64,000 nucleotides of DNA. It comes from Hyphomicrobiales bacterium. Its GTDB lineage: Bacteria > Pseudomonadota > Alphaproteobacteria > Rhizobiales > JAJFHC01. The position numbers and the translations under genes are program-made. Numbering within the stretch: position 1 is the stretch's first letter; every line of letters begins with the position of its first letter. The stretch covers positions 17,497 to 81,496 of the forward strand of contig CBDHYJ010000054.1 of assembly GCA_965275905.1 (NCBI GenBank). Reading direction: 5' to 3'. Under the pieces are notes generated by a model that made no database searches, was not told where the DNA came from, and saw nothing but the letters and a program-made list of their open reading frames with translations. Below are positions 1-64,000 of the stretch, piece after piece.

Positions 1-86
1 CACTACTTGAATCGATGCACGCATCGGTGGCGTCGCTTGTCTTGAGTGTTGAGGAGGGGCGTTTCCATCGTCCATTGGGCGGGAAA

Positions 87-161
87 TGGTGGGCGTGACT
101 GGGATTGAACCAGTGACCTCTCCGGTGTGAACGGAACGCTCTCCCGCTGAGCTACACGCCC
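87..161 (-). tRNA. tRNA-Val (anticodon CAC), CCA encoded
   Basis: Reverse complement reads GGGCGTGTAGCTCAGCGGGAGAGCGTTCCGTTCACACCGGAGAGGTCACTGGTTCAATCCCAGTCACGCCCACCA. It has a 7-bp acceptor stem, D arm GCTC/GAGC, anticodon stem TTCCG/CGGAG with loop TTCACAC, and T arm ACTGG-TTCAATC-CCAGT. Confidence 0.9.
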
Positions 162-321
162 TTGATGTGCCACCGGGCGAGGCCCGGTCGGCGGTGCAAA
201 TCACCTGCCGGCACGCGGCGATATAAAGACCCGCCGCGCCGACAAGTCAAGACCGGCCGTCGTGACCCGCCATCACAATTCGGCTTGCAGCCGCGATCAC
301 CCTGCGGCACAAGCTCGGCTC

Positions 322-1590
322 ATGTCGACAGCCGCCGCCGAAAGCCTCGAACAACCGCGCACGACGACGGCGTGGCCGCTGGTCTTTCTGCTGTTCCTGG
401 CCGGCGTCGCGGTCGCCTTCCAGATCGGCAAGGTTCCCGGTGCGCTGCCCTTCCTGAAAGCCGATCTGGGGCTTTCGCTGTTCGTGGCCGGCTGGGTCGT
501 GTCGATGCTCAACATCCTGGCCGGTGTCGGCGGCGGCCTGTTCGGAACGGCGGCCGACTGGGCCGGTCATCGCCGTCTGGCACTGGCCGGCCTCATCGTC
601 ACGGCTGTCGCCGGCGCCGCCGGCTCCGTGGCCTCGTCGCCGGCTCTGCTGCTCGCGACCCGCGCGGTCGAGGGCCTTGGCTTTATTCTCACGACGGTTT
701 CCATTCCGCCGCTCATGCTTGCGCTCAGCGCGGACCGGGACCGGTCCAGGGTCATGGGCCTTTGGGGCGCCTACATGCCGACCGGCATGGGCGCCATGCT
801 GTTTCTGTCCGGTCCGCTCCTGACCGTCGTCGGCTGGCGCGATCTGTGGCTGATCACGAGCGCCCTGATTGCGGTGGTCGCGCTCCTGATCGCCCTCCTG
901 ATCGCAGCGCCGGCGCGCCGCGAGGGCGCGCGTCCCGCCGTTGCCTCGGCCCTGGCCGACTTCAGGTTGACGGTCCTGAGCCCGGGTCCGGTTCTCCTCG
1001 GAGCCGTGTTCGCGACCTACGCAGCGCAATACCTCATCGTGATGGCCTTCCTGCCGCTCCTGCTGATCGATGGACTGGGCGTTGTGCCGGCGACCGCGGC
1101 CATGCTTGGCGCCGTTGCGGTCGCGGCGAACGTGATCGGCAACCTGGCGTCGGGTGTTCTGCTCGACCGGGGCTTCAGCCGCAGCGGGCTCATCATCGGG
1201 ACCAGCGCGGTCATGGCCCTCATGGGAGCGGTCATCTTTCTCGACTGGTTCGGCCTCGGCATCCGGTTCGCCGCGGCGATCGTCCTTTCCGCGGTCGGTG
1301 GGCTCATTCCCGGCGCGCTGTTCGCGGGCGCGCCGGTGCACGCGCCGCGTCCGGGGCTGGTTGCAAGCGTCAGCGGGCTGCTGATGCAGGGGGCGGCGCT
1401 TGGTCAGCTCGTTGGGCCGCCCGCCGCGGGCTGGCTTGTGTCGGCGGCCGGCAACTGGTCCGCCGCAATCGGCATCATGGTGCTCTCAGCCGGGCTGACA
1501 TGCTGTTCGGCATTCGCTCTCGGGCGGATCGAGGCGCGTCAGGCGAACGACACGAAGGCGCGCAGCGCGTCGTCCAGTTCGTCGAAGTGA
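322..1590 (+). CDS. MFS transporter
   Basis: ORF 262..1590 is a multi-TM hydrophobic protein with MFS-like helices (AWPLVFLLFLAGVAVAF...). ATG at 322 is preferred over GTG at 262, but the start is uncertain. Confidence 0.75.
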   Translation: MSTAAAESLEQPRTTTAWPLVFLLFLAGVAVAFQIGKVPGALPFLKADLGLSLFVAGWVVSMLNILAGVGGGLFGTAADWAGHRRLALAGLIVTAVAGAAGSVASSPALLLATRAVEGLGFILTTVSIPPLMLALSADRDRSRVMGLWGAYMPTGMGAMLFLSGPLLTVVGWRDLWLITSALIAVVALLIALLIAAPARREGARPAVASALADFRLTVLSPGPVLLGAVFATYAAQYLIVMAFLPLLLIDGLGVVPATAAMLGAVAVAANVIGNLASGVLLDRGFSRSGLIIGTSAVMALMGAVIFLDWFGLGIRFAAAIVLSAVGGLIPGALFAGAPVHAPRPGLVASVSGLLMQGAALGQLVGPPAAGWLVSAAGNWSAAIGIMVLSAGLTCCSAFALGRIEARQANDTKARSASSSSSK

Positions 1591-2216
1591 TCGATCAGCC
1601 GGTCGGGCCCGAACGTGGCGACCGGCTCCGGCGTATAGCCGAAAGTCACCGCGACAACCGGAATGCTTGCGGCCTGCGATGCGGCCACATCGGTCTGGCT
1701 GTCGCCGACCATGACCGTCGCGTCCGGGTGCCCGCCGACACGGCGCATGGTTTCCAGCACATGCTCCGGATCGGGCTTGCGCACGGCAAGCGTGTCGCCG
1801 CCGACCACGGCGCCGAAATATCGGCTCATGTCGAGAATATCGAGCAGCTTGACGGACGCCCATTCCGGCTTGTTGGTGCACACCCCCATCGCGCAGCCGG
1901 CGTCATTGAGCCGGTCGAGCGCTTCGAGGACGCCCGGAAACGGGCGGCTGGTATCGGCGATGTGCTCGCCATAGTGCTCGAGGAACTCGTCAAACATGCT
2001 GTCGATCTCCTCTGCCGTGGCCGGTTCGCCGGTCGCCGCCATGGCGCGTTCCATGAGCACCTTGGCGCCGCGGCCGACCATGTTGCGGACGCTGTCGAGC
2101 GAAAGTTCCGGCCGGCCCCGGCGGACCAGCAGCATGTTCATGGATGCCGCGAGGTCCGGAGCGGTGTCGACGAGCGTACCGTCCAGGTCGAAGAGTATGG
2201 CGGGGGCGGAGGACAT
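1539..2216 (-). CDS. gph: HAD-family phosphoglycolate phosphatase
   Basis: The N-terminus ILFDLDGTLVDTAPDL is HAD motif I, and GDSQTDVAASQAA is motif IV. Length is 225 aa. Confidence 0.8.
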   Translation of the reverse strand: MSSAPAILFDLDGTLVDTAPDLAASMNMLLVRRGRPELSLDSVRNMVGRGAKVLMERAMAATGEPATAEEIDSMFDEFLEHYGEHIADTSRPFPGVLEALDRLNDAGCAMGVCTNKPEWASVKLLDILDMSRYFGAVVGGDTLAVRKPDPEHVLETMRRVGGHPDATVMVGDSQTDVAASQAASIPVVAVTFGYTPEPVATFGPDRLIDHFDELDDALRAFVSFA

Positions 2217-2356
2217 GAAGCGTCGCGGTTCCTTGTTGTGTGAGGTGAGTCGAGGCGGGCGCGGCGTACTCTAGAGCGATTTGTCTGCGGAATGAATAGC
2301 CGTATCCGCGTGCCGTTGAAGTGGCGTTGAGGCCTCCCTCGGCGTACACTCCGGCA

Positions 2357-3172
2357 ATGCAGTGCGGGCGAACGATTGCCGCCGCCTTTTTGGCGATTTT
2401 TGCCGCCGTTCACGCCCGTGCGGGAGAATGGCGGGCGGGCGGATATATTTTCAGCGACGAACTTGGCGGCTTTGAGATCCGCTCGGTTTCGGGCAAGGGC
2501 TCCGTCGAGGATCCGGTCGTGATCCTCCAGCATTTCGGGAACATTGAACCGTCGATCCTGGCGATCCGCAGGGAGACGGCGCCCACCGGCCAGATCCTTC
2601 CCGGCCACACTGGAGCCATGCAGCTCGCCGTCGTTTCCATCGTGATCAACGGCAGCGGGCGGACGTGGGCCGGTTTCGATCTCGAACTGCAGGAAAAGCT
2701 CGGCAAGCCGAGCGTCTATCTCGACGGCCTGTCTTTCGACCAGATGAAGCTGTTCGGCGGACGGACCTTCCAGTCCGACCGGTTCGAGCTCTTCACCGAC
2801 CTCAAGGAGCCCTACGACCGGATCCGGTTCGAGCACGGGTTCGTCAATCACGGCGACCGGGTCGAGTTCAGCTACTACGTGACCGACGTGACGCCGACCA
2901 GCAGGTTCTTCATTCTTCAGGAGCCTAAGGTGCTCTCCGCGATGGCGCCGGCGAAAGACCCTGTCCGGCGTGCGGATGTCACTCCCGGGCCCAGGCCTTC
3001 AGCCCGTCCAGGGTGGCGGCATAGGCAGACAGCGCGTTATCGATCACGCGCCGCTCCCAATGGGTTCGCCTTGGAGCATAGTTATTCCGGATCTCGTCAC
3101 GGAATTCGCCCGATTGCGCGGACTCGAAGCCGCCGACGAAGCGCATCCAGCGCTCCAGCATGGGAATCCTGA
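2357..3172 (+). CDS. hypothetical secreted protein
   Basis: A signal-peptide-like N-terminus (MQCGRTIAAAFLAIFAAVHARA) begins at the internal ATG 2357. I recognise no family. The 3' ~190 nt overlap the convergent DUF2817 gene, so the C-terminus is uncertain. Confidence 0.45.
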   Translation: MQCGRTIAAAFLAIFAAVHARAGEWRAGGYIFSDELGGFEIRSVSGKGSVEDPVVILQHFGNIEPSILAIRRETAPTGQILPGHTGAMQLAVVSIVINGSGRTWAGFDLELQEKLGKPSVYLDGLSFDQMKLFGGRTFQSDRFELFTDLKEPYDRIRFEHGFVNHGDRVEFSYYVTDVTPTSRFFILQEPKVLSAMAPAKDPVRRADVTPGPRPSARPGWRHRQTARYRSRAAPNGFALEHSYSGSRHGIRPIARTRSRRRSASSAPAWES

Positions 3173-4102
3173 AGGCGCCGGCGGGGCCTTCCGGCGGCGA
3201 GGCGGAACAGAATTCGATGACGCCGCCGGTCAGTTCCGCGTTTTCCGGCAGCAACGCCGCAACGCCGTCGGCGAGCAGACCGTGGCGGCCCGGCCGCCGG
3301 CCGCCCCACAGCCTGTCGACCTCGCTGTCGTCGAGGTTGCTTTCACCCCACCAGGCTTGCGCGCGCGCAAAACTGTCGGACGCCCTGTCCGCGTAACACA
3401 GATAGATCAGTTCTCCGTCGCCGACCGGCCCGGAGTGCCAGTCGATCAGGCCGACCTTCCGCACCGAGCGAAACCGGTCGCGCACGAGATCTGTAAGGAT
3501 GCTCCGTGCCCAGGTCCTGTCACGGCCGCCGTAATAATACCCGTCGGCATGCTCGTACTGTCCGCGGCTGAGCGCATCGTCGATGGTCCACTGGCCGTGC
3601 TCCTCCGCAAGTGCACCGACCTGCCGTGCCGCTTCTCGCTGAGCGCGTCTTCGTCGATCCGGACCGGGCACAGGAGCGGGTGCAGTTCGCGGTAGAGGGC
3701 GTTCTGCGGCGACGGGCGTGAATGATCGATCCAGTTGCGGTTGAGATCGACATTGTCTTCCGTGCAGCGCAGCGTGTGCGCGAAGCCGAACGGATTGGCG
3801 GCATGCACCATCAGCATGGCAACCGATCCGTCCAGCGCCTTCGCTCCGCCGTCGGCGATCCACGCGGCCTGTGCCGCCGATCCCGCGAATCCCTCCGCCC
3901 CGTGGGTGCCGGACAGGTTGAGCAGGACCGTGGTCGCGTCCGTGTCGCCGAACCATGCCGTGTCGAGAAACAGCCGTTCTCCGTCCAGTCCGCGCGCGTT
4001 GGTGTTCTCGAAGGCCTCAAGCCGCGCACCGGCAGCGTCGGCACGGTCCAGGAACTTCGCGCGCGCGTCCTTGTAGCTGTCGGAAAAGAAGTCGACGGCC
4101 AT
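2979..4102 (-). pseudogene. DUF2817 / M14-like (succinylglutamate desuccinylase-aspartoacylase fold) protein, frameshifted
   Basis: The N-terminal half (MAVDFFSDSYKDARAKF...ALYRELHPLLCPVRIDEDA) lies in the frame of ORF 3446..4210. The C-terminal half (AQREAARQVGALAEEHGQWTIDDALSRGQYEHADGYYYGG...DGLKAWARE) lies in the frame of ORF 2979..3956. The frame switch is near 3640-3650. Confidence 0.7.
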
Positions 4103-4254
4103 GCAATACCTCGTTGGAGCGGCGCCGCCGATCGGTTGGCGATTGTCCACCATCGCCGCTTTGTCCGCGATGTGGGCCATGATAACAAATGAGCTAACAG
4201 AGGACACCACGCGTGCAAACTGGCACCCGGACGGAATAGCAGGGAGACAAGATA

Positions 4255-5703
4255 ATGCAACTGAGCGATCCGTCGCTGCTGTGCGACAAGTGCTTCATTG
4301 ATGGCCAGTGGGTCGGAAGCAACCAGACCTTCGACGTCACCAACCCGGCGAACGGAGAGGTGGTCGCTGCCGTGCCGGATCTTGGGGTCGAGGAGACCCG
4401 GCAGGCCATCGAGGCGGCGAATGCCGCGTTCGGCGAGTGGTCGGCGCTCACGGCGAAGGCGCGCAGCAAGATCCTGCGCACCTGGTTCGACCTGCAGATC
4501 GAGAACAAGGAAGACCTGGCCGTCATCATGACGACCGAAATGGGCAAGCCGCTGGCCGAGGCGCGCGGCGAGGTGGAGTATGCGGCCTCCTTCATCGAGT
4601 TCTATGCCGAGGAAGCCAAGCGCGTAACCGGCGAGACGATCCCGACCCACAAGACCGACAGCCGCATCGTGGTCATCAAGCAGCCGGTCGGCGTCGTGGC
4701 CGCCATTACGCCCTGGAATTTTCCGGCTGCCATGATCACGCGGAAGGTCGGCCCTGCGCTCGCGGCGGGCTGCACGGTGGTCTGCAAGCCGGCCGGCGCC
4801 ACGCCGCTGACGGCCCTGGCGCTTGCGGCTCTGGGCGAGCGGGCCGGCATCCCCGCCGGCGTGATCAATGTGGTCACGGGCAGGCGGTCGTCGGCGATCG
4901 GCGGCGAACTCACCTCCAACCCTCTGGTCCGGCTGGTGACCTTCACCGGGTCGACCGAGATCGGCAAGGTGCTGATGGCGCAGGCCGCTTCGACCATCAA
5001 GAAGGTTGACCTCGAACTCGGCGGCAATGCGCCCTTTATCGTGTTCGACGACGCGGATCTCGATGCGGCCGTGCAGGGTGCGATGGCCTCGAAGTACCGC
5101 AATGCGGGCCAGACCTGCGTATGCGCCAACCGGATTCTCGTGCAGGACGGCGTTTACGATGCATTTGCCGAAAAGCTCGCCGCCGCCGTTTCCCAGCTCA
5201 AGGTCGGCAACGGCATGGACGATGGCGTCACCCAGGGTCCGCTGATCAACGAGGAAGGCATCGAGAAGGTCGAGGAACACGTTGCGGACGCCGTTGAGCA
5301 GGGCGCCAAGATCGTGATCGGCGGCAAGCGATCGGAACTCGGCGGCACGTTTTACGAGCCGACCGTCCTGACCGGCGTGACAACGGACATGAAGGTGACC
5401 AACGAAGAGACGTTCGGTCCGGTCGCGCCGCTGTTCCGCTTCAAGACCGACGACGAGGCCATACAGATGGCCAACGACACGCAGTTCGGGCTGGCGGCCT
5501 ACTTCTACAGCCGCGATCTCGGGCGTTGCTGGCGCGTCGGTGAAGCGCTCGAATACGGCATGGTCGGCATCAATGAGGGCATTATCTCGACGGAGGTGGC
5601 GCCGTTCGGCGGGGTCAAGGAGTCGGGTCTCGGCCGCGAGGGGTCGAGCCACGGCATCGATGAGTTCGTAGAAATGAAATACATGCTCATGGGCGGGATC
5701 TGA
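4255..5703 (+). CDS. gabD: succinate-semialdehyde dehydrogenase (NAD(P)+)
   Basis: 482-aa ALDH-family protein with a GabD-like N-terminus (CFIDGQWV...FDVTNPANGEVVAAVPD), the ELGGNAPFIVFDDADLD motif and the catalytic Cys context GQTCVCANR. Confidence 0.9.
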   Translation: MQLSDPSLLCDKCFIDGQWVGSNQTFDVTNPANGEVVAAVPDLGVEETRQAIEAANAAFGEWSALTAKARSKILRTWFDLQIENKEDLAVIMTTEMGKPLAEARGEVEYAASFIEFYAEEAKRVTGETIPTHKTDSRIVVIKQPVGVVAAITPWNFPAAMITRKVGPALAAGCTVVCKPAGATPLTALALAALGERAGIPAGVINVVTGRRSSAIGGELTSNPLVRLVTFTGSTEIGKVLMAQAASTIKKVDLELGGNAPFIVFDDADLDAAVQGAMASKYRNAGQTCVCANRILVQDGVYDAFAEKLAAAVSQLKVGNGMDDGVTQGPLINEEGIEKVEEHVADAVEQGAKIVIGGKRSELGGTFYEPTVLTGVTTDMKVTNEETFGPVAPLFRFKTDDEAIQMANDTQFGLAAYFYSRDLGRCWRVGEALEYGMVGINEGIISTEVAPFGGVKESGLGREGSSHGIDEFVEMKYMLMGGI

Positions 5704-5709
5704 CGGCGC

Positions 5710-6402
5710 ATGTCGGCTGACGATCAGAAACGGCGGGCCGGCGAGAAAGCGCTGGACTTCGTCGAGCCCGGCATGAGGCTCGGGCTCGGAACCGGCTCGA
5801 CCGCCGACCATTTCGTCCGGGCGCTGGGCGCGAGAGTGGCCGCGGGCCTCGACGTGGTCGGCGTCCCGACATCGGAGGCAACGGCGCAGCTTGCCCGCTC
5901 GCTGGGCATCCCCCTGACCACGCTGGACGAGACGCCTGTCCTCGACGTGACGGTCGACGGCGCGGACGAGCTCGATGCGGGACTCCGGCTCATCAAGGGC
6001 GGCGGCGGCGCGCTGCTGCGCGAAAAGATCGTCGCCTCCAGTTCCGGGCGCATGGTCGTGATTGCCGACGACAGCAAGGAGGTAGGCACCCTCGGGCAGT
6101 TTCCTTTGCCCGTGGAGGTCATTCGCTTCGGTGCTGAAGCGACCTGCGGCAAGATCGCATCGGCCGCCGGTGATGTCGGCTGTGCCGGCGCCATTGGCCT
6201 GCGCCGCTCGGGCGACGGGGAGCCGTTCCTCACCGACAGCGGCCACTTCATCTATGACTGCGCCTTCGGAGCGATCCCGGATCCGGACGCTCTCTCTGCG
6301 GTCCTGAACGCGATACCCGGCGTCGTGGAGCACGGCCTGTTCATCGGGCTTGCGACCGTTGCTATCCTCGGAACGGACGAAGGCACCAGAACGATCGGCT
6401 AG
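5710..6402 (+). CDS. rpiA: ribose-5-phosphate isomerase A
   Basis: Contains the [20 protein letters not shown] and [13 protein letters not shown] motifs typical of RpiA. Length is 230 aa. Confidence 0.9.
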
Positions 6403-6436
6403 GACAACCTCTGGACAGTCCAGAAAAGGAGTCGAA

Positions 6437-6949
6437 ATGAAGCTCTCGAGATTGCCGCTCGTTATCCCGGTCCTTGCCCTTCTGCTGGGCGGTTTTTCAA
6501 CAGGCGTCCTGGCGCAAGAGAAAAAGCCGACCGCGTCTCATCTGGCTATTGCCAAGGAAATGCTGCGCGTGACGCGGGCTGATCAGATGATGAAGCAGAT
6601 CACCGGCATGGTCGTGCCGGAACAGCGCAAGACCATCAAGTCACTGCGGCCCGACATACCCGACAAGATCCTTGATCGATTCATCGAGCTGTTCCGGGCG
6701 GCAATGTCCCGGCACATGGGCGATTTTCTCGATGTGGCGGCAATTGCTTACACCAGGCACATGAGTGAAGAGGACATGAAGGCGGCGGTGAAGTTCTTCA
6801 AGACGGATGCCGGACAGCGGATACTGGCCGCCCAGCCCATCCTGACGCGGGAACTGTTCCAGATTGGTTCGGCAATGGGACGGGAGATTTCCAATAAGGC
6901 AACCCGGGAAGCCCGGGAGCAATTGGGCAGGGAAGGGTACAAGCTCTGA
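6437..6949 (+). CDS. DUF2059 domain periplasmic protein
   Basis: ATG at 6437 follows AAAGGAG. It has a signal peptide (MKLSRLPLVIPVLALLLGG) and a DUF2059-like block (MSEEDMKAAVKFFKTDAGQRILAAQP). Confidence 0.7.
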   Translation: MKLSRLPLVIPVLALLLGGFSTGVLAQEKKPTASHLAIAKEMLRVTRADQMMKQITGMVVPEQRKTIKSLRPDIPDKILDRFIELFRAAMSRHMGDFLDVAAIAYTRHMSEEDMKAAVKFFKTDAGQRILAAQPILTRELFQIGSAMGREISNKATREAREQLGREGYKL

Positions 6950-6962
6950 GGTGGCTGCGGCG

Positions 6963-7484
6963 ATGGAGATGTCCTTTAAGGCCAGAAGCCTCGTAACGAT
7001 CCTGAGCGCCGCGGTTACAATAGCGTGCGTCGGCATCTCTGTGCGGGCGCAGGATAACGCACCGTCACAGTCCCATCTTGACGAGGCCCGCCGTTTCCTC
7101 GAACTGACCGAGGCGACGCAATTCATGGATCGGATGTTCGCACTGACCCGCGCCCAGTCCGTTTCGGAGCTGAAGCGCCGGCACGCCGATGCGCCGGCGC
7201 CGGTTGTCGAGCGCTTCACGACACTCCTCAAGCAGGCCTTCGACCGGCGCAAGGGGCTTTTTCTCGACGAAGCGAGCACTATCTATGCGAAGAACCTCAG
7301 CGAAGCCGACTTGCGTTCGGCGGTCGAGTTCTATAGCAGCGAAGCGGGCAGGAGCCTTGTCAGGGCGCAGCCGGATCTTACATCCGAGGTGGCCGTGCTC
7401 GGCATGCGCATCAACAGCCGGATCGCCGGACCGTCCGTCCGGGAAGCGATAGAGAATCTGAAAAAGGAAGGTTTCGACTACTGA
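6963..7484 (+). CDS. DUF2059 domain periplasmic protein (tandem paralogue)
   Basis: Signal-peptide-like N-terminus plus a block LSEADLRSAVEFYSSEAGRSLVRAQP that parallels the upstream gene. Confidence 0.7.
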   Translation: MEMSFKARSLVTILSAAVTIACVGISVRAQDNAPSQSHLDEARRFLELTEATQFMDRMFALTRAQSVSELKRRHADAPAPVVERFTTLLKQAFDRRKGLFLDEASTIYAKNLSEADLRSAVEFYSSEAGRSLVRAQPDLTSEVAVLGMRINSRIAGPSVREAIENLKKEGFDY

Positions 7485-7510
7485 TCGGAGCCGCACGCGG
7501 AGAGTCAGCG

Positions 7511-8896
7511 ATGGCAACCTACGATTATGATCTTTTCACCATTGGAGCCGGTTCGGGCGGCGTGCGCGCATCGCGCATGGCGGCGCAGCATGGCGCCCGC
7601 GTCGCGGTGGCCGAGGAATACCGGGTCGGGGGCACCTGCGTGATCAGGGGCTGCGTGCCCAAGAAGCTGTTCGTCTACGCCAGCCATTTCTCCGAAGACT
7701 TTGAAAATGCGGCCGGATTCGGCTGGAGCGTCGGCGACTCCACGTTCGACTGGAAGGCACTGATCGCCAACAAGGACCGCGAGATCGACCGCCTCAACGG
7801 CATCTACATCCGCAACTTGCAGAATTCGGATGTCGAGATCATTCAGTCGCGCGCCACGCTCAAGGACGCCCACACCGTGCATCTGGAGGCTGAGGGCAGG
7901 GACGTGACGGCGGAACGCATCCTGATCGCGACCGGGGCCTGGCCTTTCGTGCCCGACGATGTGCCGGGCGCGGAGCACGCCATCACCTCGAACGAAGCGT
8001 TCCATCTGGACGCGTTGCCCGAACACATCACCATCGTCGGCGGCGGTTATATCGCGGTCGAGTTCGCCGGTATCTTCAACGGTCTTGGCGTCCAGACAAC
8101 GCTGCTCTACCGGGGCGAACAGATCCTGCGCGGTTTCGACGACGATCTGCGCGACATGCTGCACGAGGAAATGGGCAAGAAGGGCATCGACGTCCGCGTG
8201 ATGAGCGATATCGCCCGCATCGAGCCCAATGGCGGCAAATATGACCTCACCCTCAAGAACGGCGATCACCTCTCGACCGGTCTGGTCATGTACGCGACGG
8301 GCCGCAAGCCCAACGTCTCCGGTCTCGGCCTGGAACAGGCGGGGGTCGAACTCGGATGGAACGGCCATGTGGTCGTGGACGAGTATTCGAAGACCAGCGT
8401 GGACAACATTTACGCGGTCGGCGACGTCACGGACCGCGCGAACCTGACGCCGGTCGCCATCCGCGAGGGCGCGGCCTTTGCCGAGACCGTCTACAACAAC
8501 AACCCGGTGGCGGTCGACCACACCACCATACCGACCGCCGTCTTCAGCCAGCCTGAGATCGGCACGGTCGGGCTGACCGAGGCCGAGGCCCGCGAGATGT
8601 ACCGCAAGCTCGACATCTACAAGTCGTCCTTCCGGCCCATGAAGCACACGCTGTCGGGGTCCGACGAAAAGATGCTTATGAAGATCATCGTCGACGGTGA
8701 GAGCCAGCGTGTTGTCGGCTGTCACATCATGGGGCCGGACGCGGGCGAGATGGCGCAGCTTCTGGGCATCGCGCTCAAGATGGGCGCCACCAAGGCCGAT
8801 TTCGACGCCACCATCGCGGTGCACCCGACGGCAGCCGAGGAACTCGTCACGATGCGCGAGGTGACCTCGACCTGGACGGCGGAGGCGGCGGAGTAG
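7511..8896 (+). CDS. gor: glutathione-disulfide reductase
   Basis: Contains DYDLFTIGAGSGGVRASR (FAD fold), the redox-active GGTCVIRGCVPKK, and the C-terminal HPTAAEELVTM interface motif. Confidence 0.9.
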   Translation: MATYDYDLFTIGAGSGGVRASRMAAQHGARVAVAEEYRVGGTCVIRGCVPKKLFVYASHFSEDFENAAGFGWSVGDSTFDWKALIANKDREIDRLNGIYIRNLQNSDVEIIQSRATLKDAHTVHLEAEGRDVTAERILIATGAWPFVPDDVPGAEHAITSNEAFHLDALPEHITIVGGGYIAVEFAGIFNGLGVQTTLLYRGEQILRGFDDDLRDMLHEEMGKKGIDVRVMSDIARIEPNGGKYDLTLKNGDHLSTGLVMYATGRKPNVSGLGLEQAGVELGWNGHVVVDEYSKTSVDNIYAVGDVTDRANLTPVAIREGAAFAETVYNNNPVAVDHTTIPTAVFSQPEIGTVGLTEAEAREMYRKLDIYKSSFRPMKHTLSGSDEKMLMKIIVDGESQRVVGCHIMGPDAGEMAQLLGIALKMGATKADFDATIAVHPTAAEELVTMREVTSTWTAEAAE

Positions 8897-9207
8897 ACGC
8901 TGTCGCCGATGGGCGATCTCTGGCGCCCATACCAATTGCCGATGGATCTTGTAGGATAGCCGGTCTAGCGGACGGGATCGCCTGACCGGGCGTGTCCCGG
9001 AACGCAATTGCGATGATCTGCGCGCGTTGAGGCGTTCAGGGCGCTGCACCCGCGGGATGAACTCGCGACTGCTGAAGGTGTTCCCGCGGCTCTTATTGAG
9101 CAGACATTCGCGCCGACAGGCACCCCTTCTTTCCGCCGGCCGGTCGCGGCAAGGCGCGAATTCGAGCGAATGCGCGGTCGCAGACACACCTAACCGAGGA
9201 GATTTTG

Positions 9208-9384
9208 ATGAGATCAGTAGAAGTCAGGCATGTCGATGACACCAGGGTGCAGGAGCTTGTGGCGCGTATGCAGCACCGGCTGGGGCGCTCGTCGCATTCC
9301 AGGCAGGACCTCCGGAAATTCGCCGAGTTGTTTCTGCTGGCGGCCGAAGAGTTCGAGGAAATGCGGGCGGAGGGACGGGCATAA
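9208..9384 (+). CDS. small hypothetical protein (58 aa), below the ORF-track cutoff
   Basis: Hand translation gives MRSVEVRHVDDTRVQELVARMQHRLGRSSHSRQDLRKFAELFLLAAEEFEEMRAEGRA. ATG 9208 is preceded by GAGGAG (9196-9201) with a 6-nt spacer. Confidence 0.4.
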   Translation: MRSVEVRHVDDTRVQELVARMQHRLGRSSHSRQDLRKFAELFLLAAEEFEEMRAEGRA

Positions 9385-9430
9385 CCACCTTACAGCGACG
9401 CAGTGTGCCGATGGCAATCACTCCGCTGTT

Positions 9431-9631
9431 TCATGCGCCGCCTCCGTGCCCGACGCCGTTCGCCTGGTCGATCATGTGGAAAATATCCACCAGATGGCAC
9501 CCGGCCTCCAGCAAGGCGTCGACCAGATCTTCCCGGCTGAGGGCCTCGGTGGTTTGCCATTCCTCCTTGCTGTCCGGAGGCGAGACCCTTGCCGTGTAGC
9601 GGTCGCCTGCTTTGATCACTTCGATTGCCAT
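9431..9631 (-). CDS. small hypothetical protein (66 aa)
   Basis: The internal ATG of ORF 9431..9853 is preceded by GAGG. Product is MAIEVIKAGDRYTARVSPPDSKEEWQTTEALSREDLVDALLEAGCHLVDIFHMIDQANGVGHGGGA. The upstream part of the long ORF is Arg/Cys-rich and looks non-coding. Confidence 0.45.
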   Translation of the reverse strand: MAIEVIKAGDRYTARVSPPDSKEEWQTTEALSREDLVDALLEAGCHLVDIFHMIDQANGVGHGGGA

Positions 9632-9879
9632 CGTGATAACCTCGCGTGTCGCCGCAGTGACAACAGACTGAACGTCCAGTCGCCGATGCGCTGATTTTAG
9701 ACCGGTGTGTCGCCGACGGTCCAATGTGGCAACCATGCACTCCGGGATAATCGCAACTGGCGGCAAGCAGGGGGCGATTTTCCCGTTGACCCGGGCGGCC
9801 AAGCCTTGGAGATTGGCGCCCAAGGACGGACAAAGCGGCGCGCATCCCCGCAACAGCGCCCGACCGGAACCAAGGGAGC

Positions 9880-11327
9880 ATGAACATGCTGGAAAAACGC
9901 GACTTTTACATCAACGGTGAATGGGTGGCCCCGCAACAGGGCACGGATCTCGAGGTCATCGACCCGTCCAACGAGGAGCCCTGTGCGGTTATTTCACTCG
10001 GCGGCCAGGCCGATACGGACAAGGCGGTGGCGGCGGCCAACGCGGCGTTCGACTCGTGGTCGATGACGGCGCCTGAGGAGAGATATGCCGTCGTCGAGCG
10101 GATTTTCGAGGTGTACAACGCCCGTTCCGACGACATGGCGAAAGCGATCAGCCTGGAAATGGGCGCGCCGATCGATCTCGCGAAGACCCAGCAGGCCGCC
10201 GCCGGAGCCGGGCACATCAAGAATTTCATGCGCGCGGCAAAGAATTTCCAGTTCGAGCGCATGCTGGGCGAGCATGCGCCCAACGACAGGATCCTGCATG
10301 AGCCGGTCGGCGTCTGCGGACTGATCACGCCGTGGAACTGGCCCATGAACCAGGTCACGTTGAAGGTCATTCCGGCCATGCTCACCGGCTGCACCATGGT
10401 GCTGAAGCCGTCCGAGATCGCGCCGCTGTCCTCGCACCTGTTTGCGGAGATCGTGCATGAGGCGGGCGCGCCTGCCGGTGTCTTCAACATGATCAACGGC
10501 GACGGCGCCGGCGTGGGCACGCAGCTTTCCGGCCATCCCGACGTCAACATGATCTCGTTCACGGGCTCGACCCGCGCCGGTATCGCGATTTCCAAGAACG
10601 CGGCCGATACGCTCAAGCGCGTCCACCTGGAGCTCGGCGGGAAAGGCGCCAACATCATTTTCTCAGACGCCGACGAGAAGGCGATCAAGCGCGGCACGCT
10701 GCACTGCTTCAATAACACCGGCCAGTCCTGCAACGCGCCGACGCGCATGCTGGTGCAGCGCGGCCTCTATGACGAGGCGGTCGAAACGGCAGGCGCCGTC
10801 GCCAGCGCGACCCAGGTCGGACCGGCCGACGAGGAGGGCCGTCACATCGGTCCGGTGGTCAGCGCCACGCAGTTCGACAAGATCCAGGACCTGATCGGCA
10901 AGGGCATCGACGAGGGTGCGACGGCTGGTCGCCGGCGGGCCGGGGCGCCCGGAAGGCGTCAACCGCGGCTATTTCGTGCAAACCGACCGTGTTCGCCGAC
11001 GTCACCAACGACATGACCATCGCGCGCGAGGAAATCTTCGGCCCGGTGCTCTCGATTATCCCGTTCGACAACGAGGAAGAGGCCATCAGGATCGCCAACG
11101 ACACGCCTTACGGACTGACCAACTACGTCCAGACCCAGGACGGCGACAAGCGCAACCGCGTCGCCCGCCGCCTGCGGTCCGGCATGGTCGAGATGAACGG
11201 CCAGCCGCGCGGTGCGGGCAGCCCGTTCGGCGGCTACAAGCAGTCCGGCAACGGCCGCGAAGGCGGTGTCTGGGGCCTTGAGGACTTCCTTGAGGTCAAG
11301 GCCGTAAGCGGCTGGGCGGACTCGTAA
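9880..11327 (+). pseudogene. aldehyde dehydrogenase family gene interrupted by two +1 frameshifts
   Basis: The ALDH sequence runs in frame 1 to ...GKGIDEGAT (~10921). It continues in frame 2 as [19 protein letters not shown], then in frame 0 from ~10981 as [22 protein letters not shown]...[12 protein letters not shown]. The extra bases appear as acgGctg and caaAccg. Confidence 0.8.
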
Positions 11328-11369
11328 AATCCGGGTCTGCACCAGTTCTCTCCAGGGGGAGATACAGGG

Positions 11370-12075
11370 ATGTCAACGGTGCCTGATCGGATTGGGGCCG
11401 CGGCTGATCTGCTCAAGGCCGCGCGTCTGGAAAACCGGCTCGTCGACGGCATTCCCGAAGAGATCAGGCCTCGCGATCTTCGCGAGGCCTACGCCGTTCA
11501 GGACCGTCTCGTCGAGATGCTCGGATGGGATGTCGGCGGCTGGTTCTGCGCCTGCACGAACACGGCAATCCAGGAACTCCTGAGCCTGGACGAGCCGTAT
11601 TACGCCCGGCTCTTCAGCGACTACATCTTTGCAGAGCCGGCCGTCCTGAATGCGGCCGACTATCCGCCGATCGTGCTGGAATGCGAATTCGGCTTTCGCC
11701 TCGGTCGAGACCTTCCGAGCCGGCCCGAGGCCTACAGCAGGCTGGAGGTCGAAGACGCGATTTCCCATGTCCACCCGACCATCGATCGTGGCCGGCCATC
11801 TCAAGGACTGGCCGAGCCAGGATGTCTGGTCGGTCATTGCCGACAACGGCACCGACGGCGCGCTGGTCTACGGCGATGGGATCGAGGACTGGAGGCGCCT
11901 GGACCTCGTCGCAACGGCTGTCACGCTCGACATCAACGGCGAAACGGTGCGAACGGGCAGTGGCGCGAACGTGCTTGGGGATCCGCTCGAAGCCTTTGTC
12001 TGGCTGGCCAATGCCCGGTCCCGCGACGGTGACGGCCTCAAGGCCGGTGACATCCACAATACCGGGACGGCGACC
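11370..12075 (+). pseudogene. 2-keto-4-pentenoate hydratase-family gene, frameshifted and 3'-truncated (fused to next gene)
   Basis: The hydratase-like sequence runs in the frame of ORF 11370 to ...ISHVHPTI. It continues in the frame of ORF 11650 as IVAGHLKDWPSQDVW...LKAGDIHNTGTAT, with the shift near 11780-11790. The expected last ~25-30 aa are absent. The end coordinate is approximate. Confidence 0.7.
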
Positions 12076-13191
12076 AGCTATGGCAATGCGGGCGTCATTA
12101 CGTCCGGGTCCTGCGTGCCGCAGTCGCTGCCGGGGCTCTGGAAGAGCATTCCCGGTATGCTGTTCGATCCGGACGGCCCCGCGTCGATCCGGCCCGGCTA
12201 TTTCCCGAAGTTCCTGCCATGGGCGATTAGGTTCCTCAAGGCCGGTCGCGCCGACCGCGTCGCGGGCATCGCAAGAGCTATTTCGGCGCTTAATCGCCCT
12301 AGCACCGACATCTATCGCCGTCACCTGTCGGGCACGAGTGGTGAGAACCTGCTCAGGGAGTCCATTTACATTCACGCCTATCGTAACGGCGCGGATGCCG
12401 GCCTCGACGGCATCGGGTGGCGGCTGCGGGCAGAGAACGGAGCTGAGCTGGAGCGCATCGGCGGAGACGAACTGCGCCGCCTCGAACCATGCCTTTCGCG
12501 CGATTATGACGCGGCGATCCTGATCAGGGATCAGGGACGGTCGGTCGCGCCGGGCAGGCTGGGAACGGTGCTTGCAGCGAAGGTGCGTCAATCCGGTGGC
12601 GAGATCGTCGAGGCGGGCGTGCAGCGGATCAGGCCGGAGCAGGAGGATTGGGCGGTTGATACGGATCGCGGCACATTCCGGTCGTCGCAGGTTGTCGTGT
12701 CGGCTGGAGTCTGGTCCCGGCCGCTGCTCGAGCCGCTCGGCTACCGCGTGCCGCTTGAAGCGGAACGGGGCTATCACATGATGTTCCGCAACCCCGGCGT
12801 CGAACTCGGCAATTCGATCTTTGATGCCGATTTCAAGTTCGTCACCAGTTCCATGGACCGCGGCATCCGCAGTGCCGGAACGGCCGAGTTCGCCGGCCTC
12901 GATGCGCCGCCCAATTTCCGGCGCGCGCGCATTTTCGCGAGCCTCACGAAACGCATGATGCCGGACCTGAACACCGAGGATACGGAGGAATGGATGGGCA
13001 TCCGGCCGTCGTTCCCCGACAGCTTGCCCTGCATCGAGGAGGTGCCGGGTCATCCGGGCCTTTTCGCGGCTTTCGGGCACAGCCATTTCGGTCTTACCAT
13101 GGCGCCGATGACCGGGCGGATCATCGCCGATCTTGCCACCGGCACATCGCCCAATCTCGATCTTGCGCCCTACAGCAGCGCCCGGTTCTAG
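12076..13191 (+). pseudogene. D-amino-acid dehydrogenase-like FAD oxidoreductase lacking its N-terminal FAD-binding fold
   Basis: From SYGNAGVITSGSCVPQSLPGLWKSIPGMLFDPDGP to ...GHSHFGLTMAPMTGRIIADL it is colinear with DadA-type enzymes from about residue 45 onward. No GxGxxG segment exists in any frame upstream. It is joined in frame to the hydratase remnant. The start coordinate is approximate. Confidence 0.7.
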
Positions 13192-13200
13192 CGAAATTCT

Positions 13201-14124
13201 CTATGCCTCGGTCCCGGCGCGAAAGACACCGGAGGCCTGCACGGCGACCGCGCCGAGCACGATCACGCCGCCGATCAGCGTGAGCAGGGCAGGGGTCTCG
13301 CCGAATGCGATCCAGACCCAGATCGGTGCCGCGACGACTTCCAGCAGCATCAGCAGCGTGATCTCGGCGGCCGGCACGTAACGCGCGGCAATCGTGATCA
13401 GGATGTACTGCAGGCCGATCTGGACCGTTCCGAGCGCGATCGCGACCGTCAGATCGTTGCCGGAGAGCGAAAAATCATCCACAAGAAAGGCGCAGACGGC
13501 GGCTGCGAAGACACCGGCAAGGCAGGTGGCGGGCATCATGTCGATGTCCTTGCCGGCCCGGTAGGCGACGACGCTCGCGGCGTAGCCGGATGCCGCGATC
13601 AGCGCCACCGCGCTGCCCAGCGCCGTTCCCGCGATCAGACCGTCGGCCATCATGATGGCAACGCCGCCGAGGCCCGCCGCCATGCAGATCCAGGAGAGCG
13701 TGCTGACCTTCTCGCCCAGGAAGACGCGTGCGAGCAGGGCGGTGATGAACGGCGAGGCACTGAGGATAAAGACGGCGTTGGCGACGGTCGTCAGCAGCAC
13801 CGAGAAGATATAGGCGATGAAGGCGCTGCCGAGGCACACGGCGACGACGGCGCCGCGCAATCTGACCTTGGAGAAGCGGTTCAGGGCGTCACGGCCGTTG
13901 CGTGCGAGCATGAAAAGGAAAACGAGCAGCGCGAACGAGATTGAGCGGTAGAACAGGATCTGCCAGCCGTCCGCACTCTCGACCAGCCGGACAAGGATGC
14001 CGACGGAGCTTCCGCACAGCGCGCCGATCAGAACGCCGATCACGCCCGCGACATAGCCCGGCCGCAAGAAGCCGCCCGGTCCTGATCTGCCGATGGATTG
14101 CTGGGTCACGGTCGGGGCCTGCAC
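13201..14124 (-). CDS. EamA/DMT-family transporter
   Basis: About 10 TM helices with two EamA-like halves. The start (GTG at 14124) is uncertain. Confidence 0.8.
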   Translation of the reverse strand: MQAPTVTQQSIGRSGPGGFLRPGYVAGVIGVLIGALCGSSVGILVRLVESADGWQILFYRSISFALLVFLFMLARNGRDALNRFSKVRLRGAVVAVCLGSAFIAYIFSVLLTTVANAVFILSASPFITALLARVFLGEKVSTLSWICMAAGLGGVAIMMADGLIAGTALGSAVALIAASGYAASVVAYRAGKDIDMMPATCLAGVFAAAVCAFLVDDFSLSGNDLTVAIALGTVQIGLQYILITIAARYVPAAEITLLMLLEVVAAPIWVWIAFGETPALLTLIGGVIVLGAVAVQASGVFRAGTEA

Positions 14125-14206
14125 ACGTTGTTTTCGCTTTCATTCTTGTACGGAAATACCACTGACAGGGTCATGTCAGCAGTCGCTCACTCAGGCAATT
14201 GTGTCA

Positions 14207-15214
14207 TCACAGCCTGACCAGTTGTTTGCCGAAATTGCCGCCAGCCAGCACGGAGATCAGGGCGGCCGGTGCGTTCTCCAGTCCGTCGACGATGCTCTCC
14301 CGGTAGACCAGCTTGCCTTCGCGCAGCCATTCCGCCCCGACACGCCGCCATTCACGGCTGTGCTCCGAGCGGTCGTCCTGTATGAACCCCTCGATCCTCA
14401 AGCTCTTCTCCAGAACCGGCTTCAGCGGCGGCCCGGCCACGTCGTCCGCAGTCTGATACTGCGCAATCAGCCCGCAAATGATCATCCGGCCCCGTTCGTT
14501 GAGTTGGCGGAATGCGGCATCCGAAACCGGCCCTCCGACATTCTCGAAATTGACATCGATGCCGTCCGGGCAATGCCGGTGCAACACGCCGTCGAGATCC
14601 GTTTCGGTCCGATAGTTGAAAGCGCCGTCGAAACCGAGCTCGTCGATGAGATAGGCGACCTTGTCGTCGCTGCCGGCGGAGCCGACGGCCCGGCATCCGA
14701 GGTTTTTCGCGATTTGCCCCACCGCGGAGCCGACCGCTCCCGAAGCAGCCGACACGAACACCGTTTCCCCTGGCTTCGGATCGGCAAGGCCCTTGAGGCC
14801 TGTCCACGCGGTCTGGCCCGGCATGCCGAGGATACCGAGATAGGCGGTTTCAGGGATGCCGTCCGTATCGATCTTCTCAAGGCTCGCCAGTTCGTCCGAT
14901 CCGGACCGCGCCACCACCCGGTCTTGCCACGGCAGGAACCCCATGACCATGTCACCCGCGGCGAAATCCGGATTATTGGATGTGTTCACTTCGGCCACTG
15001 CGTGATTGGCGACCGGTGCCCCGACAGCGAAGGGCGTCGTGTACCCCACGTCGTTGTCCATACGGTTTCGCAGGTATGGGTCGACGGAGAGATAGCGCAG
15101 CGAAAGCAGAACGTCGCCGTCGCCGGGGGGCTCGTCCGGCACGTCCCGGAATTCGAAATGCTCGGGCGTCAGGGTGCCGCCGGGACGGCTCTTGAGGCAA
15201 ATGCTTCGGGGCAT
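14207..15214 (-). CDS. NADP-dependent oxidoreductase (medium-chain reductase, YncB/CurA-like)
   Basis: Contains LLSLRYLSVDPYLRNRM and the AASGAVGSAVGQIAK nucleotide-binding motif. Length is 335 aa. Confidence 0.85.
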   Translation of the reverse strand: MPRSICLKSRPGGTLTPEHFEFRDVPDEPPGDGDVLLSLRYLSVDPYLRNRMDNDVGYTTPFAVGAPVANHAVAEVNTSNNPDFAAGDMVMGFLPWQDRVVARSGSDELASLEKIDTDGIPETAYLGILGMPGQTAWTGLKGLADPKPGETVFVSAASGAVGSAVGQIAKNLGCRAVGSAGSDDKVAYLIDELGFDGAFNYRTETDLDGVLHRHCPDGIDVNFENVGGPVSDAAFRQLNERGRMIICGLIAQYQTADDVAGPPLKPVLEKSLRIEGFIQDDRSEHSREWRRVGAEWLREGKLVYRESIVDGLENAPAALISVLAGGNFGKQLVRL

Positions 15215-15220
15215 AGCGGT

Positions 15221-16243
15221 TCAGCCGTCCGTCAATTCGCCGCACAGGTTTTGTTGCAGAGAGCGCTCCAGGTCCACACGATCCAGTCCCAGCGCAAAGA
15301 GGGCATGCATCTTGGTGAATGCGGCCTCGGTCGTCATGTCGAAGCCGCTGAGCACGCCGGCATCGGCGAGCGCCGAGCCGGCGGCATATTTGCGCAGCGA
15401 GACCGTGCCTTCCTGACACTGGGACACGGCCACGATGACGACGCCGGAGGCGGTGGCCCGTTTCAGCGCGTCCAGAAAGCGCGCGTGTGCGGTGGGTGCG
15501 GTCCCGGAACCGTAGCAGCGCAGCACGATCCCGCAGGCGCCCGCCCCGACGATACCGTCGATCATGGCGTCCTGGATGCCCGGAAACAGGCGCAGGACCC
15601 CGATCTCGCAGTCATGGTAGGCCGGCGGCCGCTCCGCCAGAATGCCGCCCTTCGGCCGCGCACCGTTGTGCCCGGCAAACCGGATCTCGGTGCCGATCTC
15701 GGCAAGCGCCGGGAAGTTCGGCGAGTCGAAGGCGTCGAGTTCCGTGGCCGTCACCTTGGTCGTGCGGTTGCCTCTGAGAATATAAGGCCCGAAGCACACG
15801 GCGACCTCGCCGATGCGGTCGGAGCCGATGGCCTGAAGGGCGCTCAGGAGATTGTGCTGGGCGTCGCTGCGCACCTCGCAGAGCGGGATCTGTGAGCCGG
15901 TCAGGATCACCGGCTTGTCGAGGTCGGCGAGCAGGAAGGAGAGGGCGGATGCCGTGTACGCCATCGTGTCGGTGCCGTGGATGACGACGAAGCCGTCGTA
16001 CCGGTCGGCTGTCTCCCGGATCCGGTCGGCGAGATCGTACCAGTCCCGCGGGGTCGCGTTGGCGCTGTCCAGCGGCGTCGCGTATTGCACAAGATCGAAT
16101 TCGGGCAGGGAGTCGTCGCCAAGCTCCGGCATGCGCTCGTGGACCAGGGCGTCAAGGTCAGGCGCCGGCGCATAGCCGTCGGCGGTCTGGCGCATGCCCA
16201 GCGTGCCGCCGGTATAGATGATGGAAACGCGCTTGCGGGACAT
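15221..16243 (-). CDS. ansA: L-asparaginase, type I
   Basis: Contains IIYTGGTLGM (catalytic Thr motif) and HGTDTMAYTASALS. Length is 340 aa. Confidence 0.85.
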   Translation of the reverse strand: MSRKRVSIIYTGGTLGMRQTADGYAPAPDLDALVHERMPELGDDSLPEFDLVQYATPLDSANATPRDWYDLADRIRETADRYDGFVVIHGTDTMAYTASALSFLLADLDKPVILTGSQIPLCEVRSDAQHNLLSALQAIGSDRIGEVAVCFGPYILRGNRTTKVTATELDAFDSPNFPALAEIGTEIRFAGHNGARPKGGILAERPPAYHDCEIGVLRLFPGIQDAMIDGIVGAGACGIVLRCYGSGTAPTAHARFLDALKRATASGVVIVAVSQCQEGTVSLRKYAAGSALADAGVLSGFDMTTEAAFTKMHALFALGLDRVDLERSLQQNLCGELTDG

Positions 16244-16322
16244 GGCCGTTACCCCTGGTCGGAAGCCGTGACTGGTGGCGAGGCGTCACCTTGCATCAAT
16301 ATTTCCCGTGCTGGAAGACCGG

Positions 16323-16787
16323 TCAGAACTGCAGGGGCGCGTTGTCGGTCACTTCCTTCATGACGAAGAAGGTCCGGGTCTGGCGCACACCGGGCAGGGC
16401 GATCAGTTCCTCGCCGTGCAGCTTGTTGAAGTCCGCGATATCGCGCACCCGGATTTTCAGGAAATAGTCGAAGTCTCCGGCGACCAGGTGGCAGTCGAGG
16501 ATGAAGTCGAGCTTCGAGGCTGCGGCTTCGAAGGCGCGGAAGCTTTCGGGCGTGGACCGGTCGAGCACCACGCCGACCACCACAAGCGCGCCGCGGTCCA
16601 CCTTCTGTGGCGCGATATGCGCGCGGACCGACGCGATGTATCCCTCATCGAACAGGCGCTGAGTCCGGCGGTGACAGGTCGCCGGGCTGACATTCACCAG
16701 GTCCGCCAGTTCCGCGTTTGTCAGCCGTCCGTTGGCCTGCAGGCGCTTCAGGATATTGCGGTCGATCCGGTCCAGATCATTGGTCAT
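16323..16787 (-). CDS. acdR: Lrp/AsnC-family transcriptional regulator (AcdR-type, divergent from acdS)
   Basis: Product starts MTNDLDRIDRNILKRLQANGRLTNAELADLVNVSPATCHRRTQRL (HTH_AsnC) and carries a C-terminal RAM domain. The internal ATG at 16787 gives 154 aa. Confidence 0.85.
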   Translation of the reverse strand: MTNDLDRIDRNILKRLQANGRLTNAELADLVNVSPATCHRRTQRLFDEGYIASVRAHIAPQKVDRGALVVVGVVLDRSTPESFRAFEAAASKLDFILDCHLVAGDFDYFLKIRVRDIADFNKLHGEELIALPGVRQTRTFFVMKEVTDNAPLQF

Positions 16788-16948
16788 GAAAGAATCTTCC
16801 AATTTGTGGTTATGAATTCGAAGATGAAGGCAGTCAGGTCGAGAATTCACATTATCAGAGTCAATTATTCGCGTCAGTTCGAGAGCACCTTTCAGGACCG
16901 TTTTGCTAGCCTGACGGCAATTCCGGCTGATCAGGAAAGGCAACGGAC

Positions 16949-17965
16949 ATGAACCTCGACAAGTTTGAGCGCTATCCGCTCACCTTCGGACCCACGCATA
17001 TCGAGTTTCTGCCGCGCATGACCGAAGCGCTCGGCGGCAAGGTCGAGATCTACGCCAAGCGCGACGACTGCAACTCGGGTCTGGCCATGGGCGGCAACAA
17101 GCTGCGCAAGCTGGAGTACATCGTGCCCGATGCGCTGGCGTCGAACGCGGACACGCTGGTTTCGATCGGCGGTGTGCAGTCGAACCATACCCGCATGGTT
17201 GCGGCGACGGCGGCCAAGATCGGCATGAAGTGCGTCGTCGTCCAGGAAAGCTGGGTGCCCCATGACGACGCGGTCTACGACCGGGTCGGCAACATCCTGC
17301 TCACCCGCCTCATGGGCGCCGACAGCCGCATCGTCGAGGACGGCTTCGACATCGGCATCCGTCAGAGCTGGGAGGACGCCATGCAGTCCGTGCGCGACGC
17401 GGGCGGCAAGCCCTACGGCATTCCGGCGGGCGCATCGGTCCACAAGTACGGCGGGCTGGGTTATGTCGGTTTCGCCGAGGAGGTGCGCGCCCAGGAGGCC
17501 GAACTCGGCTTCAGTTTCGATTACATCATCGTCTGCGTCGTGACCGGATCGACGCAGGCCGGCATGATCGTCGGCTTCGCTGCGGATGACCGCGCCGGCC
17601 GGGTCATCGGTATCGACGCATCGGGCACGCTCGAGCAGACCCGGGCACAGGTCCGCGAGATCGTCGACAACACGGCGGAGCTTGTGGAACTGGGCCGTAC
17701 CGTGCGCGACGAAGAGATCGTCATCAACCCGGACTATGCCTATCCGGCCTACGGCGTCCCGAGCAACGAGACCAACGAGGCGATCCGGTTCGCCGCCCGG
17801 ACCGAGGCCATGATCACCGACCCTGTCTACGAGGGCAAATCCATGCAGGGCATGATCGATCTGGTGAACAAGGGCTTCTTCCCGGTGGGTTCGAAAGTGC
17901 TATATGCCCATCTTGGCGGAGCCCCGGCACTGAACGGATACAGCTACACCTACCGCAACGGCTGA
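16949..17965 (+). CDS. acdS: 1-aminocyclopropane-1-carboxylate deaminase
   Basis: 338 aa containing [10 protein letters not shown] (PLP Lys), GGVQSNHTR, and the diagnostic DPVYEGKS (Tyr-Glu) and [10 protein letters not shown] (Leu) positions that separate true AcdS from D-cysteine desulfhydrase. Confidence 0.9.
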
Positions 17966-18039
17966 AGGCGACGCGCTCAAAGGTCTTGGCTCCGCGCACC
18001 GTGGGGCTTATTCAGGAGCGGTCTACCGCGGAGTGGTCC

Positions 18040-20430
18040 ATGTCGAGCGAGCTTCAACATCTCAAGACCATCGAGCAGCGGCTGCTGTGGCTGTCGCACT
18101 GGATGATCCACAACGCCAACAACCTGCGCGACAAGGAAGACGGGCTGAAGGTGGGCGGACACCAGGCCTCGTCGGCGTCCATGGTGTCGATCATGACAGC
18201 GCTCTACTTCTCCGTGCTGCGCCCTGAAGACCGCGTCGCCGTGAAGCCTCATGCCTCGCCTGTGTTCCATGCTATCCAGTATCTCATGGGCAATCAGGAC
18301 CTGGACCGCATGAAGAACTTCCGCGGTTACGGGGGCGTTCAGTCCTATCCGTCCCGCACCAAGGACGTCGACGACGTCGACTTCTCGACCGGCTCGGTCG
18401 GCCTCGGCGTCGCCATCACCGCCTTCGCGTCCATCGTCCAGGACTACATCAAGGCCAAGGACTGGGGCAGCGATCTCGACCTCGGCCGCATGATCGCGCT
18501 CGTCGGCGATGCCGAGCTTGACGAGGGCAATATCTACGAATGCCTGCAGGAAGGCTGGAAGCACGACCTGCGCAACTGCTGGTGGATCATCGACTACAAC
18601 CGCCAGTCCCTCGACGGCGTCGTCCGCGAGGGCCTGTGGCAGCGCATCGAGGCCTCGTTCCGGGCCTTCGGCTGGGACGTCGTGCTGATGAAATACGGCG
18701 TCCTCCAGCGCGCGGCCTTCGAGGAGCCGGGCGGGGAAAAACTGAGGGCCTGGATCGACGCCTGCCCGAACCAGCTCTATTCCGCGCTGACCTATCAGGG
18801 CGGTGCCGTCTGGCGCAGACGCCTGATGGACGATCTGGGCGACCAGGGCGACGTGACCGCGCTGCTGGACCGGCGCTCCGACGATGAACTGGCGGCCCTG
18901 ATGGAAAACCTCGGCGGCAACTGCGTCGAGACCCTGGTCGAGGCTTTCGAGGCGATCGATCATGACCGGCCGGTCTGTTTCCTGGCCTACACGATCAAGG
19001 GATGGGGCACGCCGCTCGCCGGCCACAAGGACAACCATGCGGGTCTGATGAACCGGCAGCAGATGGACGAGTGGCAGCAGCACATGGGTGTGCCTGTGGG
19101 TCAGGAGTGGGAGCCGTTCGCCACGGTCGGGGACGAGGCCGGCTTGCGCGCCTTTCTTGGCGACGTGCCGTTCTTCGCGAAGGGCACGCGCCGCTTCACC
19201 GACCGCGCCATGCCGTCGCCGCATGTCGATCTGCCGGCGGACCGGGAGGTCTCGACCCAGATGGGTTTCGGCAGGATTCTCGACGCCATTTCGCGCGAGG
19301 ACAGCGACCTGGCAGCGCGCATCGTCACCACATCGCCCGACGTCACCGTCTCGACCAATCTCGGGCCCTGGGTCAACCGCCGCGGCCTGTTCGCCAGGAA
19401 TGAGCTTGAAGACACGTTCCAGAGCGAGCGCATCCCGTCGACCCAGAAATGGACCTTCCGCCCGGACGGTCAGCACATCGAGCTCGGCATTGCGGAGATG
19501 AACCTGTTCCTGCTGCTGGGCGCAGCGGGCCTGTCGCATTCCCTGTTCGGCAAGCGGTTGCTGCCGGTCGGCACGGTCTACGATCCGTTCGTCGCCCGCG
19601 GCCTCGATGCCCTCAACTACGCCTGCTACCAGGACGCGCGCTTCATGATCGTCGGCACGCCGTCGGGCGTGACACTGGCGCCGGAAGGCGGCGCGCACCA
19701 GTCCATCGGTGCGCCGCTCATCGGTATGAGCCAGGACGGTCTGGCGTCGTTCGAGCCGGCCTATCTCGACGAGCTTGCCGTCATCATGCAATGGGCCTTC
19801 GACTACATGCAGCGCGACGGCGAGGGCGATCCGGACGAGCGCACCTGGCTGCGCGACGAGACCGGCGGTTCGGTCTACCTGAGGCTCTCGACCAGACCGC
19901 TGGAGCAGCCGGCCAAGCGTCTCGACGATAGTTTCCGGCAGGGCACGATCGACGGCGCCTACTGGTGGCGCGAGCCGGGTCCGAACTGCGACCTCGTGAT
20001 AGCCTATCAGGGCGCCGTCGCGCCCGAGGCCATTGGCGCCGCCGGCATTCTCGCCGAGCACCGGCGCGATATCGGCGTGCTGGCCGTGACCTCCGCCGAC
20101 CGCCTGAACGCGGGGTGGACGGCGGCCCAGCGTGACCGCGCACGCGGCAACCGCAAGGCGGCAAGCCACGTCGAGCGGCTGTTCTCACGCCTGCCGCGCC
20201 ACTGCGTGGTGCTCACCGTGGTCGACGGCCATCCCGCCACGCTGTCATGGCTTGGCGCAGTCGCCGGCCACAAGACGGTACCGCTCGGCGTCGAGCACTT
20301 CGGCCAGACCGGCACGATCCAGGATCTCTACCGCCATCACGGCATCGACCGGGACGGCATTGTCGATCAGGCGCAGGGCGCGCTGCCGACGGTCAAGGAG
20401 ATGGCGCGCGCCGTCAGGGCGGCGGATTAG
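18040..20430 (+). CDS. homodimeric-type 2-oxoacid dehydrogenase E1 / transketolase-like ThDP enzyme
   Basis: About 796 aa. Contains VGGHQASSASMVSIMTALYF, the GDAELDEGNIYE ThDP-binding motif and IIDYNRQSLDG, resembling AceE-type E1. No E2 or E3 gene is present in the window. Confidence 0.8.
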   Translation: MSSELQHLKTIEQRLLWLSHWMIHNANNLRDKEDGLKVGGHQASSASMVSIMTALYFSVLRPEDRVAVKPHASPVFHAIQYLMGNQDLDRMKNFRGYGGVQSYPSRTKDVDDVDFSTGSVGLGVAITAFASIVQDYIKAKDWGSDLDLGRMIALVGDAELDEGNIYECLQEGWKHDLRNCWWIIDYNRQSLDGVVREGLWQRIEASFRAFGWDVVLMKYGVLQRAAFEEPGGEKLRAWIDACPNQLYSALTYQGGAVWRRRLMDDLGDQGDVTALLDRRSDDELAALMENLGGNCVETLVEAFEAIDHDRPVCFLAYTIKGWGTPLAGHKDNHAGLMNRQQMDEWQQHMGVPVGQEWEPFATVGDEAGLRAFLGDVPFFAKGTRRFTDRAMPSPHVDLPADREVSTQMGFGRILDAISREDSDLAARIVTTSPDVTVSTNLGPWVNRRGLFARNELEDTFQSERIPSTQKWTFRPDGQHIELGIAEMNLFLLLGAAGLSHSLFGKRLLPVGTVYDPFVARGLDALNYACYQDARFMIVGTPSGVTLAPEGGAHQSIGAPLIGMSQDGLASFEPAYLDELAVIMQWAFDYMQRDGEGDPDERTWLRDETGGSVYLRLSTRPLEQPAKRLDDSFRQGTIDGAYWWREPGPNCDLVIAYQGAVAPEAIGAAGILAEHRRDIGVLAVTSADRLNAGWTAAQRDRARGNRKAASHVERLFSRLPRHCVVLTVVDGHPATLSWLGAVAGHKTVPLGVEHFGQTGTIQDLYRHHGIDRDGIVDQAQGALPTVKEMARAVRAAD

Positions 20431-20461
20431 CGGTGCGCCGGCAGCAGTGGGCAGGACAGCG

Positions 20462-20770
20462 ATGATACAGGTCATCTACCGCTGGCGGGTCGCCCCGGAA
20501 AACCGGGAAGCGTTCCTCGCCGCCTGGGAACGGACGACGGTCGCCATCCGCGAAACGACAGAGGGCGCGCGGGGCAGCTTCTGCGTTGTCGGTGTCGACG
20601 ATCCGTCGATCATTCTCACCATCGCCAAATGGGACCGGCTGGATCAGTGGCGTGCCTTCGTTGCGGAAGCGAAGACGACGGCGATGAAGGAGATGCACGC
20701 GCTCGGGATCCAGGTCTCCCACGAAGCCTTCGAACAGGCTGGCGACTTTACCGTCCTCACTAAATCGTGA
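20462..20770 (+). CDS. antibiotic-biosynthesis-monooxygenase (ABM/Dabb) domain protein
   Basis: 102 aa (MIQVIYRWRVAPENREAFLAAWERTT...IAKWDRLDQWRAF), typical of ABM ferredoxin-like folds. It starts 31 nt after the E1 stop. Confidence 0.65.
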   Translation: MIQVIYRWRVAPENREAFLAAWERTTVAIRETTEGARGSFCVVGVDDPSIILTIAKWDRLDQWRAFVAEAKTTAMKEMHALGIQVSHEAFEQAGDFTVLTKS

Positions 20771-20843
20771 ACGCGGCGTGATCGAATTCGCCACTACCTT
20801 TCAGGAGCCTGTGTAATTGGGTGCAAACAGGGAGAAAATCAGA

Positions 20844-21452
20844 ATGCAGATGCCGAAAATCCGGAAAACCCTGGGCGCGGCGGCGCTCGTCGTTGGAATG
20901 GCCCTGCCGGTCTCGTCCGCGCTGGCCGCGGAAACCTACTGGACCGATCAGGGGCACACGGAAGTGCGCTTCGGCTGGAGCCATGCCGGCGTGTCGATCC
21001 AGCACGGCGAATTCACCAAGGCGAAGGGCAAGCTCAGCCTTGATCCGGACAATGTGGAGAAGTCTTCAATCGAGGTCACGATCGATGCGACAAGCGTGTC
21101 GACCGGATTCGAAGCCCTCGACAAGCATCTCAAGAGCAAGGATTTCCTTGAGGTCGAGACCTATCCGACCATCACGTTCAAGAGCACGTCGGTGAAGAAG
21201 ACCGGCGATGACACGGCAGACGTGACCGGCGACCTCACGATCCACGGCGTTACCCAGCCGGTGACGCTGAAGACCAAGCTGACCCACCGCGGACCGCACC
21301 CGGTGGCGAAATTCATCGACTACTACAAGGGCAACTGGGTCGCCTTTTCCGCGACCGCCGAGATTGATCATCAGGCATTCAAGGTCGGTTCGTTCTCGAC
21401 CGGGCCGATTTCGATCATGATCTCTACGGAACTCAAAGACCGCGAGAACTGA
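20844..21452 (+). CDS. YceI-family periplasmic protein
   Basis: Signal peptide plus HTEVRFGWSHAGVS...TIDATSVSTG...ETYPTITFKSTSV, the YceI-like signature. Confidence 0.85.
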   Translation: MQMPKIRKTLGAAALVVGMALPVSSALAAETYWTDQGHTEVRFGWSHAGVSIQHGEFTKAKGKLSLDPDNVEKSSIEVTIDATSVSTGFEALDKHLKSKDFLEVETYPTITFKSTSVKKTGDDTADVTGDLTIHGVTQPVTLKTKLTHRGPHPVAKFIDYYKGNWVAFSATAEIDHQAFKVGSFSTGPISIMISTELKDREN

Positions 21453-21472
21453 CAGGTCCTCGCAGTTGACGG

Positions 21473-21498
21473 CCGGTGGGCGCTGCGGGGCCCGCCGG
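21473..21498. terminator. GC-rich hairpin between convergent genes
   Basis: CCGGTGGGC-(8 nt)-GCCCGCCGG forms a 9-bp stem with one G-U pair. There is no clear U-tract. Confidence 0.35.
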
Positions 21499-21511
21499 AT
21501 CGTTACCGTGT

Positions 21512-22117
21512 CTAGATCGCGGCCACGATCTCATAGTGCACTTCGGTCGGTACGCAGTTTTCGCCGTTGACCGGCAGGATGTCCTGCGGACAGGTCGACA
21601 TGGCGACCACGCAATCCATGTGCGCGCGCAGCACCACGTAGTCGCCGGGCTTGGACTTGGGCGCATCGAATGACAGGCCGCCTTCCGCCGTCCAAGGGAT
21701 ATTCATGAACACATTGAGCGGTGACGGGGTTTCGGGAACCTCGAAACCGAGCTCCTTCATGCCGGCCGCAAGATTGTCCGTGCAGTTGTCGTGATACTCG
21801 GTGCAGCCGAGCAGGCCGTAGCGGTAGTTGTCGCAGGCCGCCATGAGCGTGTCATGGATGCCGGGCGACGTGTCCTCTTCAAGCGTCAGGATGGCGCGGC
21901 GCCGGTTGGTGTAGAGCGGCTCGCCCAGCACCGGCATCATCTGCGTGAGCGTCGCACGCGTGTGCTCCATGGACATGAACTCTGTGATGTCCGGCAGGGC
22001 GAAGGCCCAGGTGTCGACCACCTGCGAGCCGTGCGTGTTGATGATCCTGATGGCTTCGCCCGAGGCCAGTTTTGCCGCCTTGCCGCGCCGCGCGGGCACG
22101 GTGAATTGCTCACTCAT
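21512..22117 (-). CDS. DUF1989 (urea carboxylase-associated family) protein
   Basis: 201 aa containing FTVPARRGKAAKLASGEAIRIINTHGSQVVDTWAF and PGDYVVLRAHMDCVVAMSTCPQD, which I recognise as DUF1989. Confidence 0.75.
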   Translation of the reverse strand: MSEQFTVPARRGKAAKLASGEAIRIINTHGSQVVDTWAFALPDITEFMSMEHTRATLTQMMPVLGEPLYTNRRRAILTLEEDTSPGIHDTLMAACDNYRYGLLGCTEYHDNCTDNLAAGMKELGFEVPETPSPLNVFMNIPWTAEGGLSFDAPKSKPGDYVVLRAHMDCVVAMSTCPQDILPVNGENCVPTEVHYEIVAAI

Positions 22118-22144
22118 TGTTCACTCCCTCGCCGGAATTGGCCG

Positions 22145-23287
22145 TCAGCCGCCGACCCCGGCCATGGTCTCCTCGATCAGGCCGTCGACGACCGAGCACA
22201 GGGCTTCACGGTCGTCGGCGCCGTCGGCGCGGGCGGCCTCGAACCGCTGCAACTGCCGGTCGGCGCTGGTGCCGCGCTCCAAAATGGTGCGGGCGTGATC
22301 GATCTCGTTCATGCAGCCGAGATGTTCGGCATCCTCGCGGACGAGTTCGATGATCTCTTCCAGCAGGTCCTTGTAGGCCACAACTTCGCCGCGGCCGAAA
22401 TCAACGAGGCCCTGCTCGAAGCCGTAGCGCTGGGCGCGCCAGCGGTTCTCGTCGATCAGGAAGCGCGAGTAGGCGCGCCAGCGCTGGTTGTCGCGCCGCA
22501 GACGGTACAGCATGCGCGTCAGGCAGACGTAGAGTGCGGCGATGCACACCGTGTCGTCCAGGTAGGTGCAGACATCGGCGATACGCATCTCCAGCGTCGG
22601 GAAGCGCGCGCTCGGCCGGAGATCCCACCACACCTTCGTGGCATCCTCGATCAGCCCGGCGTTGACCAGCGTGCCGACGGTTCGCTCGTATTCGCTGAAG
22701 CTCGAGAACTGCTCGGGCAGTCCGGTCCGCGGCATCTCGTCGAATACGGCGAGCCGGTAGGACTTGAGGCCCGTGCGCCGGCCCTGCCAGAACGGCGAAG
22801 ATGTCGTCAAGGCAAGCAGATGCGGCAGGAAGTAGGGCAACTGGTTGAACAGATCAACCCGCAGGTCCTCATGCTCTATGGCGACATGCACGTGCATGCC
22901 GCAGATCAGCATCCGCTGCACGACCACCTGCATGTCTTTGGCCAGAATGTCGTAGCGCTCCCTCGGCGTATGGCGCTGCTCGGCCCAGTTGGCGAACGGG
23001 TGCGTGGAGGCGGCGATCGGGGCAAGACCGTACTTGCCGGCGACCTCGGCGACGGCCGCCCGCAGCTTGCCGAGTTCCTGGCGGGCATCCGCGATTGTCC
23101 CGCAGACCCGCGTGCCGACTTCGATCTGGCACTGCAGGAACTCCGGACTGACCTGTCCGGAGAGCAGTTCCTCGCATTCGGCCATCAGGTCCTTCGGTGC
23201 CTCGCGCACGAGATCACGCGTCGATTTGTCGACGAGCAGGTATTCCTCCTCGACGCCCAGGGTAAAGGTCGGTTCCGTCATGCTCAT
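22145..23287 (-). CDS. ybdK: carboxylate-amine ligase, YbdK / GCS2 family
   Basis: Contains TFTLGVEEEYLLVD and ICGMHVHVAIE, typical of glutamate-cysteine ligase family 2. The start is taken at MSMTEPTF; an upstream ATG (MIMRARY...) is possible. Confidence 0.8.
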   Translation of the reverse strand: MSMTEPTFTLGVEEEYLLVDKSTRDLVREAPKDLMAECEELLSGQVSPEFLQCQIEVGTRVCGTIADARQELGKLRAAVAEVAGKYGLAPIAASTHPFANWAEQRHTPRERYDILAKDMQVVVQRMLICGMHVHVAIEHEDLRVDLFNQLPYFLPHLLALTTSSPFWQGRRTGLKSYRLAVFDEMPRTGLPEQFSSFSEYERTVGTLVNAGLIEDATKVWWDLRPSARFPTLEMRIADVCTYLDDTVCIAALYVCLTRMLYRLRRDNQRWRAYSRFLIDENRWRAQRYGFEQGLVDFGRGEVVAYKDLLEEIIELVREDAEHLGCMNEIDHARTILERGTSADRQLQRFEAARADGADDREALCSVVDGLIEETMAGVGG

Positions 23288-23397
23288 GGGCTTCAGTGTT
23301 GCATAACGGGCACGCATGATCATCGGCAAAATTTTGCTTGGGAAATCATGTTGTTGGGGCTGGAATACGTCCGCGGGTTGCGAGTAGTATCCCCGCC

Positions 23398-24171
23398 ATG
23401 GCGAACGTGGCTGTCGACTTCGGTCGCACTTCTGAAGATTACAGGGCCCACCGGGCCGGGTTCCCGGCGGAGACTTTCGACCGCCTGGAGACGTTCGGCA
23501 TTGGCTTGCCCGGTCAGCGTATTGTCGACCTCGGCACCGGTACGGGGACAGTGGCGCTCGCGCTCGCCGCGCGCGGGTCGAGCGTTGTCGGCGTCGACGT
23601 CGCGGAAGAGCAGGTCGAACAGGCCAGGGCGCTCGCCACAGAGCAGGAGCATGACGTCGAGTTCGTCGTCGCACCGGCCGAGGAAACCGGTCTCGATGCC
23701 GGGACGTTCGACATCGTCATCGCCGGGCAGTGCTGGCACTGGTTCGATCGGGAAGGGGCCGCGACCGAGGCGCGCCGGCTGCTCAAGCCCGACGGCACGA
23801 TCGTGATCGCGCATTTCGACTGGCTGCCCCTGCCGGGCAATGTGGTCGAGGTCACCGAGACGCTGATCACCAAGGCAAATCCCCTGTGGCAGATGGCGGG
23901 CGGAAGCGGCGTCTATCCGGCGTGGTTCATGGATCTCTCGCTGGGCGGCTTCGCCGATCTGGAGAGTTTTTCGTTCGATGTTGTGGTGCCCTACAGCCAC
24001 GATGACTGGCGCGGCCGCATCCGGGCCAGCGCCGCCATCGGCGCGACGCTGCCGGACGACTCCGTGAAACGCTTCGACAAGGGGCTAGCCGGCACGCTCA
24101 AGGCGCGCTACCCGAACGAACCCCTCGACATCCCGCACCGGGTCTGGGTGCTGATCGGCCGCCGCGCGTGA
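23398..24171 (+). CDS. class I SAM-dependent methyltransferase
   Basis: Contains VDLGTGTGTVALALAARG (motif I) and DIVIAGQCWHWF. Confidence 0.75.
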   Translation: MANVAVDFGRTSEDYRAHRAGFPAETFDRLETFGIGLPGQRIVDLGTGTGTVALALAARGSSVVGVDVAEEQVEQARALATEQEHDVEFVVAPAEETGLDAGTFDIVIAGQCWHWFDREGAATEARRLLKPDGTIVIAHFDWLPLPGNVVEVTETLITKANPLWQMAGGSGVYPAWFMDLSLGGFADLESFSFDVVVPYSHDDWRGRIRASAAIGATLPDDSVKRFDKGLAGTLKARYPNEPLDIPHRVWVLIGRRA

Positions 24172-24205
24172 CGCGGATCCGGCACCGGACTTACACGCAC
24201 CTGGA

Positions 24206-25600
24206 CTAGATAACCAGTGCGCTGCTCTCCGGCGGGCCTTCGAGCAAATTGGCGATTATGTCCAGACCGGCACGCACGCGATCGTCCGAGACCTCGTGGC
24301 TGAGGCACAGCCTGACCGCATTTGGTGCGTCGGCCGGTTCGATCGCAAAGGTCTCCGCTGTCGTGAGCCTGACACCCTGCCGCTCGGCTTCCGCACGGAA
24401 CTGATCCCGACGCCAGGGCGGCGGAAGGTCGAGCAGGATGTGGAAGCCGCCCGTGCCGGCCCTGAAGCAGCCGTCAGGCAGGCACCGTTTCGCGAGGTCG
24501 AGACGATTTGCAGTGTTGCTCCTTTGTGCCTCATTTAGGCGGTCGGCGGTTCCGTCGTTGATCCAGATGCTGGCAACCTCGGCCATAAGCGGGGGCGGCA
24601 TCCAGCAGGACAGCGTAACGGCGCTCCGCACGGACCGGACGTGGTTTTCAGGAGCGCTCAGATAGCCGACCCGAAGGCCGGGCGCCAGGCTCTTTGACAC
24701 GCTGCTCAGATAGAACGTGCGTTCGGGCGCATGACAGGCGATCGGTCGGGGCCGCTGCGGTGGCAGGAATCCGAAGACATCGTCCTCGATAACGAGAAGG
24801 TCGTGTCTTCGCGCAATTGATGCAATCTCCGCTCTCCGGTCGTCATCCATCGTCACGGTTGTCGGAGTCTGAAGTGTCGGCAGGCAGTAAAGCGCCTTTG
24901 CCGCCGTCGTCCTGCACACCCCATCGAGCGCTTCGGGAACGAGGCCGCCGTCGTCGATCGTCACCGGCAGGATCCGAAGGTTGAGTTGCTGTGCCATCGC
25001 TTTCACCGGCGCATAGGTCAGGGCTTCGGTGAGCAGCACATCCCCCGGACGCAGGGTCGCCATGAGGGCGACGAACAGCCCGTGCTGCGCGCCAAGCGTC
25101 AGCACGATGCCGGAGGCGTCCCGCTCGAGCCCGATCTGTGTCAGCCATTTTGCGCCGGCGGCGGTATGCCGGGCCTGATCGCCGTCGGTCTGATAGTCCA
25201 GCATTGATGCCAGGCTTGGAGACCGTTTGAGTTCGCCGAGGGTTGCGGCGAGCGCTCGAGCACTTTCGCCCGGCATGGGCAGGTTATGCGCGAAGTCGAT
25301 CGGGCCGGAGGCGGGCCGCGTCATGTCCGCGTGATCGGAATAGGGCGTCGCATGGCCGGCCGCACGGACGTAGGTGCCGCGGCCGACTTCACCGGCCAGA
25401 AATCCGCGCTCCGTCGCCGCATCGTAACCCCGCGTTACCGTACTGAGAGAGAGGCCGAGATCGTAGGCAAGGTCTCTCTGGGGCGGCAGCCGTTCGCCCG
25501 CTACCAGATCGCCCGATGCCACGGCTTCACCGATCGCATCGGCAATCTGCAGGTATTTGGGTCCTGTTCTGGACTTCAGGTCTGGCTGCCAGATTGTCAT
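24206..25600 (-). CDS. MocR-type GntR-family regulator with aminotransferase-like domain
   Basis: N-terminal wHTH (LPPQRDLAYDLGLSLSTVTRGYD) fused to a fold-type-I PLP domain (SVSKSLAPGLRVGY). Length is 464 aa. Confidence 0.85.
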   Translation of the reverse strand: MTIWQPDLKSRTGPKYLQIADAIGEAVASGDLVAGERLPPQRDLAYDLGLSLSTVTRGYDAATERGFLAGEVGRGTYVRAAGHATPYSDHADMTRPASGPIDFAHNLPMPGESARALAATLGELKRSPSLASMLDYQTDGDQARHTAAGAKWLTQIGLERDASGIVLTLGAQHGLFVALMATLRPGDVLLTEALTYAPVKAMAQQLNLRILPVTIDDGGLVPEALDGVCRTTAAKALYCLPTLQTPTTVTMDDDRRAEIASIARRHDLLVIEDDVFGFLPPQRPRPIACHAPERTFYLSSVSKSLAPGLRVGYLSAPENHVRSVRSAVTLSCWMPPPLMAEVASIWINDGTADRLNEAQRSNTANRLDLAKRCLPDGCFRAGTGGFHILLDLPPPWRRDQFRAEAERQGVRLTTAETFAIEPADAPNAVRLCLSHEVSDDRVRAGLDIIANLLEGPPESSALVI

Positions 25601-25716
25601 GAATACAATGTTTAGATTGCACTGAGAATATAATCAATACAAATTGCCTTCCTTTTTTGCCGGTCAGGGGCAGGTGCGTCGGATCGAGTGTCAGTGACGG
25701 GAAGGGTGTGTTAGCG

Positions 25717-26652
25717 ATGAAACAGAAGAGCAAAGGGGTCCGGCTCGCGTTTGTCTGCCTGTTCATACTCGCGGCCATGCCGATCATCTCGAACAGCCGG
25801 CCGGCCGGCTTCGATGCCCTCAGCTTTGCGCTCTTTCTTTCGGCCTGGCAGCTTCTGTTTTCGCTGCCATTGCTGTTCCGGGAGCAGCGATCCGCGGACC
25901 GTGGGATATTCGCGGCCGGCCTTCCGCTGGACCTGAAGCGCCGGACGATAGCGATCATTCTGGTGACCGGCGCGATCTTTGGCCTCTCCACCTATGTCTA
26001 CGTGCTGGCCGTGGAGAAAGCCGGTGCGATCAGCGCCGCGATCGCCATACAGGCTTATCCGCTTTTCGCGATCCTCTGGGAGACCCTGTTTCTGAAGCGC
26101 AGAAAGAGCCTTCCCGAACTGGCTTTCACCTTCCTGCTCATTGCGACGCTCTACTATCTGGTGACCGGAGGGACGGGACGTATTGCCGGATTCTCGTTCT
26201 GGTCGGTCTTCGCCCTTGGCGTGCCGTTTCTCTGGAGCGTCGCCCACGTGATCATCAAGGAGGTACTGGACCGCACGCCGATCACGCCGGCGCAGGTCAC
26301 GTTTTTCCGCGTATCCGTCTCGACGGTTTTCCTCTTTGCGGTCCTGATCGCCGTATCGGGTCCCGTGGGCGTTCTGGAGACGGCGTCGAATTTCGAATTC
26401 CAGAAATTCGCCCTGGTCATGGGGCTCGTCTACTACCTGGAACTGATATTCTGGTTCTACGCCGTCCGGCATATCGACGTATCGCTGGCGAGTTCCATCA
26501 CTGCGCCAACCCCGGCGCTCACGACGGTGCTTGCCGTGATGTTCCTGGGTGAGCCCGTTCATGCGTATCAGTTGGCCGCATTGTGCGTGGTCGTCCTGAG
26601 CATCTACGGCCTGCTCTTGGCCGGACAGCGGGGGGCGGCGACAGCCAGCTGA
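25717..26652 (+). CDS. EamA/DMT-family transporter
   Basis: Ten-TM hydrophobic protein, divergent from the MocR regulator. The start is taken at MKQKSKG. Confidence 0.8.
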   Translation: MKQKSKGVRLAFVCLFILAAMPIISNSRPAGFDALSFALFLSAWQLLFSLPLLFREQRSADRGIFAAGLPLDLKRRTIAIILVTGAIFGLSTYVYVLAVEKAGAISAAIAIQAYPLFAILWETLFLKRRKSLPELAFTFLLIATLYYLVTGGTGRIAGFSFWSVFALGVPFLWSVAHVIIKEVLDRTPITPAQVTFFRVSVSTVFLFAVLIAVSGPVGVLETASNFEFQKFALVMGLVYYLELIFWFYAVRHIDVSLASSITAPTPALTTVLAVMFLGEPVHAYQLAALCVVVLSIYGLLLAGQRGAATAS

Positions 26653-26749
26653 GGCCCTGGCCCCGTTCGTTTCCCATTCCCCGGACGAGCGTGAGCGAGA
26701 TCCGGGGCCGTTAGGGGCAGCGGCCCGAGTTTGGAACGATCCGGGACCG

Positions 26750-27139
26750 TTACTGCCGCAATAACACGATATTGCTCCAGGCATCCGTCACTTCGGAGTG
26801 ACCGGGACCATCTTCGCCCCAGGCTAAAGAAATTGTGACCGCTGTTGGCGTGGCGCCTTTGGCGAAGCTGGCAATTCCGGCGATCGCGTTCGCCGCAACA
26901 AGGGTTGGCGGCTGATGCGACTGGTCGTAAGCAGTTCCATGGCCGGCGAGGCTGAAGTAGACGCCGTCCGCATTGAATTGAGATCGCACAACGACACCGG
27001 TCAGATCAAATCTTGCGGGCAAACCCTGTATTGAACTGTCCCATGTTCCCGATAACGCGCCGTTTGGCAGAACATTCAGAGTGAGTGTGCGGGTCATGCC
27101 GTGCGTCGACGCCGAATAAGTGCCGGTTAGAGTGTCCAT
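26750..27139 (-). CDS. hypothetical 129-aa protein, beta-rich (avidin-like strand pattern, speculative)
   Basis: ATG 27139 is preceded by GGAGG with a 5-nt spacer. Product starts MDTLTGTYSASTHGMTRTLTLNVLPNGALSGTWDSS.... It abuts a conspicuously AT-rich intergenic stretch. Confidence 0.5.
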   Translation of the reverse strand: MDTLTGTYSASTHGMTRTLTLNVLPNGALSGTWDSSIQGLPARFDLTGVVVRSQFNADGVYFSLAGHGTAYDQSHQPPTLVAANAIAGIASFAKGATPTAVTISLAWGEDGPGHSEVTDAWSNIVLLRQ

Positions 27140-27383
27140 AAGTGCCTCCATCCAAGTAAAATTAGAATTTATTCTTTGTTCTTGGGTAGAGTTGCACGTA
27201 AGTGGCAATCTTTCCAGCATTTATAATACTAAATGTAATTGAAAGTATCTGATTTATATAAAATCAATACACTAAAGAGCGTAATAATACGGCCGCCAGA
27301 ATCGGCTGATCACCCCGAATCCACAAGGTTTTGCTGTTTTCCTGAAGGGTTCAACGTGCGAGCGTCACACGCTGCAATGTACA

Positions 27384-28430
27384 TCAGTGGCCGTGCGTCC
27401 CGGCATACGCCTCGAGCCGCGCCATCCAGTCGGCATTCTCCGTGATTTCCCGGTTGACGATGCCGGTCGGCACCTTGCCCGCCATGACGTCGAGCACGGC
27501 GCGCACATCCGCCGCCCCGTTGCCCTCGAAGATCTGGTCGGTCCAGCACAGCGCGTGCGGCGTGATGATGGCGTTGTCGAGCTTGAGAATCGGGTCGTCC
27601 GGGTCTGGCGGTTCATGTTCCAGCACGTCGAGTCCTGCGCCGGCGATGCGTCCTGCCTGCAGCACCTCTGTGAGGGCCGCCTGATCGACGATCGGCCCGC
27701 GGGCCGTATTGATCAGGTAGGCGCTGGGTTTCATGAGCGCCAGGCGCTCGGCGTTGACGAGATGGTGCGTTGCGTCGCTGAGCGGGCAGTTGACCGCGAG
27801 TACGTCGGCGCTGCGGAACAGGGGCTCCATGTCGACCAGTTCGATGCCGAGTTCGGCGGCGAGGCCTTCGTCGGCATAAGGATCGTGCGCCATGAACTTC
27901 ATGTCGAACGGTTTTGCGACACGGAACATCTCCGCGCCGATATTGCCGATGCCGATCGAGCCCAGCGTCAGGCCAACGAGCCCGGTGCCGTTGTGGTTGG
28001 TCTTTTCCGCCCAGCCCGGCGGACCTTGCCGGGCCAGACGATCCTTGATCATGAGGTTGCCGGTCAGGGCGAACATGAGGGTCAGGATCGAGACCGCGAC
28101 CGGACGGCGGACGCCATCGGGGGTGATCACCAGCGCAACGCCGTTGGCGTTGCAGGCCTCCACGTCCACATTGTCGTAACCCACACCGAAGCGGGCAACC
28201 ACCGAAAGCCGCCCGGACCCCTTGAGCGTTTCTGCCGTCACCTTCGGAATCAGCAGTATCAGCGCGTCGATATCCGCAACCTGTGCGGCGGTGATTTCCG
28301 GTCCGTTTTCGAGCGTGACCAGCTCCAGGCCGTCCGTTTCGCGAAGCGGTGTGAGATCGAACTCCGGAAAGACAGGGGCGCCGCTGGGATCGAAGAAGTC
28401 GCCACTCAATGCAACGCGAAATTGGGTCAT
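27384..28430 (-). CDS. D-isomer-specific 2-hydroxyacid dehydrogenase family protein
   Basis: Contains GLTLGSIGIGNIGAEM (NAD fold), VNTARGPIVD and ITPHA. Confidence 0.85.
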   Translation of the reverse strand: MTQFRVALSGDFFDPSGAPVFPEFDLTPLRETDGLELVTLENGPEITAAQVADIDALILLIPKVTAETLKGSGRLSVVARFGVGYDNVDVEACNANGVALVITPDGVRRPVAVSILTLMFALTGNLMIKDRLARQGPPGWAEKTNHNGTGLVGLTLGSIGIGNIGAEMFRVAKPFDMKFMAHDPYADEGLAAELGIELVDMEPLFRSADVLAVNCPLSDATHHLVNAERLALMKPSAYLINTARGPIVDQAALTEVLQAGRIAGAGLDVLEHEPPDPDDPILKLDNAIITPHALCWTDQIFEGNGAADVRAVLDVMAGKVPTGIVNREITENADWMARLEAYAGTHGH

Positions 28431-28442
28431 GATGATGTACTC

Positions 28443-29219
28443 CTACTTCGTGCCTTCGCGGATCGCGCTGAGGCCGGCGGCGACGGCGTCGCCCAGCGCC
28501 CAGGCATCCGCGGAATAGGCAATGAAATCGAACCCCTGCTTGAACAGGTCGATGCCGCTGGCGACATCCGGGACGAGCCGTCCGGCGGACTTGCCGTGTT
28601 TGTCGCAGGCCGCGAGCACGGTCTCGATGGCGCCGAGGAAGTCCGGATGGTCGAACTGTGCGGGAATGCCCAGCGAGCAGGACAGGTCGAAATGGCCGAC
28701 CCACAGGCAGTCGACGCCGTCGATGGCCGCGATCGCATCGGCATTCTTCACGCCGTCGGCGGTCTCGATCTGGGCGAAAAGGGTGGTCCGCTTGTTCTGG
28801 AACTCCAGTTTCTCGACCGTGTCGCCCGCCGTGAACCGGTCAAATGCGCACCGCACGATCACGCCCCGGCCGCCGCGCGGCACGTACTTCATCGACTGCA
28901 CGATCTGCTCCGCCTCCTCGGGCGTCGACACCATGGGCAGCATCAGGCCCTCCGCGCCGGCATCGCACGCCCTGGCGATGTCCTTGTAGTCCTTCGAGGG
29001 CACGCGCACGATGGTCGGCAGCTCGGCACCCTGCATGTAGCGCAGCACGCGCTTGGTGGTTTCGATGCCGAAGCCGCTGTGCTCCGTGTCGAAGATCGTG
29101 AAGTCACAGCCGGCGGACTTCAGGATGTGCCCGATGCCGGGCGTGTCGAATTCGAACACGAAATGCCCCGCCTTCAGGTTGCGGTGCTGCGCCATGTCCT
29201 TCAGCGGTGTATCGCTCAT
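28443..29219 (-). CDS. HpcH/HpaI-family 2-keto-3-deoxy-acid aldolase
   Basis: 258 aa containing FVFEFDTPGIGHIL, MLPMVSTPEEAE and AQIETADGV, typical of class II HpcH aldolases. Confidence 0.85.
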   Translation of the reverse strand: MSDTPLKDMAQHRNLKAGHFVFEFDTPGIGHILKSAGCDFTIFDTEHSGFGIETTKRVLRYMQGAELPTIVRVPSKDYKDIARACDAGAEGLMLPMVSTPEEAEQIVQSMKYVPRGGRGVIVRCAFDRFTAGDTVEKLEFQNKRTTLFAQIETADGVKNADAIAAIDGVDCLWVGHFDLSCSLGIPAQFDHPDFLGAIETVLAACDKHGKSAGRLVPDVASGIDLFKQGFDFIAYSADAWALGDAVAAGLSAIREGTK

Positions 29220-29259
29220 TCTTTCTTCTCCTCAGGGATTGGTCTGGCCTGTCCGGTCG

Positions 29260-31211
29260 TCAGGTGCGTATCCGGACCGTCGCATACGGGCTCAGCAGCA
29301 GTGTGTCGCCGCTGAGGCTCTTTTCGGTGTCGTCAAATCCGGACGTGGCAGACGCGCAGGCTTCGAAGCTTTCCGCGTCAAGCCGCGCGACCGGAGCGCC
29401 GTTGACGTCCTGACCGCGCATTGTCACGGTCTGTGCGTCGCCGGTGAGGTTGGCGAGCCACAACTCGGTGGTCCCGTCCCTGCTGAAGGCGAGCGCCTGC
29501 ACATCACACGGTGCTGTAATCGTTGTCGCCAGCCGTTCCGTGCCGGATGCACCGTAGAGTGCGCGCATCACGTGCCAGGCCGGATAGAGTCCGCCGGCCT
29601 CGTCATACCAGGGCTGGGCATAGTCCATACGGCTGTGCGCCAGACCGAACTCGCCGACCGGTGCGCCCAGCGCCACGCTGTCGACGCCGCCTTCTGCCAG
29701 ACGTGCCGCGTAGCCCAGGTGCCAGGCCGCGCCGAGCAGGCCGCGCTGGCGCGGATCGGCACGGGTCATGGTTATGCGTTCGGCATGCGGATTGGCCGGC
29801 GGTTCGTTGCCGAACGGGCTGGTGCGTGATCCGATGCCGGCCGGTGCGATCCGGTAGTGCATGTCGCCGAACATCGCGCGTGCCGATGAGATGACAAAGG
29901 GCAGGCATTCGATGGTCTCGGTCACCGACCGGTCGTCGGCGGCATGAACCAGGGCGCAGGTCCCGTGGGTCACAAAGTCGAGCTTGCCGAACGGCGGCGG
30001 CTTGCGGTTGAGTTCGGTGAAGTAGACGAACGTGCCTCCGCCGAGCCTCGCATTCGGGAATGCGGCCCGGGCAGCATCGTAAAGTTCATCGAACTCTTTG
30101 GTGTCCGGAAAGACCGTGCCCGGAATGACGAAGCCGAGGTCGCCGGCCGGTGTCACGGCGACTGTCGAGAACGTAACGCCGGCATTGCTCGCGACATCAG
30201 CGACGGCTGCCATTTCCTCGGCGGCCGGCTCTGTTCCGGGTGCCACGATTTCGAGCGAAAGCTCTGCGCCGAGGCGTTCGCCCAGGGCCTTGAACGCGCG
30301 CATCGACGCGGTGCCGTCATGGTGGCGTGCGTCGAAATAGCAGCTCAGGAACTTCGGTGCGAGCGGGCTTACAAGATCCGCGGCCTCCAGTGCCGCCGAG
30401 GCAAGCTGGGCTTCCACGCCCATGCCGAATTCGGGAAGCCGCCCCTCCGGGCCGCCGATGGTGACCTCTACGGGCGCGGGGCCGTCGCCGGCAGAGACCG
30501 CCGGCGCGCCGCCCTCGAACCTGAGAGTCACCGACTGGCCGAGTTCCTCGCCGTCGGCAATGGTGAACGGGTGCGGCAGGCTGAGCGGACGCACATAGGT
30601 CTTGTAGGACGCGTCTGTCCAGTTGCGCTGGTCCTCCATCTCGAACGTATCGCCTTCCATGGTGCAGACCACCCGGCAGCCGGGCGCCACCTGGTGTGTG
30701 AGCGCGCGGATGTCCATGATCGGCTGCTCCGGGTCGATACGGTCGGGGAACACGGTCTCGGTGATGCTGCCGTTCACGTCCTCTACCGTCACCGGATGGC
30801 CGCTGATGCCTTCGACGGCATGCAGCACGACGAAGCCGGTACGGTTGGTCAGGAAATCCCCCGACGCCCGGCCGTCGGCGGCGAAGCTGAGGGAGCCGTC
30901 CGGCTCGCCGCGGATTCTCGCATCGTAGGTGAAGGCGCTGTCGCCATCCGTGCAGGTCGCCCTGTAGCTGACGGTGAACCCGTCAGCGTTCTCGTCGACC
31001 GAAAAATCCTCGATCACCGGGTTGAAGGTGCCCCAGTACTGGTCGCGCACCACATAGGAGATCGCCCGGATGGCCTCCTTTCCGCCGAAACAGATGTAGC
31101 GCAGGTTGCCGGCGTCGAGTTCTGCCGTGAGCGGTCCTGCGGTCAGCAGGCGGGTTTCGGCCGGCGGCTGATCGGTGCCGAAGAGTTTGACGGCGTGGCT
31201 CGGTTTTGCAG

Positions 31212-31215
<4 letters not shown>
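29260..31215 (-). CDS. 651-aa protein of unknown function embedded in a sugar-utilisation operon
   Basis: Long ORF with coding-like composition. Its ATG overlaps the ATPase stop (ATGA at 31212-31215). I recognise no family. The N-terminal third is beta-rich, and the C-terminal end resembles glycosidase-type beta-sandwich tails. Confidence 0.75.
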
Positions 31216-32348
<1,133 letters not shown>

Positions 32349-32360
32349 CCCGTCTGCCCT

Positions 32361-33215
32361 CTACCCCTTGACCGCGCCCATGGTGATGCCGCGCACGAGA
32401 TAGCGCTGCAGGAAGGCGACCGCGACGAACACCGGCGCCGCTCCCAGTACGCTCATGGCTGCGATCTTCGCCCAGAAGTTCGATTGCGCGCCGAAATAGT
32501 GCGTGACCTGGACCGGATAGGTCGTCACCTCGCTGCGGGTCATGACCAGCGCGAAGATGAAATCGTTCCAGGCGAACACGAAGGTGAAGACGGCGGTTGC
32601 GAACAGGCCGGTGCGCACCATCGGGAAGATCACCCGGACCATGACCTGCCAGCGCGTGCAGCCGTCGACCAGGGCGCTTTCCTCGAGTTCCGCCGGCACG
32701 TCCTCGATGTACCCCCTCATCATCCATATGACGTAAGGCAGATTGAATGCGGTGTAGAGCAGGATCAGCCCGTGATAGGTGTCGACCCAGCCGAGCCATA
32801 CATAGAGCAGGAACAGCGGGAAGACGATGGCGATCGGCGGGATCATGCGCTGGGAGATGATCCAGACCGCCAGGTTGTCTCCGCCGGTGCGGAAGCGGGC
32901 AAGACTGTAGGCGCACAATGTGCCGAGGAACATGGCGAGCACGGTGCTGACGCCGGCTATGAACAGGCTGTTCCAGACCGTCACCGCGTCGCCGTCACGG
33001 AACAGCACGGCAAAATTGTCGAACTGAATGCTGGCCGGATACCAGACCGGCGGCGAGGCGAAGATCTCTTCCGGCGTCTTGAACGAGATCATGAACAGCC
33101 AGTAGATCGGAAACAGGAACAGCACGGTCAGCGCGATCGCGGCGGCATAGCGCAGGGCCAGCCGCAGCGTCCTGCGCCGGGTGATCCGCCGGCGGGCCTC
33201 TGCAGCCGCGCTCAT
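32361..33215 (-). CDS. carbohydrate ABC transporter permease
   Basis: Six-TM MalG/UgpE-like protein with an EESALVDG EAA-loop. Confidence 0.9.
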   Translation of the reverse strand: MSAAAEARRRITRRRTLRLALRYAAAIALTVLFLFPIYWLFMISFKTPEEIFASPPVWYPASIQFDNFAVLFRDGDAVTVWNSLFIAGVSTVLAMFLGTLCAYSLARFRTGGDNLAVWIISQRMIPPIAIVFPLFLLYVWLGWVDTYHGLILLYTAFNLPYVIWMMRGYIEDVPAELEESALVDGCTRWQVMVRVIFPMVRTGLFATAVFTFVFAWNDFIFALVMTRSEVTTYPVQVTHYFGAQSNFWAKIAAMSVLGAAPVFVAVAFLQRYLVRGITMGAVKG

Positions 33216-34141
33216 CGCGCGATCTCCATGCGTTTCAGTGCGAAGATCACGGCGGCCGTGAGCATCACGATGACGAGAAAGGCAATCGCGCCGGTATAGC
33301 TGGTCTCGAACTGCCGGAAGCCCTGAATGTAGGTATAGATCGAAATGGTCTCCGTCATGGTGCCGGGACCGCCCTTGGTCAACGCCCAGATCACGTCAAA
33401 GATGCGGAACAGATTGAGGCCGCGGATCAGGAGCGCGATCGCCATGACCGGCCAGATCGCCGGCAGCACGATCTTCCAGAAAATCCTCCGGGCCGATGCC
33501 CCGTCGATTTCGGCCGCCTCGATCAGGCTCTGGTCGACGTTCGAGAGCGCGGCCAGCAGGATCAGGAACATGAACGGCGTCCACTGCCAGACTTCGGCAA
33601 TCAGGATCGCCGGATAGACGAACTCCGCCTTGATGGTCCACAGAATGGTGACCGGCTCGCCCTTTATCCAGCCCAGCACCTGATTGATTGGACCGTAGCG
33701 GTTGTCGAACAGGAGCCGCCAGGTGGCGCCGGCGACGACCGGGGCGATCATGGTCGGCAGGACGAGCAGGGCGACGAAGATCTGGCGCCCCGGCATGCGG
33801 TCGAGGAACAGGAGCGCCATGGCGAGGCCGATGCCCAGTTCGAGCGGCAGCGCGATCATCGTGATCAGCATGGTATGGGCGAGCGACTCCCACAGTCTTA
33901 CGTCACTGAACAGGGCGCCGTAGTGCACCAGGCCATGGAAGCTCGTGTCCTCTTCGAGCATCGTGACGTTCTGGAAACTCACCACGAGGGTGTAGATGAG
34001 GGGGAAGATGCCGATAAAGAGCAGCAGGAAGACGGCCGGCGCAATGATCAGGTACTTGAAGCGGCGGTCCGAGAACCGGCTCAGCCGGGTTCCCAGATCA
34101 GGCGTCGATGCAGGGTCCTGGGGCGCGGTGGCGGTTGTCAT
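33212..34141 (-). CDS. carbohydrate ABC transporter permease
   Basis: MalF/UgpA-like protein with an EAAEIDGAS EAA-loop. It overlaps the next gene by 4 nt. Confidence 0.9.
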   Translation of the reverse strand: MTTATAPQDPASTPDLGTRLSRFSDRRFKYLIIAPAVFLLLFIGIFPLIYTLVVSFQNVTMLEEDTSFHGLVHYGALFSDVRLWESLAHTMLITMIALPLELGIGLAMALLFLDRMPGRQIFVALLVLPTMIAPVVAGATWRLLFDNRYGPINQVLGWIKGEPVTILWTIKAEFVYPAILIAEVWQWTPFMFLILLAALSNVDQSLIEAAEIDGASARRIFWKIVLPAIWPVMAIALLIRGLNLFRIFDVIWALTKGGPGTMTETISIYTYIQGFRQFETSYTGAIAFLVIVMLTAAVIFALKRMEIAR

Positions 34142-34234
34142 CTCGCTCTAATACCTTGTTCCCGCAACTGCGGGAGGCGGGACGGTCCGGGGCAGCGCCT
34201 TTGCCTGCGCCGCCCCGGTGTGCTGGTGGGCTGA

Positions 34235-35689
34235 CTACTTCTTCGGATAAGCGTTGGGTTTGCCGGCCCAGTCGGCATAGGCTGCCTTCTGCCTGTCGAC
34301 GCCGATCTTCTGCGTCAGGGCATCCCATTGGGCCGCCACGTCGTCGAGAATCGCCTTGGCGTCCTCGCCGGCCCACAACCGCGTTACCGACTGGCGCAGT
34401 GCTTCCTCGTATTTGTCGATCTGCAGGATCGAAAGGTCGAGCAGGCCCGTGTCGGCGCCCTTGCGCAGTGTTGCGAGATACTTCGAGGCATCGCCCCAGC
34501 GCGACAGATACTCCTTGTCGGTGAAGTGAGACTCACGGAACGGGTCCCGGAGCGCGTAGGGAAGCTGCACACGCTGCAGGCTGATTTCCTCGCTGTTCAG
34601 CCACTGGATGAACAGATAGGCCGCTTCCTTGTTCTTGCTTTTTGATGAAACCGAGAGGGAGAATCCGGCGGCGAGTTGCGGCGTCCCGCCCGGCGGCAAG
34701 GCGTAGCCCACCTTGTCGGCGATCTTGGTCTTGGGCACCCACGACAGCGCTTTCTCGTCCGTGCCGTATCCGGCGGCCCAGCGGCCAAACGGCGGCCACG
34801 AGATGGTCATGGCGATATCACCGGCGAGGAATGAACTCAGCGCTTCGACGAAGCCCCAGGTTTCGACGCCCGGAGGCATGAACTTGTTGTCGTTGCGCAT
34901 GCCTTCGTAGACCTTGACGCCGATCTCGTTGTTGATCTGCGCCTTCATCGTCTCGGGGTCGAAGAACCTGCCGCCCTCGACACGATACCGTTCCTCGAAC
35001 AGCCAGATGCCGTATGCGGGCCCGCGGAACTGGCCTGCGCCGTAAATCTTGGGCTTGTACTTTTCGGTGATGAAATTGCCGATGTCGGCATATTGCTGCC
35101 ACGTCTTCGGCGGGGCCAGATCGTAGCCATGCTTGGCCTTGAAGGCCTTCATGTTTTCCGGATCCTCGAACAGGTCCTTGCGGTAGTAGAGCACGAACAG
35201 ATCGCCGTCATCCGGGAAGCCGTAGATCTTGCCGTCCACCGTCATCTGGTTGTCGCGGTAGGTCGGCGCGATCTTCTGCAGTTCATCCCGAAAGCCGAAT
35301 TTGTCGACATAAGGGTCGAGCACTTCGAGCGCACCCGCCTTGACCAGGTCCGGCATCCAGCTCGGGATGACGTTGAGCGCGTCGTAGGCGCCGGTTCCGG
35401 CACGGTGTTCCTGCAGGATCTTGGTGAACATCTCGGCCGTCGGCACCTCGATCACCTTGACCTTTATGCCGGTCAGTTCTTCCCATTTGGGCCCGGAGAA
35501 ATTCAGCGGGTCGAGCGACTGCAGCCCGGCCTCCCAGACAATGCTGATTTCGGTTCCGGAGTATTTCTTGGCGGCTTCGACGGCACGTTCCGCGGCGGAT
35601 TGTGCCGATGCCGGCAGCGACGAGATCAGGCTCCCGGCGAACAGGCCAACTGCCATGCCCACCGCGGCCAATGCACGCGTGACTCTCAT
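34235..35689 (-). CDS. ABC transporter extracellular solute-binding protein (family 1)
   Basis: ATG 35689 follows GGGAGG. It has a signal peptide (MRVTRALAAVGMAVGLFAGSLISSLPASA). At 484 aa it is larger than typical family members. Confidence 0.85.
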   Translation of the reverse strand: MRVTRALAAVGMAVGLFAGSLISSLPASAQSAAERAVEAAKKYSGTEISIVWEAGLQSLDPLNFSGPKWEELTGIKVKVIEVPTAEMFTKILQEHRAGTGAYDALNVIPSWMPDLVKAGALEVLDPYVDKFGFRDELQKIAPTYRDNQMTVDGKIYGFPDDGDLFVLYYRKDLFEDPENMKAFKAKHGYDLAPPKTWQQYADIGNFITEKYKPKIYGAGQFRGPAYGIWLFEERYRVEGGRFFDPETMKAQINNEIGVKVYEGMRNDNKFMPPGVETWGFVEALSSFLAGDIAMTISWPPFGRWAAGYGTDEKALSWVPKTKIADKVGYALPPGGTPQLAAGFSLSVSSKSKNKEAAYLFIQWLNSEEISLQRVQLPYALRDPFRESHFTDKEYLSRWGDASKYLATLRKGADTGLLDLSILQIDKYEEALRQSVTRLWAGEDAKAILDDVAAQWDALTQKIGVDRQKAAYADWAGKPNAYPKK

Positions 35690-35843
35690 TCTAACCTCCC
35701 TGATTTTCCGGGGTTCCCGCAGAGCAAGACGGTCAGCCCGCAACATGCTTGTTTGCTTTGCATGTCATCAGGATGTTAACTTGTCATACCAGTGAGGTCA
35801 AACCCTGTTCCTTGATCTGGCGGATGGTGCCGAATCAAGGCAG

Positions 35844-36590
35844 ATGAGAACCATGACAGACAGCGATTTCGAGCCCATCCCCCGGCGCAAGCTCTACCAG
35901 GAGGTGGTGGACCGTCTGGTGAACCGGATTTCCAGGGGGACGTACGCGCCCGGCGACAAGCTGCCGTCGGAACGCGAACTGATGTCCCAGTTCGGCGTCG
36001 GCCGTCCGGCGGTCCGCGAGGCCATGCAGTCGCTGGAGCGCATGGGACTGATTTCCATCAGCCACGGCGAGCGGGCCAATGTGAAGGAGCCGGACGCCCG
36101 GGCGGTGATCGATCAGGTCGCCACGACGGTCCGGCATATGCTGATCACGTCGCCGCAGACGCTGGACCATCTCAAGGAGGCACGGCTGTTCTTCGAGGCC
36201 GGCATGGTTCGGATCGCCACCGAGATGGCGACGGATGCGGATATCGCACGCCTGAAGGGTCGGCTCGATGACCACTTCGAGAGCCTGAACGACCTGAGCA
36301 CCTTCCTTGAGAAGGACAAGCTGTTCCATGGCGAGATTGCCGCCATGAGCCGCAATCCCATCTATGCCGCCGTCAGCCAGGCGGTGTTCGAGTGGCTGGA
36401 GGAGTTCCATGTCGAGTTGGTCCGGCTGAAAGGCGCCGAACACGTCACGCTCGAGGAACACACGGCGATTTACGAGGCGATCGCCGCGCGCGACGCCGAT
36501 GCCGCAGTCGCGGCCATGGAACGGCATCTGCTGCGCGCCAACGCGGTGTACAGGCAGCTCGAGCTCTCGGGCCTGGGAAGCCGCGACTAG
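35844..36590 (+). CDS. GntR-family (FadR/FCD subfamily) transcriptional regulator
   Basis: Contains the LPSERELMSQFGVGRPAVREAMQSL wHTH and a helical FCD-like C-terminus. It is divergent from the ABC operon. Confidence 0.85.
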   Translation: MRTMTDSDFEPIPRRKLYQEVVDRLVNRISRGTYAPGDKLPSERELMSQFGVGRPAVREAMQSLERMGLISISHGERANVKEPDARAVIDQVATTVRHMLITSPQTLDHLKEARLFFEAGMVRIATEMATDADIARLKGRLDDHFESLNDLSTFLEKDKLFHGEIAAMSRNPIYAAVSQAVFEWLEEFHVELVRLKGAEHVTLEEHTAIYEAIAARDADAAVAAMERHLLRANAVYRQLELSGLGSRD

Positions 36591-36892
36591 AGCGAGTTGT
36601 GATTAGGTTGGCGCATTTGATGGCGGAAAATCGGTTCACTCGGCAAGGCGCGTCGCGCAGCGCGATGCGGGACATCGGGCAAGCGACACAACACAGCCGA
36701 TGGGCCGATTTTCCCCACCTTCAACAGGGCGACTATAGTGAGTAACGCAGGTGAACGGGCCGGGCGATTTTGCCCTCTGACTGCGTTGGCTCACGCTTGT
36801 GGTGGGGTGGGGCACCACGGCGCGCAACCCGCCTTGTCAGAGACCAAAATCGCCACGGTCAAACGCGTCAACCTAATCACAACTCGCTCTAG
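36587..36892. mobile_element. MITE-like composite palindromic element with perfect 24-bp terminal inverted repeats
   Basis: CTAGAGCGAGTTGTGATTAGGTTG (36587-36610) is the exact reverse complement of 36869-36892. The arms continue as imperfect inverted repeats for tens of nt. Two internal hairpin modules use GGAAAATCGG/CCGATTTTCC-like and GGCGATTTTG/CAAAATCGCC pairs. No ORF is present. Confidence 0.6.
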
Positions 36893-38016
36893 TCCGGCAT
36901 CTCCAGTTCGAACTCGGCATAGCCGAAGTCCTCTCCGTTGATGCGCAGCGACAGGCCCTGTACTCCCGGATAGTACTTGCGGGTCGTGATCGGCCGGATG
37001 GGATGTGACCGCGCGAAAGTGTAGGTCTCGCCGGGCCCGAGGCACAGCTTCGTTCCCTTGAACACCTTGGCGGCCAGCTTTCCGTTGGCCTTGCGGAAAT
37101 GCACGAGGTAGTCGACGACGAGGTTCCGGGACTGGGCCGCCGTCGAAGTCAGGTCGGCGGAGAAGTTCAGCGCGCCGCCATATTCCACGGCCGGCGTCTC
37201 GATGCGAATGTCCACAGGGGCGATCTTCGGCGCGCCCAGGCCGAAGGCCTCGAGCGCTCCCCGGTGGCCCGACTTGATCAGCGACCGGCAGGCATGACGG
37301 ACCAGTCTCTCGCGCTTGCTGTCCGCGTCTCGCAACCAGGATTTCGCAATGTCTGCAATAAGATCGGGGTGGTCCTTTGCAATATCGTTGAGGTGATTGG
37401 CGACCGACCGGCGAACATATTCCTCCGCGTCGTCCCGCAGCGCCTCGAGTACGGGGAGCATGGGCGAGGGGGCCTCGATCAACCGCGGCAGCTGCATCGC
37501 CCAGGGCAGGCGCGGGCGTGTGCCCTCGCTGACCAGGCGGCGGACATGCCGGTTGGGATCGGCGATCCAGCCGGACATGATCCGGAGCGCGCGGTCCTGA
37601 TCGGCAATCAGGAAATGCCGGACGCCGAACTCGGCGGAGAACCGCTTGGTCATCTCCTTCTGCAGCCCCAGCGCACGGTCGAAATCGCCGATGCCGTGCT
37701 GGCCGACAACCATGGTCAGGGGCAGGATGGCCCAGCCGCAGATACCGTCCTCATCGCTCGGCTGGTCGGCATGGTCCAGTTCATCGGGATGGAGGATGGC
37801 CTCCAGGATCCGCGCGCGCTCCGCATTATCGTCCGGAAGCCCGCGATGGACGGCATCGGCGATCAACTGGGCGCGATCCTTCAGCTCAAGCTGGTCAAGC
37901 GTCGGCAGAATCGCGCCCTCGAAAGCGAGCCGGTCGAAGCCTCGAGCATGGCGTCCGAGGTGATCGGCGAGCCAGCCCACCAGTTCCGGCGAAAAGATGT
38001 TCTTGAACGGTTCCAT
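36889..38016 (-). CDS. DNA alkylation repair (AlkD-like HEAT-repeat) family protein
   Basis: 375 aa containing NRHVRRLVSEGTRPRLPWA and EYVRRSVANHLNDIAKDHP, typical of the DNA alkylation repair enzyme family. Confidence 0.7.
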   Translation of the reverse strand: MEPFKNIFSPELVGWLADHLGRHARGFDRLAFEGAILPTLDQLELKDRAQLIADAVHRGLPDDNAERARILEAILHPDELDHADQPSDEDGICGWAILPLTMVVGQHGIGDFDRALGLQKEMTKRFSAEFGVRHFLIADQDRALRIMSGWIADPNRHVRRLVSEGTRPRLPWAMQLPRLIEAPSPMLPVLEALRDDAEEYVRRSVANHLNDIAKDHPDLIADIAKSWLRDADSKRERLVRHACRSLIKSGHRGALEAFGLGAPKIAPVDIRIETPAVEYGGALNFSADLTSTAAQSRNLVVDYLVHFRKANGKLAAKVFKGTKLCLGPGETYTFARSHPIRPITTRKYYPGVQGLSLRINGEDFGYAEFELEMPD

Positions 38017-38240
38017 GGGTCCGATTTAGCCGACGCGGTTCGCGATCGCCAAGCCCCCGGGCTCCGCATTCCTGACAGCCTTGTGTCAGGAGGTTCGCCC
38101 GCGTCGCTGGCAGGAGTGCGTCTCCCGGTCATATGCCGGAATGTCCGTTCCGGTGCGACAATTCGGATTCAGGTACATCTTGCGCCGATGGGGTTTTGGC
38201 TTCACTTTCGGGCGGATCGAGATCGAGGCGCCCGAGGTCC

Positions 38241-38663
38241 ATGAAAAGACTCAGAATACGGAGATGCTGGTCGCTGGTGCCCGCCCTGTTCTGGCTCGGG
38301 ATGCAGATCTTGATGACCGGCGTCTTCTCGAGTGCTTCCGCGTCGGATGAGAAGAGCGTCGAAGCCGGTCCTCCTTTTGACAGCGTCATCATTTGCACGC
38401 CGACCGGCCTGAAGCGGGTTTCGCTCACGGAACTGCTCGCGCAATCCGCGGATACCGATACCGGCAGTCCGGTTCCGACATACGTGAACGTGGGCTGCGA
38501 CTGGTGCAAGTCGTTTGGTTCCGTCTCGCTGTCTGCGCGGACCGGGCATGCCGTAGCTTGCGAGTTTGAGCGCAACGATGTCGTCCTCTTCATCACTGAT
38601 GGTCCGGCACCGCTTGCTTCCGCGGCAGCAGATGGGTTTGATAGCCGCGCTCCACCTGCCTGA
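38241..38663 (+). CDS. DUF2946-like exported protein
   Basis: Signal/TM N-terminus, an ICTPTG motif, a CDWC pair and the C-terminal FDSRAPPA, resembling DUF2946 as I recall it. Confidence 0.5.
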   Translation: MKRLRIRRCWSLVPALFWLGMQILMTGVFSSASASDEKSVEAGPPFDSVIICTPTGLKRVSLTELLAQSADTDTGSPVPTYVNVGCDWCKSFGSVSLSARTGHAVACEFERNDVVLFITDGPAPLASAAADGFDSRAPPA

Positions 38664-38736
38664 AAAAGACGTCACATCCGCTTAAATGCCGCGCGCAGCG
38701 TGCGCGTATTCTGACTTCTTTTTCTGGGAATTACAC

Positions 38737-39837
38737 ATGACCACGCAAATCTGCCGTGGCCTCGCCGCTCTGGTTGTGGCCATTACCCTGGCTTGGCCTG
38801 CTTGGGCCGGGACGATCACCGTAACCGACACCCTGGACCGCAAGGTCGAGGTGCCGGCCAACGCTCAGCGTATCCTGTTGGGTTTCTACTTTGAGGACTT
38901 TTTCGCGGTTGGAGGCCCTGACGTCTATGACCGCGTTGTCGCCATCTCCCGGGATGCCTGGGAGGGTTGGCGAAACATGCAGTGGCAGGCGTATGTCAAG
39001 GCCGTGCCGCGCATTGCCGAGCTTACCGATGTCGGTGAAGCCGATAGCGGAACATTTTCTCTTGAAACCGCAGTTGCGGCGAAGCCGGATGTGGCAATCC
39101 TGGCGGCGTGGCAGCACAGTGCCCTGGGTGATCAGGTCGGACGGCTTGAAGCTGCCGGGATCCCGGTCGTCGTGCTCGACTACAATGCGCAGGAAGTTGC
39201 CAAACATGTGACATCCACGATCGCTCTCGGCGCGATCCTCGGGAAGAGCGAGCGGGCGAAAAGGCTCGCGGACCTTTACGCCGGAGCCCACGCCGACGTG
39301 GCAGCCCGTATCAAGACCGTTACCGACCGGCCGCGCGTCTATGTCGAACTGGCCAGAAAGGGGGCTGGCGAGATAGACAACTCCTACGGCAACACCATGT
39401 GGGGCAAGCTGGTCGAGACCGCCGGCGGCATCAATATTGCCAAGGACCAGATCGCGAAATGGGGGCCTCTCAACCCCGAATTCGTCCTGGCGCAGAACCC
39501 GGACGCGATCATACTGGCGGGCTCGGGCTGGCCCGGCCGGGACAAGGCGGTGCTGATGGGACCCGGCGTGAGCCAGTCTATCTCGCACGATCGCATGCGC
39601 CCCTATCTTGGCCGTCCGGGATGGAAGGGGTTGAGCGCCGTCAAGGACGGCGAGGTCCACGCGCTCTATCACGGCGGCGCACGGACCCTCTATGACTTTG
39701 CCTTCCTTCAATACATCGCGAAGACGCTTCATCCGGACCTGTTTAAGGATATCGACCCGCAGGCCAACTTGAACGCGTTCTTTGCGGAATTCATGCCCAT
39801 CCAGTTCGATGGCACCTACATGACCAGGCTGCCATGA
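38737..39837 (+). CDS. ABC transporter periplasmic binding protein (metal-chelate/siderophore type, Peripla_BP_2)
   Basis: Signal peptide (MTTQICRGLAALVVAITLAWPAWA) followed by a FecB/BtuF-like architecture (PDVAILAAW..., NPDAIILAGSG). Confidence 0.8.
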   Translation: MTTQICRGLAALVVAITLAWPAWAGTITVTDTLDRKVEVPANAQRILLGFYFEDFFAVGGPDVYDRVVAISRDAWEGWRNMQWQAYVKAVPRIAELTDVGEADSGTFSLETAVAAKPDVAILAAWQHSALGDQVGRLEAAGIPVVVLDYNAQEVAKHVTSTIALGAILGKSERAKRLADLYAGAHADVAARIKTVTDRPRVYVELARKGAGEIDNSYGNTMWGKLVETAGGINIAKDQIAKWGPLNPEFVLAQNPDAIILAGSGWPGRDKAVLMGPGVSQSISHDRMRPYLGRPGWKGLSAVKDGEVHALYHGGARTLYDFAFLQYIAKTLHPDLFKDIDPQANLNAFFAEFMPIQFDGTYMTRLP

Positions 39838-40889
39838 CCGGGGCGGAAGGGGCGGCGCTGGCCGCCCCGACCTACAAAGCATTGATGGCGCGCCGCATGC
39901 TTATGCTCGGCTGCGGCGCGGCTGCGCTTGTTCTCTGTGTCATCACGGATGTTCTGACAGGGCCTGCATTCCTCGGGTTCTGGCAGGTTGTCGCCGCGCT
40001 TTTCATTCCATCCGAGGCGGAGGCGACCGTCGCTGTAATCGTCTGGGACATCCGCTTGCCGATGACACTCATGGCAGTCGCGGTCGGGGCGTCGCTTGCG
40101 GTTGCGGGTGTCGCGATGCAGACGATCCTCGGAAATCCGCTGGCGAGCCCGTATACGCTCGGTTTTTCTGCTGCCGCCGGGTTCGGCGCCGCGGTCGCCA
40201 TCCTGACCGGCTTGACGCTCCCGGTCCTGCCGTGTCTGACCATTCCTGTCGCGGCATTTGCCGCAGCCGCGGCATCCGCCGCGCTGGTCTATGGCTTCGC
40301 CGGATTGAGGGGCATGTCTCCCGAAGTCATGGTCCTTGCAGGCATCGCTACTCTGTTTCTGTTCCAGTCCCTCCAGTCCATGGTTCAGTACCTGGCGGCA
40401 CCCGAGGTTCTTCAGGCCATAGTTTTCTGGCTCTTCGGGTCATTGCTCAAGGCCTCGTGGGACAATCTTCCGGTCACCGCTTCGATCCTGCTGTTCTGCG
40501 TTGTCTTGCTGATTCCGGACCTCTGGCGCCTGACCGCCCTTCGTCTCGGCGACGAACGAGCGGCGGCAGTCGGCGTCGACGTGCGGAAACTGAGGGTAAA
40601 GACGTTTGTCGTCGTCGCACTGCTTACGGCGGGGGCAGTTGCGTTCGTCGGTACGGTCGGCTTTGTCGGTCTCGTCGCCCCGCACATCGCGCGGGGGCTG
40701 GTGGGCGACGATCAGCGCATTCTGATGCCCATGTCGGCATTGTGCGGGGCGGTGGTCATGACGGGTGCATCAATCCTGTCGAAGATCATTTCGCCCGGCT
40801 CCGTTATTCCCATCGGCATCGTAACCGCGGTGATCGGCGTGCCGTTCCTGTTCGGGCTGATTTTGCGCGGACAAAGGAGGCACTGGTGA
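39834..40889 (+). CDS. FecCD-family ABC permease
   Basis: Polytopic membrane protein with the FecCD signature region (GFVGLVAPHIARGLVG). It overlaps the upstream gene by 4 nt. Confidence 0.85.
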   Translation: MTGAEGAALAAPTYKALMARRMLMLGCGAAALVLCVITDVLTGPAFLGFWQVVAALFIPSEAEATVAVIVWDIRLPMTLMAVAVGASLAVAGVAMQTILGNPLASPYTLGFSAAAGFGAAVAILTGLTLPVLPCLTIPVAAFAAAAASAALVYGFAGLRGMSPEVMVLAGIATLFLFQSLQSMVQYLAAPEVLQAIVFWLFGSLLKASWDNLPVTASILLFCVVLLIPDLWRLTALRLGDERAAAVGVDVRKLRVKTFVVVALLTAGAVAFVGTVGFVGLVAPHIARGLVGDDQRILMPMSALCGAVVMTGASILSKIISPGSVIPIGIVTAVIGVPFLFGLILRGQRRHW

Positions 40890-41644
40890 GCCTGGAGACG
40901 AAAAACCTTGTTGTTCGGTACGGTAAGCTGAAAGTTTTGAACGGCGCCTCGGTGACATTTCCGGCGCAATCGGTGACGGCTTTGGTCGGACCGAATGGCG
41001 CCGGCAAATCGACCCTCCTGCGTGCGATTGCCGGGCTTCAACCGGCTGAGGGCGATGTTCTGATTGAAGGAGCATCGGCGGACGCGCCCGCACGGCGCGC
41101 CGAAGTTGCCTACATGCCGCAGGACACAGCGGCGACTTCGTCACTGACGCTCATGGAAGTCGTTCTCCTTGGCCGCTTGCGTTCGCTCGGATTGTCGGTG
41201 CCCGGCGAGATGCTGGACGAAGCGGAATGGAGTCTCGGGCGCTTCGGTCTTGCCGCACTTGCGGGCCGGACGCTTGATGCCGTCAGCGGCGGGCAGCGGC
41301 AACTGGTTTACCTGGCGCAGGCCCTGTTTCGCCGTCCGCAAGTCCTGCTCCTGGACGAGCCGACAGCGGCTCTCGATCTTCGCCATCAGTTGATCGTGCT
41401 GGAAACGGTTCGTGAAACGGCGCGCCGGGATGGCATTGTGGTCGGCGTCGCGATGCACGATCTGTCACTTGCCGCGCAATTTGCAGACGGTTTTCTCTGT
41501 CTCGCCAACGGGGAGGTTGACGCGTCCGGACCTGCGAGGGATGTCCTGAGCGCGGAGCGCCTGCGGCGACTCTATGGTGTCGAAGCGGACATCGTAATGA
41601 GTGCGGAGGGTTGCCCGAGGATTACGCCCATCCGCGCCGTCTAG
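40886..41644 (+). CDS. ABC transporter ATP-binding protein (FecE/FhuC type)
   Basis: GTG at 40886 follows AGGAGG and overlaps the permease TGA (GTGA). Contains GPNGAGKSTLL, SGGQRQLVYLAQAL and LLLDEPTAALD. Confidence 0.85.
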   Translation: MSLETKNLVVRYGKLKVLNGASVTFPAQSVTALVGPNGAGKSTLLRAIAGLQPAEGDVLIEGASADAPARRAEVAYMPQDTAATSSLTLMEVVLLGRLRSLGLSVPGEMLDEAEWSLGRFGLAALAGRTLDAVSGGQRQLVYLAQALFRRPQVLLLDEPTAALDLRHQLIVLETVRETARRDGIVVGVAMHDLSLAAQFADGFLCLANGEVDASGPARDVLSAERLRRLYGVEADIVMSAEGCPRITPIRAV

Positions 41645-41681
41645 AGTGACCTGATCCAAACCCAAGAAGCGGTTACGTCTC

Positions 41682-42341
41682 TCAGGCGGCCTTGCGTTCG
41701 GTGAGGAAGACTCGCAGGGCAAATCCGATAAAGACCAGGCCCGAGGCGGCATCCATCGTGATGCGGAACCAGCGGGCATGCACGATCTGCCTCGCGACGC
41801 CGGCTGCTCCCGCCGCCAGGATGATGTGATAGAGCGCTGCCATCCCTGCGAGCACCAAGCCGAGCAGGAAGGTCTGAAGGGCGACCGACCCGTGCGCCGG
41901 AGAAACGAACTGCGGCACGAACGCCAGATAGAACAGGATGACCTTCGGGTTGAGCAGGTTTGTCAGGAAGGCGTGGCTTATGTTGCGCTGCCATCGTGCC
42001 GGCGGTGTCATTTGCGCAACCTGTGATCCACCCGGGTCACGCCACGACCGGTAGGCGCCGGCGAGAGCCCGCACGCCGAGCCACGCCAGATAGGCAGCGC
42101 CTAACCATCGAACCAGATCGAACAGCATCGGTGACGCTGCGATGACTGCGGATATTCCGAGCGCGGCCAGTCCGGCGTGCACTACGTTGCCTGCGGAGGT
42201 CCCGAGATTGGCAATCCAGCCTGCGTTTCGGCCCTCGAAGACGCTGCGGCTAAGGATCAGGAGCGAATCCGGACCAGGCACCAGAACCAGAAAGACCGCT
42301 GCTGCCACGTAGATCTGCAACGTGTTCCAATCGATGCCCAT
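41682..42341 (-). CDS. LysE/RhtB-family amino-acid exporter
   Basis: 219 aa, with the N-terminal VLVPGPDSLLILSRS motif. Confidence 0.85.
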   Translation of the reverse strand: MGIDWNTLQIYVAAAVFLVLVPGPDSLLILSRSVFEGRNAGWIANLGTSAGNVVHAGLAALGISAVIAASPMLFDLVRWLGAAYLAWLGVRALAGAYRSWRDPGGSQVAQMTPPARWQRNISHAFLTNLLNPKVILFYLAFVPQFVSPAHGSVALQTFLLGLVLAGMAALYHIILAAGAAGVARQIVHARWFRITMDAASGLVFIGFALRVFLTERKAA

Positions 42342-42501
42342 CGGAGTCCTCTGCTAGTGGAGTGGCTTGTGTTCGGCCGGTGCCTGCTCGCCCGGAGCAT
42401 ACCTCGGTACAGCCGCGTTAAGGAATAATTGACCATGAATTTTCATTATACCCCGATTGGCTAGGGCAATTGACGACAACAACGGAAGACGGGATCCAAG
42501 G

Positions 42502-44943
42502 ATGTCTCGCCTGTTTGTGAAGATTGCCTCGAAGCTCCGGAACCTGACCCTGATTTCGAAAATCGGCGGCGGATTCGGTGCCGTTCTGATGATCACGCTC
42601 GCTGTCGGGCTGCTCAGCGCCCACTCGATCAACCGCATCAACAACCAGGTCGCGATGACGGACGACGCGGCCCGCCTGCTGATATCGCTCCAGCAGATCG
42701 CGGAAGCCAAGGGCGACTATGTCAGCTCCGGGGTACGCGACTCCGCGGACCGGACGCTCGATCTGGTCGCCTCCCTTGAGGCTGACATCGGACGCCTGCT
42801 CGGCAGGGCGGGGGATGTCGAACGCCTCGACGCGGCCGGCAAGGCGACCGCCGGATTCCGGTCCGCCATGACCGATTACGTTGCGCTCATCGAACGCAGG
42901 ACAGAAGCGAACGAGGCCATGAAGGCCGCAGTCGGCGCGGTCATCGAGTCTTCGATTGCCAGCGGGAAGGCAGCCGGTGAAAGGCTGGCCGAAACCAGCG
43001 AAAGCGCCCGCGCAATCCGTGCCAGGCTGATCGAGACCCAGGACTTCTCGCGCCTCGCCGCCGCGCTGGCGCTGACGGCCAACGAGGTCCAGGTCCATAT
43101 CCTGCAGTTCATGGCGACCAAGTCGTCGAACATTCTCAGGCGGGCGGACAAGGGTGTCGAGAAGATTGCCAAGCTCAACGAGCGCTTCAAGGCGGCGCGA
43201 CTAAACCCCGCGTCAGCGCAGATCGTCGAAGCGATCGACAAACGCAGGAAGACCATGGCCGGGATATTCACGCGGCTCGGGTCCGGCGGTGAGTCCTTTG
43301 CCTCCGCCGATGATCCCGCGACGCTCGCGCTGAGGGTCAAGGCCCAGAAAGCCGCGCGCCGCATCGTAAAGGCGGCCAACAAGCTCAAGGAGGCTCAGGA
43401 TCAGGCGATCAGGGCGTCCTGGGGCTTCCTGGAACGCATTGAATCCCAGCAGGCGAAAACCACGGCGGAAGCCGCCGCCGCGACGACCATGGAGCGGTCC
43501 GCAAACGTGCTGATGTCCGCGGCTTCAAGCTATCTTCTTGACCCGACCCAGGGGCATGAACAAGCCCTCGAGAAACGGTTCGCCGAGCTTGGCCAGAACA
43601 CCGAGAAGGCCTTTGCCGATGCCTGGGATCAGGACAGCGCCGACGCGATCAAGGCTGCCCTTGGGCAGTTTTCCGGAGCCTTCGCTGAAATGCGGTCGGT
43701 TTTTGCCGAGGCCGAAGCCAAGGTGAAGGTGATGAGGGCCAACGCCTCGTCCCTGGTCGATGTCGTGACGGCGATCGGCGAACGCCAGATTGCTCAGGTG
43801 CAGGAGACCGGAACCGGGGCGATCAATGTATCGCTGTTCGCGATCGTGGCGGCGGTGGTCATGGGCGGGATCATGGCCTGGCTGCTGGGCCGCGCCATTA
43901 GCCGGCCGATCCGGGAAATGACCGGCGCGATGACGCAATTGGCGGATGGCGAGCTTGAAGTCGATCTGGCCGACACCGCAAGACGCGACGAGATCGGCAG
44001 GATGTACAAGGCCGTGACCGTATTCCGCGACAACGCGGTCGAGAACCAGCGTCTCTCGGAGGAGCGCAAGGTCGGTCACATCAGGCGGGAAAAACGCCAG
44101 GCGACAATCGAGGAACTCATCGCGGAGTTCCGGACGGACATGCAGGATGCGCTCGAAGCCGTCGACGGCAATGCCGCCCAGATGCGCTCGACCGCGGAGG
44201 TGCTGGCCGACGTCGCCCGGAAATCCAGCGGTCAGACAACGGCCGCGACGTCGGCATCCGAGAGCGCGACCGAGAACGTTCAGTCCGTTGCCACGGCGGC
44301 CGAGCAGCTCGACGCGTCGATCGCCGAGATTACCCGCCAGGTGGAGACCGCGACGGGTGTGGTCGAAAGGGCGGCCGAGAGCGCCAACCTGACGCAGGAC
44401 AGGATCGGCGGACTGGCTGAAGCCGCCAGCGCTATCGGCGACGTGGTCAAGCTGATCTCCGATATCGCTGAACAGACGAATCTTCTGGCGCTCAACGCGA
44501 CGATCGAGGCCGCGCGCGCAGGCGAGGCGGGCAAGGGCTTTGCAGTGGTCGCTTCCGAAGTCAAGTCGCTGGCCAACCAGACCGCCGACGCCACGGGTCA
44601 GATCTCGAGCCAGATCGCGGCGATCCAGGAGTCGACCCAGCAGGCGGTCACCGTGATCACCGAAATCCCCAAGACGATGGCCGACGTGAAGTCCTATACC
44701 AGCGCCATTGCGGCGGCCGTTGCCGAGCAGGGGAACGCAACGTCCGAGATTTCCCGTAACGCCGGCGAGGCGAGCGCGGGCACGCGGGCGACCAGCGAAA
44801 ACATCGAGCGCGTTTCATCCGGCGTTTCGGAAACCAACCAGTCCGCGGAACAGGTTTTGACTGCGGCACAGGAGGTGAGCACGCAGGCCGAGCAGTTGCG
44901 GCAAAAGGTGGACAGCTTCCTGGAACGCGTTGCCGCGGCCTGA
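42502..44943 (+). CDS. methyl-accepting chemotaxis protein
   Basis: Domain order is TM, long helical sensor region, second TM, HAMP, then the conserved signalling hairpin ([35 protein letters not shown]). Confidence 0.9.
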
Positions 44944-45027
44944 GGCGCTGCCTGGCGCCGGACAGGACACGAATCCGGCGCATTAAGGTGGGTGGCGAAG
45001 GCGCCCCGGCAGGCGTAATCTCCTGAC

Positions 45028-46350
45028 ATGCTGAGCATTCTCGCCAACCGTATATTCCGTCACCTGTTCCTGGCACAGGTCGTGGCGCTGGTCGGCACCG
45101 GCCTGGCGACCGTCGCGCTGGCGCTGCTGGCGTTCGATCTCGCCGGCGACAATGCGGGCAGGGTGCTCGGCACTGCGCTTGCCATCAAGATGATCGCCTA
45201 TGTCGGGGTTTCGCCCGTTGCCTCCGCGTTTCTTTCCATTCTGCCGCGCCGCAGGGTCCTGGTGGTGCTTGACCTGTGCCGCATGGCCATCGTCGCTCTG
45301 CTGCCGTTCGTGACCGAGATCTGGCAGGTCTATGTGCTGATCTTTCTGCTGCAGTCCTGCTCGGCGGCGTTCACGCCCGCCTTCCAGGCGACCATTCCCG
45401 ATGTGCTGCAGGACGAAGAGGATTATACCAACGCGCTCTCCCTCTCGCGCCTGGCTTACGATCTGGAGAGCCTGGTCTCGCCCTTGCTTGCAGCGCTTCT
45501 GCTCGGTTTCGTGGCCTCCAGCACGCTCTTTGCCGGAACGGCGCTCGGCTTCCTCCTGTCGGCCGCATTCGTTCTGACCGTGGTCTTGCCGGATACGCGC
45601 AAAGCAGCGAGGCGCAGCGTATACGAGCGGACCACCCGGGGCTTGCGCATCTATCTCGCGACACCGCGCTTGCGGGGACTGTTTGCCGTCAACATGGCGG
45701 TCGCCGCCGTCGGGGCGATCGTTATCGTGAACACCGTTGTCTACGTGCAAGGAACCTATGGCCTTGGCGCACGGCAGACGGCTCTGGCGCTCGCCTCCTT
45801 CGGCTGCGGTTCGATGCTGGCCGCATTTGCCCTGCCGGGTCTGCTCAGACAGTTTTCCGACCGGACCGTGATGACCACCGCGATCGTGGCGCTCGCTGGA
45901 GTCGGCTTGAGCATCGGATTTCTGCCCGGCTACAAGACGTTGCTCGCGCTCTGGTTCGCTGCAGGCCTGGGCTACGCGGCGGCACTGGTGCCATCGGGGC
46001 GCCTGCTGCGGCGCTCCGCCCATCCGGAAGACCGGCCCGCGCTTTTCGCTGCGCAGTTCGCCCTGTCGCACGCCTGCTGGTTGGTGACCTATCCGCTGGC
46101 GGGCTGGATGGGCAGCATGGCCGGGCTGTCGCCGACCGCACTGCTGCTCGGCGGCATGGCGCTTGCGTCGTCCGTTGTCGCGCTGGCGGTATGGCCAGGT
46201 TCCGGCAGCCGCGACGTCGAGCACAGCCACGAGGACCTGCCGCCGGATCACCCGCATCTGCGTGAGGGGCACGGCCGGCACGGCATGGCGCACAGCCATG
46301 ACTTCGTGATTGACGACCTTCACCCGCACTGGCCGGGCCGCCAGGGATAA
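45028..46350 (+). CDS. MFS transporter
   Basis: 12-TM protein with a His-rich C-terminal tail (HSHEDLPPDHPHLREGHGRHGMAHSHD). Confidence 0.8.
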   Translation: MLSILANRIFRHLFLAQVVALVGTGLATVALALLAFDLAGDNAGRVLGTALAIKMIAYVGVSPVASAFLSILPRRRVLVVLDLCRMAIVALLPFVTEIWQVYVLIFLLQSCSAAFTPAFQATIPDVLQDEEDYTNALSLSRLAYDLESLVSPLLAALLLGFVASSTLFAGTALGFLLSAAFVLTVVLPDTRKAARRSVYERTTRGLRIYLATPRLRGLFAVNMAVAAVGAIVIVNTVVYVQGTYGLGARQTALALASFGCGSMLAAFALPGLLRQFSDRTVMTTAIVALAGVGLSIGFLPGYKTLLALWFAAGLGYAAALVPSGRLLRRSAHPEDRPALFAAQFALSHACWLVTYPLAGWMGSMAGLSPTALLLGGMALASSVVALAVWPGSGSRDVEHSHEDLPPDHPHLREGHGRHGMAHSHDFVIDDLHPHWPGRQG

Positions 46351-46417
46351 AACGCCTCAGTCTGCGCGTGTCAGGCGATGACAATTGTCGTCCGTGAAAT
46401 TCAGGACCTCGCCGCTT

Positions 46418-47908
46418 TCAGTTCCCCGGCTGCAGCAGGGCAACCAGACGCGCCGGTGTCGGCGCGCTCGCCGGATCGGTCAGGATGCTGTTGATCTCGG
46501 CGCGGCTTTCTCCGGGCAGTGCGGCGGCACCGTAAAGCTCAAGCTTGCCGGCGATTTCCTCGTCCGGCAGGGGCGCATCGAAATTGCCGCGCGCGACGAC
46601 AGGCTCCGATCGCAGGCGGCGGCCGTCACTCAGCACCAGCGCGACGTCGGCACAGCGCTCCTCCGGGAACGCGTCATTGTATTTGACGCTTTCCTCAAAA
46701 CGGACCTTGTCCACCAGTTGCCAGACCTCGGGCCGGTCGTAGGACTCCGGCAGAACGTGCTCGGGCAGCACGGTGCCGTGGACGGCTGCGAGGGCCGCCA
46801 CCAGGGGCAGGCTGTACTGGGCGGCATCGCCCGTGCCCGGACGGCGCGTGTCCAGCCTGGTGGCTTCATGGAAGGTGGACACGATGAATTCTTCGATCTC
46901 GTTGATGCCGATCGTGTTCGATCGTGTAAGCGAGAGAACCCCCTCGATCGCCGGATGCGCCCAGCGGCAGACCGGATAGGCTTTGAAGTTGCTTTCCAGG
47001 ATCCGCCAGCGCTGTCCGATATCGTGCCAGAATTCGGCAACGTCATCCGTCTCGCAGGTGATCGCGGGCGCTCCGGTAAAGCCGTCCTCGGCAAGATCGG
47101 CGGCGGAAACTCCGGCCAGCGCGCCCCAGCTGCTGCTGTCCTTGACCATCGAGGGATGGTCGATACAGCGCATCATCTGTGCCCGGGGACCGTAATATTC
47201 GGCGATGCCGAGGGCCTGTCGCGTCTGTTCGGACGAAAATCCGCGCAACCGGGCCGCGACGGCCGCGCAGCCAAGGGCGTTCCAGGCTCCGGATGAATGG
47301 TAGTCGGCGACTGTTGAGTGAAGCGAGAGGCCGGCCCTGAGCGCTATCTCATAACCCACGATCAGATGCGTCAGCATCTCGTCGAGGCCGCACTCCGGTG
47401 CGACTCCGAGCTCTCCCAGCAACGCGGGGACCAGGGCCGCTCCGGCGTGCCCCTTGCAGAGCTGGTGGCCGTCATGGCCATCGAGGGCATCAACGGTGGC
47501 CCCGCCGGCAAAAGCGAATCCCACGGGATTGACCCGGCGTCCGTCGAACGGCATCGGGACGTCGCCGGAACTGTAGCGCCGCGCCGCGTGGTCGCGCGCG
47601 ATCCGGCTCGGTTCGGTCGCAACGCCGCCCGCCCAGACCGCAAGCGTGTCCACCAGGCAGCGGCGTGCCATGTGCATCACGTCCGCCGGGACGCCGGAAG
47701 GTTTGAGGCCATGGATGAATTGATGCGTGTCGGCAAAGCTGTTTACGGTCAAAATCGGCTCCCCTGCAGTCGTCGCCCACCTCGATACATGTAGCCGTTC
47801 CGGCCCGGTTTCGGAATAGCGCTGATCGGGCGGACACCGTTCCCAATCGCCGGAAATGCCCAAGATCCGAGGGGCGCAGGCGGCAGCCTTCATTGTCTGC
47901 GGTGCCAA
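46418..47908 (-). CDS. MmgE/PrpD-family protein
   Basis: PrpD-like sequence starts at FADTHQFIHGL...ARRCLVDTLAVWAGG. The true start is probably downstream of 47908. Confidence 0.8.
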   Translation of the reverse strand: MAPQTMKAAACAPRILGISGDWERCPPDQRYSETGPERLHVSRWATTAGEPILTVNSFADTHQFIHGLKPSGVPADVMHMARRCLVDTLAVWAGGVATEPSRIARDHAARRYSSGDVPMPFDGRRVNPVGFAFAGGATVDALDGHDGHQLCKGHAGAALVPALLGELGVAPECGLDEMLTHLIVGYEIALRAGLSLHSTVADYHSSGAWNALGCAAVAARLRGFSSEQTRQALGIAEYYGPRAQMMRCIDHPSMVKDSSSWGALAGVSAADLAEDGFTGAPAITCETDDVAEFWHDIGQRWRILESNFKAYPVCRWAHPAIEGVLSLTRSNTIGINEIEEFIVSTFHEATRLDTRRPGTGDAAQYSLPLVAALAAVHGTVLPEHVLPESYDRPEVWQLVDKVRFEESVKYNDAFPEERCADVALVLSDGRRLRSEPVVARGNFDAPLPDEEIAGKLELYGAAALPGESRAEINSILTDPASAPTPARLVALLQPGN

Positions 47909-47946
47909 ACGTGATATAGGGCGAAGCGGTTGACATTCTTCTGGAG

Positions 47947-48354
47947 ATGGCGATGACGGAGACGCAAGGGCTGAACCACCTGGGCCTGGCGGTCAGGGAT
48001 CTGGATCAGACGACGGCATTCTTTACCGGTGTGCTGGGCTGGTCGGAGATTGCAAGAGACGACAGCTATCCGCGCAACGCCGTCACCGACGGTCAGGTTC
48101 GCCTCACACTCTGGCAGGTCGACCGGTCAAATGCGGTGACCGCCTTCGACCGCAGGGCCAATGTCGGTCTGCATCACCTGGCGCTCACCGTCCCGACGGA
48201 GGCCGATCTGGACCGGCTGGCCGTGAGCGTCCGGGACTGGCCCGGGGTTGAAATCGAGTTCATGCCCGAGCCGCTCGGAGACGGGCCGCGCAAGCACATG
48301 ATGTTCGCTGAACCCGGCGGTATCCGTCTCGAATTGATCTGGCCGGGCGAATAG
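47947..48354 (+). CDS. VOC (glyoxalase/bleomycin-resistance/dioxygenase) family protein
   Basis: 135 aa containing LNHLGLAVRDLD, GLHHLALTV and GGIRLEL. Confidence 0.8.
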   Translation: MAMTETQGLNHLGLAVRDLDQTTAFFTGVLGWSEIARDDSYPRNAVTDGQVRLTLWQVDRSNAVTAFDRRANVGLHHLALTVPTEADLDRLAVSVRDWPGVEIEFMPEPLGDGPRKHMMFAEPGGIRLELIWPGE

Positions 48355-48387
48355 ACCGCTCCGGGTCGCGAGCCGCAGGTCGCCGAC

Positions 48388-49299
48388 ATGCTTGAAGCCT
48401 GGATACCGCTGACGATTGCCGGGGCGTTCTTCCAGAACCTCCGCTCCGCGCTGCAGAAGCATCTGAAATCCCGACTTTCGACGGCGGGTGCGACCTATGT
48501 GCGGTTCCTCTACGCATGGCCGTTCGCTGTGCTCTATCTCTGGGGCCTTGCCCATTTCGGCGGCTTCGATCTGCCGCGGCCCAACGTCACGTTTCTGGTC
48601 TATTGCGTGCTTGGCGGCATCTCGCAGATCGTCTTCACCTTCCTGCTTATCTGGCTCTTCTCATTCCGGAATTTTGCCGCCGGCACGGTCTACTCCAAGA
48701 CCGAGACGGTTCAGGTGGCGATCCTCGGTCTTCTGATCCTGGGCGACCCGCTCACCCTAGGCGCGGGCGTCGCGATCCTGGTCAGCCTGATCGGCGTGAT
48801 GGCGCTCTCGGTGGCCGAGACGAAGGTTTCCGTCCGCAGTCTGGCTGCAAGCCTGTTCGAGCGGACGACACTTGTCGGTCTCGCCTGCGGCGCGGCACTC
48901 GGGGCCTCGGTCGTGTTCTTCCGTGGCGGCGCGCTGGCGCTCGACGGCGACGGCTTCCTGATCCGCGCGGCCATGACGCTCGCGGTTTCGGTGGTGATCC
49001 AGACCGTGATCATGGGTGTCTATCTGCTGCTGCGTGAGCCGGATCAACTCCGCGCGGTCGTGGTCCACTGGCGGCCGTCGCTGTCGGTCGGCGTGGCCGG
49101 CGCTCTGGCCTCTATCTTCTGGTTTTCGGCCTTCACCCTGCAGAACGCGGCTTACGTGCGGGCCCTTGGCCAGATCGAGTTGATCTTCACCGTGGTCGCC
49201 TCCGCCGTCCTGTTCAAGGAGAAGGTGAGGGGGCTCGAACTGGTCGGCGTGCTTTTTATTGTCGCCGGCATCCTCATTCTGGTCCTTACCGCATCCTGA
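48388..49299 (+). CDS. EamA/DMT-family transporter
   Basis: Ten-TM protein; this is the third DMT-family gene in the window. Confidence 0.8.
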   Translation: MLEAWIPLTIAGAFFQNLRSALQKHLKSRLSTAGATYVRFLYAWPFAVLYLWGLAHFGGFDLPRPNVTFLVYCVLGGISQIVFTFLLIWLFSFRNFAAGTVYSKTETVQVAILGLLILGDPLTLGAGVAILVSLIGVMALSVAETKVSVRSLAASLFERTTLVGLACGAALGASVVFFRGGALALDGDGFLIRAAMTLAVSVVIQTVIMGVYLLLREPDQLRAVVVHWRPSLSVGVAGALASIFWFSAFTLQNAAYVRALGQIELIFTVVASAVLFKEKVRGLELVGVLFIVAGILILVLTAS

Positions 49300-49306
49300 T
49301 CCGGCG

Positions 49307-49885
49307 CTAGGCGCGGGAGTAAAAGCGCATCACCACGTCATCGGGTCCGCTTTCGGTCGTCCGCAGGTGCCAGGTCGCGGGCGGCACGTCCGGTCCGAAC
49401 AGCCGCTTGCCGTCCGCGGCAATGACCGGAAACGACCACAGCCTGATTTCGTCGACGAGATCGTGCTGCAACAGGCTCTGGGCGAGTTCCCAACTGCCGT
49501 GAACCTGAATGAGCGGCCCGTCTTCGGCCTTGATCCGCGCGACGGACTCGGCCGCATCGCCGGGCAGGGCCACCGCGTTGTTCCAGGTCAGATCCGAGAG
49601 CGAGTTGGTCACGACATATTTGCGTGCGGCGTTCATGAGCCTGGCCGCCGGGTTTTCGTCGCCGATGTTCGGCCAGAACGCCGCGAAACTCTCATACGTC
49701 TTGCGCCCGAACAGGACGTCATAGGGTTCCGGCATGGCGTGTTCCATCACATGCGGCATGATCGTCTCCATATAGGGCGCGGCCCAGCCGCCGTCGAAGC
49801 CGCCTGTTGGGTCTTCGTCGGGCATGACCGGCGCCTGCATCACGCCATTGAGGGTTTCGAACGTCAGAAGGGCGAGGGATCTCAT
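49307..49885 (-). CDS. dihydrofolate-reductase-like (RibD C-terminal domain) family protein
   Basis: ATG 49885 follows AAGGAG. Contains LTFETLNGVMQAP, YDVLFGRKTYESF and DEIRLWSFPVIAADGKRLF. Confidence 0.8.
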   Translation of the reverse strand: MRSLALLTFETLNGVMQAPVMPDEDPTGGFDGGWAAPYMETIMPHVMEHAMPEPYDVLFGRKTYESFAAFWPNIGDENPAARLMNAARKYVVTNSLSDLTWNNAVALPGDAAESVARIKAEDGPLIQVHGSWELAQSLLQHDLVDEIRLWSFPVIAADGKRLFGPDVPPATWHLRTTESGPDDVVMRFYSRA

Positions 49886-50083
49886 CGACTGTCTCCTTGG
49901 GGACGGAAGCCTGAATGAATGCGGGTGCCGGAGTAGGAGCATCGGTCCCGGCACCCGTTACACTATCTGATTTGCGGGCCATCGGAACGGGGAATGCCGC
50001 GAATGACGGCCACGATTTTTCCGCAGGCATGGTATGGATGCCGGATGCCGGACAGAAACGGCATTTCATGAGGGGATGACCAC

Positions 50084-50848
50084 GTGGCGATGGCAAAGAA
50101 AGACCGGATTCGCGCCTTGCTGAAGAGCATTGAGACCGGTGATCCCGGACCGGTCGCCGTGGTCAATGAAGCGAAGTACATCCAGCACAATCCGCAGACG
50201 CACGAGGGCAGCGAGGGCCTGGCCGCCCTCTTCGAGCGGCTGTCGAAGACCGGACCCCGCGTCAACATGGTCCGGGCCTTCGAGGATGGCGACTTCGTGT
50301 TCGCCCATATGGAATACGACTTCGCGAGCCGTAAGATCGCCTTCGAGGTCTTCCGGTTCGAGGACGGCCGTGCGGTCGAGCACTGGGACAACATTCAGGA
50401 ACGTCTCGGCCCCAACCGGTCGGGGCACAGCATGGTGGACGGACCGGCCGAGGCCACCGATCCCGAATTGACGGAAAGCAACCGCGCCTGTGTCCGGTCC
50501 TTCATTGAAACGGTACTCATCGATGGCCGGACCGACCGCCTCGAGGAGTTCGTCAACGGGGAGACCTATATCGAGCACAACCCGCATCTGGCGGACGGCG
50601 TGTCCACGCTCAGGTCCGCCCTTGAAGCCGAGGCCGACGGCCGCAGGCGGATCGACTATCAGCGCGTCCATCGTGTCCTGGCCGACGGCAGCTTTGTCCT
50701 CTCCGTCAGCGAGGGCCGCAATGACGGCGTTCACTCCGCCTTCTACGATCTTTTCCGGCTGGCGGACGGCAGGATTGCAGAGCATTGGGACACGACCGAA
50801 AAGGTGGCGCCCCGCAGCGAGTGGAAGAACGACAACGGCAAGTTCTGA
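50084..50848 (+). CDS. tandem NTF2/SnoaL-like domain protein
   Basis: Two internally repeated halves are visible: YIQHNPQTHEG...FRFEDGRAVEHWDNIQ and YIEHNPHLADG...FRLADGRIAEHWDTTE. Confidence 0.7.
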   Translation: MAMAKKDRIRALLKSIETGDPGPVAVVNEAKYIQHNPQTHEGSEGLAALFERLSKTGPRVNMVRAFEDGDFVFAHMEYDFASRKIAFEVFRFEDGRAVEHWDNIQERLGPNRSGHSMVDGPAEATDPELTESNRACVRSFIETVLIDGRTDRLEEFVNGETYIEHNPHLADGVSTLRSALEAEADGRRRIDYQRVHRVLADGSFVLSVSEGRNDGVHSAFYDLFRLADGRIAEHWDTTEKVAPRSEWKNDNGKF

Positions 50849-50865
50849 GATGTGGAAGGCGGGGC

Positions 50866-51888
50866 CTAGACGGCCCACTCGAACACGTAGCCGGAGATGA
50901 GCGAGCCGGTGAGGGCGAGCACGAGGTAGAGCAGAAAGGGCTTGGCCTTGAGCACGGGCACGACGGCGAGCGCGCCCCAGATGCTGACCACCGCGCCGGA
51001 AACGAGAAACGCCATGGCGGCACCCTGCGACATGCCGTTGTCGATCAGGCCGCGCGTCAGCGGCAGCGCCGCGTAGCCGTCGATATAGGCGGGCGCGCCC
51101 ACGAAGACGGCAGCCGGGATGGCCCACCACGTCTCCTCGCCAACGTAAGCCGCCAGCGACCCGGGCGTCAGCGCTGCGTTGAGCGCGTACTCCGCCATGA
51201 AGGCCGGGATCAGGCAGACCAGGATCAGCCGGGTCGTGGCCCAAGCCTGGCGCGCGAAGGACCGGCGGCGTTCTTTCGTCTTCCAGACGCGGGCGTCGAA
51301 TGTCGCCGGCCCGCAGCACCGCGCCGTGCTGAGCTGCCGGGCGAGGCGGTTGTCCCGCAACGCGTCCCTGGCCCAGTCCCGGCGCGCGAACAGCGCGGTC
51401 ACGGCGCCGCCGAACAGACCCAGGCCGAGGGCCGCAACCGTCTTGCCGAAAGCGAAGGCAAACCCCAGCGTTGCCGCCGTGGTTGCCAGCATGGCCGGGT
51501 CGGTGACGGGCGACGACAGCCAGAACGCCATGATCGGAGCGAGCGGCACGCCCGCCACCAGAAGTCCCGCCATCAGCGGCAGCACCGCGACACCGCAGAC
51601 CGGCGTGATGGCGCCGATCGCCGATGCCGCCACGATCGTGTGCAGCATGCGCCCTTCGAAGGCGCGCGCGATATGTGCGTCCGCGCCGCTGGCGATGATC
51701 CAGGCCGCGAGCAGGATGCCGGGCACCACGACGGGCGCCACCTTCACGAGCCCTATGAGCGAGAAGCTGATCGCCGCCAGAAGGTGCCCCGGCCAGAGGC
51801 TGCCGGCGACAGCGAGGATGACGGCGCCCACGAGCAGCCACGGGACTTTCGTCCTGGGAGCGTCTGTCTGTGTCGTCTGGTCTGTCAT
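50866..51888 (-). CDS. predicted permease (YraQ/ArsP_1-like, PF03773-type)
   Basis: Polytopic membrane protein with AITPVCGVAVLPLMAGL and LSSPVTDP motifs. The start is taken at MTDQTTQ. Confidence 0.7.
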   Translation of the reverse strand: MTDQTTQTDAPRTKVPWLLVGAVILAVAGSLWPGHLLAAISFSLIGLVKVAPVVVPGILLAAWIIASGADAHIARAFEGRMLHTIVAASAIGAITPVCGVAVLPLMAGLLVAGVPLAPIMAFWLSSPVTDPAMLATTAATLGFAFAFGKTVAALGLGLFGGAVTALFARRDWARDALRDNRLARQLSTARCCGPATFDARVWKTKERRRSFARQAWATTRLILVCLIPAFMAEYALNAALTPGSLAAYVGEETWWAIPAAVFVGAPAYIDGYAALPLTRGLIDNGMSQGAAMAFLVSGAVVSIWGALAVVPVLKAKPFLLYLVLALTGSLISGYVFEWAV

Positions 51889-51931
51889 GGGCGCCAAATC
51901 CTCCGGCCGCTTGCAAAATAGCGGCGCTTTT

Positions 51932-51943
51932 TTCATAAATGAA
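51932..51943. promoter_or_regulatory. candidate LysR-type operator (TTCAT-AA-ATGAA)
   Basis: A perfect short palindrome in the 90-bp divergent region between the permease and the LysR gene. The T-N11-A style is consistent with LysR boxes. Confidence 0.3.
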
Positions 51944-51978
51944 ACGAATAGATTGGGAATCAACTATTGGAGAATCGA

Positions 51979-52830
51979 ATGCCACAGCTTGACAGTGATC
52001 TCCTGCGCACATTCGTGGCCGTCGCCGAAGCGGGCAGCGTGACCGACGGCGCCACCGGGATAGGCCGGTCGCAATCGGCCGCCAGCCTTCAGATCAAGCG
52101 CCTTGAAGGCGTGCTCGGGCGTGACGTGTTCGAGCGCCACGGGCGGGGCGTCGTCCTGACGGATGCCGGCCGGCATCTGATGCCGGTCGCGCGGGATGTC
52201 GTCGCGCGCCTCGACGGAGCGCTGCGCGAGATCGCGTCCGATGGCCTTGAGGGCAGATTGAGGCTCGGCATCCCCGACGACCACGGCCAGGCGAAGTTGT
52301 CGGAGATCGTCGGCGCCTTCGCACAGGCGCATCCCTTGGTCGAACTCGAGGTGACCTGCGCGCTCAGTGCCGAGTTCCCGCAAAGCCTGTCGAAGGGCCG
52401 GCTCGACCTTGCGGTCTACGAGGTCGAGGCCCCGGACGCCGGCGAGGAGATCCTGTTCGAGGATCCGACCTGCTGGGTCGCGTCTCCCTATCGGGATTTC
52501 TTCGGCTCCGATCCGCTGCCGGTGGCGCTGTTCGACCGCACCTGCTGGTGGCGCGACGTGGCGCTGGCTTCGCTCCAGGCGCGCAACAGGCCTTATCGCG
52601 TGGTCTATTCCAGCCAGAGCGTGGGCGGCGTCATGGCCGCCGTCGAGGGCGGCATCGGTGTCGGCCTGCTGGGCCGGTCCTCGGTCGGGGAGGGGCTGAA
52701 GGTTCTGGGGCAGGATGAGGGTTTCGGCCCGACGCCCGTGTCCAAGCTCGTCGTGCGCGCCCGCGACGGGGCGGACACCGAGCTGGTCCACGCCATGAAA
52801 GCCGCGATCCGGTCAGCGTTCCTGCGCTGA
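51979..52830 (+). CDS. LysR-family transcriptional regulator
   Basis: Contains the LRTFVAVAEAGSVTDGATGIGRSQSAASLQIKRLE HTH. ATG 51979 follows GGAG. Confidence 0.85.
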   Translation: MPQLDSDLLRTFVAVAEAGSVTDGATGIGRSQSAASLQIKRLEGVLGRDVFERHGRGVVLTDAGRHLMPVARDVVARLDGALREIASDGLEGRLRLGIPDDHGQAKLSEIVGAFAQAHPLVELEVTCALSAEFPQSLSKGRLDLAVYEVEAPDAGEEILFEDPTCWVASPYRDFFGSDPLPVALFDRTCWWRDVALASLQARNRPYRVVYSSQSVGGVMAAVEGGIGVGLLGRSSVGEGLKVLGQDEGFGPTPVSKLVVRARDGADTELVHAMKAAIRSAFLR

Positions 52831-52944
52831 AGGCGGAAGCGGATGCAGGCGATCTCCGGGCCCCACATATGACCGGTGCGCGGACAAAATTAGCATTCGA
52901 TCCATGGTAGTCAGGCACGGCGTCACCACCATCCATCCAATCGC

Positions 52945-53415
52945 TTAATTTAGATCGTTAACCAACATCATCCAAACAAGATAAATTGCAAATGCTAGCC
53001 AAATGACAACGAAGATAGCGAGTATTGCAACCGGCCCGGTAAGCGCCGTTCCGGGCTTTATTTTAATTTCAGCTGCCGGAAAAAGCTGAGGAAACCCATG
53101 TTCCGTTGATAAATCTGCATCTACTTCGCGGGTCCGATTTGCCCAATATTTCTGCCACGACCTAAGTCGAGAAACCGTCTTGAGGCTAAGCAGGGAGAGA
53201 GTAAACCCAACAACAGAAATGATCAGCATTCCCCAAACGGCATTGGGGAACTCGTTAAATGTCCTCCAGGATAAGCCAAAGGCCGCAAGAAGCGCTAGCT
53301 GGACAGCCGACAGATAATTGAACCTGGCCCAAAGTGCATCATTCTCTTGGCTCATTCGAACGATCAACATTTTTAGCACTTCAAGTTTTCGGTCTGCGTC
53401 TTCTCGATATTGCAT
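52945..53415 (-). CDS. orphan 156-aa membrane protein in an AT-rich islet
   Basis: AT-rich codon usage, unlike neighbouring genes. The product has a helical N-terminus, a two-TM hairpin (YLSAVQLALLAAFGLSW / AVWGMLIISVVGFTLSLLSL), a ~50-aa loop, and a third TM (GPVAILAIFVVIWLAFAIYLVWMML). Confidence 0.5.
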   Translation of the reverse strand: MQYREDADRKLEVLKMLIVRMSQENDALWARFNYLSAVQLALLAAFGLSWRTFNEFPNAVWGMLIISVVGFTLSLLSLKTVSRLRSWQKYWANRTREVDADLSTEHGFPQLFPAAEIKIKPGTALTGPVAILAIFVVIWLAFAIYLVWMMLVNDLN

Positions 53416-53565
53416 TAGGGTCGCTTCTTTCGAGGCCCAACTTGTAATTTATTGCGTCAATTTTGCAGAAATGAACGTAGGAGGCAAAATCTCTGCGCCA
53501 GAATTTTCTGACCAACAGACTTAGTCGCAATAGGAATTAACGCATGGCAATGTTCGCCATGGGCA

Positions 53566-53637
53566 CAAAGCGGCCGTAGCCGCCGTCGCGCCGGATCGGC
53601 ACAGTCGCTGCACTTATGCGACGGTGCCGGCAACGGA
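53566..53637. repeat. REP-like intergenic repeat, copy 1
   Basis: caaagcggccgtagcccgccgtcgcgccGGATCGGCACAGTCGCTGCACTTATGCGACGGTGCCGGCAACGG. Its 44-nt core matches 63471-63514 at 37/44 positions by my count. The core folds as GGCACAGTCGC/GCGACGGTGCC. It lies 9 nt 3' of the CoA-binding gene stop. Confidence 0.6.
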
Positions 53638-53645
53638 ACGGATCG

Positions 53646-54110
53646 TCAGATTGCCAGGTCGAGCCGCGGTTTCCAGAACGGGCGGAACAGCTCGATCTTG
53701 GGGCAGCGGTTCATCACCACCTTCAGCCCCGCATTCTCGGCCAGCTCAGCCGCGCGGTCATCGTAGACGCCGATCTGACCCCAGAGAACCTTGGCGCCGA
53801 TCGCGATGGCCTGTTCGGCGATGCCATAGAATTCTTCCCTGGGCCGGAACACCTCGACCATGTCGACCGGGCGATCGATCTCTTCCAGGGAATGATAGAC
53901 CCGGATGCCGCGGATTTCGGTCAGCCGCGGGTTCGGGTTGACCGGCAGGATCTCGTACCCCGTTTCATGCAGCACCCGGAGCACGCCGTAGCTGAACTTG
54001 GTCTTGTCGTTGCTGGCGCCGACCATGGCGATGGTCTTCACCGAACGGAGTATGTCTGCCAGGTATTCCGGCGTGTAATCGTAAAGGCGGTCAATATCGG
54101 CTTCGGGCAT
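53646..54110 (-). CDS. CoA-binding domain protein (YccU/YneT type)
   Basis: Contains KTIAMVGASNDKTKFSYGVLRVL, VDMVEVFRP and AKVLWGQIGV. Its ATG directly abuts the ferredoxin stop (TAGATG). Confidence 0.85.
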   Translation of the reverse strand: MPEADIDRLYDYTPEYLADILRSVKTIAMVGASNDKTKFSYGVLRVLHETGYEILPVNPNPRLTEIRGIRVYHSLEEIDRPVDMVEVFRPREEFYGIAEQAIAIGAKVLWGQIGVYDDRAAELAENAGLKVVMNRCPKIELFRPFWKPRLDLAI

Positions 54111-54479
54111 CTATGCTTCCTTCGGCGTGGCAATGTCCGCTTTGAGCTCGTGCGGCTCGAGCGGATCGAGAAACGGGTTGCGATAGAGCTTGTCGTGACT
54201 TTCGACGCCGATCTCCAGCGTGCAGTCGGAGACCGGCCGCGCGATGCAAAGCAGCACGTATCCGTCGTTGATCTGGCGATTGTTCAGCGCCACCTGCCGG
54301 CGCTGGTCGACGTCGCCTGAAGTCAGTTTGGCTGCGCAGGTGATGCAGCCGCCATACTTGCACCCGTAGGGCAGATCGACGCCCTGTTCGCGCAACGTGT
54401 CGAGCAGCGGGCGGCGGGCATCGACCGCGTAGGTCTCTCCGCCGCGGTTGGCGATCGTTATGGTCCGGGTGTCCGTCAC
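54111..54479 (-). CDS. plant-type [2Fe-2S] ferredoxin
   Basis: The Cys spacing is C-x4-C-x2-C-x29-C (YGCKYGGCITCAAKL...VLLCIARP). The GTG start overlaps the upstream TGA as GTGA. Confidence 0.8.
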   Translation of the reverse strand: MTDTRTITIANRGGETYAVDARRPLLDTLREQGVDLPYGCKYGGCITCAAKLTSGDVDQRRQVALNNRQINDGYVLLCIARPVSDCTLEIGVESHDKLYRNPFLDPLEPHELKADIATPKEA

Positions 54480-55843
54480 AGCCAGATATCGCTCGTGCAG
54501 TCGCCGCCGGGATAGCGGGTTTCGTGGCAGCGGCTCGGCCCGTTCGGTTCCTGGCCGAAATCCACCATGAAGTCTTCGTTGATCTTCATGCCGCCGTTTT
54601 CGACATCGCAATCGATCATCACCATCACGCCGCCCTGGGTGCGGATGTCGGGATAGAACTGGTTGTCCCAGGTCGAAAACAGCGAGGTCGTGACATAAAG
54701 CCGTCTGCCGTCGAGGGAGAGCTGGAACATCTGCGGGCCGCCGGCCACCCTGACGCCGTTGACCTCGGGCGCCTTGCCCAGGAGCCCTCCCATCCAGACC
54801 TGGCCGGTGAGCTTGGGATTGTGCGGGTCGGTGATGTCATACTGGCGCATGTCGCCATGCAGCCAGTTGTTGAGATAGAGGTACCGGTCGTCCATCGACA
54901 CCAGAATTGCCGACATGACGCCGGGAATCGGTATCGGCCATTCGGGGTGCGGCTCGTTTTCCACGTCGATGATCTTTTCCCACTCCCATGTTCCGGCTTC
55001 GGACTTCCAGAAATGGATCACATTGGCGCTGAGCGCCGCGCCGCAGAAGCCGTGGCTGCTGTCCGGGTCGTGGTGGAACTTGACCTCAAGCGGGATCAGC
55101 CCGTCCTCGCCAAGATACTTGGTCTCGACGGGAACGCGCTTTTCGAAGTCCCAGAAGTGCAGGCGGCGGCCGTATTTGAGGTGGCCCACCTCTTCCAGGT
55201 CGAAGCCCGGCATGAAGGTGTTCGGGGCCGCCCATTCGGAACTCACCATCACGTTGTGGCGCGGCTGATACCAGAAATCATAGCCGAACGGGATGTCGCC
55301 CATCGAGGTCTCCCAGCGGCCCACGATCTCAAAGTCCTTGTTGAGATGCAGGTAGCCGCCTGGCGCTTCGCCCATGGCGTCGCCGAGGAACGAGATGATG
55401 ATCTCGGACCCGAGGCAGTGGACGGTGTGCGGTCCGGAGAGGTTGGTTTTCGCCTTGATCTCGGCGCCGTCGATCACCTTGTGCAGGCGCGGCGCACGAG
55501 GGTCGGTGGCCGTGTCGACGACATGGATGTTGTTCGAGCGGACACCCGGCACGAGCAGGTACTTGCGCGACATGGAGGCGTCGTCATGACATGACGAACA
55601 GGCATTCCAGCCCATGTGGTGCAACTCGTCCCCGATCCCCGGCATCTCCAGCCGGTGAATCACCTGTGAATAGGTCGGACTGTCCGGATCCGCGTCGATC
55701 GTCGCCAGATAGTCGGGCTTCTGGATGCCCGTGCCGGTGTAAATCGCGATGGAATAGAGGAGTTTTTCGCGTGGCGCCTTGATCGCCTCCGCCGGGCTTG
55801 CATATCCCGGGCCGCAGCACGGCGTCTCACCATTACCACTCAT
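54476..55843 (-). CDS. selenium-binding protein 56 family (SELENBP1/MtoX methanethiol-oxidase family), no signal peptide
   Basis: 455 aa, colinear with human SELENBP1 as I recall it. Shared blocks are CCGPGYASPAEAIKAPREKLLY, DELHHMGWNACSSC, GYDFWYQPRHNVMVSSEWAAPN, LHGDMRQYDITDP, GGPQMFQLSLDGRRLYVTTSL and RYPGGDCTSDIWL. Confidence 0.9.
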   Translation of the reverse strand: MSGNGETPCCGPGYASPAEAIKAPREKLLYSIAIYTGTGIQKPDYLATIDADPDSPTYSQVIHRLEMPGIGDELHHMGWNACSSCHDDASMSRKYLLVPGVRSNNIHVVDTATDPRAPRLHKVIDGAEIKAKTNLSGPHTVHCLGSEIIISFLGDAMGEAPGGYLHLNKDFEIVGRWETSMGDIPFGYDFWYQPRHNVMVSSEWAAPNTFMPGFDLEEVGHLKYGRRLHFWDFEKRVPVETKYLGEDGLIPLEVKFHHDPDSSHGFCGAALSANVIHFWKSEAGTWEWEKIIDVENEPHPEWPIPIPGVMSAILVSMDDRYLYLNNWLHGDMRQYDITDPHNPKLTGQVWMGGLLGKAPEVNGVRVAGGPQMFQLSLDGRRLYVTTSLFSTWDNQFYPDIRTQGGVMVMIDCDVENGGMKINEDFMVDFGQEPNGPSRCHETRYPGGDCTSDIWL

Positions 55844-55890
55844 GTCGTTTTTCTCCGGCCAGCGTGATTTTCGACTTGGCTTCCAATATA

Positions 55891-55915
55891 GTTTGTCCTA
55901 TTCCATGAGACAAAC
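55891..55915. promoter_or_regulatory. candidate IclR operator GTTTGTC-N11-GACAAAC
   Basis: A perfect 7-bp inverted repeat in the AT-rich divergent region between the SBP56 operon and the IclR gene. Confidence 0.35.
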
Positions 55916-55933
55916 GTCTGTAAAGTGATAAAA

Positions 55934-56695
55934 ATGCATCTCGATCGACTTATTGCTGTTTTGGAGACCGTGGCCATTGCCGGGCGGGCGGTGTCGCCAA
56001 CGGATGTGCAGCGCGTCACCGGACTTCCGCGTCCGACATGTTACCGCCTGCTTCAGACCCTGGCCGAACATCGTCTGCTGGATGAGCCTGACGGGGCGTC
56101 GCGGTACCTCATTGGCGAGCGTCTGAAGCGGATTGCCATCCTGGGCCAGCCGGATGTGGATGTGTGCCTGGCTGCCGCGCCGATACTGAGGGAAACGGCC
56201 ATTGAATTCGGCGAAGCCGTCTTTCTCTCCAGGTTCCGGGACAGAGAAGTCGAGATCACCCACGTGGAAACGCCCATTGACGCCGCGCGGTCCTTCATTC
56301 ACCCCGGCCTCGGCAACCGGCCCATGCACGCCTGCTCATGCTCAAAGGCGATAGCCGCCTTCGCCGACGAGGCGTTTCAGAGTGAAATCCTCGCAAGCCC
56401 TTTGCGCGCCTACACGGACCAGACCAAGACCCTGCCGGGCGAGGTTGAGCGGGAGTTTGCCGACATACGCCAACGTGGCTATGCGGAGTGCGTCGAAGAA
56501 ATCGAAGTGGGCGTCTCAAGCGTCGCCGCGCCCATCCGCATAGGAAACCTCGGGGTTCCGTTCAGCGTCGGCGCGACCGGTCCCATCCGTCGCTTTACAA
56601 GCCGCCATCGGGAAAAGATCGGTATGGGTCTGATCGAGGTCGCCGGCCGGATCGCTGCGAACCTGCAGCTGGCCCGCGCGGGCACCTCGATCTGA
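55934..56695 (+). CDS. IclR-family transcriptional regulator
   Basis: Contains LDRLIAVLETVAIAGRAVSPTDVQRVTGLPRPTCYRLLQTL (HTH_IclR) and a C-terminal effector domain. GTG 55925 is an alternative start. Confidence 0.85.
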   Translation: MHLDRLIAVLETVAIAGRAVSPTDVQRVTGLPRPTCYRLLQTLAEHRLLDEPDGASRYLIGERLKRIAILGQPDVDVCLAAAPILRETAIEFGEAVFLSRFRDREVEITHVETPIDAARSFIHPGLGNRPMHACSCSKAIAAFADEAFQSEILASPLRAYTDQTKTLPGEVEREFADIRQRGYAECVEEIEVGVSSVAAPIRIGNLGVPFSVGATGPIRRFTSRHREKIGMGLIEVAGRIAANLQLARAGTSI

Positions 56696-56733
56696 CGGCG
56701 TACCGGGAAACAGTATTACAGGGGCCGTCAGGA

Positions 56734-57894
56734 ATGCACTCCGGCAGGGACAGCGCGTTCCGGAAGTTCAGCTTCGGAACGCAAGTGCGAAAATCTCCCT
56801 TCTCCGAAGCCGCGCTGCGCTGGGGGGCAAAGGGATTTTCGGTCTACAACCACATGTACATCCCCCGAGACTTCGGCGACCCTGTTCAGAATTTCTGGAA
56901 CCTCGTGAACGAGGCCATTCTGTGTGACGTCGCGGTCGAGCGCCAGGTCGAGATCACGGGCCCGGAGGCCGCACGGTTCACGCAGTATCTCAGTTGCCGC
57001 GATCTTTCGAAGTGCCAGGTCGGTCAGTGCAAATACGTTCTGATCACCGACCAGGATGGCGGCATCATCAATGATCCCGTTCTGCTGAAACTCGCAGAGG
57101 ATCACTTCTGGCTCTCGATTGCGGACAGCGATGTGCTGTTGTGGGCGAAAGGAGTGGCCCTGAACGCCGGCATGGACGTTCGTATCGGTGAGCCGGATGT
57201 TTCGCCACTTCAACTTCAGGGTCCGAAATCGCGCGACATCCTGCGGGCGGCGTTTGGCGATGGCCCTGCGGAGCTGAAGTATTATCGCTTCACCGAATAC
57301 GACTGGAATGGCGTGCCTCTGATCATTTCGCGGACCGGTTGGTCGAGCGAGCTGGGATATGAGATTTTCTTGCGGGACGGGTCTGCCGGCGACCGTTTGT
57401 GGGAATACCTGATGGAGGTCGGGCGGCCGTTCGGCCTCTACCCCGGGCATACCTCAAGCATACGCCGCATCGAAGCGGCGATGCTGTCCTATCACGCGGA
57501 TATGACCCTGAGGAACAATCCGTTCGAACTCGGGTTGGATCGTCTCGTCGATCTGGAGATGGAGGCCGATTTCGTCAGCAGGTCGGCCCTGACGCGCATC
57601 AGGGAAGAGGGGGTCACTCAGCTGCTCGTCGGCCTCGAGCTTGAGGGCCCTCCGCTCGCAGGTTCGAACGACGAGCATTGGCCCGTCACAATGGATGGTC
57701 AGGTTATCGGTCGGGTGACGTCCGCGATCCATTCGCCACGTCTGGAGAAAAACATCGCATTGGCGATGATGGTTCGCGAACACACAGCGATCGGTACTCG
57801 GGCGGTCGTCGATGCGTCAGGGCAATCGCGAAACTGCGAAGTCGTCCCGAAGCCGTTCTACGATCCTGCGAAATCGATCGCTGCGCGAACCTGA
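56734..57894 (+). CDS. GcvT-family aminomethyltransferase, DmdA-like (DMSP demethylase candidate)
   Basis: 386 aa. Blocks shared with Ruegeria pomeroyi DmdA as I recall it are KSPFSEAA...GFSVYNHMYIP, DVAVERQVEITGPEA, INDPVLLKLAEDHFWLSIADSD, EPDVSPLQLQGPKSRD, SRTGWSSELGYEIF, EAAMLSYHADMT and SAIHSPRLEKNIALAM. Confidence 0.75.
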   Translation: MHSGRDSAFRKFSFGTQVRKSPFSEAALRWGAKGFSVYNHMYIPRDFGDPVQNFWNLVNEAILCDVAVERQVEITGPEAARFTQYLSCRDLSKCQVGQCKYVLITDQDGGIINDPVLLKLAEDHFWLSIADSDVLLWAKGVALNAGMDVRIGEPDVSPLQLQGPKSRDILRAAFGDGPAELKYYRFTEYDWNGVPLIISRTGWSSELGYEIFLRDGSAGDRLWEYLMEVGRPFGLYPGHTSSIRRIEAAMLSYHADMTLRNNPFELGLDRLVDLEMEADFVSRSALTRIREEGVTQLLVGLELEGPPLAGSNDEHWPVTMDGQVIGRVTSAIHSPRLEKNIALAMMVREHTAIGTRAVVDASGQSRNCEVVPKPFYDPAKSIAART

Positions 57895-57961
57895 AAAGCA
57901 TCCTGCAGAGGTGTTCGCAAAGCGTTGCCTCATTTTCGGGGCGGGCCTGCAAGAGTCAGCC

Positions 57962-59449
57962 TCAGCTCACCGTGAACTGTCCCATCATGCCGTGGTCTTC
58001 ATGTTCCAGGATGTGGCAATGGTACATGTAGGGGTGCGTCTTTCCCGCGAGGTGATCAAACCGCACGACGATCTCGGACCAGTCGTCATCATCCAGAACC
58101 ACCATGTCCTTCCAGCCCTGCTGGTCGGGCGGTGCCGGGGCGCCTTCCATGTTCTCGATCAGGAACGAGCAGCCGTGCACATGAAACGGATGCGCGCCGT
58201 CATCGGCACGGATGCGCCAGCGCTCCCACTCCCCACGCTTCACTTCCTCGTTGATCACGTTCATGTCCATCACCGCACCGTTGATGGTCATGGTCATCGC
58301 GCCGTGCCCGCCGTGCTGGTCATGCCCGCCACCATGGCCCCCGTTCATTTCCAGCATGAAGTCGCGCGTGCGTACGATTTCCGAGGGCTTCGGGCGGACA
58401 ATCTCGGCCATCTTTTCCGGCAGCGGCGCGGTGTGCGCCGGCAGCGTCCTGTCGGGCAGCAGGGTCAGCGACGGCGCCGGTTTGCCTGAGCTGAATAACC
58501 GGTTCAGCACACTGCTGACGGGACCTGCCTCGTCGTCAAACGCGTCTTCGAACAGGGTGAGCAGGCCGGCGGGCGTGCCATCGGCCAGATCCACGACAAT
58601 ATCGCAGCGCTCCCCGGGCGCCATTTCCATTGATGTCATCTCCACCGGCGCGCTCAAAAGACCGCCATCACTGGCAATTTTGTGAAACGGCCTCTTGTCG
58701 GCAAAGGTGACGATGTAAAAACGCGCGTTGGCTCCATTGAGCAGCCGCAGCCGGACCTTTCCGGCCGGCACCGCCGCAGAGGGCGAGATGGCTCCATTGA
58801 TGATCACGGTGTCACCGAGCCAGCCGTCCTCATCGGCATCTTTCAGCGAATACACCAGACGGCCCTTCGCATCGAAGGTCCGGTCCTGAATGATCACCGG
58901 CAGGTCATCGACCCCGTAGCGGCGCGGGAGCGGCAAAGCATCGCTCAACTCGTCATCAATGATCATCATGCCGGCAAGGCCCTTGTAGACCTGTTCACCG
59001 GTCCTGCCGTGGGTGTGCGAGTGGTACCAGCAGGTGGCTGCCGGTTGCACGATCGACAATGTGGGTTGCCAGCTCTCCGATGGTGCGATTTCCAGCTGGG
59101 GCCCGCCGTCCACGTTGCCCGGCACATGCAGGCCGTGCCCGTGAATGGAAACGCCCTCCGGCAAAGTGTTGTGGTAGCTGAGGTTGAGTTCGCTGTTCCG
59201 CCGGGTCCGGATGGTCGGGCCCAGATAGTCCTGACTGATGCCCAGGGTCGGCGTCTTGACTCCGGGGGTAAAGGACCAGGCTCCGGAGCGGATCGTCAGG
59301 TCGAGCGGCTCCCCGCTGGTGCCGTCAAGGAGTGGGGGGATCGGCAAGCGGACCGGCGCGGTCCCGGCCCACGCAGGCGCCATCAGACCAGTGCTCACAA
59401 GGGCCGTGCCACCGGCTACAAAGCGCCGCCGGGAGAGGGTAAGCGACAT
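57962..59449 (-). CDS. cueO: multicopper oxidase, CueO-like, Tat-exported
   Basis: Twin-arginine signal (MSLTLSRRRFVAGG...APAWA). Copper ligand motifs are HGHGLH, WYHSHTH, HPFHVHG and HCHILEHEDHGMM. It carries a His/Gly/Met-rich insert (NGGHGGGHDQHGGHGAMTM). Confidence 0.9.
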   Translation of the reverse strand: MSLTLSRRRFVAGGTALVSTGLMAPAWAGTAPVRLPIPPLLDGTSGEPLDLTIRSGAWSFTPGVKTPTLGISQDYLGPTIRTRRNSELNLSYHNTLPEGVSIHGHGLHVPGNVDGGPQLEIAPSESWQPTLSIVQPAATCWYHSHTHGRTGEQVYKGLAGMMIIDDELSDALPLPRRYGVDDLPVIIQDRTFDAKGRLVYSLKDADEDGWLGDTVIINGAISPSAAVPAGKVRLRLLNGANARFYIVTFADKRPFHKIASDGGLLSAPVEMTSMEMAPGERCDIVVDLADGTPAGLLTLFEDAFDDEAGPVSSVLNRLFSSGKPAPSLTLLPDRTLPAHTAPLPEKMAEIVRPKPSEIVRTRDFMLEMNGGHGGGHDQHGGHGAMTMTINGAVMDMNVINEEVKRGEWERWRIRADDGAHPFHVHGCSFLIENMEGAPAPPDQQGWKDMVVLDDDDWSEIVVRFDHLAGKTHPYMYHCHILEHEDHGMMGQFTVS

Positions 59450-59522
59450 TCCGGATCTCCAGACAGAGGATAAATTGAACGCACCTATTGCGAGGCCGGG
59501 TCGGCGGCTCGCCGACCGCTGT

Positions 59523-59577
59523 GACGACAGTAACTGGCTGAATTGAGCCAGAAAATCCATCGGACAAATGCCGGATA
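59523..59577 (-). promoter_or_regulatory. conserved upstream element, copy A (5' of cueO-like gene)
   Basis: GACGACAGT-N24-TCCATCGGACAAATGCCGGATA. The same 9-mer, the same 24-nt spacing and a 21/22-identical box occur at 60531-60585. Confidence 0.45.
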
Positions 59578-59674
59578 AGCCGGGCCGGCACATGCGACAT
59601 AAGCTCAATCCTGGAACTGCTGCCGCATGTCGGACCGGGCCGAGTGGCACGCGGGCGACTGTGCGCAAGCCGTG

Positions 59675-60493
59675 TCAGACGGATACGGGTTTGCGCATGA
59701 CGGCGCAGACATAGTGTTTCTCGCCAGTTCGGAATCGGGCGATTTCCTCGCGCGCCGCCGCACCGGCAAACGAAAAGGACGCCACCAGATTGCGCAAGGG
59801 GGCGGGCACGCGCCGCCGCAGCATCTCCTGCTTCCGCGGGTCGGCCAGCTCGAGCGCGCGCGCGATATTGGCCGAAACATCTTCAATGCACTCCACCTCG
59901 TACCTCAAGGCCTCCAGCCGGGCGCGCAGTTTTGCCATGCCTTTGGCGCTTCGATAATCCGCCAGGAGGAAATGGCCGCCAGGCCGCAAGACCCTGTCGA
60001 CTTCTGCAAGAAACCGCTCCTGGTCGGGATAGTTGAGCGACGACTCCACATTGATGAGGATGTCGCAGCAGGCGTCCGTAAGCGGAAGGTTCTCGGCATC
60101 GCCTGCGATGAACGAGAGGCCGTGGCGTCTGATGTATTCGGAATTGCAGAAATCCACGGCAGTCTGGGCGAGGTCGACGCCCTTCATGGATCTGGGGCTG
60201 AACACATCAAACACGTATGACGTGCCGCCTCCGCGGCCGGAGCTCACTTCCAGCGCGTCCCTGTCTGCCCACGACACCTTTGCGGCCAGACGGTGATAAA
60301 GCTGAATGGGATACCGGTGTTTCTCCTGCCCCTCGGAAAGCTCTACCAGATGAGGATTTCCGTTCACCGGAGCATAACCGTGGTTCATGAAAGCCAGATC
60401 ATCACCGGTGTCGAAACGCGAAATGAAGTCGTACCAGTGATTGGCGAAACGGCTCTTGGTCTTCTTGGGGAGTTTTTTCCAGGTTTTGTACAT
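59675..60493 (-). CDS. class I SAM-dependent methyltransferase
   Basis: Contains ALEVSSGRGGGTSYV (motif I), DILINVESSLNYPD and LRPGGHFLLADY. Length is 272 aa. Confidence 0.8.
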   Translation of the reverse strand: MYKTWKKLPKKTKSRFANHWYDFISRFDTGDDLAFMNHGYAPVNGNPHLVELSEGQEKHRYPIQLYHRLAAKVSWADRDALEVSSGRGGGTSYVFDVFSPRSMKGVDLAQTAVDFCNSEYIRRHGLSFIAGDAENLPLTDACCDILINVESSLNYPDQERFLAEVDRVLRPGGHFLLADYRSAKGMAKLRARLEALRYEVECIEDVSANIARALELADPRKQEMLRRRVPAPLRNLVASFSFAGAAAREEIARFRTGEKHYVCAVMRKPVSV

Positions 60494-60530
60494 CTTGCTT
60501 TTGGATCGCCTGCCATTTGATGAACATCGC

Positions 60531-60585
60531 GACGACAGTCATTGAATGACCCGCACCAAAAGCTCCATCGGACCAATGCCGGATA
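60531..60585 (-). promoter_or_regulatory. conserved upstream element, copy B (5' of methyltransferase, in divergent region with LuxR-type gene)
   Basis: GACGACAGT-N24-TCCATCGGACCAATGCCGGATA. It overlaps a GCCGGAT-N15-ATCCGGC inverted repeat. Confidence 0.45.
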
Positions 60586-60677
60586 GACGGGCTTGACTCA
60601 TCCGGCATACGGTCAATTCTTCGGTCAGAGTGCTGGATGATCGAATTCCGGTCACAGGTGGGAATGAGGAAGACGCC

Positions 60678-61232
60678 ATGTTCGACGCGATGGGACAGAC
60701 TCGCGGACGGCAATTGATGTTTGCCGTGATTATGCTGTTCGTCTTCGGGATAAGCGGCTTCGAGATTTTCCGTGAGTTTGCAAATGGCGAGACACTCGTC
60801 ACCATGGCCGACGACGTGTGCTGGTTCGTTTTCAGCGCGATCCTGCTGACGTTTTTCGTTCTCGAATACGTTACTCAACAGCGAGCGCTTAAGGCTCTGC
60901 GTGTGCAACTCAAACAGGTCCGGGGCAGGCTCGCGCAGGTCGACCCGCGATCGCAGCAGCTCGCCAGCCAGTATCGGGCCGTCATGCAGAAGCAGTTTGA
61001 CGAGTGGCTTCTGACGACAAGTGAGCAGGACGTCGTCATTCTGCTGTTGAAGGGTTTGTCTTTCCGCGAGATCGCCAGCCTCCGCGAAACCCAGGAAAAA
61101 ACCGTCCGTCAGCAGGCCTCCAGTGTTTACCGGAAGGCCGGCGTGACGAGCCGTCACGAGTTGGCCGCCTGGTTCTTCGAGGATATGTTGGAACCGCCAC
61201 TCAGTGACGACCAATTGGGTGACAAACAATAA
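60678..61232 (+). CDS. membrane-anchored LuxR-family (HTH GerE-type) regulator
   Basis: Two N-terminal TM helices (LMFAVIMLFVFGISGF, VCWFVFSAILLTFFVL), a coiled linker, then a LuxR HTH (LTTSEQDVVILLLKGLSFREIASLRETQEKTVRQQASSVYRKAGV). ATG 60678 follows GAGGAAG. Confidence 0.75.
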   Translation: MFDAMGQTRGRQLMFAVIMLFVFGISGFEIFREFANGETLVTMADDVCWFVFSAILLTFFVLEYVTQQRALKALRVQLKQVRGRLAQVDPRSQQLASQYRAVMQKQFDEWLLTTSEQDVVILLLKGLSFREIASLRETQEKTVRQQASSVYRKAGVTSRHELAAWFFEDMLEPPLSDDQLGDKQ

Positions 61233-61285
61233 TGCCCCTGGTCTCGCCCATATGCTGACCGGCGGAGGCTGATGAAAGAGAGAAA

Positions 61286-62098
61286 ATGGCGGAAGTAGAC
61301 TGGTCGCGGCTGAAGGCGCACGAATTGCGGGCCTTGGCCAATGAAAGTGCCGTGGTGATCTTGCCGATCGCGTCGATCGAGCAGCACGGGCCGCACCTGC
61401 CGGTAATGACGGACACACGGCTGGGGCAGGAGATTGCGCATCGCGCTGCGCGAAAAGCCTACGACACCAGACCCGTGGTCGTGACACCGGTGGTCTGGTC
61501 AGGCTTGTCCGAGCATCACATGCCGTTCGGAGGCACGTTGATCCTGAGTCACGACACCTTCCGCCGGGTCGTGCGGGACCTTGTGGACTCCATCACGCGC
61601 CACGGTTTTCGCGATATTCTGATTTCCAATTCCCACGGAGGCAACACAATCGCGATGCAGCAGATCCTGGATGAACTGACGCCGGTGACCGAGGCGACCC
61701 TGGTCGCGACCTGTTATGTCAGCGAGGCCGGCGAGGACCTGTCGCAGCACCTCGAGGACCAGCCGGGTGTGATGCACGCCGGTGAGGCGGAAACGTCAAT
61801 GATGATGGTGTGCGAACCGGAGCTGGTCGATGACAGCAATCTTGACGGTCTGGCGAGCGCGACGGAAGGCGTCCGGTTTCTCGAGGCCGGTGCCGCGTCC
61901 TATCGATGGCGGCCGTTTCAGCATGTGACTGAAAACGGCGTTTACGGAAACCCGACGCGATCAAACGCGGACAAGGGCGAAAAGATGCTCGAAGCCGCCG
62001 CCGACGCGCTGGCGCGCTTGATCTGCGATCCCGAAACCTGGGCCCCGACCGATGATCTGCGACCGGACAGCGTCGGCGGGGTGCCGTTCAGGGACTGA
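61286..62098 (+). CDS. creatininase-family amidohydrolase
   Basis: Contains VVILPIASIEQHGPHLPVMTD, SNSHGGN and HAGEAETS, typical of the creatinine amidohydrolase family. Confidence 0.85.
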   Translation: MAEVDWSRLKAHELRALANESAVVILPIASIEQHGPHLPVMTDTRLGQEIAHRAARKAYDTRPVVVTPVVWSGLSEHHMPFGGTLILSHDTFRRVVRDLVDSITRHGFRDILISNSHGGNTIAMQQILDELTPVTEATLVATCYVSEAGEDLSQHLEDQPGVMHAGEAETSMMMVCEPELVDDSNLDGLASATEGVRFLEAGAASYRWRPFQHVTENGVYGNPTRSNADKGEKMLEAAADALARLICDPETWAPTDDLRPDSVGGVPFRD

Positions 62099-62107
62099 GA
62101 TCTGCCG

Positions 62108-62137
62108 GCCCGAACGAAGCAACGGGATCGTTCGGGC
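62108..62137. terminator. perfect 10-bp hairpin between convergent genes
   Basis: GCCCGAACGA-(10 nt)-TCGTTCGGGC, followed by tcaaagctgtcgttt. It is plausibly a bidirectional terminator. Confidence 0.5.
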
Positions 62138-62169
62138 TCAAAGCTGTCGTTTCCGCGCGCGCTATCCTG

Positions 62170-63312
62170 TCAGTTGGCGTATACGGCCGATTCAAAGGCT
62201 ACGTATGTCCGCATGTACGGCTCTTCGACAAAGGGCAGTGACTGTGTGAAAATCACACCCGCGACGTCGGACGTTGGATCCACCCAGTAATGCGTATTGC
62301 AGACACCGGCCCAGCTTTGTGACCCTGCCTTCCTGCGCCCCGGCACGTCCGCCTCGAATCGGGCTGCAGCAAAGCTGTGGGTCGTGCCCTCCGGCAAATC
62401 CACATCGGCTGTCACCGGCGGAACAACGGTGACCATGCGCTCGAACAGCTTTCCTTCCATCTGATCGTTGAGCATGGCTGCCAACGCGTCTTCGGACAGG
62501 ATGCGATTGCCGTCCAGTTCTCCGCCATTCAGAAGCATCCGAAGCAACTTTACATAGTCCGGCGCAGTCGAATAAAGGCAATGCCCCATCCCGTAAACCT
62601 CTGGCTGCGGGGGCGGCGCCAGTTCGAACGGGCCGAAAGTGCCGTCCTCCCCGCGGGCCTGCACATCGGCCAGCCGATCCGCCAGCGCGTCAGGCTCGAA
62701 CGCGGTGTCGGTCATGCCAAGGGGTTCGAAAATCTCTTCGCGGCAGAATTGATCAATGCGCCGCCCGTCAAGGGTCTCGACGACCTGCCCCAGCCAGTCA
62801 ATGCCGGGACCGTAACCCCAACGTTCACCAGGGTCATACATAAGGGGATACTTCAGGCCCTGTTTGGTTCCGGACAGGATAGGGGCCGCGCCGGTGACCT
62901 CAAGGTACTTTGCCATCTCCGCGTTCCAGAACTCGTATTCCAGCCCGCTGCGGTGGGTGGCCAGATGACGCATCGTGGCTGTCGTATTCGGCGCGCGAAG
63001 AACCGGTTTGTCGCCATCCCAGCCATCGAGCACCTGCAGCTCATTCCATTCCGGCAACACGTCGGCGACGGGTGTATCCATGGACATCTTGCCGCGGTCG
63101 ATCATCATCATCGCGGCAAGTGATCCGATCGCCTTGGTTGCCGAGAAAATGCGGAACACGGTGTCTTCGGCGGCAGCGCGCCCTTCCGCGGCTTGCCCGG
63201 CACTGCCGGAATAGGTGACGCCGCTCGAATTTGCGCTCATCGCGACGACGAACGGCACGTCCTGCGCGTCCACCGCGCCGCTCAGCACCCGGTCAATGTT
63301 TTCAGATGACAC
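62170..63312 (-). CDS. serine hydrolase, beta-lactamase/EstB-like (class C fold)
   Basis: GTG 63312 follows GGGAGGA. Contains FRIFSATKAI (S-x-x-K) and a YS... motif. Length is 380 aa. Confidence 0.85.
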   Translation of the reverse strand: MSSENIDRVLSGAVDAQDVPFVVAMSANSSGVTYSGSAGQAAEGRAAAEDTVFRIFSATKAIGSLAAMMMIDRGKMSMDTPVADVLPEWNELQVLDGWDGDKPVLRAPNTTATMRHLATHRSGLEYEFWNAEMAKYLEVTGAAPILSGTKQGLKYPLMYDPGERWGYGPGIDWLGQVVETLDGRRIDQFCREEIFEPLGMTDTAFEPDALADRLADVQARGEDGTFGPFELAPPPQPEVYGMGHCLYSTAPDYVKLLRMLLNGGELDGNRILSEDALAAMLNDQMEGKLFERMVTVVPPVTADVDLPEGTTHSFAAARFEADVPGRRKAGSQSWAGVCNTHYWVDPTSDVAGVIFTQSLPFVEEPYMRTYVAFESAVYAN

Positions 63313-63443
63313 TTTTTCCTCCCATGCTTTTTCTCTGGGAGGAATAGTAATCCACGGACAACATGCCAACAACGCCGCCCGGCTTGGCCGCGTCTGCCAG
63401 TCCCGGCATTCGCCACGCCGCGGAACTTTGGCGGGTACGAACT

Positions 63444-63514
63444 CAAAGCGGTCGTTACCGCTGTCGTGGCGGATCGGCACAGCCGCTGCATCGCTGCGAC
63501 GGTGTCGGCACCGG
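63444..63514. repeat. REP-like intergenic repeat, copy 2
   Basis: caaagcggtcgttaccgctgtcgtggcGGATCGGCACAGCCGCTGCATCGCTGCGACGGTGTCGGCACCGG. It lies 41 nt 3' of the TauD-like stop. The four clustered core mismatches relative to copy 1 fall in the predicted loop. Confidence 0.6.
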
Positions 63515-63554
63515 ACTCGTACAAGTCAGGAAAGCCGCGACCAATATCGGCGTT

Positions 63555-64000
63555 CTAGTGGGACAAGGCCACGCCTTCGACAGTGACCCTGTGCATCAGA
63601 CGCCTGAACCCATGGTAGTCGTTGATCGCCTTGTGCCAGGTGGCCCGGTTGTCCCACATGGTCACGTCGCCGGCAGTCCACCGAACCCTGCACTGGAATT
63701 CCGGCTGTCTGCAGTGCTCGTAAAGCATCGCGAGAACGGCGGCGGATTCTTCAGCCGAGAGCTCCTCGATGTGCGTGGTGAAGACCGGGTTCACGAACAG
63801 GCCGCGCCGCCCGCTGAGCGGGTGGGTGATCACCACCGGGTGGCGCGCATCCTGGGTGGCGGCATCGGCATTGCCGAACCGTCCGGTTCTTGCCGCCTCA
63901 CTGTCCATGGCGGATCGTCCGAAGGCGTGGCGTGAGGAATGCACTGCCGTAAGGCCATCGAGAAACCGGCGCATGGCCGGTGACAGCGCCTCGTAGGCTG
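63555..64000 (-). CDS. TauD/TfdA-family Fe(II)/2-oxoglutarate dioxygenase, 5' end beyond the window
   Basis: The C-terminal part reads AYEALSPAMRRFLDGLTAVHS...HPVVITHPLSGRRGLFVN...VRWTAGDVTMWDNRATWHKAINDY. The frame stays open to position 64000. Confidence 0.8.
   Translation of the reverse strand, partial: AYEALSPAMRRFLDGLTAVHSSRHAFGRSAMDSEAARTGRFGNADAATQDARHPVVITHPLSGRRGLFVNPVFTTHIEELSAEESAAVLAMLYEHCRQPEFQCRVRWTAGDVTMWDNRATWHKAINDYHGFRRLMHRVTVEGVALSH

Follow-up and report, generated by a model that had tools for sequence, protein, structure and literature searches.

A D-apionate lactonase-family operon with an HpcH-type aldolase and a 2-hydroxyacid dehydrogenase, possibly for catabolism of an apiose-type lactone

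Oxidative pathways for the plant sugar D-apiose, and with them the D-apionate lactonase ApnL, were reportedly described by Carter et al. in 2018 (Nat Chem Biol 14:696); the corresponding NCBIfam models are NF049900 (ApnL), NF042436 (OiaK) and NF042437 (OiaX). Zhang et al. are reported to have described, in 2016 (PNAS 113:E4161), a D-erythronate/L-threonate pathway running through DenD/LtnD, OtnI, OtnK and OtnC. Among the apiose enzymes, ApnO starts with C2 oxidation of D-apionate (PMC12994016).

In the window (the whole 64-kb stretch of DNA analyzed), seven tightly packed co-directional genes occupy 27384-35746 on the minus strand, with a FadR-type GntR regulator gene divergent from them. This gene order, its ATGA overlaps and short gaps and the divergent regulator had been described in a first-pass annotation, and the open reading frames indeed lie where it placed them, with matching Pfam families. 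The genes putatively encode a periplasmic family-1 (CUT1) solute-binding protein (34235-35746; SBP_bac_1, 1e-35), two ABC permeases (33212-34141 and 32361-33215; BPD_transp_1, 3.5e-14 and 3.8e-20), a MalK/UgpC-type ABC ATPase (31212-32348; ABC_tran and OB_MalK, and NF008653 at 443 bits, above its 432-bit cut-off), a cytoplasmic 651-aa ApnL-family (D-apionate lactonase-like) hydrolase (29260-31215), an HpcH/HpaI-family class II (divalent-metal) 2-oxoacid aldolase (28443-29219; PF03328, 5.8e-35) and a D-isomer-specific 2-hydroxyacid dehydrogenase (27384-28430; 2-Hacid_dh_C, 1.5e-54; 2-Hacid_dh, 1.5e-15). The two permease genes overlap by 4 nt (33212-33215), as do those for the ATPase and the 651-aa protein (31212-31215), and the remaining gaps are 12, 12, 40 and 93 nt. 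The second overlap is an ATGA with GGAG ~8 nt upstream. A 156-aa ORF 3' of the dehydrogenase gene (26750-27220, minus strand) is a doubtful operon member: it has no Pfam match, is kept (92 %) only in the syntenic L001 locus and is missing from all other cassettes. The region is best explained, with slightly less than even confidence, as a substrate-inducible catabolic operon.

The 651-aa protein, which had seemed to match no nameable family, belongs over its full length to the known D-apionate lactonase family and so is not unrecognizable. Its NF049900 alignment (E = 3e-185) covers positions 2-593 of the 595 in the model; the score, 617 bits, falls short of the 750 bits set for the equivalog. 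The Pfam domains PF25837/8/9 (Apionate_lact_N/M/C) are annotated for P0001, a protein of identical sequence. The first-pass annotation had named a confident match to an already characterized family, by profile or structure, as evidence against its view of this protein, and the ApnL match is of that kind. Its proposal of a first catalytic step by a hydrolase, lyase or isomerase is thereby narrowed: a lactonase-family hydrolase, plausibly acting first in the cytoplasm in an uncharacterized route for a sugar acid, stands, while glycosidase, lyase and isomerase fall away. The coding character noted for this ORF is borne out by a GC3 of 0.80, a dN/dS of 0.12 (against an 83 %-identical orthologue) and >5,600 homologues; no signal peptide was found in the protein. 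The family is star-like, all classes being mutually 40-47 % identical, and identity of the window protein to relatives from D-erythronate clusters (47 %) slightly exceeds that to true ApnL (42 %); those relatives score 623-633 bits against NF049900, about the same as the window protein. Across 67 family members drawn from all three genomic contexts described below, 70 positions are invariant and only three tell the window class from bona fide ApnL.

Three mutually exclusive contexts were found among the 83 ApnL-family loci surveyed: known apiose clusters with OiaX, a RuBisCO-like protein (RLP; 23), D-erythronate clusters (12) and loci in which an HpcH aldolase/2-hydroxyacid dehydrogenase pair flanks the lactonase (25). 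The pair loci come from Alpha- and Gammaproteobacteria and Acidobacteriaceae and show at least three different gene orders, and nowhere in the 83 loci does the pair occur with OiaX-RLP or with the PGDH_C-domain gene of apiose clusters. Linkage of the lactonase to transporter, aldolase and dehydrogenase genes is conserved in other genomes. In the reverse direction, all 11 metagenome contigs with an HpcH gene at least 72 % identical and upstream sequence present have the lactonase immediately upstream; more distant pairs (~52 %), which have no lactonase with them, neighbor CoA enzymes and an ABC system of the amino-acid type. Two loci from Acidobacteriaceae (L077 and L050) have the HpcH gene, the dehydrogenase gene and a GH140 apiosidase-like gene (PF13204, 2e-65), in this order, divergent from ApnL; at 794 bits the ApnL of L077 exceeds the 750-bit equivalog threshold, and that of L050 adjoins a GH78 rhamnosidase and rhamnose catabolic genes. 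The GH140 apiosidase BT1012 cleaves the Rha-alpha1,3-Api-beta1,2-GalA linkage of rhamnogalacturonan-II (bioRxiv 10.64898/2026.03.13.711244); the gene content of both loci would fit this linkage.

The catalytic genes suggest a route whose order, substrate and products we infer as follows. The CUT1 importer would take up a sugar-derived 1,4-lactone, or a compound yielding one; the cytoplasmic ApnL-family enzyme would open the lactone to a D-2-hydroxy sugar acid; the dehydrogenase would oxidize C2 to give a 2-oxo acid; and the metal aldolase would split the C3-C4 bond by a retro-aldol reaction. This logic of lactonase, dehydrogenase and aldolase is probable. By alignment, the catalytic and metal residues of the aldolase are intact (H47, R72, E152 and D178 correspond to H50, R75, E153 and D179 of GarL), and its scores against the best equivalogs (GarL, HpaI and RhmA) are all far below cut-off (GarL, 133 versus 393 bits). 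The nearest relatives of the dehydrogenase are SerA-type enzymes and glyoxylate/hydroxypyruvate reductases, all under equivalog cut-offs; the C2 hydroxyl of D-apionate is D-configured, like the substrates of SerA and PdxB. The cassette has no dehydratase gene, and none is found repeatedly among the 25 related loci, so a 3-deoxy intermediate is not expected; oxidation by the D-2-hydroxyacid dehydrogenase is the more likely source of the 2-oxo group. With D-apionate as substrate, the products would be formaldehyde and 2-oxo-tetronate, and the latter could follow the OtnI/OtnK/OtnC route to DHAP or undergo a second cleavage to hydroxypyruvate. One pair locus, L022, runs straight into DenD-OtnK-OtnC-OtnI, and OtnK is adjacent in L011 and L043, a fit to 2-oxo-tetronate as product. 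In L052 a Gfo-type aldose dehydrogenase gene lies directly upstream of the lactonase gene; in L042 such a gene immediately precedes the cassette.

The divergent GntR/FCD regulator (35844-36590, plus strand; GntR, 5e-22; FCD, 4e-20) scores 298 bits against the NanR subfamily model NF003011 (cut-off, 260 bits) and shares 47-60 % identity with the regulators in true apiose (OiaX) clusters but only 25-32 % with those in D-erythronate clusters. The control region between the divergent genes (35747-35843) contains a promoter-like site for the operon, found by promoter scan on the minus strand (-35 TTGACC at 35801; -10 TAACAT ending at 35773), and a candidate FadR-type operator, TTGTCATACCA, lies between the two hexamers at 35781-35791. 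The motif TNGTNNNACNA occurs only four times in the window, once in this region. L001 has the same motif, and L005, whose lactonase is 59 % identical, has it with a single base changed; the motif sits within a conserved block of ~30 bp. The regulator probably represses the operon and senses a carboxylate intermediate, which would release it from TTGTCATACCA over the promoter.

The binding protein had been called an oversized family-1 protein; the family holds, and the size was overstated. Its true start is likely Met20 (35689), giving 484 aa: an AGGGAGG Shine-Dalgarno sequence precedes this codon, and the orthologue in L001 is annotated with the same length. The signal peptide ends in SLPASA, before QS. 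Its PDB relatives (binders of sorbitol, maltose and sulfoquinovosyl-glycerol; E >= 3.5e-11) are all too distant to indicate the ligand. CUT1 systems usually carry oligosaccharides or polyols, and most of the 25 pair loci have the same CUT1 importer as the window, whereas apiose and erythronate clusters use CUT2 importers.

We favor, slightly short of even confidence, a catabolic operon for an apiose-type lactone. Its most likely, though unproven, substrate is D-apionolactone/D-apionate or a molecule very similar to it; D-apionate specifically is a decidedly tentative assignment. The ApnL-family match, with so many invariant and so few discriminating positions, the regulator's resemblance to apiose-cluster regulators, and the apiosidase-like gene beside a threshold-passing ApnL in L077 all argue for apionate. 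Against it stand the sub-threshold score, the closer identity to erythronate relatives than to true ApnL, the CUT1 importer and the distant aldolase/dehydrogenase pairs without a lactonase. The 64-kb window also lacks aldose dehydrogenase, Otn and formaldehyde-detoxification genes, and among the 25 pair loci the Gfo dehydrogenase occurs in only four and Otn genes in three. Furthermore, the genome of Mesorhizobium sp. M1312 has a canonical apiose cluster (L069) in addition to a cassette like that of the window (L035), and L078 has two paralogues 5 kb apart; such coexisting paralogues probably do not serve exactly the same compound or entry form.

Alternatively, though this is unlikely, the substrate could be an unbranched C4 lactone (D-erythrono- or L-threono-1,4-lactone), from which the dehydrogenase would generate 2-oxo-tetronate and the aldolase hydroxypyruvate and formaldehyde; the dehydrogenase may then also reduce hydroxypyruvate to D-glycerate. 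A large clade of sub-threshold ApnL relatives has DenD, OtnI, OtnK and OtnC as cluster neighbors, each scoring above its NCBIfam cut-off; the window protein shares their score range and is 47 % identical to them, and some cassette-type proteins (L022, L025 and L034) nest within that clade in a neighbor-joining tree. However, DenD would be redundant beside the 2-hydroxyacid dehydrogenase in L022, and both the L077 context and the regulator point to apiose. Another aldono-1,4-lactone or branched sugar acid, such as a pentono- or hexono-lactone or one derived from aceric acid, a sugar of rhamnogalacturonan-II, is likewise an unlikely substrate; its cleavage would yield glycolaldehyde, acetaldehyde or glyceraldehyde together with a 3-substituted 2-oxoacid such as hydroxypyruvate. 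The coexistence of a paralogue and a canonical apiose cluster in the M1312 genome argues for a different substrate, and the CUT1 importer and star-like family are in line with this, but no positive evidence favors any particular alternative, and the fact that only three positions discriminate the classes suggests very similar substrates. We know of no catabolic route for aceric acid.

A third reading, in which the 651-aa protein is a glycoside hydrolase acting on a CUT1-imported disaccharide or glycoside and the aldolase and dehydrogenase process the released moiety, is very unlikely. An AF2 model (pLDDT 80.8, pTM 0.84) predicts an N-terminal beta-sandwich (~20-260), a (beta/alpha)8-like barrel (~262-555) and a C-terminal beta-sandwich (~560-650), in agreement with the beta-rich N-terminal third and glycoside hydrolase-like C-terminal sandwich suspected from sequence, and Foldseek relates the model to GH79 beta-glucuronidase/heparanase and GH30 xylanase structures (E ~1e-13). 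The TM-scores are modest, however (0.42, normalized to the query); no family-invariant acidic residue occurs at the barrel beta4/beta7 strand ends, the GH-A acid/base and nucleophile Glu sites; the sequence has no GH Pfam or PDB match; and the family's only characterized activity is lactone hydrolysis (NF049900). Most improbable is the classical oxidative sugar pathway first envisaged, in which an aldolase would split a 2-keto-3-deoxy acid into pyruvate and an aldehyde and the dehydrogenase would handle the aldehyde or acid product: the closest solved aldolases, GarL (1dxe, E = 2e-32) and YfaU, do act on 2-keto-3-deoxy sugar acids, but the missing dehydratase and low equivalog scores leave this ending unsupported, and HpcH enzymes accepting hydroxypyruvate-type nucleophiles are known (PDB 6r62 family).

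The apiose-type operon that we favor shares features with several known systems. With clan GH-A GH79/GH30 enzymes (8ohu, 5la4, 3kl0) the lactonase shares a barrel packed on a C-terminal beta-sandwich, but not detectable sequence similarity or the catalytic Glu positions, and it has an extra N-terminal beta-sandwich bearing its most conserved motif. Non-phosphorylative oxidative sugar pathways (GarL, YfaU/RhmA; Dahms-type) also pass from lactonase to sugar acid to class II aldolase, with the same Pfam family and catalytic residues; they differ in using a dehydratase, where here NAD(P)-dependent oxidation would supply the 2-oxo group. For the cleavage of 2-oxo-apionate, 2-dehydropantoate aldolase (EC 4.1.2.12) and the ketopantoate hydroxymethyltransferase PanB offer a purely chemical precedent: reversible C1 loss (retro-hydroxymethylation) from a 3,3-disubstituted 4-hydroxy-2-oxoacid, with dimethyl rather than hydroxy and hydroxymethyl substituents. 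The D-erythronate/L-threonate pathway has a sister ApnL-like clade in its clusters, Otn genes adjoin some cassettes of the window type (L022, L011 and L043), and C2 oxidation of a D-2-hydroxy sugar acid would be the common step; the window differs in having neither Otn genes nor DenD, in a 2-Hacid_dh-family enzyme for the oxidation and in the additional aldolase. With ApnL and the oxidative apiose pathways the operon shares the three-domain lactonase family, a related GntR/FCD regulator and lactone opening after an ABC importer. The window protein has ~50 extra C-terminal residues, and ApsD, OiaK and the RuBisCO-like protein are absent, with the HpcH aldolase and D-2-hydroxyacid dehydrogenase in their place. 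In this conserved, uncharacterized operon, these two enzymes would replace the ApnO/OiaK/RuBisCO-like-protein module by which the known oxidative apiose pathways proceed.

The 651-aa protein encoded at 29260-31215 (minus strand) aligns end to end with the NCBIfam model for the D-apionate lactonase ApnL (NF049900; model positions 2-593 of 595, E=3e-185, 617 bits), and the domains PF25837, PF25838 and PF25839 (Apionate_lact_N, M and C) are precomputed on an identical database protein, P0001. The first-pass annotation, which considered that the protein matched no nameable family, was therefore wrong. Our Pfam scan of the protein also returned no match, but the Pfam copy used seems to end just before PF25837-9, so this result reflects a gap in the library rather than novelty; a PDB sequence search found no relative. 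The score misses the NF049900 equivalog cut-off of 750 bits. In our calibration, ApnL from canonical clusters (Mesorhizobium, Inquilinus) scored 891-939 bits and the protein of an Acidobacteriaceae locus (L077) scored 794 bits, above the cut-off, while relatives from D-erythronate clusters reached 623-633 bits and other proteins from cassettes like the window's 546-667 bits. Since a protein located inside an OiaX/OiaK cluster (L079) scored just 570 bits, the cut-off is conservative. Judged by these profiles, the 651-aa protein belongs to the ApnL family but is not a demonstrated equivalog.

An earlier impression of supersandwich- and glycoside hydrolase-like beta structure was upheld by modeling. 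The AlphaFold2 model (30 homologues; pLDDT 80.8, pTM 0.84) contains an N-terminal beta-sandwich (residues ~20-260), a (beta/alpha)8-like barrel (~262-555), and a C-terminal beta-sandwich (~560-650), and Foldseek matched it in the PDB to a GH79 beta-glucuronidase (8ohu; E=1e-13, TM 0.42 by query and 0.57 by target), as well as to heparanase and GH30 xylanases. The model thus shares the barrel and beta-sandwich fold of clan GH-A (GH79/GH30), whose catalytic glutamates lie at the C-terminal ends of strands beta4 and beta7. In the predicted structure, which is moderately reliable, no acidic residue after beta4 (351-356) or beta7 (453-456) is invariant family-wide, and the GH-A glutamates appear to have no counterpart among the invariant residues of the ApnL family. 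Instead, the invariant residues (70 positions across 67 sequences, the 651-aa protein among them) concentrate in a 17-letter motif of the N-domain and after beta3, beta5, and beta6 (E322, E401, D413, H424, D427, and D428). The resemblance to glycoside hydrolases is therefore treated as one of fold only, and the catalytic residues speak against a glycosidase role, which was rejected.

The ORF list and Pfam scan confirmed seven co-directional minus-strand genes (27384-35746) in the order previously read: a SBP_bac_1 binding protein, two BPD_transp_1 permeases, an ABC_tran + OB_MalK ATPase, the 651-aa ORF, an HpcH_HpaI aldolase, and a D-2-hydroxyacid dehydrogenase, with a GntR + FCD regulator divergent from them (35844-36590, plus strand). 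Two junctions are 4-nt overlaps and the remaining gaps span 12-93 nt; as reported, the overlap between the ATPase gene and the 651-aa ORF reads ATGA, with GGAG ~8 nt upstream. The claim that this ORF is a real gene also stands: its GC3 is 0.80, comparison with an 83%-identical orthologue gives a dN/dS of 0.12, homologues number >5,600, and a search of 50%-identity clusters gave 4,983 representatives. Since the flanking genes are unrelated (an EamA exporter and MocR-type regulator downstream, a HEAT/DNA_alkylation-like protein and siderophore ABC system upstream), the cassette is a self-contained unit. Beyond the dehydrogenase gene, 164 nt downstream, lies a 156-aa ORF (26750-27220, minus strand) that matches no family and is kept (92%) only in the closely related locus L001.

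The importer has the composition of a CUT1 system: SBP_bac_1, two BPD_transp_1 proteins, and a single MalK-type ATPase with an OB_MalK domain. Its binding protein probably starts at Met20 (35689), a codon preceded by AGGGAGG, which gives a protein of 484 aa whose signal peptide ends between SLPASA and QS; the orthologue in L001 is called at the same 484 aa. The "oversized" binding protein of the first-pass annotation is thus partly a start-codon artefact. PDB relatives of the binding protein were uninformative for its ligand. That the importer is of the CUT1 type and that an aldose dehydrogenase is usually lacking suggest that a lactone, acid, or conjugate is imported, not free apiose.

Regulation may also involve an acid. 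Within the 10.3 kb scanned, the sole sigma-70-like site (35801-35773, minus strand) falls in the 97-bp divergent region, and between the hexamers of this site lies TTGTCATACCA (35781-35791), which fits the FadR-family operator pattern TNGTNNNACNA. This pattern has just four occurrences in the 64-kb window, and the candidate operator recurs unchanged in L001 and almost unchanged in the L005 locus. FCD-domain regulators typically sense carboxylates, and a carboxylate-sensing regulator would fit a sugar-acid inducer.

Gene neighborhoods differentiate three mutually exclusive contexts of the ApnL family. We analyzed 80 loci (one genome per species) plus L001-L003 by tblastn and ORF clustering, with family annotation of recurrent clusters. 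In class C (23 loci, mostly Mesorhizobium), a CUT2 ABC system and a Gfo-type dehydrogenase accompany a short ApnL (~600 aa), together with a GntR regulator, the RuBisCO-like protein OiaX (774 bits; cut-off 700 bits), a kinase resembling OiaK, and a gene with a PGDH_C domain; this context is the oxidative apiose pathway already known. Class B (12 loci), the D-erythronate pathway, joins an ApnL-like protein and a CUT2 ABC system to DenD, OtnI, OtnK, and OtnC, and these four all exceed their cut-offs. The class B ApnL-like genes (L012-L032, L062, and L078; e.g., L020:10001-11932) encode proteins of 645-650 aa that score ~620-635 bits against NF049900, and they lie between the CUT2 system and DenD/OtnI/OtnK/OtnC, which suggests a D-erythronolactonase (or D-erythrose oxidative) function for this clade. 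Class A (25 loci) pairs the ApnL-like gene with adjacent HpcH and 2-hydroxyacid dehydrogenase genes and has the same CUT1 ABC system in 17-18 loci, in at least three gene orders: the window's (binding protein…ApnL-HpcH-dehydrogenase), GntR-ABM-HpcH-dehydrogenase-binding protein…ApnL, and Gfo dehydrogenase-ApnL-HpcH-dehydrogenase. HpcH and the dehydrogenase occur in 0/35 class B or C loci, and OiaX and the PGDH_C gene in 0/25 class A loci; by this exclusivity, the HpcH/dehydrogenase pair behaves as an alternative downstream module for the lactonase product.

In sequence, the classes are about equidistant (40-47% identity), class A is non-monophyletic in a neighbor-joining tree, and T126, V130, and E433 are its sole systematic differences from bona fide ApnL (class C). 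The 651-aa protein is marginally nearer class B (47%) than class C (42%). The window's regulator is 47-60% identical to class C regulators and only 25-32% identical to those of class B.

The expected linkage of this lactonase-like gene with transporter and aldolase genes is conserved: the whole cassette is kept in syntenic L001 and also in L002, where the flanks are unrelated and the lactonase is 59% identical. A transketolase/PDH-E1-like protein (~815-835 aa) and a PALP-family enzyme are encoded near the cassette in both the window (16949-20430, plus strand) and the otherwise non-syntenic L002 (L002:15334-20006), which may reflect residual synteny or a functional link. In the reverse direction, the lactonase gene lies immediately upstream of a ≥72%-identical HpcH gene in 11 of the 12 metagenome contigs with upstream sequence (the exception is L085), and the dehydrogenase follows HpcH in those 11 wherever the sequence continues. 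At ~52% identity, the pair is also found without the lactonase, beside amino-acid-type ABC genes, GcvP-like proteins, and CoA-dependent enzymes, indicating a portable two-step unit.

Several neighborhoods contain additional genes. An ABM-domain protein (dimeric alpha+beta barrel, ~102 aa) is encoded directly upstream of HpcH in nine cassettes (L009, L025, L033-L036, L042, L043, and L045; e.g., L035:3030-3338), the window's not among them, and could be a mutarotase- or tautomerase-like accessory protein. Three loci (L049, L051, and L052; e.g., L052:4676-15042) carry an unusual, larger cluster with a two-subunit GcvP-like protein, a NAD-kinase-like protein, Gfo dehydrogenase, ApnL, HpcH, and 2-hydroxyacid dehydrogenase, together with an acyl-CoA dehydrogenase, an ADP-forming acyl-CoA synthetase, and enoyl-CoA hydratases; in a marine version (L101-L103), an amino-acid-type ABC system replaces the Gfo dehydrogenase and ApnL. 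In one Hyphomicrobiales MAG, fused large and medium subunits of a B12-dependent diol/glycerol dehydratase (L011:12001-14316; NF011979, 834 bits) directly follow the ApnL-like gene.

Sequence alone does not fix the substrate, but gene context gives clues. In two Acidobacteriaceae loci (L077 and L050), an operon of HpcH, the dehydrogenase, and a GH140 apiosidase-like gene (PF13204, E ~1e-65) is divergent from ApnL. The L050 ApnL gene precedes genes for a GH78 rhamnosidase, RhaT, a TIM barrel resembling isomerases, an SDR fusion, and an FGGY kinase. Rhamnogalacturonan-II (RG-II) side chains contain Rha-alpha1,3-Api-beta1,2-GalA, and the apiosidase is the GH140 enzyme BT1012 (bioRxiv 10.64898/2026.03.13.711244). 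Given this linkage and the GH140/GH78 context, these loci look like combined rhamnose and apiose utilization sets, in which ApnL, the dehydrogenase, and the aldolase look like the sole candidate apiose branch. Elsewhere, a Gfo-type aldose dehydrogenase adjoins the module (L052 and L042), L022 runs directly into DenD-OtnK-OtnC-OtnI, and OtnK is adjacent in L011 and L043; no Otn, Gfo, or formaldehyde-detoxification genes were found in the 64-kb window. Some genomes carry more than one class: Mesorhizobium sp. M1312 carries a class A cassette (L035) in addition to a class C cluster (L069), and L078 has class A and class B paralogues 5 kb apart (L078:3021-4979 and L078:10001-11947; 44% identical), one after a CUT1 ABC system and the other after a CUT2 ABC system and before erythronate pathway genes. 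Such coexisting paralogues probably act on different compounds or entry forms.

The aldolase scores 121 bits against PF03328 (HpcH/HpaI class II; cut-off 25 bits), and its H47, R72, E152, and D178 align to the catalytic and metal residues of GarL (H50, R75, E153, and D179), but it falls below the equivalog cut-offs for GarL (133 vs 393 bits), HpaI (128 vs 369), and RhmA (92 vs 441). Both dehydrogenase domains (PF00389/PF02826) exceed the gathering score (184.5 and 57.5 bits), no equivalog was reached (SerA, GhrA/B, PdxB), and NCBIfam release 20 has no specific model for either of the cassette's enzymes. The first-pass annotation had the pathway end in cleavage of a 2-keto-3-deoxy acid; we set this aside because no sugar-acid dehydratase is present among the seven genes and no dehydratase cluster recurs in 25 related loci. 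The classical non-phosphorylative lactonase-dehydratase-aldolase pathway differs from the cassette in the same respect.

Without a dehydratase, the aldolase's 2-oxo group would most simply come from the D-2-hydroxyacid dehydrogenase, which would act on the opened lactone to yield the 2-oxo acid needed by a class II aldolase. The C2 hydroxyl of D-apionate is D-configured, like the substrates of SerA and PdxB. Its oxidation product, 2-oxo-apionate (a 3,3-disubstituted 4-hydroxy-2-oxoacid), could undergo retro-aldol cleavage to formaldehyde and 2-oxo-tetronate, the entry compound of the OtnI/OtnK/OtnC route, by which it may be processed. Alternatively, a second cleavage may yield hydroxypyruvate, a possible substrate for reduction to D-glycerate by the same dehydrogenase. 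Chemical precedents for the proposed cleavage are 2-dehydropantoate aldolase (EC 4.1.2.12) and PanB. Pantolactone/pantoate catabolism would use the same chemistry, and was set aside in view of the sugar-related contexts (GH140, Gfo dehydrogenases, Otn genes).

Two further features lie elsewhere in the window. Unrelated to the operon, an SBP56-family gene (56-kDa selenium-binding protein, the family of methanethiol oxidases; E=2e-205) at 54476-55843 (minus strand) lies near a multicopper oxidase (57962-59668) and a methyltransferase (59675-60493). An aldehyde dehydrogenase gene is seemingly split (9880-11327, plus strand): the ORF at 9880-11016 covers only Aldedh profile positions 1-333 of 461 and is followed in another frame by a 112-aa ORF (10989-11327), which could reflect a frameshift, a pseudogene, or a sequencing error.

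We tentatively propose, with clearly less than even confidence, that the cassette may encode an undescribed kinase-free, dehydratase-free route for branched plant-wall sugar acids (D-apionate, possibly RG-II aceric acid), in which the dehydrogenase and HpcH aldolase would excise carbon as an aldehyde (formaldehyde for apionate) to give 2-oxo-tetronate or hydroxypyruvate. In the literature searched, which was that outside subscription journals, no description of an ApnL-HpcH-2-hydroxyacid-dehydrogenase module was found. Apiose and other rare RG-II sugars are abundant plant-wall carbon whose microbial fate is only partly mapped. The cassette occurs widely among Alpha- and Gammaproteobacteria from soil, marine, and plant-associated settings and among Acidobacteriaceae, and it is currently annotated as a "hypothetical protein" plus a generic aldolase and dehydrogenase. 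Demonstration of an alternative downstream module would add new reactions (2-oxo-apionate formation and its retro-aldol cleavage), correct the annotation of thousands of genes, and explain the absence of the RuBisCO-like-protein route in some organisms.

The D-apiose pathways of Carter 2018 reportedly proceed through ApsD, ApnO, and OiaK with a RuBisCO-like protein (OiaC/OiaT/OiaX), or through ApsI/AplK/AptAB. We cross-checked details of these pathways against NCBIfam names, PMC12994016, PMC13001218, and bioRxiv 10.64898/2026.03.13.711244. None of ApsD, ApnO, OiaK, a RuBisCO-like protein, or ApsI/AplK/AptAB is encoded in the window, and OiaX marks the 23 canonical loci vs 0/25 of the cassette type. 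The operon is none of the described apiose pathways, the tetronate pathway, or the classical dehydratase-dependent route. ApnO starts with C2 oxidation of D-apionate (PMC12994016) and so is itself a precedent for the proposed chemistry; if our proposal is true, the cassette would supply a fifth route for apiose, with two enzymes doing what the first half of the ApnO oxidoisomerase reaction does.

Follow-up and report, generated by a model that had tools for sequence, protein, structure and literature searches.

Background

The bacterial methanethiol oxidase MtoX, known from Hyphomicrobium sp. VS and Ruegeria pomeroyi (SPOA0269), is a periplasmic SBP56-family protein with a signal peptide and a single conserved cysteine, in the motif TCQSPYM. 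It is co-transcribed with SCO1/SenC and MauG-like maturation genes. In R. pomeroyi the gene of an IclR regulator immediately precedes mtoX, and both methanethiol and DMSP induce the operon (Eyice et al. 2018, PMC5739008). A different type, the 'cluster 1' methanethiol oxidases of Rhodobacteraceae, has been characterised through two purified enzymes, RdMTO of Roseobacter denitrificans OCh114 and RlMTO of Ruegeria lacuscaerulensis, which carry the motifs GWNACS, HTVHC and GGDC(S/T) and, both in vitro and when made in E. coli, degrade methanethiol without either of the partner proteins considered below (Cao et al. 2024, PMC10936201). They yield sulfane sulfur from methanethiol with formation of a Cys-S-S-CH3 adduct, and some 6 uM of RdMTO or RlMTO alone used 44 or 111 uM methanethiol in 30 min (PMC10936201), which by our own arithmetic amounts to 7-18 turnovers.

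Human SELENBP1, for which copper-dependent methanethiol oxidation has been reported, and the Sulfolobus tokodaii SBP56 protein (PDB 2ECE) share the fold and family of these enzymes and are cytoplasmic, without a signal peptide; SELENBP1 (K17285) is routinely scored as methanethiol oxidase in marine genomics papers. To our knowledge, neither the human nor the Sulfolobus protein has a dedicated ferredoxin or CoA-binding partner. Private [2Fe-2S] ferredoxins do serve other enzymes, among them class Ia ribonucleotide reductase, with YfaE, and Rieske or soluble di-iron oxygenases.

Organisation of the locus

The locus lies in a stretch of 64,000 nt from a Hyphomicrobiales bacterium, the whole of which we call the window. 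It consists of three minus-strand genes, here termed the triad, a divergent regulator gene followed by a GcvT-family gene, and a convergent oxidase gene:

53646..54110, minus strand: YccU-like stand-alone CoA-binding protein (CoA_binding_2), 154 aa; PF13380, 127.7 bits
54111..54479, minus strand: plant-type [2Fe-2S] ferredoxin, 122 aa; Fer2, 58 bits
54476..55843, minus strand: SBP56/SELENBP1-type putative methanethiol oxidase, 455 aa, without signal peptide; Pfam SBP56, 683 bits
55844..55924, no strand: divergent control region, 81 nt; palindromes and a promoter-like site
55925..56695, plus strand: IclR-family transcription regulator, 256 aa from a GTG start; HTH_IclR and IclR_C domains
56734..57894, plus strand: GcvT-family tetrahydrofolate-binding protein, 386 aa; GCV_T and GCV_T_C domains
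57962-59449, convergent: multicopper oxidase

Every sequence feature recorded in a first-pass annotation of this DNA could be found again where it had been placed, including the divergent IclR gene, the GcvT-family ATG 38 nt past the IclR stop and the convergent copper oxidase, which is indeed a multicopper oxidase. Its description of the triad junctions was likewise read in the sequence: the SBP56 stop overlaps the ferredoxin GTG start in a GTGA (CTG TGA / GTG ACG), and the ferredoxin TAG abuts the ATG of the CoA-binding gene in the same frame (GCA TAG ATG). The three genes are translationally coupled in the window. The ferredoxin GTG start is supported because orthologues align from residue 2 onwards; for IclR, translation could also begin at an in-frame ATG at 55934. 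No ferredoxin reductase gene is encoded at the locus. The window holds no dmdB, dmdC, dmdD, hydratase, CoA ligase, rhodanese or persulfide dioxygenase gene, and any pathway link consequently rests on other genomes.

The putative oxidase and its two partner genes

The SBP56 protein spans the Pfam model from end to end and matches 2ECE at 407 bits over residues 14-453. Its N-terminus, MSGNGETPCCGPGYASP..., leads directly into the conserved core, with the alignment starting at residue 14 against residue 13 of the Sulfolobus protein, and by inspection it has no hydrophobic or twin-arginine stretch, in agreement with the earlier description of a 455-aa protein lacking a signal peptide. The NCBIfam MtoX model gives it only 150 bits, against a cut-off of 650. 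Its cysteines, Cys82 in GWNACS, Cys143 in HTVHC and Cys449 in GGDCT, match C82, C143 and C448 of RdMTO, and 18 homologues show no variation at the His and Cys residues. On these motifs, and with a length near the ~450 aa of RdMTO and RlMTO, it falls in the same SBP56 subtype and is predicted to be a 'cluster 1', SELENBP1-type cytoplasmic methanethiol oxidase; the likeness extends to the setting, marine Alphaproteobacteria and DMSP-derived methanethiol. The first-pass annotation knew of no ferredoxin-coupled cytoplasmic variant of the bacterial enzyme; the novelty does not lie in the cytoplasmic form as such, which was already characterised as 'cluster 1' (PMC10936201).

What sets the window gene apart is its company. 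Where mtoX has maturation genes as neighbours and the eukaryotic SELENBP1 gene stands alone, this gene is followed by those for a ferredoxin and a CoA-binding protein. The plant-type [2Fe-2S] identity proposed for the ferredoxin holds, with a Fer2 match, a C-x4-C-x2-C-x29-C cysteine spacing, 81.0 bits to fdx_plant (cut-off 81.15) and cyanobacterial and plant ferredoxins as closest PDB matches. It is weakly similar to YfaE and to oxygenase reductase domains, and forms its own subfamily, with the signature CxYGGCxTCAA and a C-terminal GVESHDxLYxNPF tail conserved across phyla; this subfamily adjoins SBP56 in every case checked. The CoA-binding protein matches the Klebsiella structure 2DUW at 116 bits and has a conserved C-terminal NRCPKIELFRPFWKPRL. 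One natural fusion of Fer2 and CoA_binding_2 domains was found (P0253).

Conservation of the triad

Triad counts were taken from the best 80 of more than 591 matching loci, which cover SAR11, SAR116, Rhodobacterales, Acidimicrobiia and Gammaproteobacteria and include SBP56 proteins 86-93% identical to that of the window. Whereas the study of RdMTO and RlMTO deals with one protein by itself and makes no mention of a ferredoxin (PMC10936201), the CoA-binding gene follows SBP56 on the same strand, not more than 1 kb downstream, in all of these best 80 loci, and the ferredoxin is adjacent to SBP56 in 79 of them, being missing from L080. A Chloroflexota locus has the swapped order SBP56, CoA-binding gene, ferredoxin, followed by genes for an MBL-fold protein and a rhodanese. 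Carriers of the triad include Phaeobacter inhibens P30 and Ruegeria atlantica. SBP56-ferredoxin pairs also occur in Thioalkalivibrio, Marmoricola and Paracoccus, and on one contig with a ferredoxin of only 53% identity; where SBP56 is more distant, the ferredoxin is often the sole partner retained, and some SBP56 genes with 41-72% identity to that of the window have no such neighbours. The three proteins show correlated pairwise distances (r = 0.81, 0.68 and 0.70; Mantel p = 0.001), as expected for any co-inherited neighbours. The cassette has the look of a horizontally mobile element: identities of at least 80% extend across phyla, and it is carried on a conjugative plasmid.

The conservation across phyla, the permuted order and the fusion of the two partners together support the view that SBP56, ferredoxin and CoA-binding protein form a real functional unit, in which the two partner genes are dedicated to SBP56 and inherited along with it. 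The close coupling of the three genes noted earlier is borne out; that the oxidase uses the two proteins, as was also proposed, is suggested by gene context only. We found no paper that describes the coupling or discusses either partner, which would make this a multi-component form of a SELENBP1-type enzyme that is itself already known.

The control region and the IclR gene

The perfect palindrome GTTTGTC-N11-GACAAAC noted earlier in the gap between SBP56 and IclR is indeed there (55891-55915); it occurs just once in the window, against 0.01 matches expected by chance. It is not conserved as a whole in orthologous intergenic regions, relatives keeping the left half only: three loci with the same IclR type (L001, L013 and L032) retain ACAGACaTTTGTCTCAT, i.e. 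AGACAnnTGTCT, but not the right arm. A shorter palindrome, AGACAAACGTCT, at 55908-55919 is kept in relatives. Directed towards SBP56 is a promoter-like site (-35 TTGTCT, -10 TATATT; 55913-55885, minus strand), the -35 of which lies inside the larger palindrome; it is the sole one in 4.8 kb, in a scan whose count is no better than chance. The IclR protein reaches no NCBIfam equivalog, the best being BhcR at 95 bits against a cut-off of 350. A divergent IclR gene stands beside the triad in 27 of the best 80 loci (of more than 591), none of them SAR11, and also in Chloroflexota; R. pomeroyi mtoX, too, has an IclR regulator beside its SBP56 oxidase (PMC5739008).

The GcvT-family protein and the pathway neighbourhood

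A protein 100% identical to the GcvT-family protein is on record. DmdA is its best-scoring named family, with a shared GcvT fold, 36-40% identity to the DmdAs of Pelagibacter (PDB 3TFH, 273 bits) and the roseobacter clade, and the W, E and Y of the DmdA active-site stretch retained (GWSSELGYEIF vs GWSKQGGYEVY). The NCBI DmdA model, however, gives 373 bits against a cut-off of 410, true DmdAs scoring 525-681, and a neighbour-joining tree places the protein in a clade of its own (99% bootstrap) outside the DmdA clade (100%). Score and placement rule out DmdA itself; to judge from both, the protein is a member of a separate family whose sister group is the DmdA lineage. Taken as a species, Phaeobacter inhibens has both a GcvT-like protein of this kind and a true DmdA, the two being plasmid-borne in different strains.

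Other genomes supply the pathway context that the window lacks. Plasmid pP30_b of P. inhibens combines an IclR gene and the triad with genes for a rhodanese, an enoyl-CoA hydratase, an acyl-CoA synthetase and a GcvT-like protein, and also encodes an MBL protein resembling persulfide dioxygenase, which scores 367 bits against the dioxygenase part of Blh. Immediately upstream of SBP56, all 24 SAR11 loci among the best 80 (of more than 591) have a gene of this same hydratase equivalog, and locus L076 has a true DmdA near the triad. The CoA ligase and hydratase beside the GcvT-family genes belong to other equivalogs than DmdB and DmdD. These observations support the view that the triad is repeatedly set among genes for a DMSP-demethylation-like pathway and for sulfane-sulfur disposal. 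The link to DMSP demethylation drawn by the first-pass annotation survives in part: similar pathway genes surround the triad elsewhere, but the GcvT-family protein is not DmdA and dmdB, dmdC and dmdD are absent from the window.

A proposed three-component oxidase

We consider that the locus probably encodes a cytoplasmic three-component module for oxidation of methanethiol, a C1-sulfur compound. SBP56 would be the catalytic subunit, converting methanethiol to formaldehyde and sulfide or sulfane sulfur, a step proposed on the strength of assays reported for orthologues that share its motifs. The ferredoxin would carry single electrons to or from a Cu/Cys active site: it may take the two electrons from formation of the Cys-S-S-CH3 adduct to an O2-dependent C-S cleavage or, alternatively, keep the metal site reduced, and either transfer could permit fast turnover with no H2O2 in the cytoplasm. 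The CoA-binding protein may offer CoA to take up the persulfide sulfur, giving CoA-SSH, or may link the oxidase to the methanethiol-releasing reactions of CoA thioesters. The divergent IclR protein would control the operon through an operator overlapping the -35 region. Private ferredoxins offer an analogy of mechanism only, in that a small plant-type ferredoxin is encoded beside, and specific for, one metalloenzyme; here the enzyme served would be a copper/cysteine beta-propeller protein, a CoA-binding protein joins the pair and a reductase is lacking.

That SBP56 is self-sufficient, and that its neighbours are passengers of a mobile cassette or serve other enzymes (Rieske or other oxygenases, general CoA metabolism) and add nothing to methanethiol oxidation, appears to us quite unlikely. 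RdMTO and RlMTO do act alone (PMC10936201), L080 lacks the ferredoxin, an SBP56 of 72% identity stands by itself, and the mobility of the cassette would suit passengers; in SAR11 a Rieske oxygenase gene four genes upstream could also use a ferredoxin. Most triad lineages, however, have no Rieske gene nearby, both partners are kept in the streamlined SAR11 genomes, and the linkage outlasts both permutation of gene order in Chloroflexota and divergence of the ferredoxin to 53% identity. The ferredoxin is moreover a distinct subfamily, with its conserved tail, found beside SBP56 wherever checked, and the extremely slow turnover of the isolated enzymes is a hint of a missing partner. The same slowness could instead signal that free methanethiol is not the substrate of this clade, and that the ferredoxin, of a low-potential plant type that is a typical electron donor, drives a reductive reaction on another small sulfur, selenium or CoA-bound compound (methaneselenol, a CoA thioester or a persulfide). 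The origin of the family name in selenium binding and the CoA-binding partner in all of the best 80 loci (of more than 591) fit this idea, which we nonetheless hold to be highly improbable: orthologues make sulfane sulfur from methanethiol via the Cys-S-S-CH3 adduct (PMC10936201), human SELENBP1 and MtoX are reported to oxidise methanethiol (PMC5739008), and the neighbouring hydratase and CoA-ligase genes suit a methanethiol-releasing pathway.

The GcvT-family protein, a presumably co-transcribed DmdA paralogue, would most likely use tetrahydrofolate to demethylate a methylated compound or a sulfonium resembling DMSP, at a step before methanethiol is released. Alternatively, it might be a partner of the oxidase that traps the C1 unit, taking formaldehyde-level carbon freed on C-S cleavage to 5,10-methylene-tetrahydrofolate. 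GcvT-like domains of dimethylglycine oxidase, sarcosine oxidase and TMAO demethylase capture C1 units in this form, and the TMAO demethylase domain is the second-best family match of the protein (218-236 bits, against 145-165 for true DmdAs and 170 for L076). Formaldehyde from a cytoplasmic oxidase would be a problem for the cell, and a glutathione-dependent formaldehyde dehydrogenase near the SBP56-ferredoxin pair of Paracoccus seriniphilus suggests that its disposal is needed beside the oxidase. The GcvT-family gene, furthermore, occurs linked to the triad in five or more arrangements, in L096 and L097 directly divergent from it with no other pathway gene between. Even so, C1 trapping seems to us possible but rather unlikely: the nearest family is a methyl transferase, DmdA, whose active-site Trp, said to contact DMSP (PMC7487153), is kept; only 12 of the best 80 triad loci (of more than 591) carry the gene; two of four close homologues whose context was looked up lie elsewhere in the genome; and in Phaeobacter P88 the gene sits with enoyl-CoA hydratase and acyl-CoA synthetase genes in a set that resembles a dmdA/dmdB/dmdD-type module, with no SBP56 within 6 kb.

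For the methanethiol oxidase itself, the pairing of these genes here, in SAR11, SAR116, roseobacters and others suggests an enzyme that works as a three-part system.

Results

Organisation of the SBP56 locus

The SBP56 gene of the window is the first of three tightly packed reverse-strand genes, hereafter the triad, and faces an IclR regulator gene that is followed by a gene for a GcvT-family protein.

Genes of the locus and flanking genes, with coordinates in the window
50866-51963, reverse strand: ArsP / SO_0444-like permease
51967-52830, forward strand: LysR regulator
52945-53415, reverse strand: 8xMP membrane protein
53646-54110, reverse strand: CoA_binding_2 protein, 154 aa (PF13380, 127.7 bits)
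54111-54479, reverse strand: [2Fe-2S] ferredoxin, 122 aa (PF00111, 58.3 bits)
54476-55843, reverse strand: SBP56, 455 aa (PF05694, 683.4 bits, residues 9-455 of 455)
55925-56695, forward strand: IclR regulator (HTH_IclR, 46.4 bits; C-terminal effector domain, 72.8 bits)
56734-57894, forward strand: GcvT-family protein, 386 aa
57962-59449, reverse strand: CueO-like multicopper oxidase with Tat-like N-terminus MSLTLSRRRFVAGG

All the sequence features described in the first-pass annotation were confirmed, namely the close packing of the triad, the divergent IclR gene, the palindrome and the GcvT gene, which begins 38 nt past the IclR stop. The GTG start of the ferredoxin gene overlaps the TGA of the SBP56 gene (GTGA), the ATG of the CoA-binding protein directly follows the ferredoxin TAG (junction 54108-54113), and the iclR start lies 81 nt from the SBP56 gene on the opposite strand. 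Because the TAG and ATG at this junction share a frame, one stop-codon change would fuse the ferredoxin and the CoA-binding protein. The IclR protein reached no specific equivalog in NCBIfam.

We rejected the CueO-like oxidase as a component of the system because its Tat-like N-terminus marks it for export and it is not conserved beside the triad, and the 8xMP, LysR and ArsP-like genes were set aside likewise for want of conservation there. The occurrence of copper-related genes adjoining a copper enzyme is suggestive, but it does not recur beside the triad in other genomes.

The SBP56 protein resembles cytoplasmic cluster 1 methanethiol oxidases

The motifs GWNACS, HTVHC and GGDCT, which start at residues 78, 139 and 446 of the SBP56 protein and are invariant among 18 homologues, place cysteines at C82, C143 and C449, matching C82, C143 and C448 of RdMTO, the Roseobacter denitrificans methanethiol oxidase of “cluster 1” (PMC10936201). 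Cluster 1 is a group of Rhodobacteraceae methanethiol oxidases that is defined by these three motifs. On the strength of these motifs the window protein is probably a cluster 1 SELENBP1-type methanethiol oxidase, an activity known from enzymes with the same motifs (PMC10936201). The earlier claim that it lacks a signal peptide holds: its N-terminus reaches the conserved core by residue 9, leaving no room for one, its residue 14 is matched to residue 13 in the alignment with the cytosolic Sulfolobus SBP56 structure 2ECE, and inspection of the first 45 residues found no hydrophobic or twin-arginine segment. The protein is not a periplasmic MtoX, since it scores 150 bits against the MtoX equivalog NF052453, far from the cut-off of 650. 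In Hyphomicrobium and R. pomeroyi, periplasmic MtoX carries a signal peptide and its gene precedes SCO1/SenC and MauG-like genes (PMC5739008); the window protein lacks a signal peptide, and the genes downstream of it encode the ferredoxin and the CoA-binding protein instead. A 604-aa homologue (P0001) that appeared to carry an N-terminal fusion proved to be an over-extended start call.

The first-pass annotation had presented a cytoplasmic, ferredoxin-coupled SBP56 oxidase as apparently undescribed, and of this only the coupling to the ferredoxin and CoA-binding protein stands as apparently new. Cytoplasmic bacterial SBP56 oxidases are already known, both from the cluster 1 enzymes purified by Cao et al. 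(PMC10936201) and from marine genomics papers that assign the methanethiol oxidase step of DMSP degradation to the SELENBP1 homologues of SAR11, SAR116 and roseobacters; the enzyme type, its location and its role in turnover of DMSP-derived methanethiol are thus prior knowledge. For the coupling, full-text searches returned no relevant paper that pairs a selenium-binding protein or methanethiol oxidase with a ferredoxin or CoA-binding protein, the word “ferredoxin” is absent from the paper of Cao et al. (PMC10936201), and one roseobacter expression table places “ferredoxin” and “selenium-binding protein” genes next to each other without comment.

Purified cluster 1 enzymes convert methanethiol to sulfane sulfur without H2O2, with a Cys-S-S-CH3 adduct forming on the third cysteine, and the methanethiol consumed over 30 min by 0.3 mg/ml of enzyme (∼6 µM) amounted to 44 or 111 µM (PMC10936201). 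From these figures we calculate 7-18 turnovers in 30 min, which is very slow; such turnover by the lone enzyme is compatible with a missing partner.

A private ferredoxin and a CoA-binding protein

The ferredoxin, whose cysteine spacing reads C-x4-C-x2-C-x29-C, has cyanobacterial and plant ferredoxins as its closest solved relatives in the PDB and marginally misses the plant-type model TIGR02008 (fdx_plant; 81.0 bits against a cut-off of 81.15). It belongs to a separate subfamily, in which YGGC replaces the usual residues and the C-terminus is extended by a tail, and the signatures CxYGGCxTCAA and GVESHDxLYxNPF (in the tail) are kept from Alphaproteobacteria to Chloroflexota and Actinomycetota. 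The subfamily is small, with only 21 representative clusters at E ≤ 1e-30 among 1.84 billion proteins.

The third triad protein looks like a YccU-like stand-alone CoA-binding protein (CoA_binding_2) and is predicted to bind CoA. Its nearest structure is the Klebsiella YccU-like protein 2DUW (116 bits), PH1109 and TT1466 also match, and its C-terminus has a conserved extension, FRPFWKPRL. A search of 1.84 billion representative proteins yielded, among the 150 best relatives of the ferredoxin, one natural Fer2 + CoA_binding_2 fusion (P0253) and no SBP56-ferredoxin fusion. A further homologue, P0251, looks like a degraded ferredoxin-CoA-binding fusion that has lost the cluster cysteines.

Conservation of the triad

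Conservation was assessed by scanning one genome per species with an alignment of SBP56 homologues, retaining the best 80 of more than 591 matching loci (SAR11 24, Rhodobacterales 26, SAR116 9, Acidimicrobiia 7, Gammaproteobacteria 3, and others). A Rhodospirillales MAG, Stappia and a Rhizobiales bacterium are the nearest relatives of the source organism. In all 80 of these best loci, a co-directional CoA-binding protein gene lies no more than 1 kb downstream of SBP56, and in 79 the ferredoxin gene lies between the two, with gaps of -3 to 104 nt; L080 is the sole locus among the best 80 of more than 591 to lack it. The synteny of the triplet in relatives, which the first-pass annotation had made a point to check, is borne out by full triads in 79/80 of the best loci.

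Pairwise identity of SBP56 across these best 80 of more than 591 loci is at least 80% (mean 87.6%), although they span Alphaproteobacteria, Gammaproteobacteria and Acidimicrobiia. This is far above taxonomic expectation and points to recent horizontal transfer of the cassette, to very strong constraint or to both; one triad copy is carried on a conjugative Phaeobacter plasmid. The pairwise distances of the three proteins correlate (r = 0.68-0.81, Mantel p = 0.001), as expected for any co-inherited genes.

Further from the window sequence, a Chloroflexota MAG (SBP56 77% identical) has an IclR gene divergent from the order SBP56, CoA-binding protein, ferredoxin, with MBL-fold protein and rhodanese genes next in line, while the SBP56-ferredoxin pair is kept in Thioalkalivibrio, Marmoricola and Paracoccus seriniphilus (SBP56 68-72% identical) and a ferredoxin only 53% identical to that of the window is found 5 nt downstream of an SBP56 gene. 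SBP56 genes without the ferredoxin occur in one genome at 72% identity, in Rubrobacter (63%), in a haloarchaeon (54%) and in Phyllobacterium (41%). The link between SBP56, ferredoxin and CoA-binding protein survives rearrangement and divergence. The 90%-identity clusters contain 8,591 SBP56 and 1,657 ferredoxin sequences, and SAR11 and SAR116 genomes are among the carriers of the SBP56 cluster. The locus is a genuine, environmentally abundant system, in which SBP56 is almost invariably coupled to a CoA-binding protein and to a ferredoxin from a private subfamily; this coupling is apparently new.

The control region

The palindrome GTTTGTC-N11-GACAAAC (55891-55915) was described by the first-pass annotation as perfect, and it is also unique in the window, where 0.01 matches are expected; in relatives it is conserved only as its left half. 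No match to the whole palindrome, allowing up to 2 mismatches, was found upstream of SBP56 in the best 80 of more than 591 loci, and we accordingly rejected it as a conserved operator. The left half, inside AGACAnnTGTCT, is the only part common to the window and the loci L001, L013 and L032. These three loci, which have the same IclR type (60-84% identical), share ACAGACaTTTGTCTCAT, which corresponds to the 12-bp palindrome AGACAnnTGTCT at 55908-55919, beside the iclR start. Loci with a second IclR type (41-58% identical to that of the window) share a different inverted repeat, TTCTCATAT...ATATGAGAA. The sole promoter-like site in the region faces SBP56 and has its -35 element, TTGTCT, inside the palindrome, in a scan whose sites overall were no more frequent than chance. 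In R. pomeroyi, an IclR regulator lies upstream of the SBP56 oxidase gene mtoX, which is induced by methanethiol and DMSP (PMC5739008).

The GcvT-family protein forms a sister group of DmdA

DmdA is the best-matching named family for the GcvT-family protein, which the first-pass annotation had read as DmdA-like and to which one recorded protein, P0121, is 100% identical. Identification as DmdA itself fails: the protein scores 373.3 bits against the DmdA equivalog NF009133, below the curated cut-off of 410, and falls in a clade of its own. Members of this window family score 370-377 bits with the DmdA model, as against 525-681 bits for true DmdAs (from Phaeobacter, Marinovum, Antarctobacter, the Pelagibacter structure 3TFH and locus L076). 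In a distance-based neighbour-joining tree (200 bootstraps), the window family is monophyletic (99%) and lies outside a monophyletic group of roseobacter and SAR11 DmdAs (100%), the two sharing a superclade (97%). Identity between the window family and true DmdAs is 36-40%, compared with 43-49% between roseobacter and SAR11 DmdAs, and the two genes occur together in Phaeobacter inhibens as a species, where different strains carry them on plasmids. DmdA residues W171, E178 and Y180 bind folate or contact DMSP (numbering of PMC7487153). The Trp, Glu and Tyr are kept in the window protein, where GWSSELGYEIF aligns with GWSKQGGYEVY of 3TFH, but they are not diagnostic of DmdA, as they also occur in non-DmdA relatives.

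Genes of the window family are tied to the triad in several independent ways. The GcvT gene follows iclR in the window, in L001 and in a 63%-identity subclade from Acidimicrobiia, Gammaproteobacteria and a roseobacter; in Stappia and in a Rhizobiales genome it adjoins SBP56 in divergent orientation, and elsewhere it lies downstream of the triad, with or without hydratase and CoA ligase genes. The family is also found apart from the triad. This recurrent link of the triad to a DmdA-sister tetrahydrofolate enzyme is apparently new. Between the two functions weighed for the protein, an upstream demethylase of a DMSP-like compound is the more likely; the main alternative is a tetrahydrofolate-dependent trap for a C1 unit.

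Two further settings of GcvT-family genes were also observed. In L099 (8311-9930 and 11707-12837), an 81%-identical GcvT homologue that does not adjoin the triad is found near a BCCT-family transporter and a MetE-like gene. The BCCT family imports betaines and DMSP, and this setting fits methyl-group metabolism of an osmolyte. On a Marivivens plasmid (L094:3980-9077), a GcvT-family gene that scores 360 bits with the DmdA model, below the cut-off, heads a cluster with an AMP-binding ligase, an acyl-CoA dehydrogenase and an annotated dmdD; in view of this cluster, functional demethylases from other clades may fall below the curated cut-off for DmdA.

Pathway context in other genomes

On the Phaeobacter inhibens plasmid pP30_b, a divergent IclR gene is followed by SBP56 (93% identical), ferredoxin, CoA-binding protein, rhodanese, an MBL-fold protein with a 367-bit match to the persulfide-dioxygenase portion of Blh, an enoyl-CoA hydratase (PRK08139), an acyl-CoA synthetase (PRK08162) and a GcvT-like protein (78% identical). 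Within the best 80 of more than 591 loci, a hydratase of the PRK08139 equivalog lies directly upstream of SBP56 in 24/24 SAR11 loci, a rhodanese gene follows the triad in 14, and a true DmdA (525 bits) is encoded 2.3 kb from the triad in L076. These neighbours are consistent with methanethiol being released by a CoA-thioester pathway and then cleaved by SBP56, with the sulfane sulfur handed on. No such additional genes occur in the window, where a search found no dmdB, dmdC, dmdD, hydratase, CoA ligase, rhodanese or persulfide dioxygenase.

Several other arrangements deserve record. In SAR11, thiol-histidine-type genes lie close to the methanethiol oxidase: a co-directional row (L018:364-12551, with the order repeated in L020-L022, L026, L028, L030, L033 and L035) encodes an EgtB-like protein (FGE-sulfatase + DinB_2), an EgtD-like histidine methyltransferase and a SAM methyltransferase, then a Rieske oxygenase alpha subunit (weakly GbcA-like), kinase-like and cytidylyltransferase-like proteins and enoyl-CoA hydratase, and finally SBP56, ferredoxin, CoA-binding protein, a 141-aa paralogue of the latter, a 153-aa family-less protein, a dimethylglycine-dehydrogenase-like protein and ETF beta. 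A DUF2182 membrane protein follows SBP56-ferredoxin in Paracoccus seriniphilus (L082:6773-7576), and DUF2182 and DUF1326 genes, annotated as “involved in DMSP breakdown” in one record, lie directly upstream of a dmdB-like acyl-CoA synthetase and true dmdA in Marinovum (L091:1-1374) and of true dmdA in Antarctobacter (L092:1540-2950). On Marinovum algicola plasmid pMaD9 (L091:2992-6625), the gene for a true DmdA (681 bits) precedes those for an alcohol dehydrogenase and an SBP56 of a second type, which shares only 39% identity with the window protein and has no ferredoxin, so that linkage of DmdA to SBP56 also occurs with another SBP56 subtype.

Discussion

The main bacterial route of DMSP breakdown yields its sulfur as methanethiol, whose fate sets the share of marine organic sulfur that is assimilated, oxidised or lost as gas. 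Environmental studies treat the SBP56/SELENBP1 type as “the” methanethiol oxidase. Our broadest reading, covering SAR11, SAR116, roseobacters and marine Acidimicrobiia and calling the enzyme found there the most widespread methanethiol oxidase, is that the surface-ocean oxidase is an obligate three-protein enzyme; taken as a whole we consider it a tentative proposal, with the odds against it. In such an enzyme, the private [2Fe-2S] ferredoxin would shuttle electrons at the Cu/Cys site, the CoA-binding protein would take the sulfur off as CoA persulfide or gate the reaction, and the DmdA-sister tetrahydrofolate enzyme would handle the methyl or C1 carbon. We infer these modes of action of the ferredoxin and CoA-binding partners from gene context.

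If the partners are needed, the reaction in the cell may differ from that of the textbook oxidase in its electron acceptor and in H2O2 formation, and the product leaving the enzyme may be sulfide, sulfane sulfur or CoA persulfide. The very low in vitro rates would then be explained, and gene-based surveys would gain two added marker genes. Were the whole reading true, assays of SBP56 on its own would have captured no more than a crippled side activity, marine methanethiol turnover would have to be measured afresh for its stoichiometry, products and oxygen dependence, and SAR11 would obtain sulfide from DMSP by this route. The DmdA-sister GcvT family is an uncharacterised, abundant group of tetrahydrofolate enzymes tied to methanethiol chemistry.
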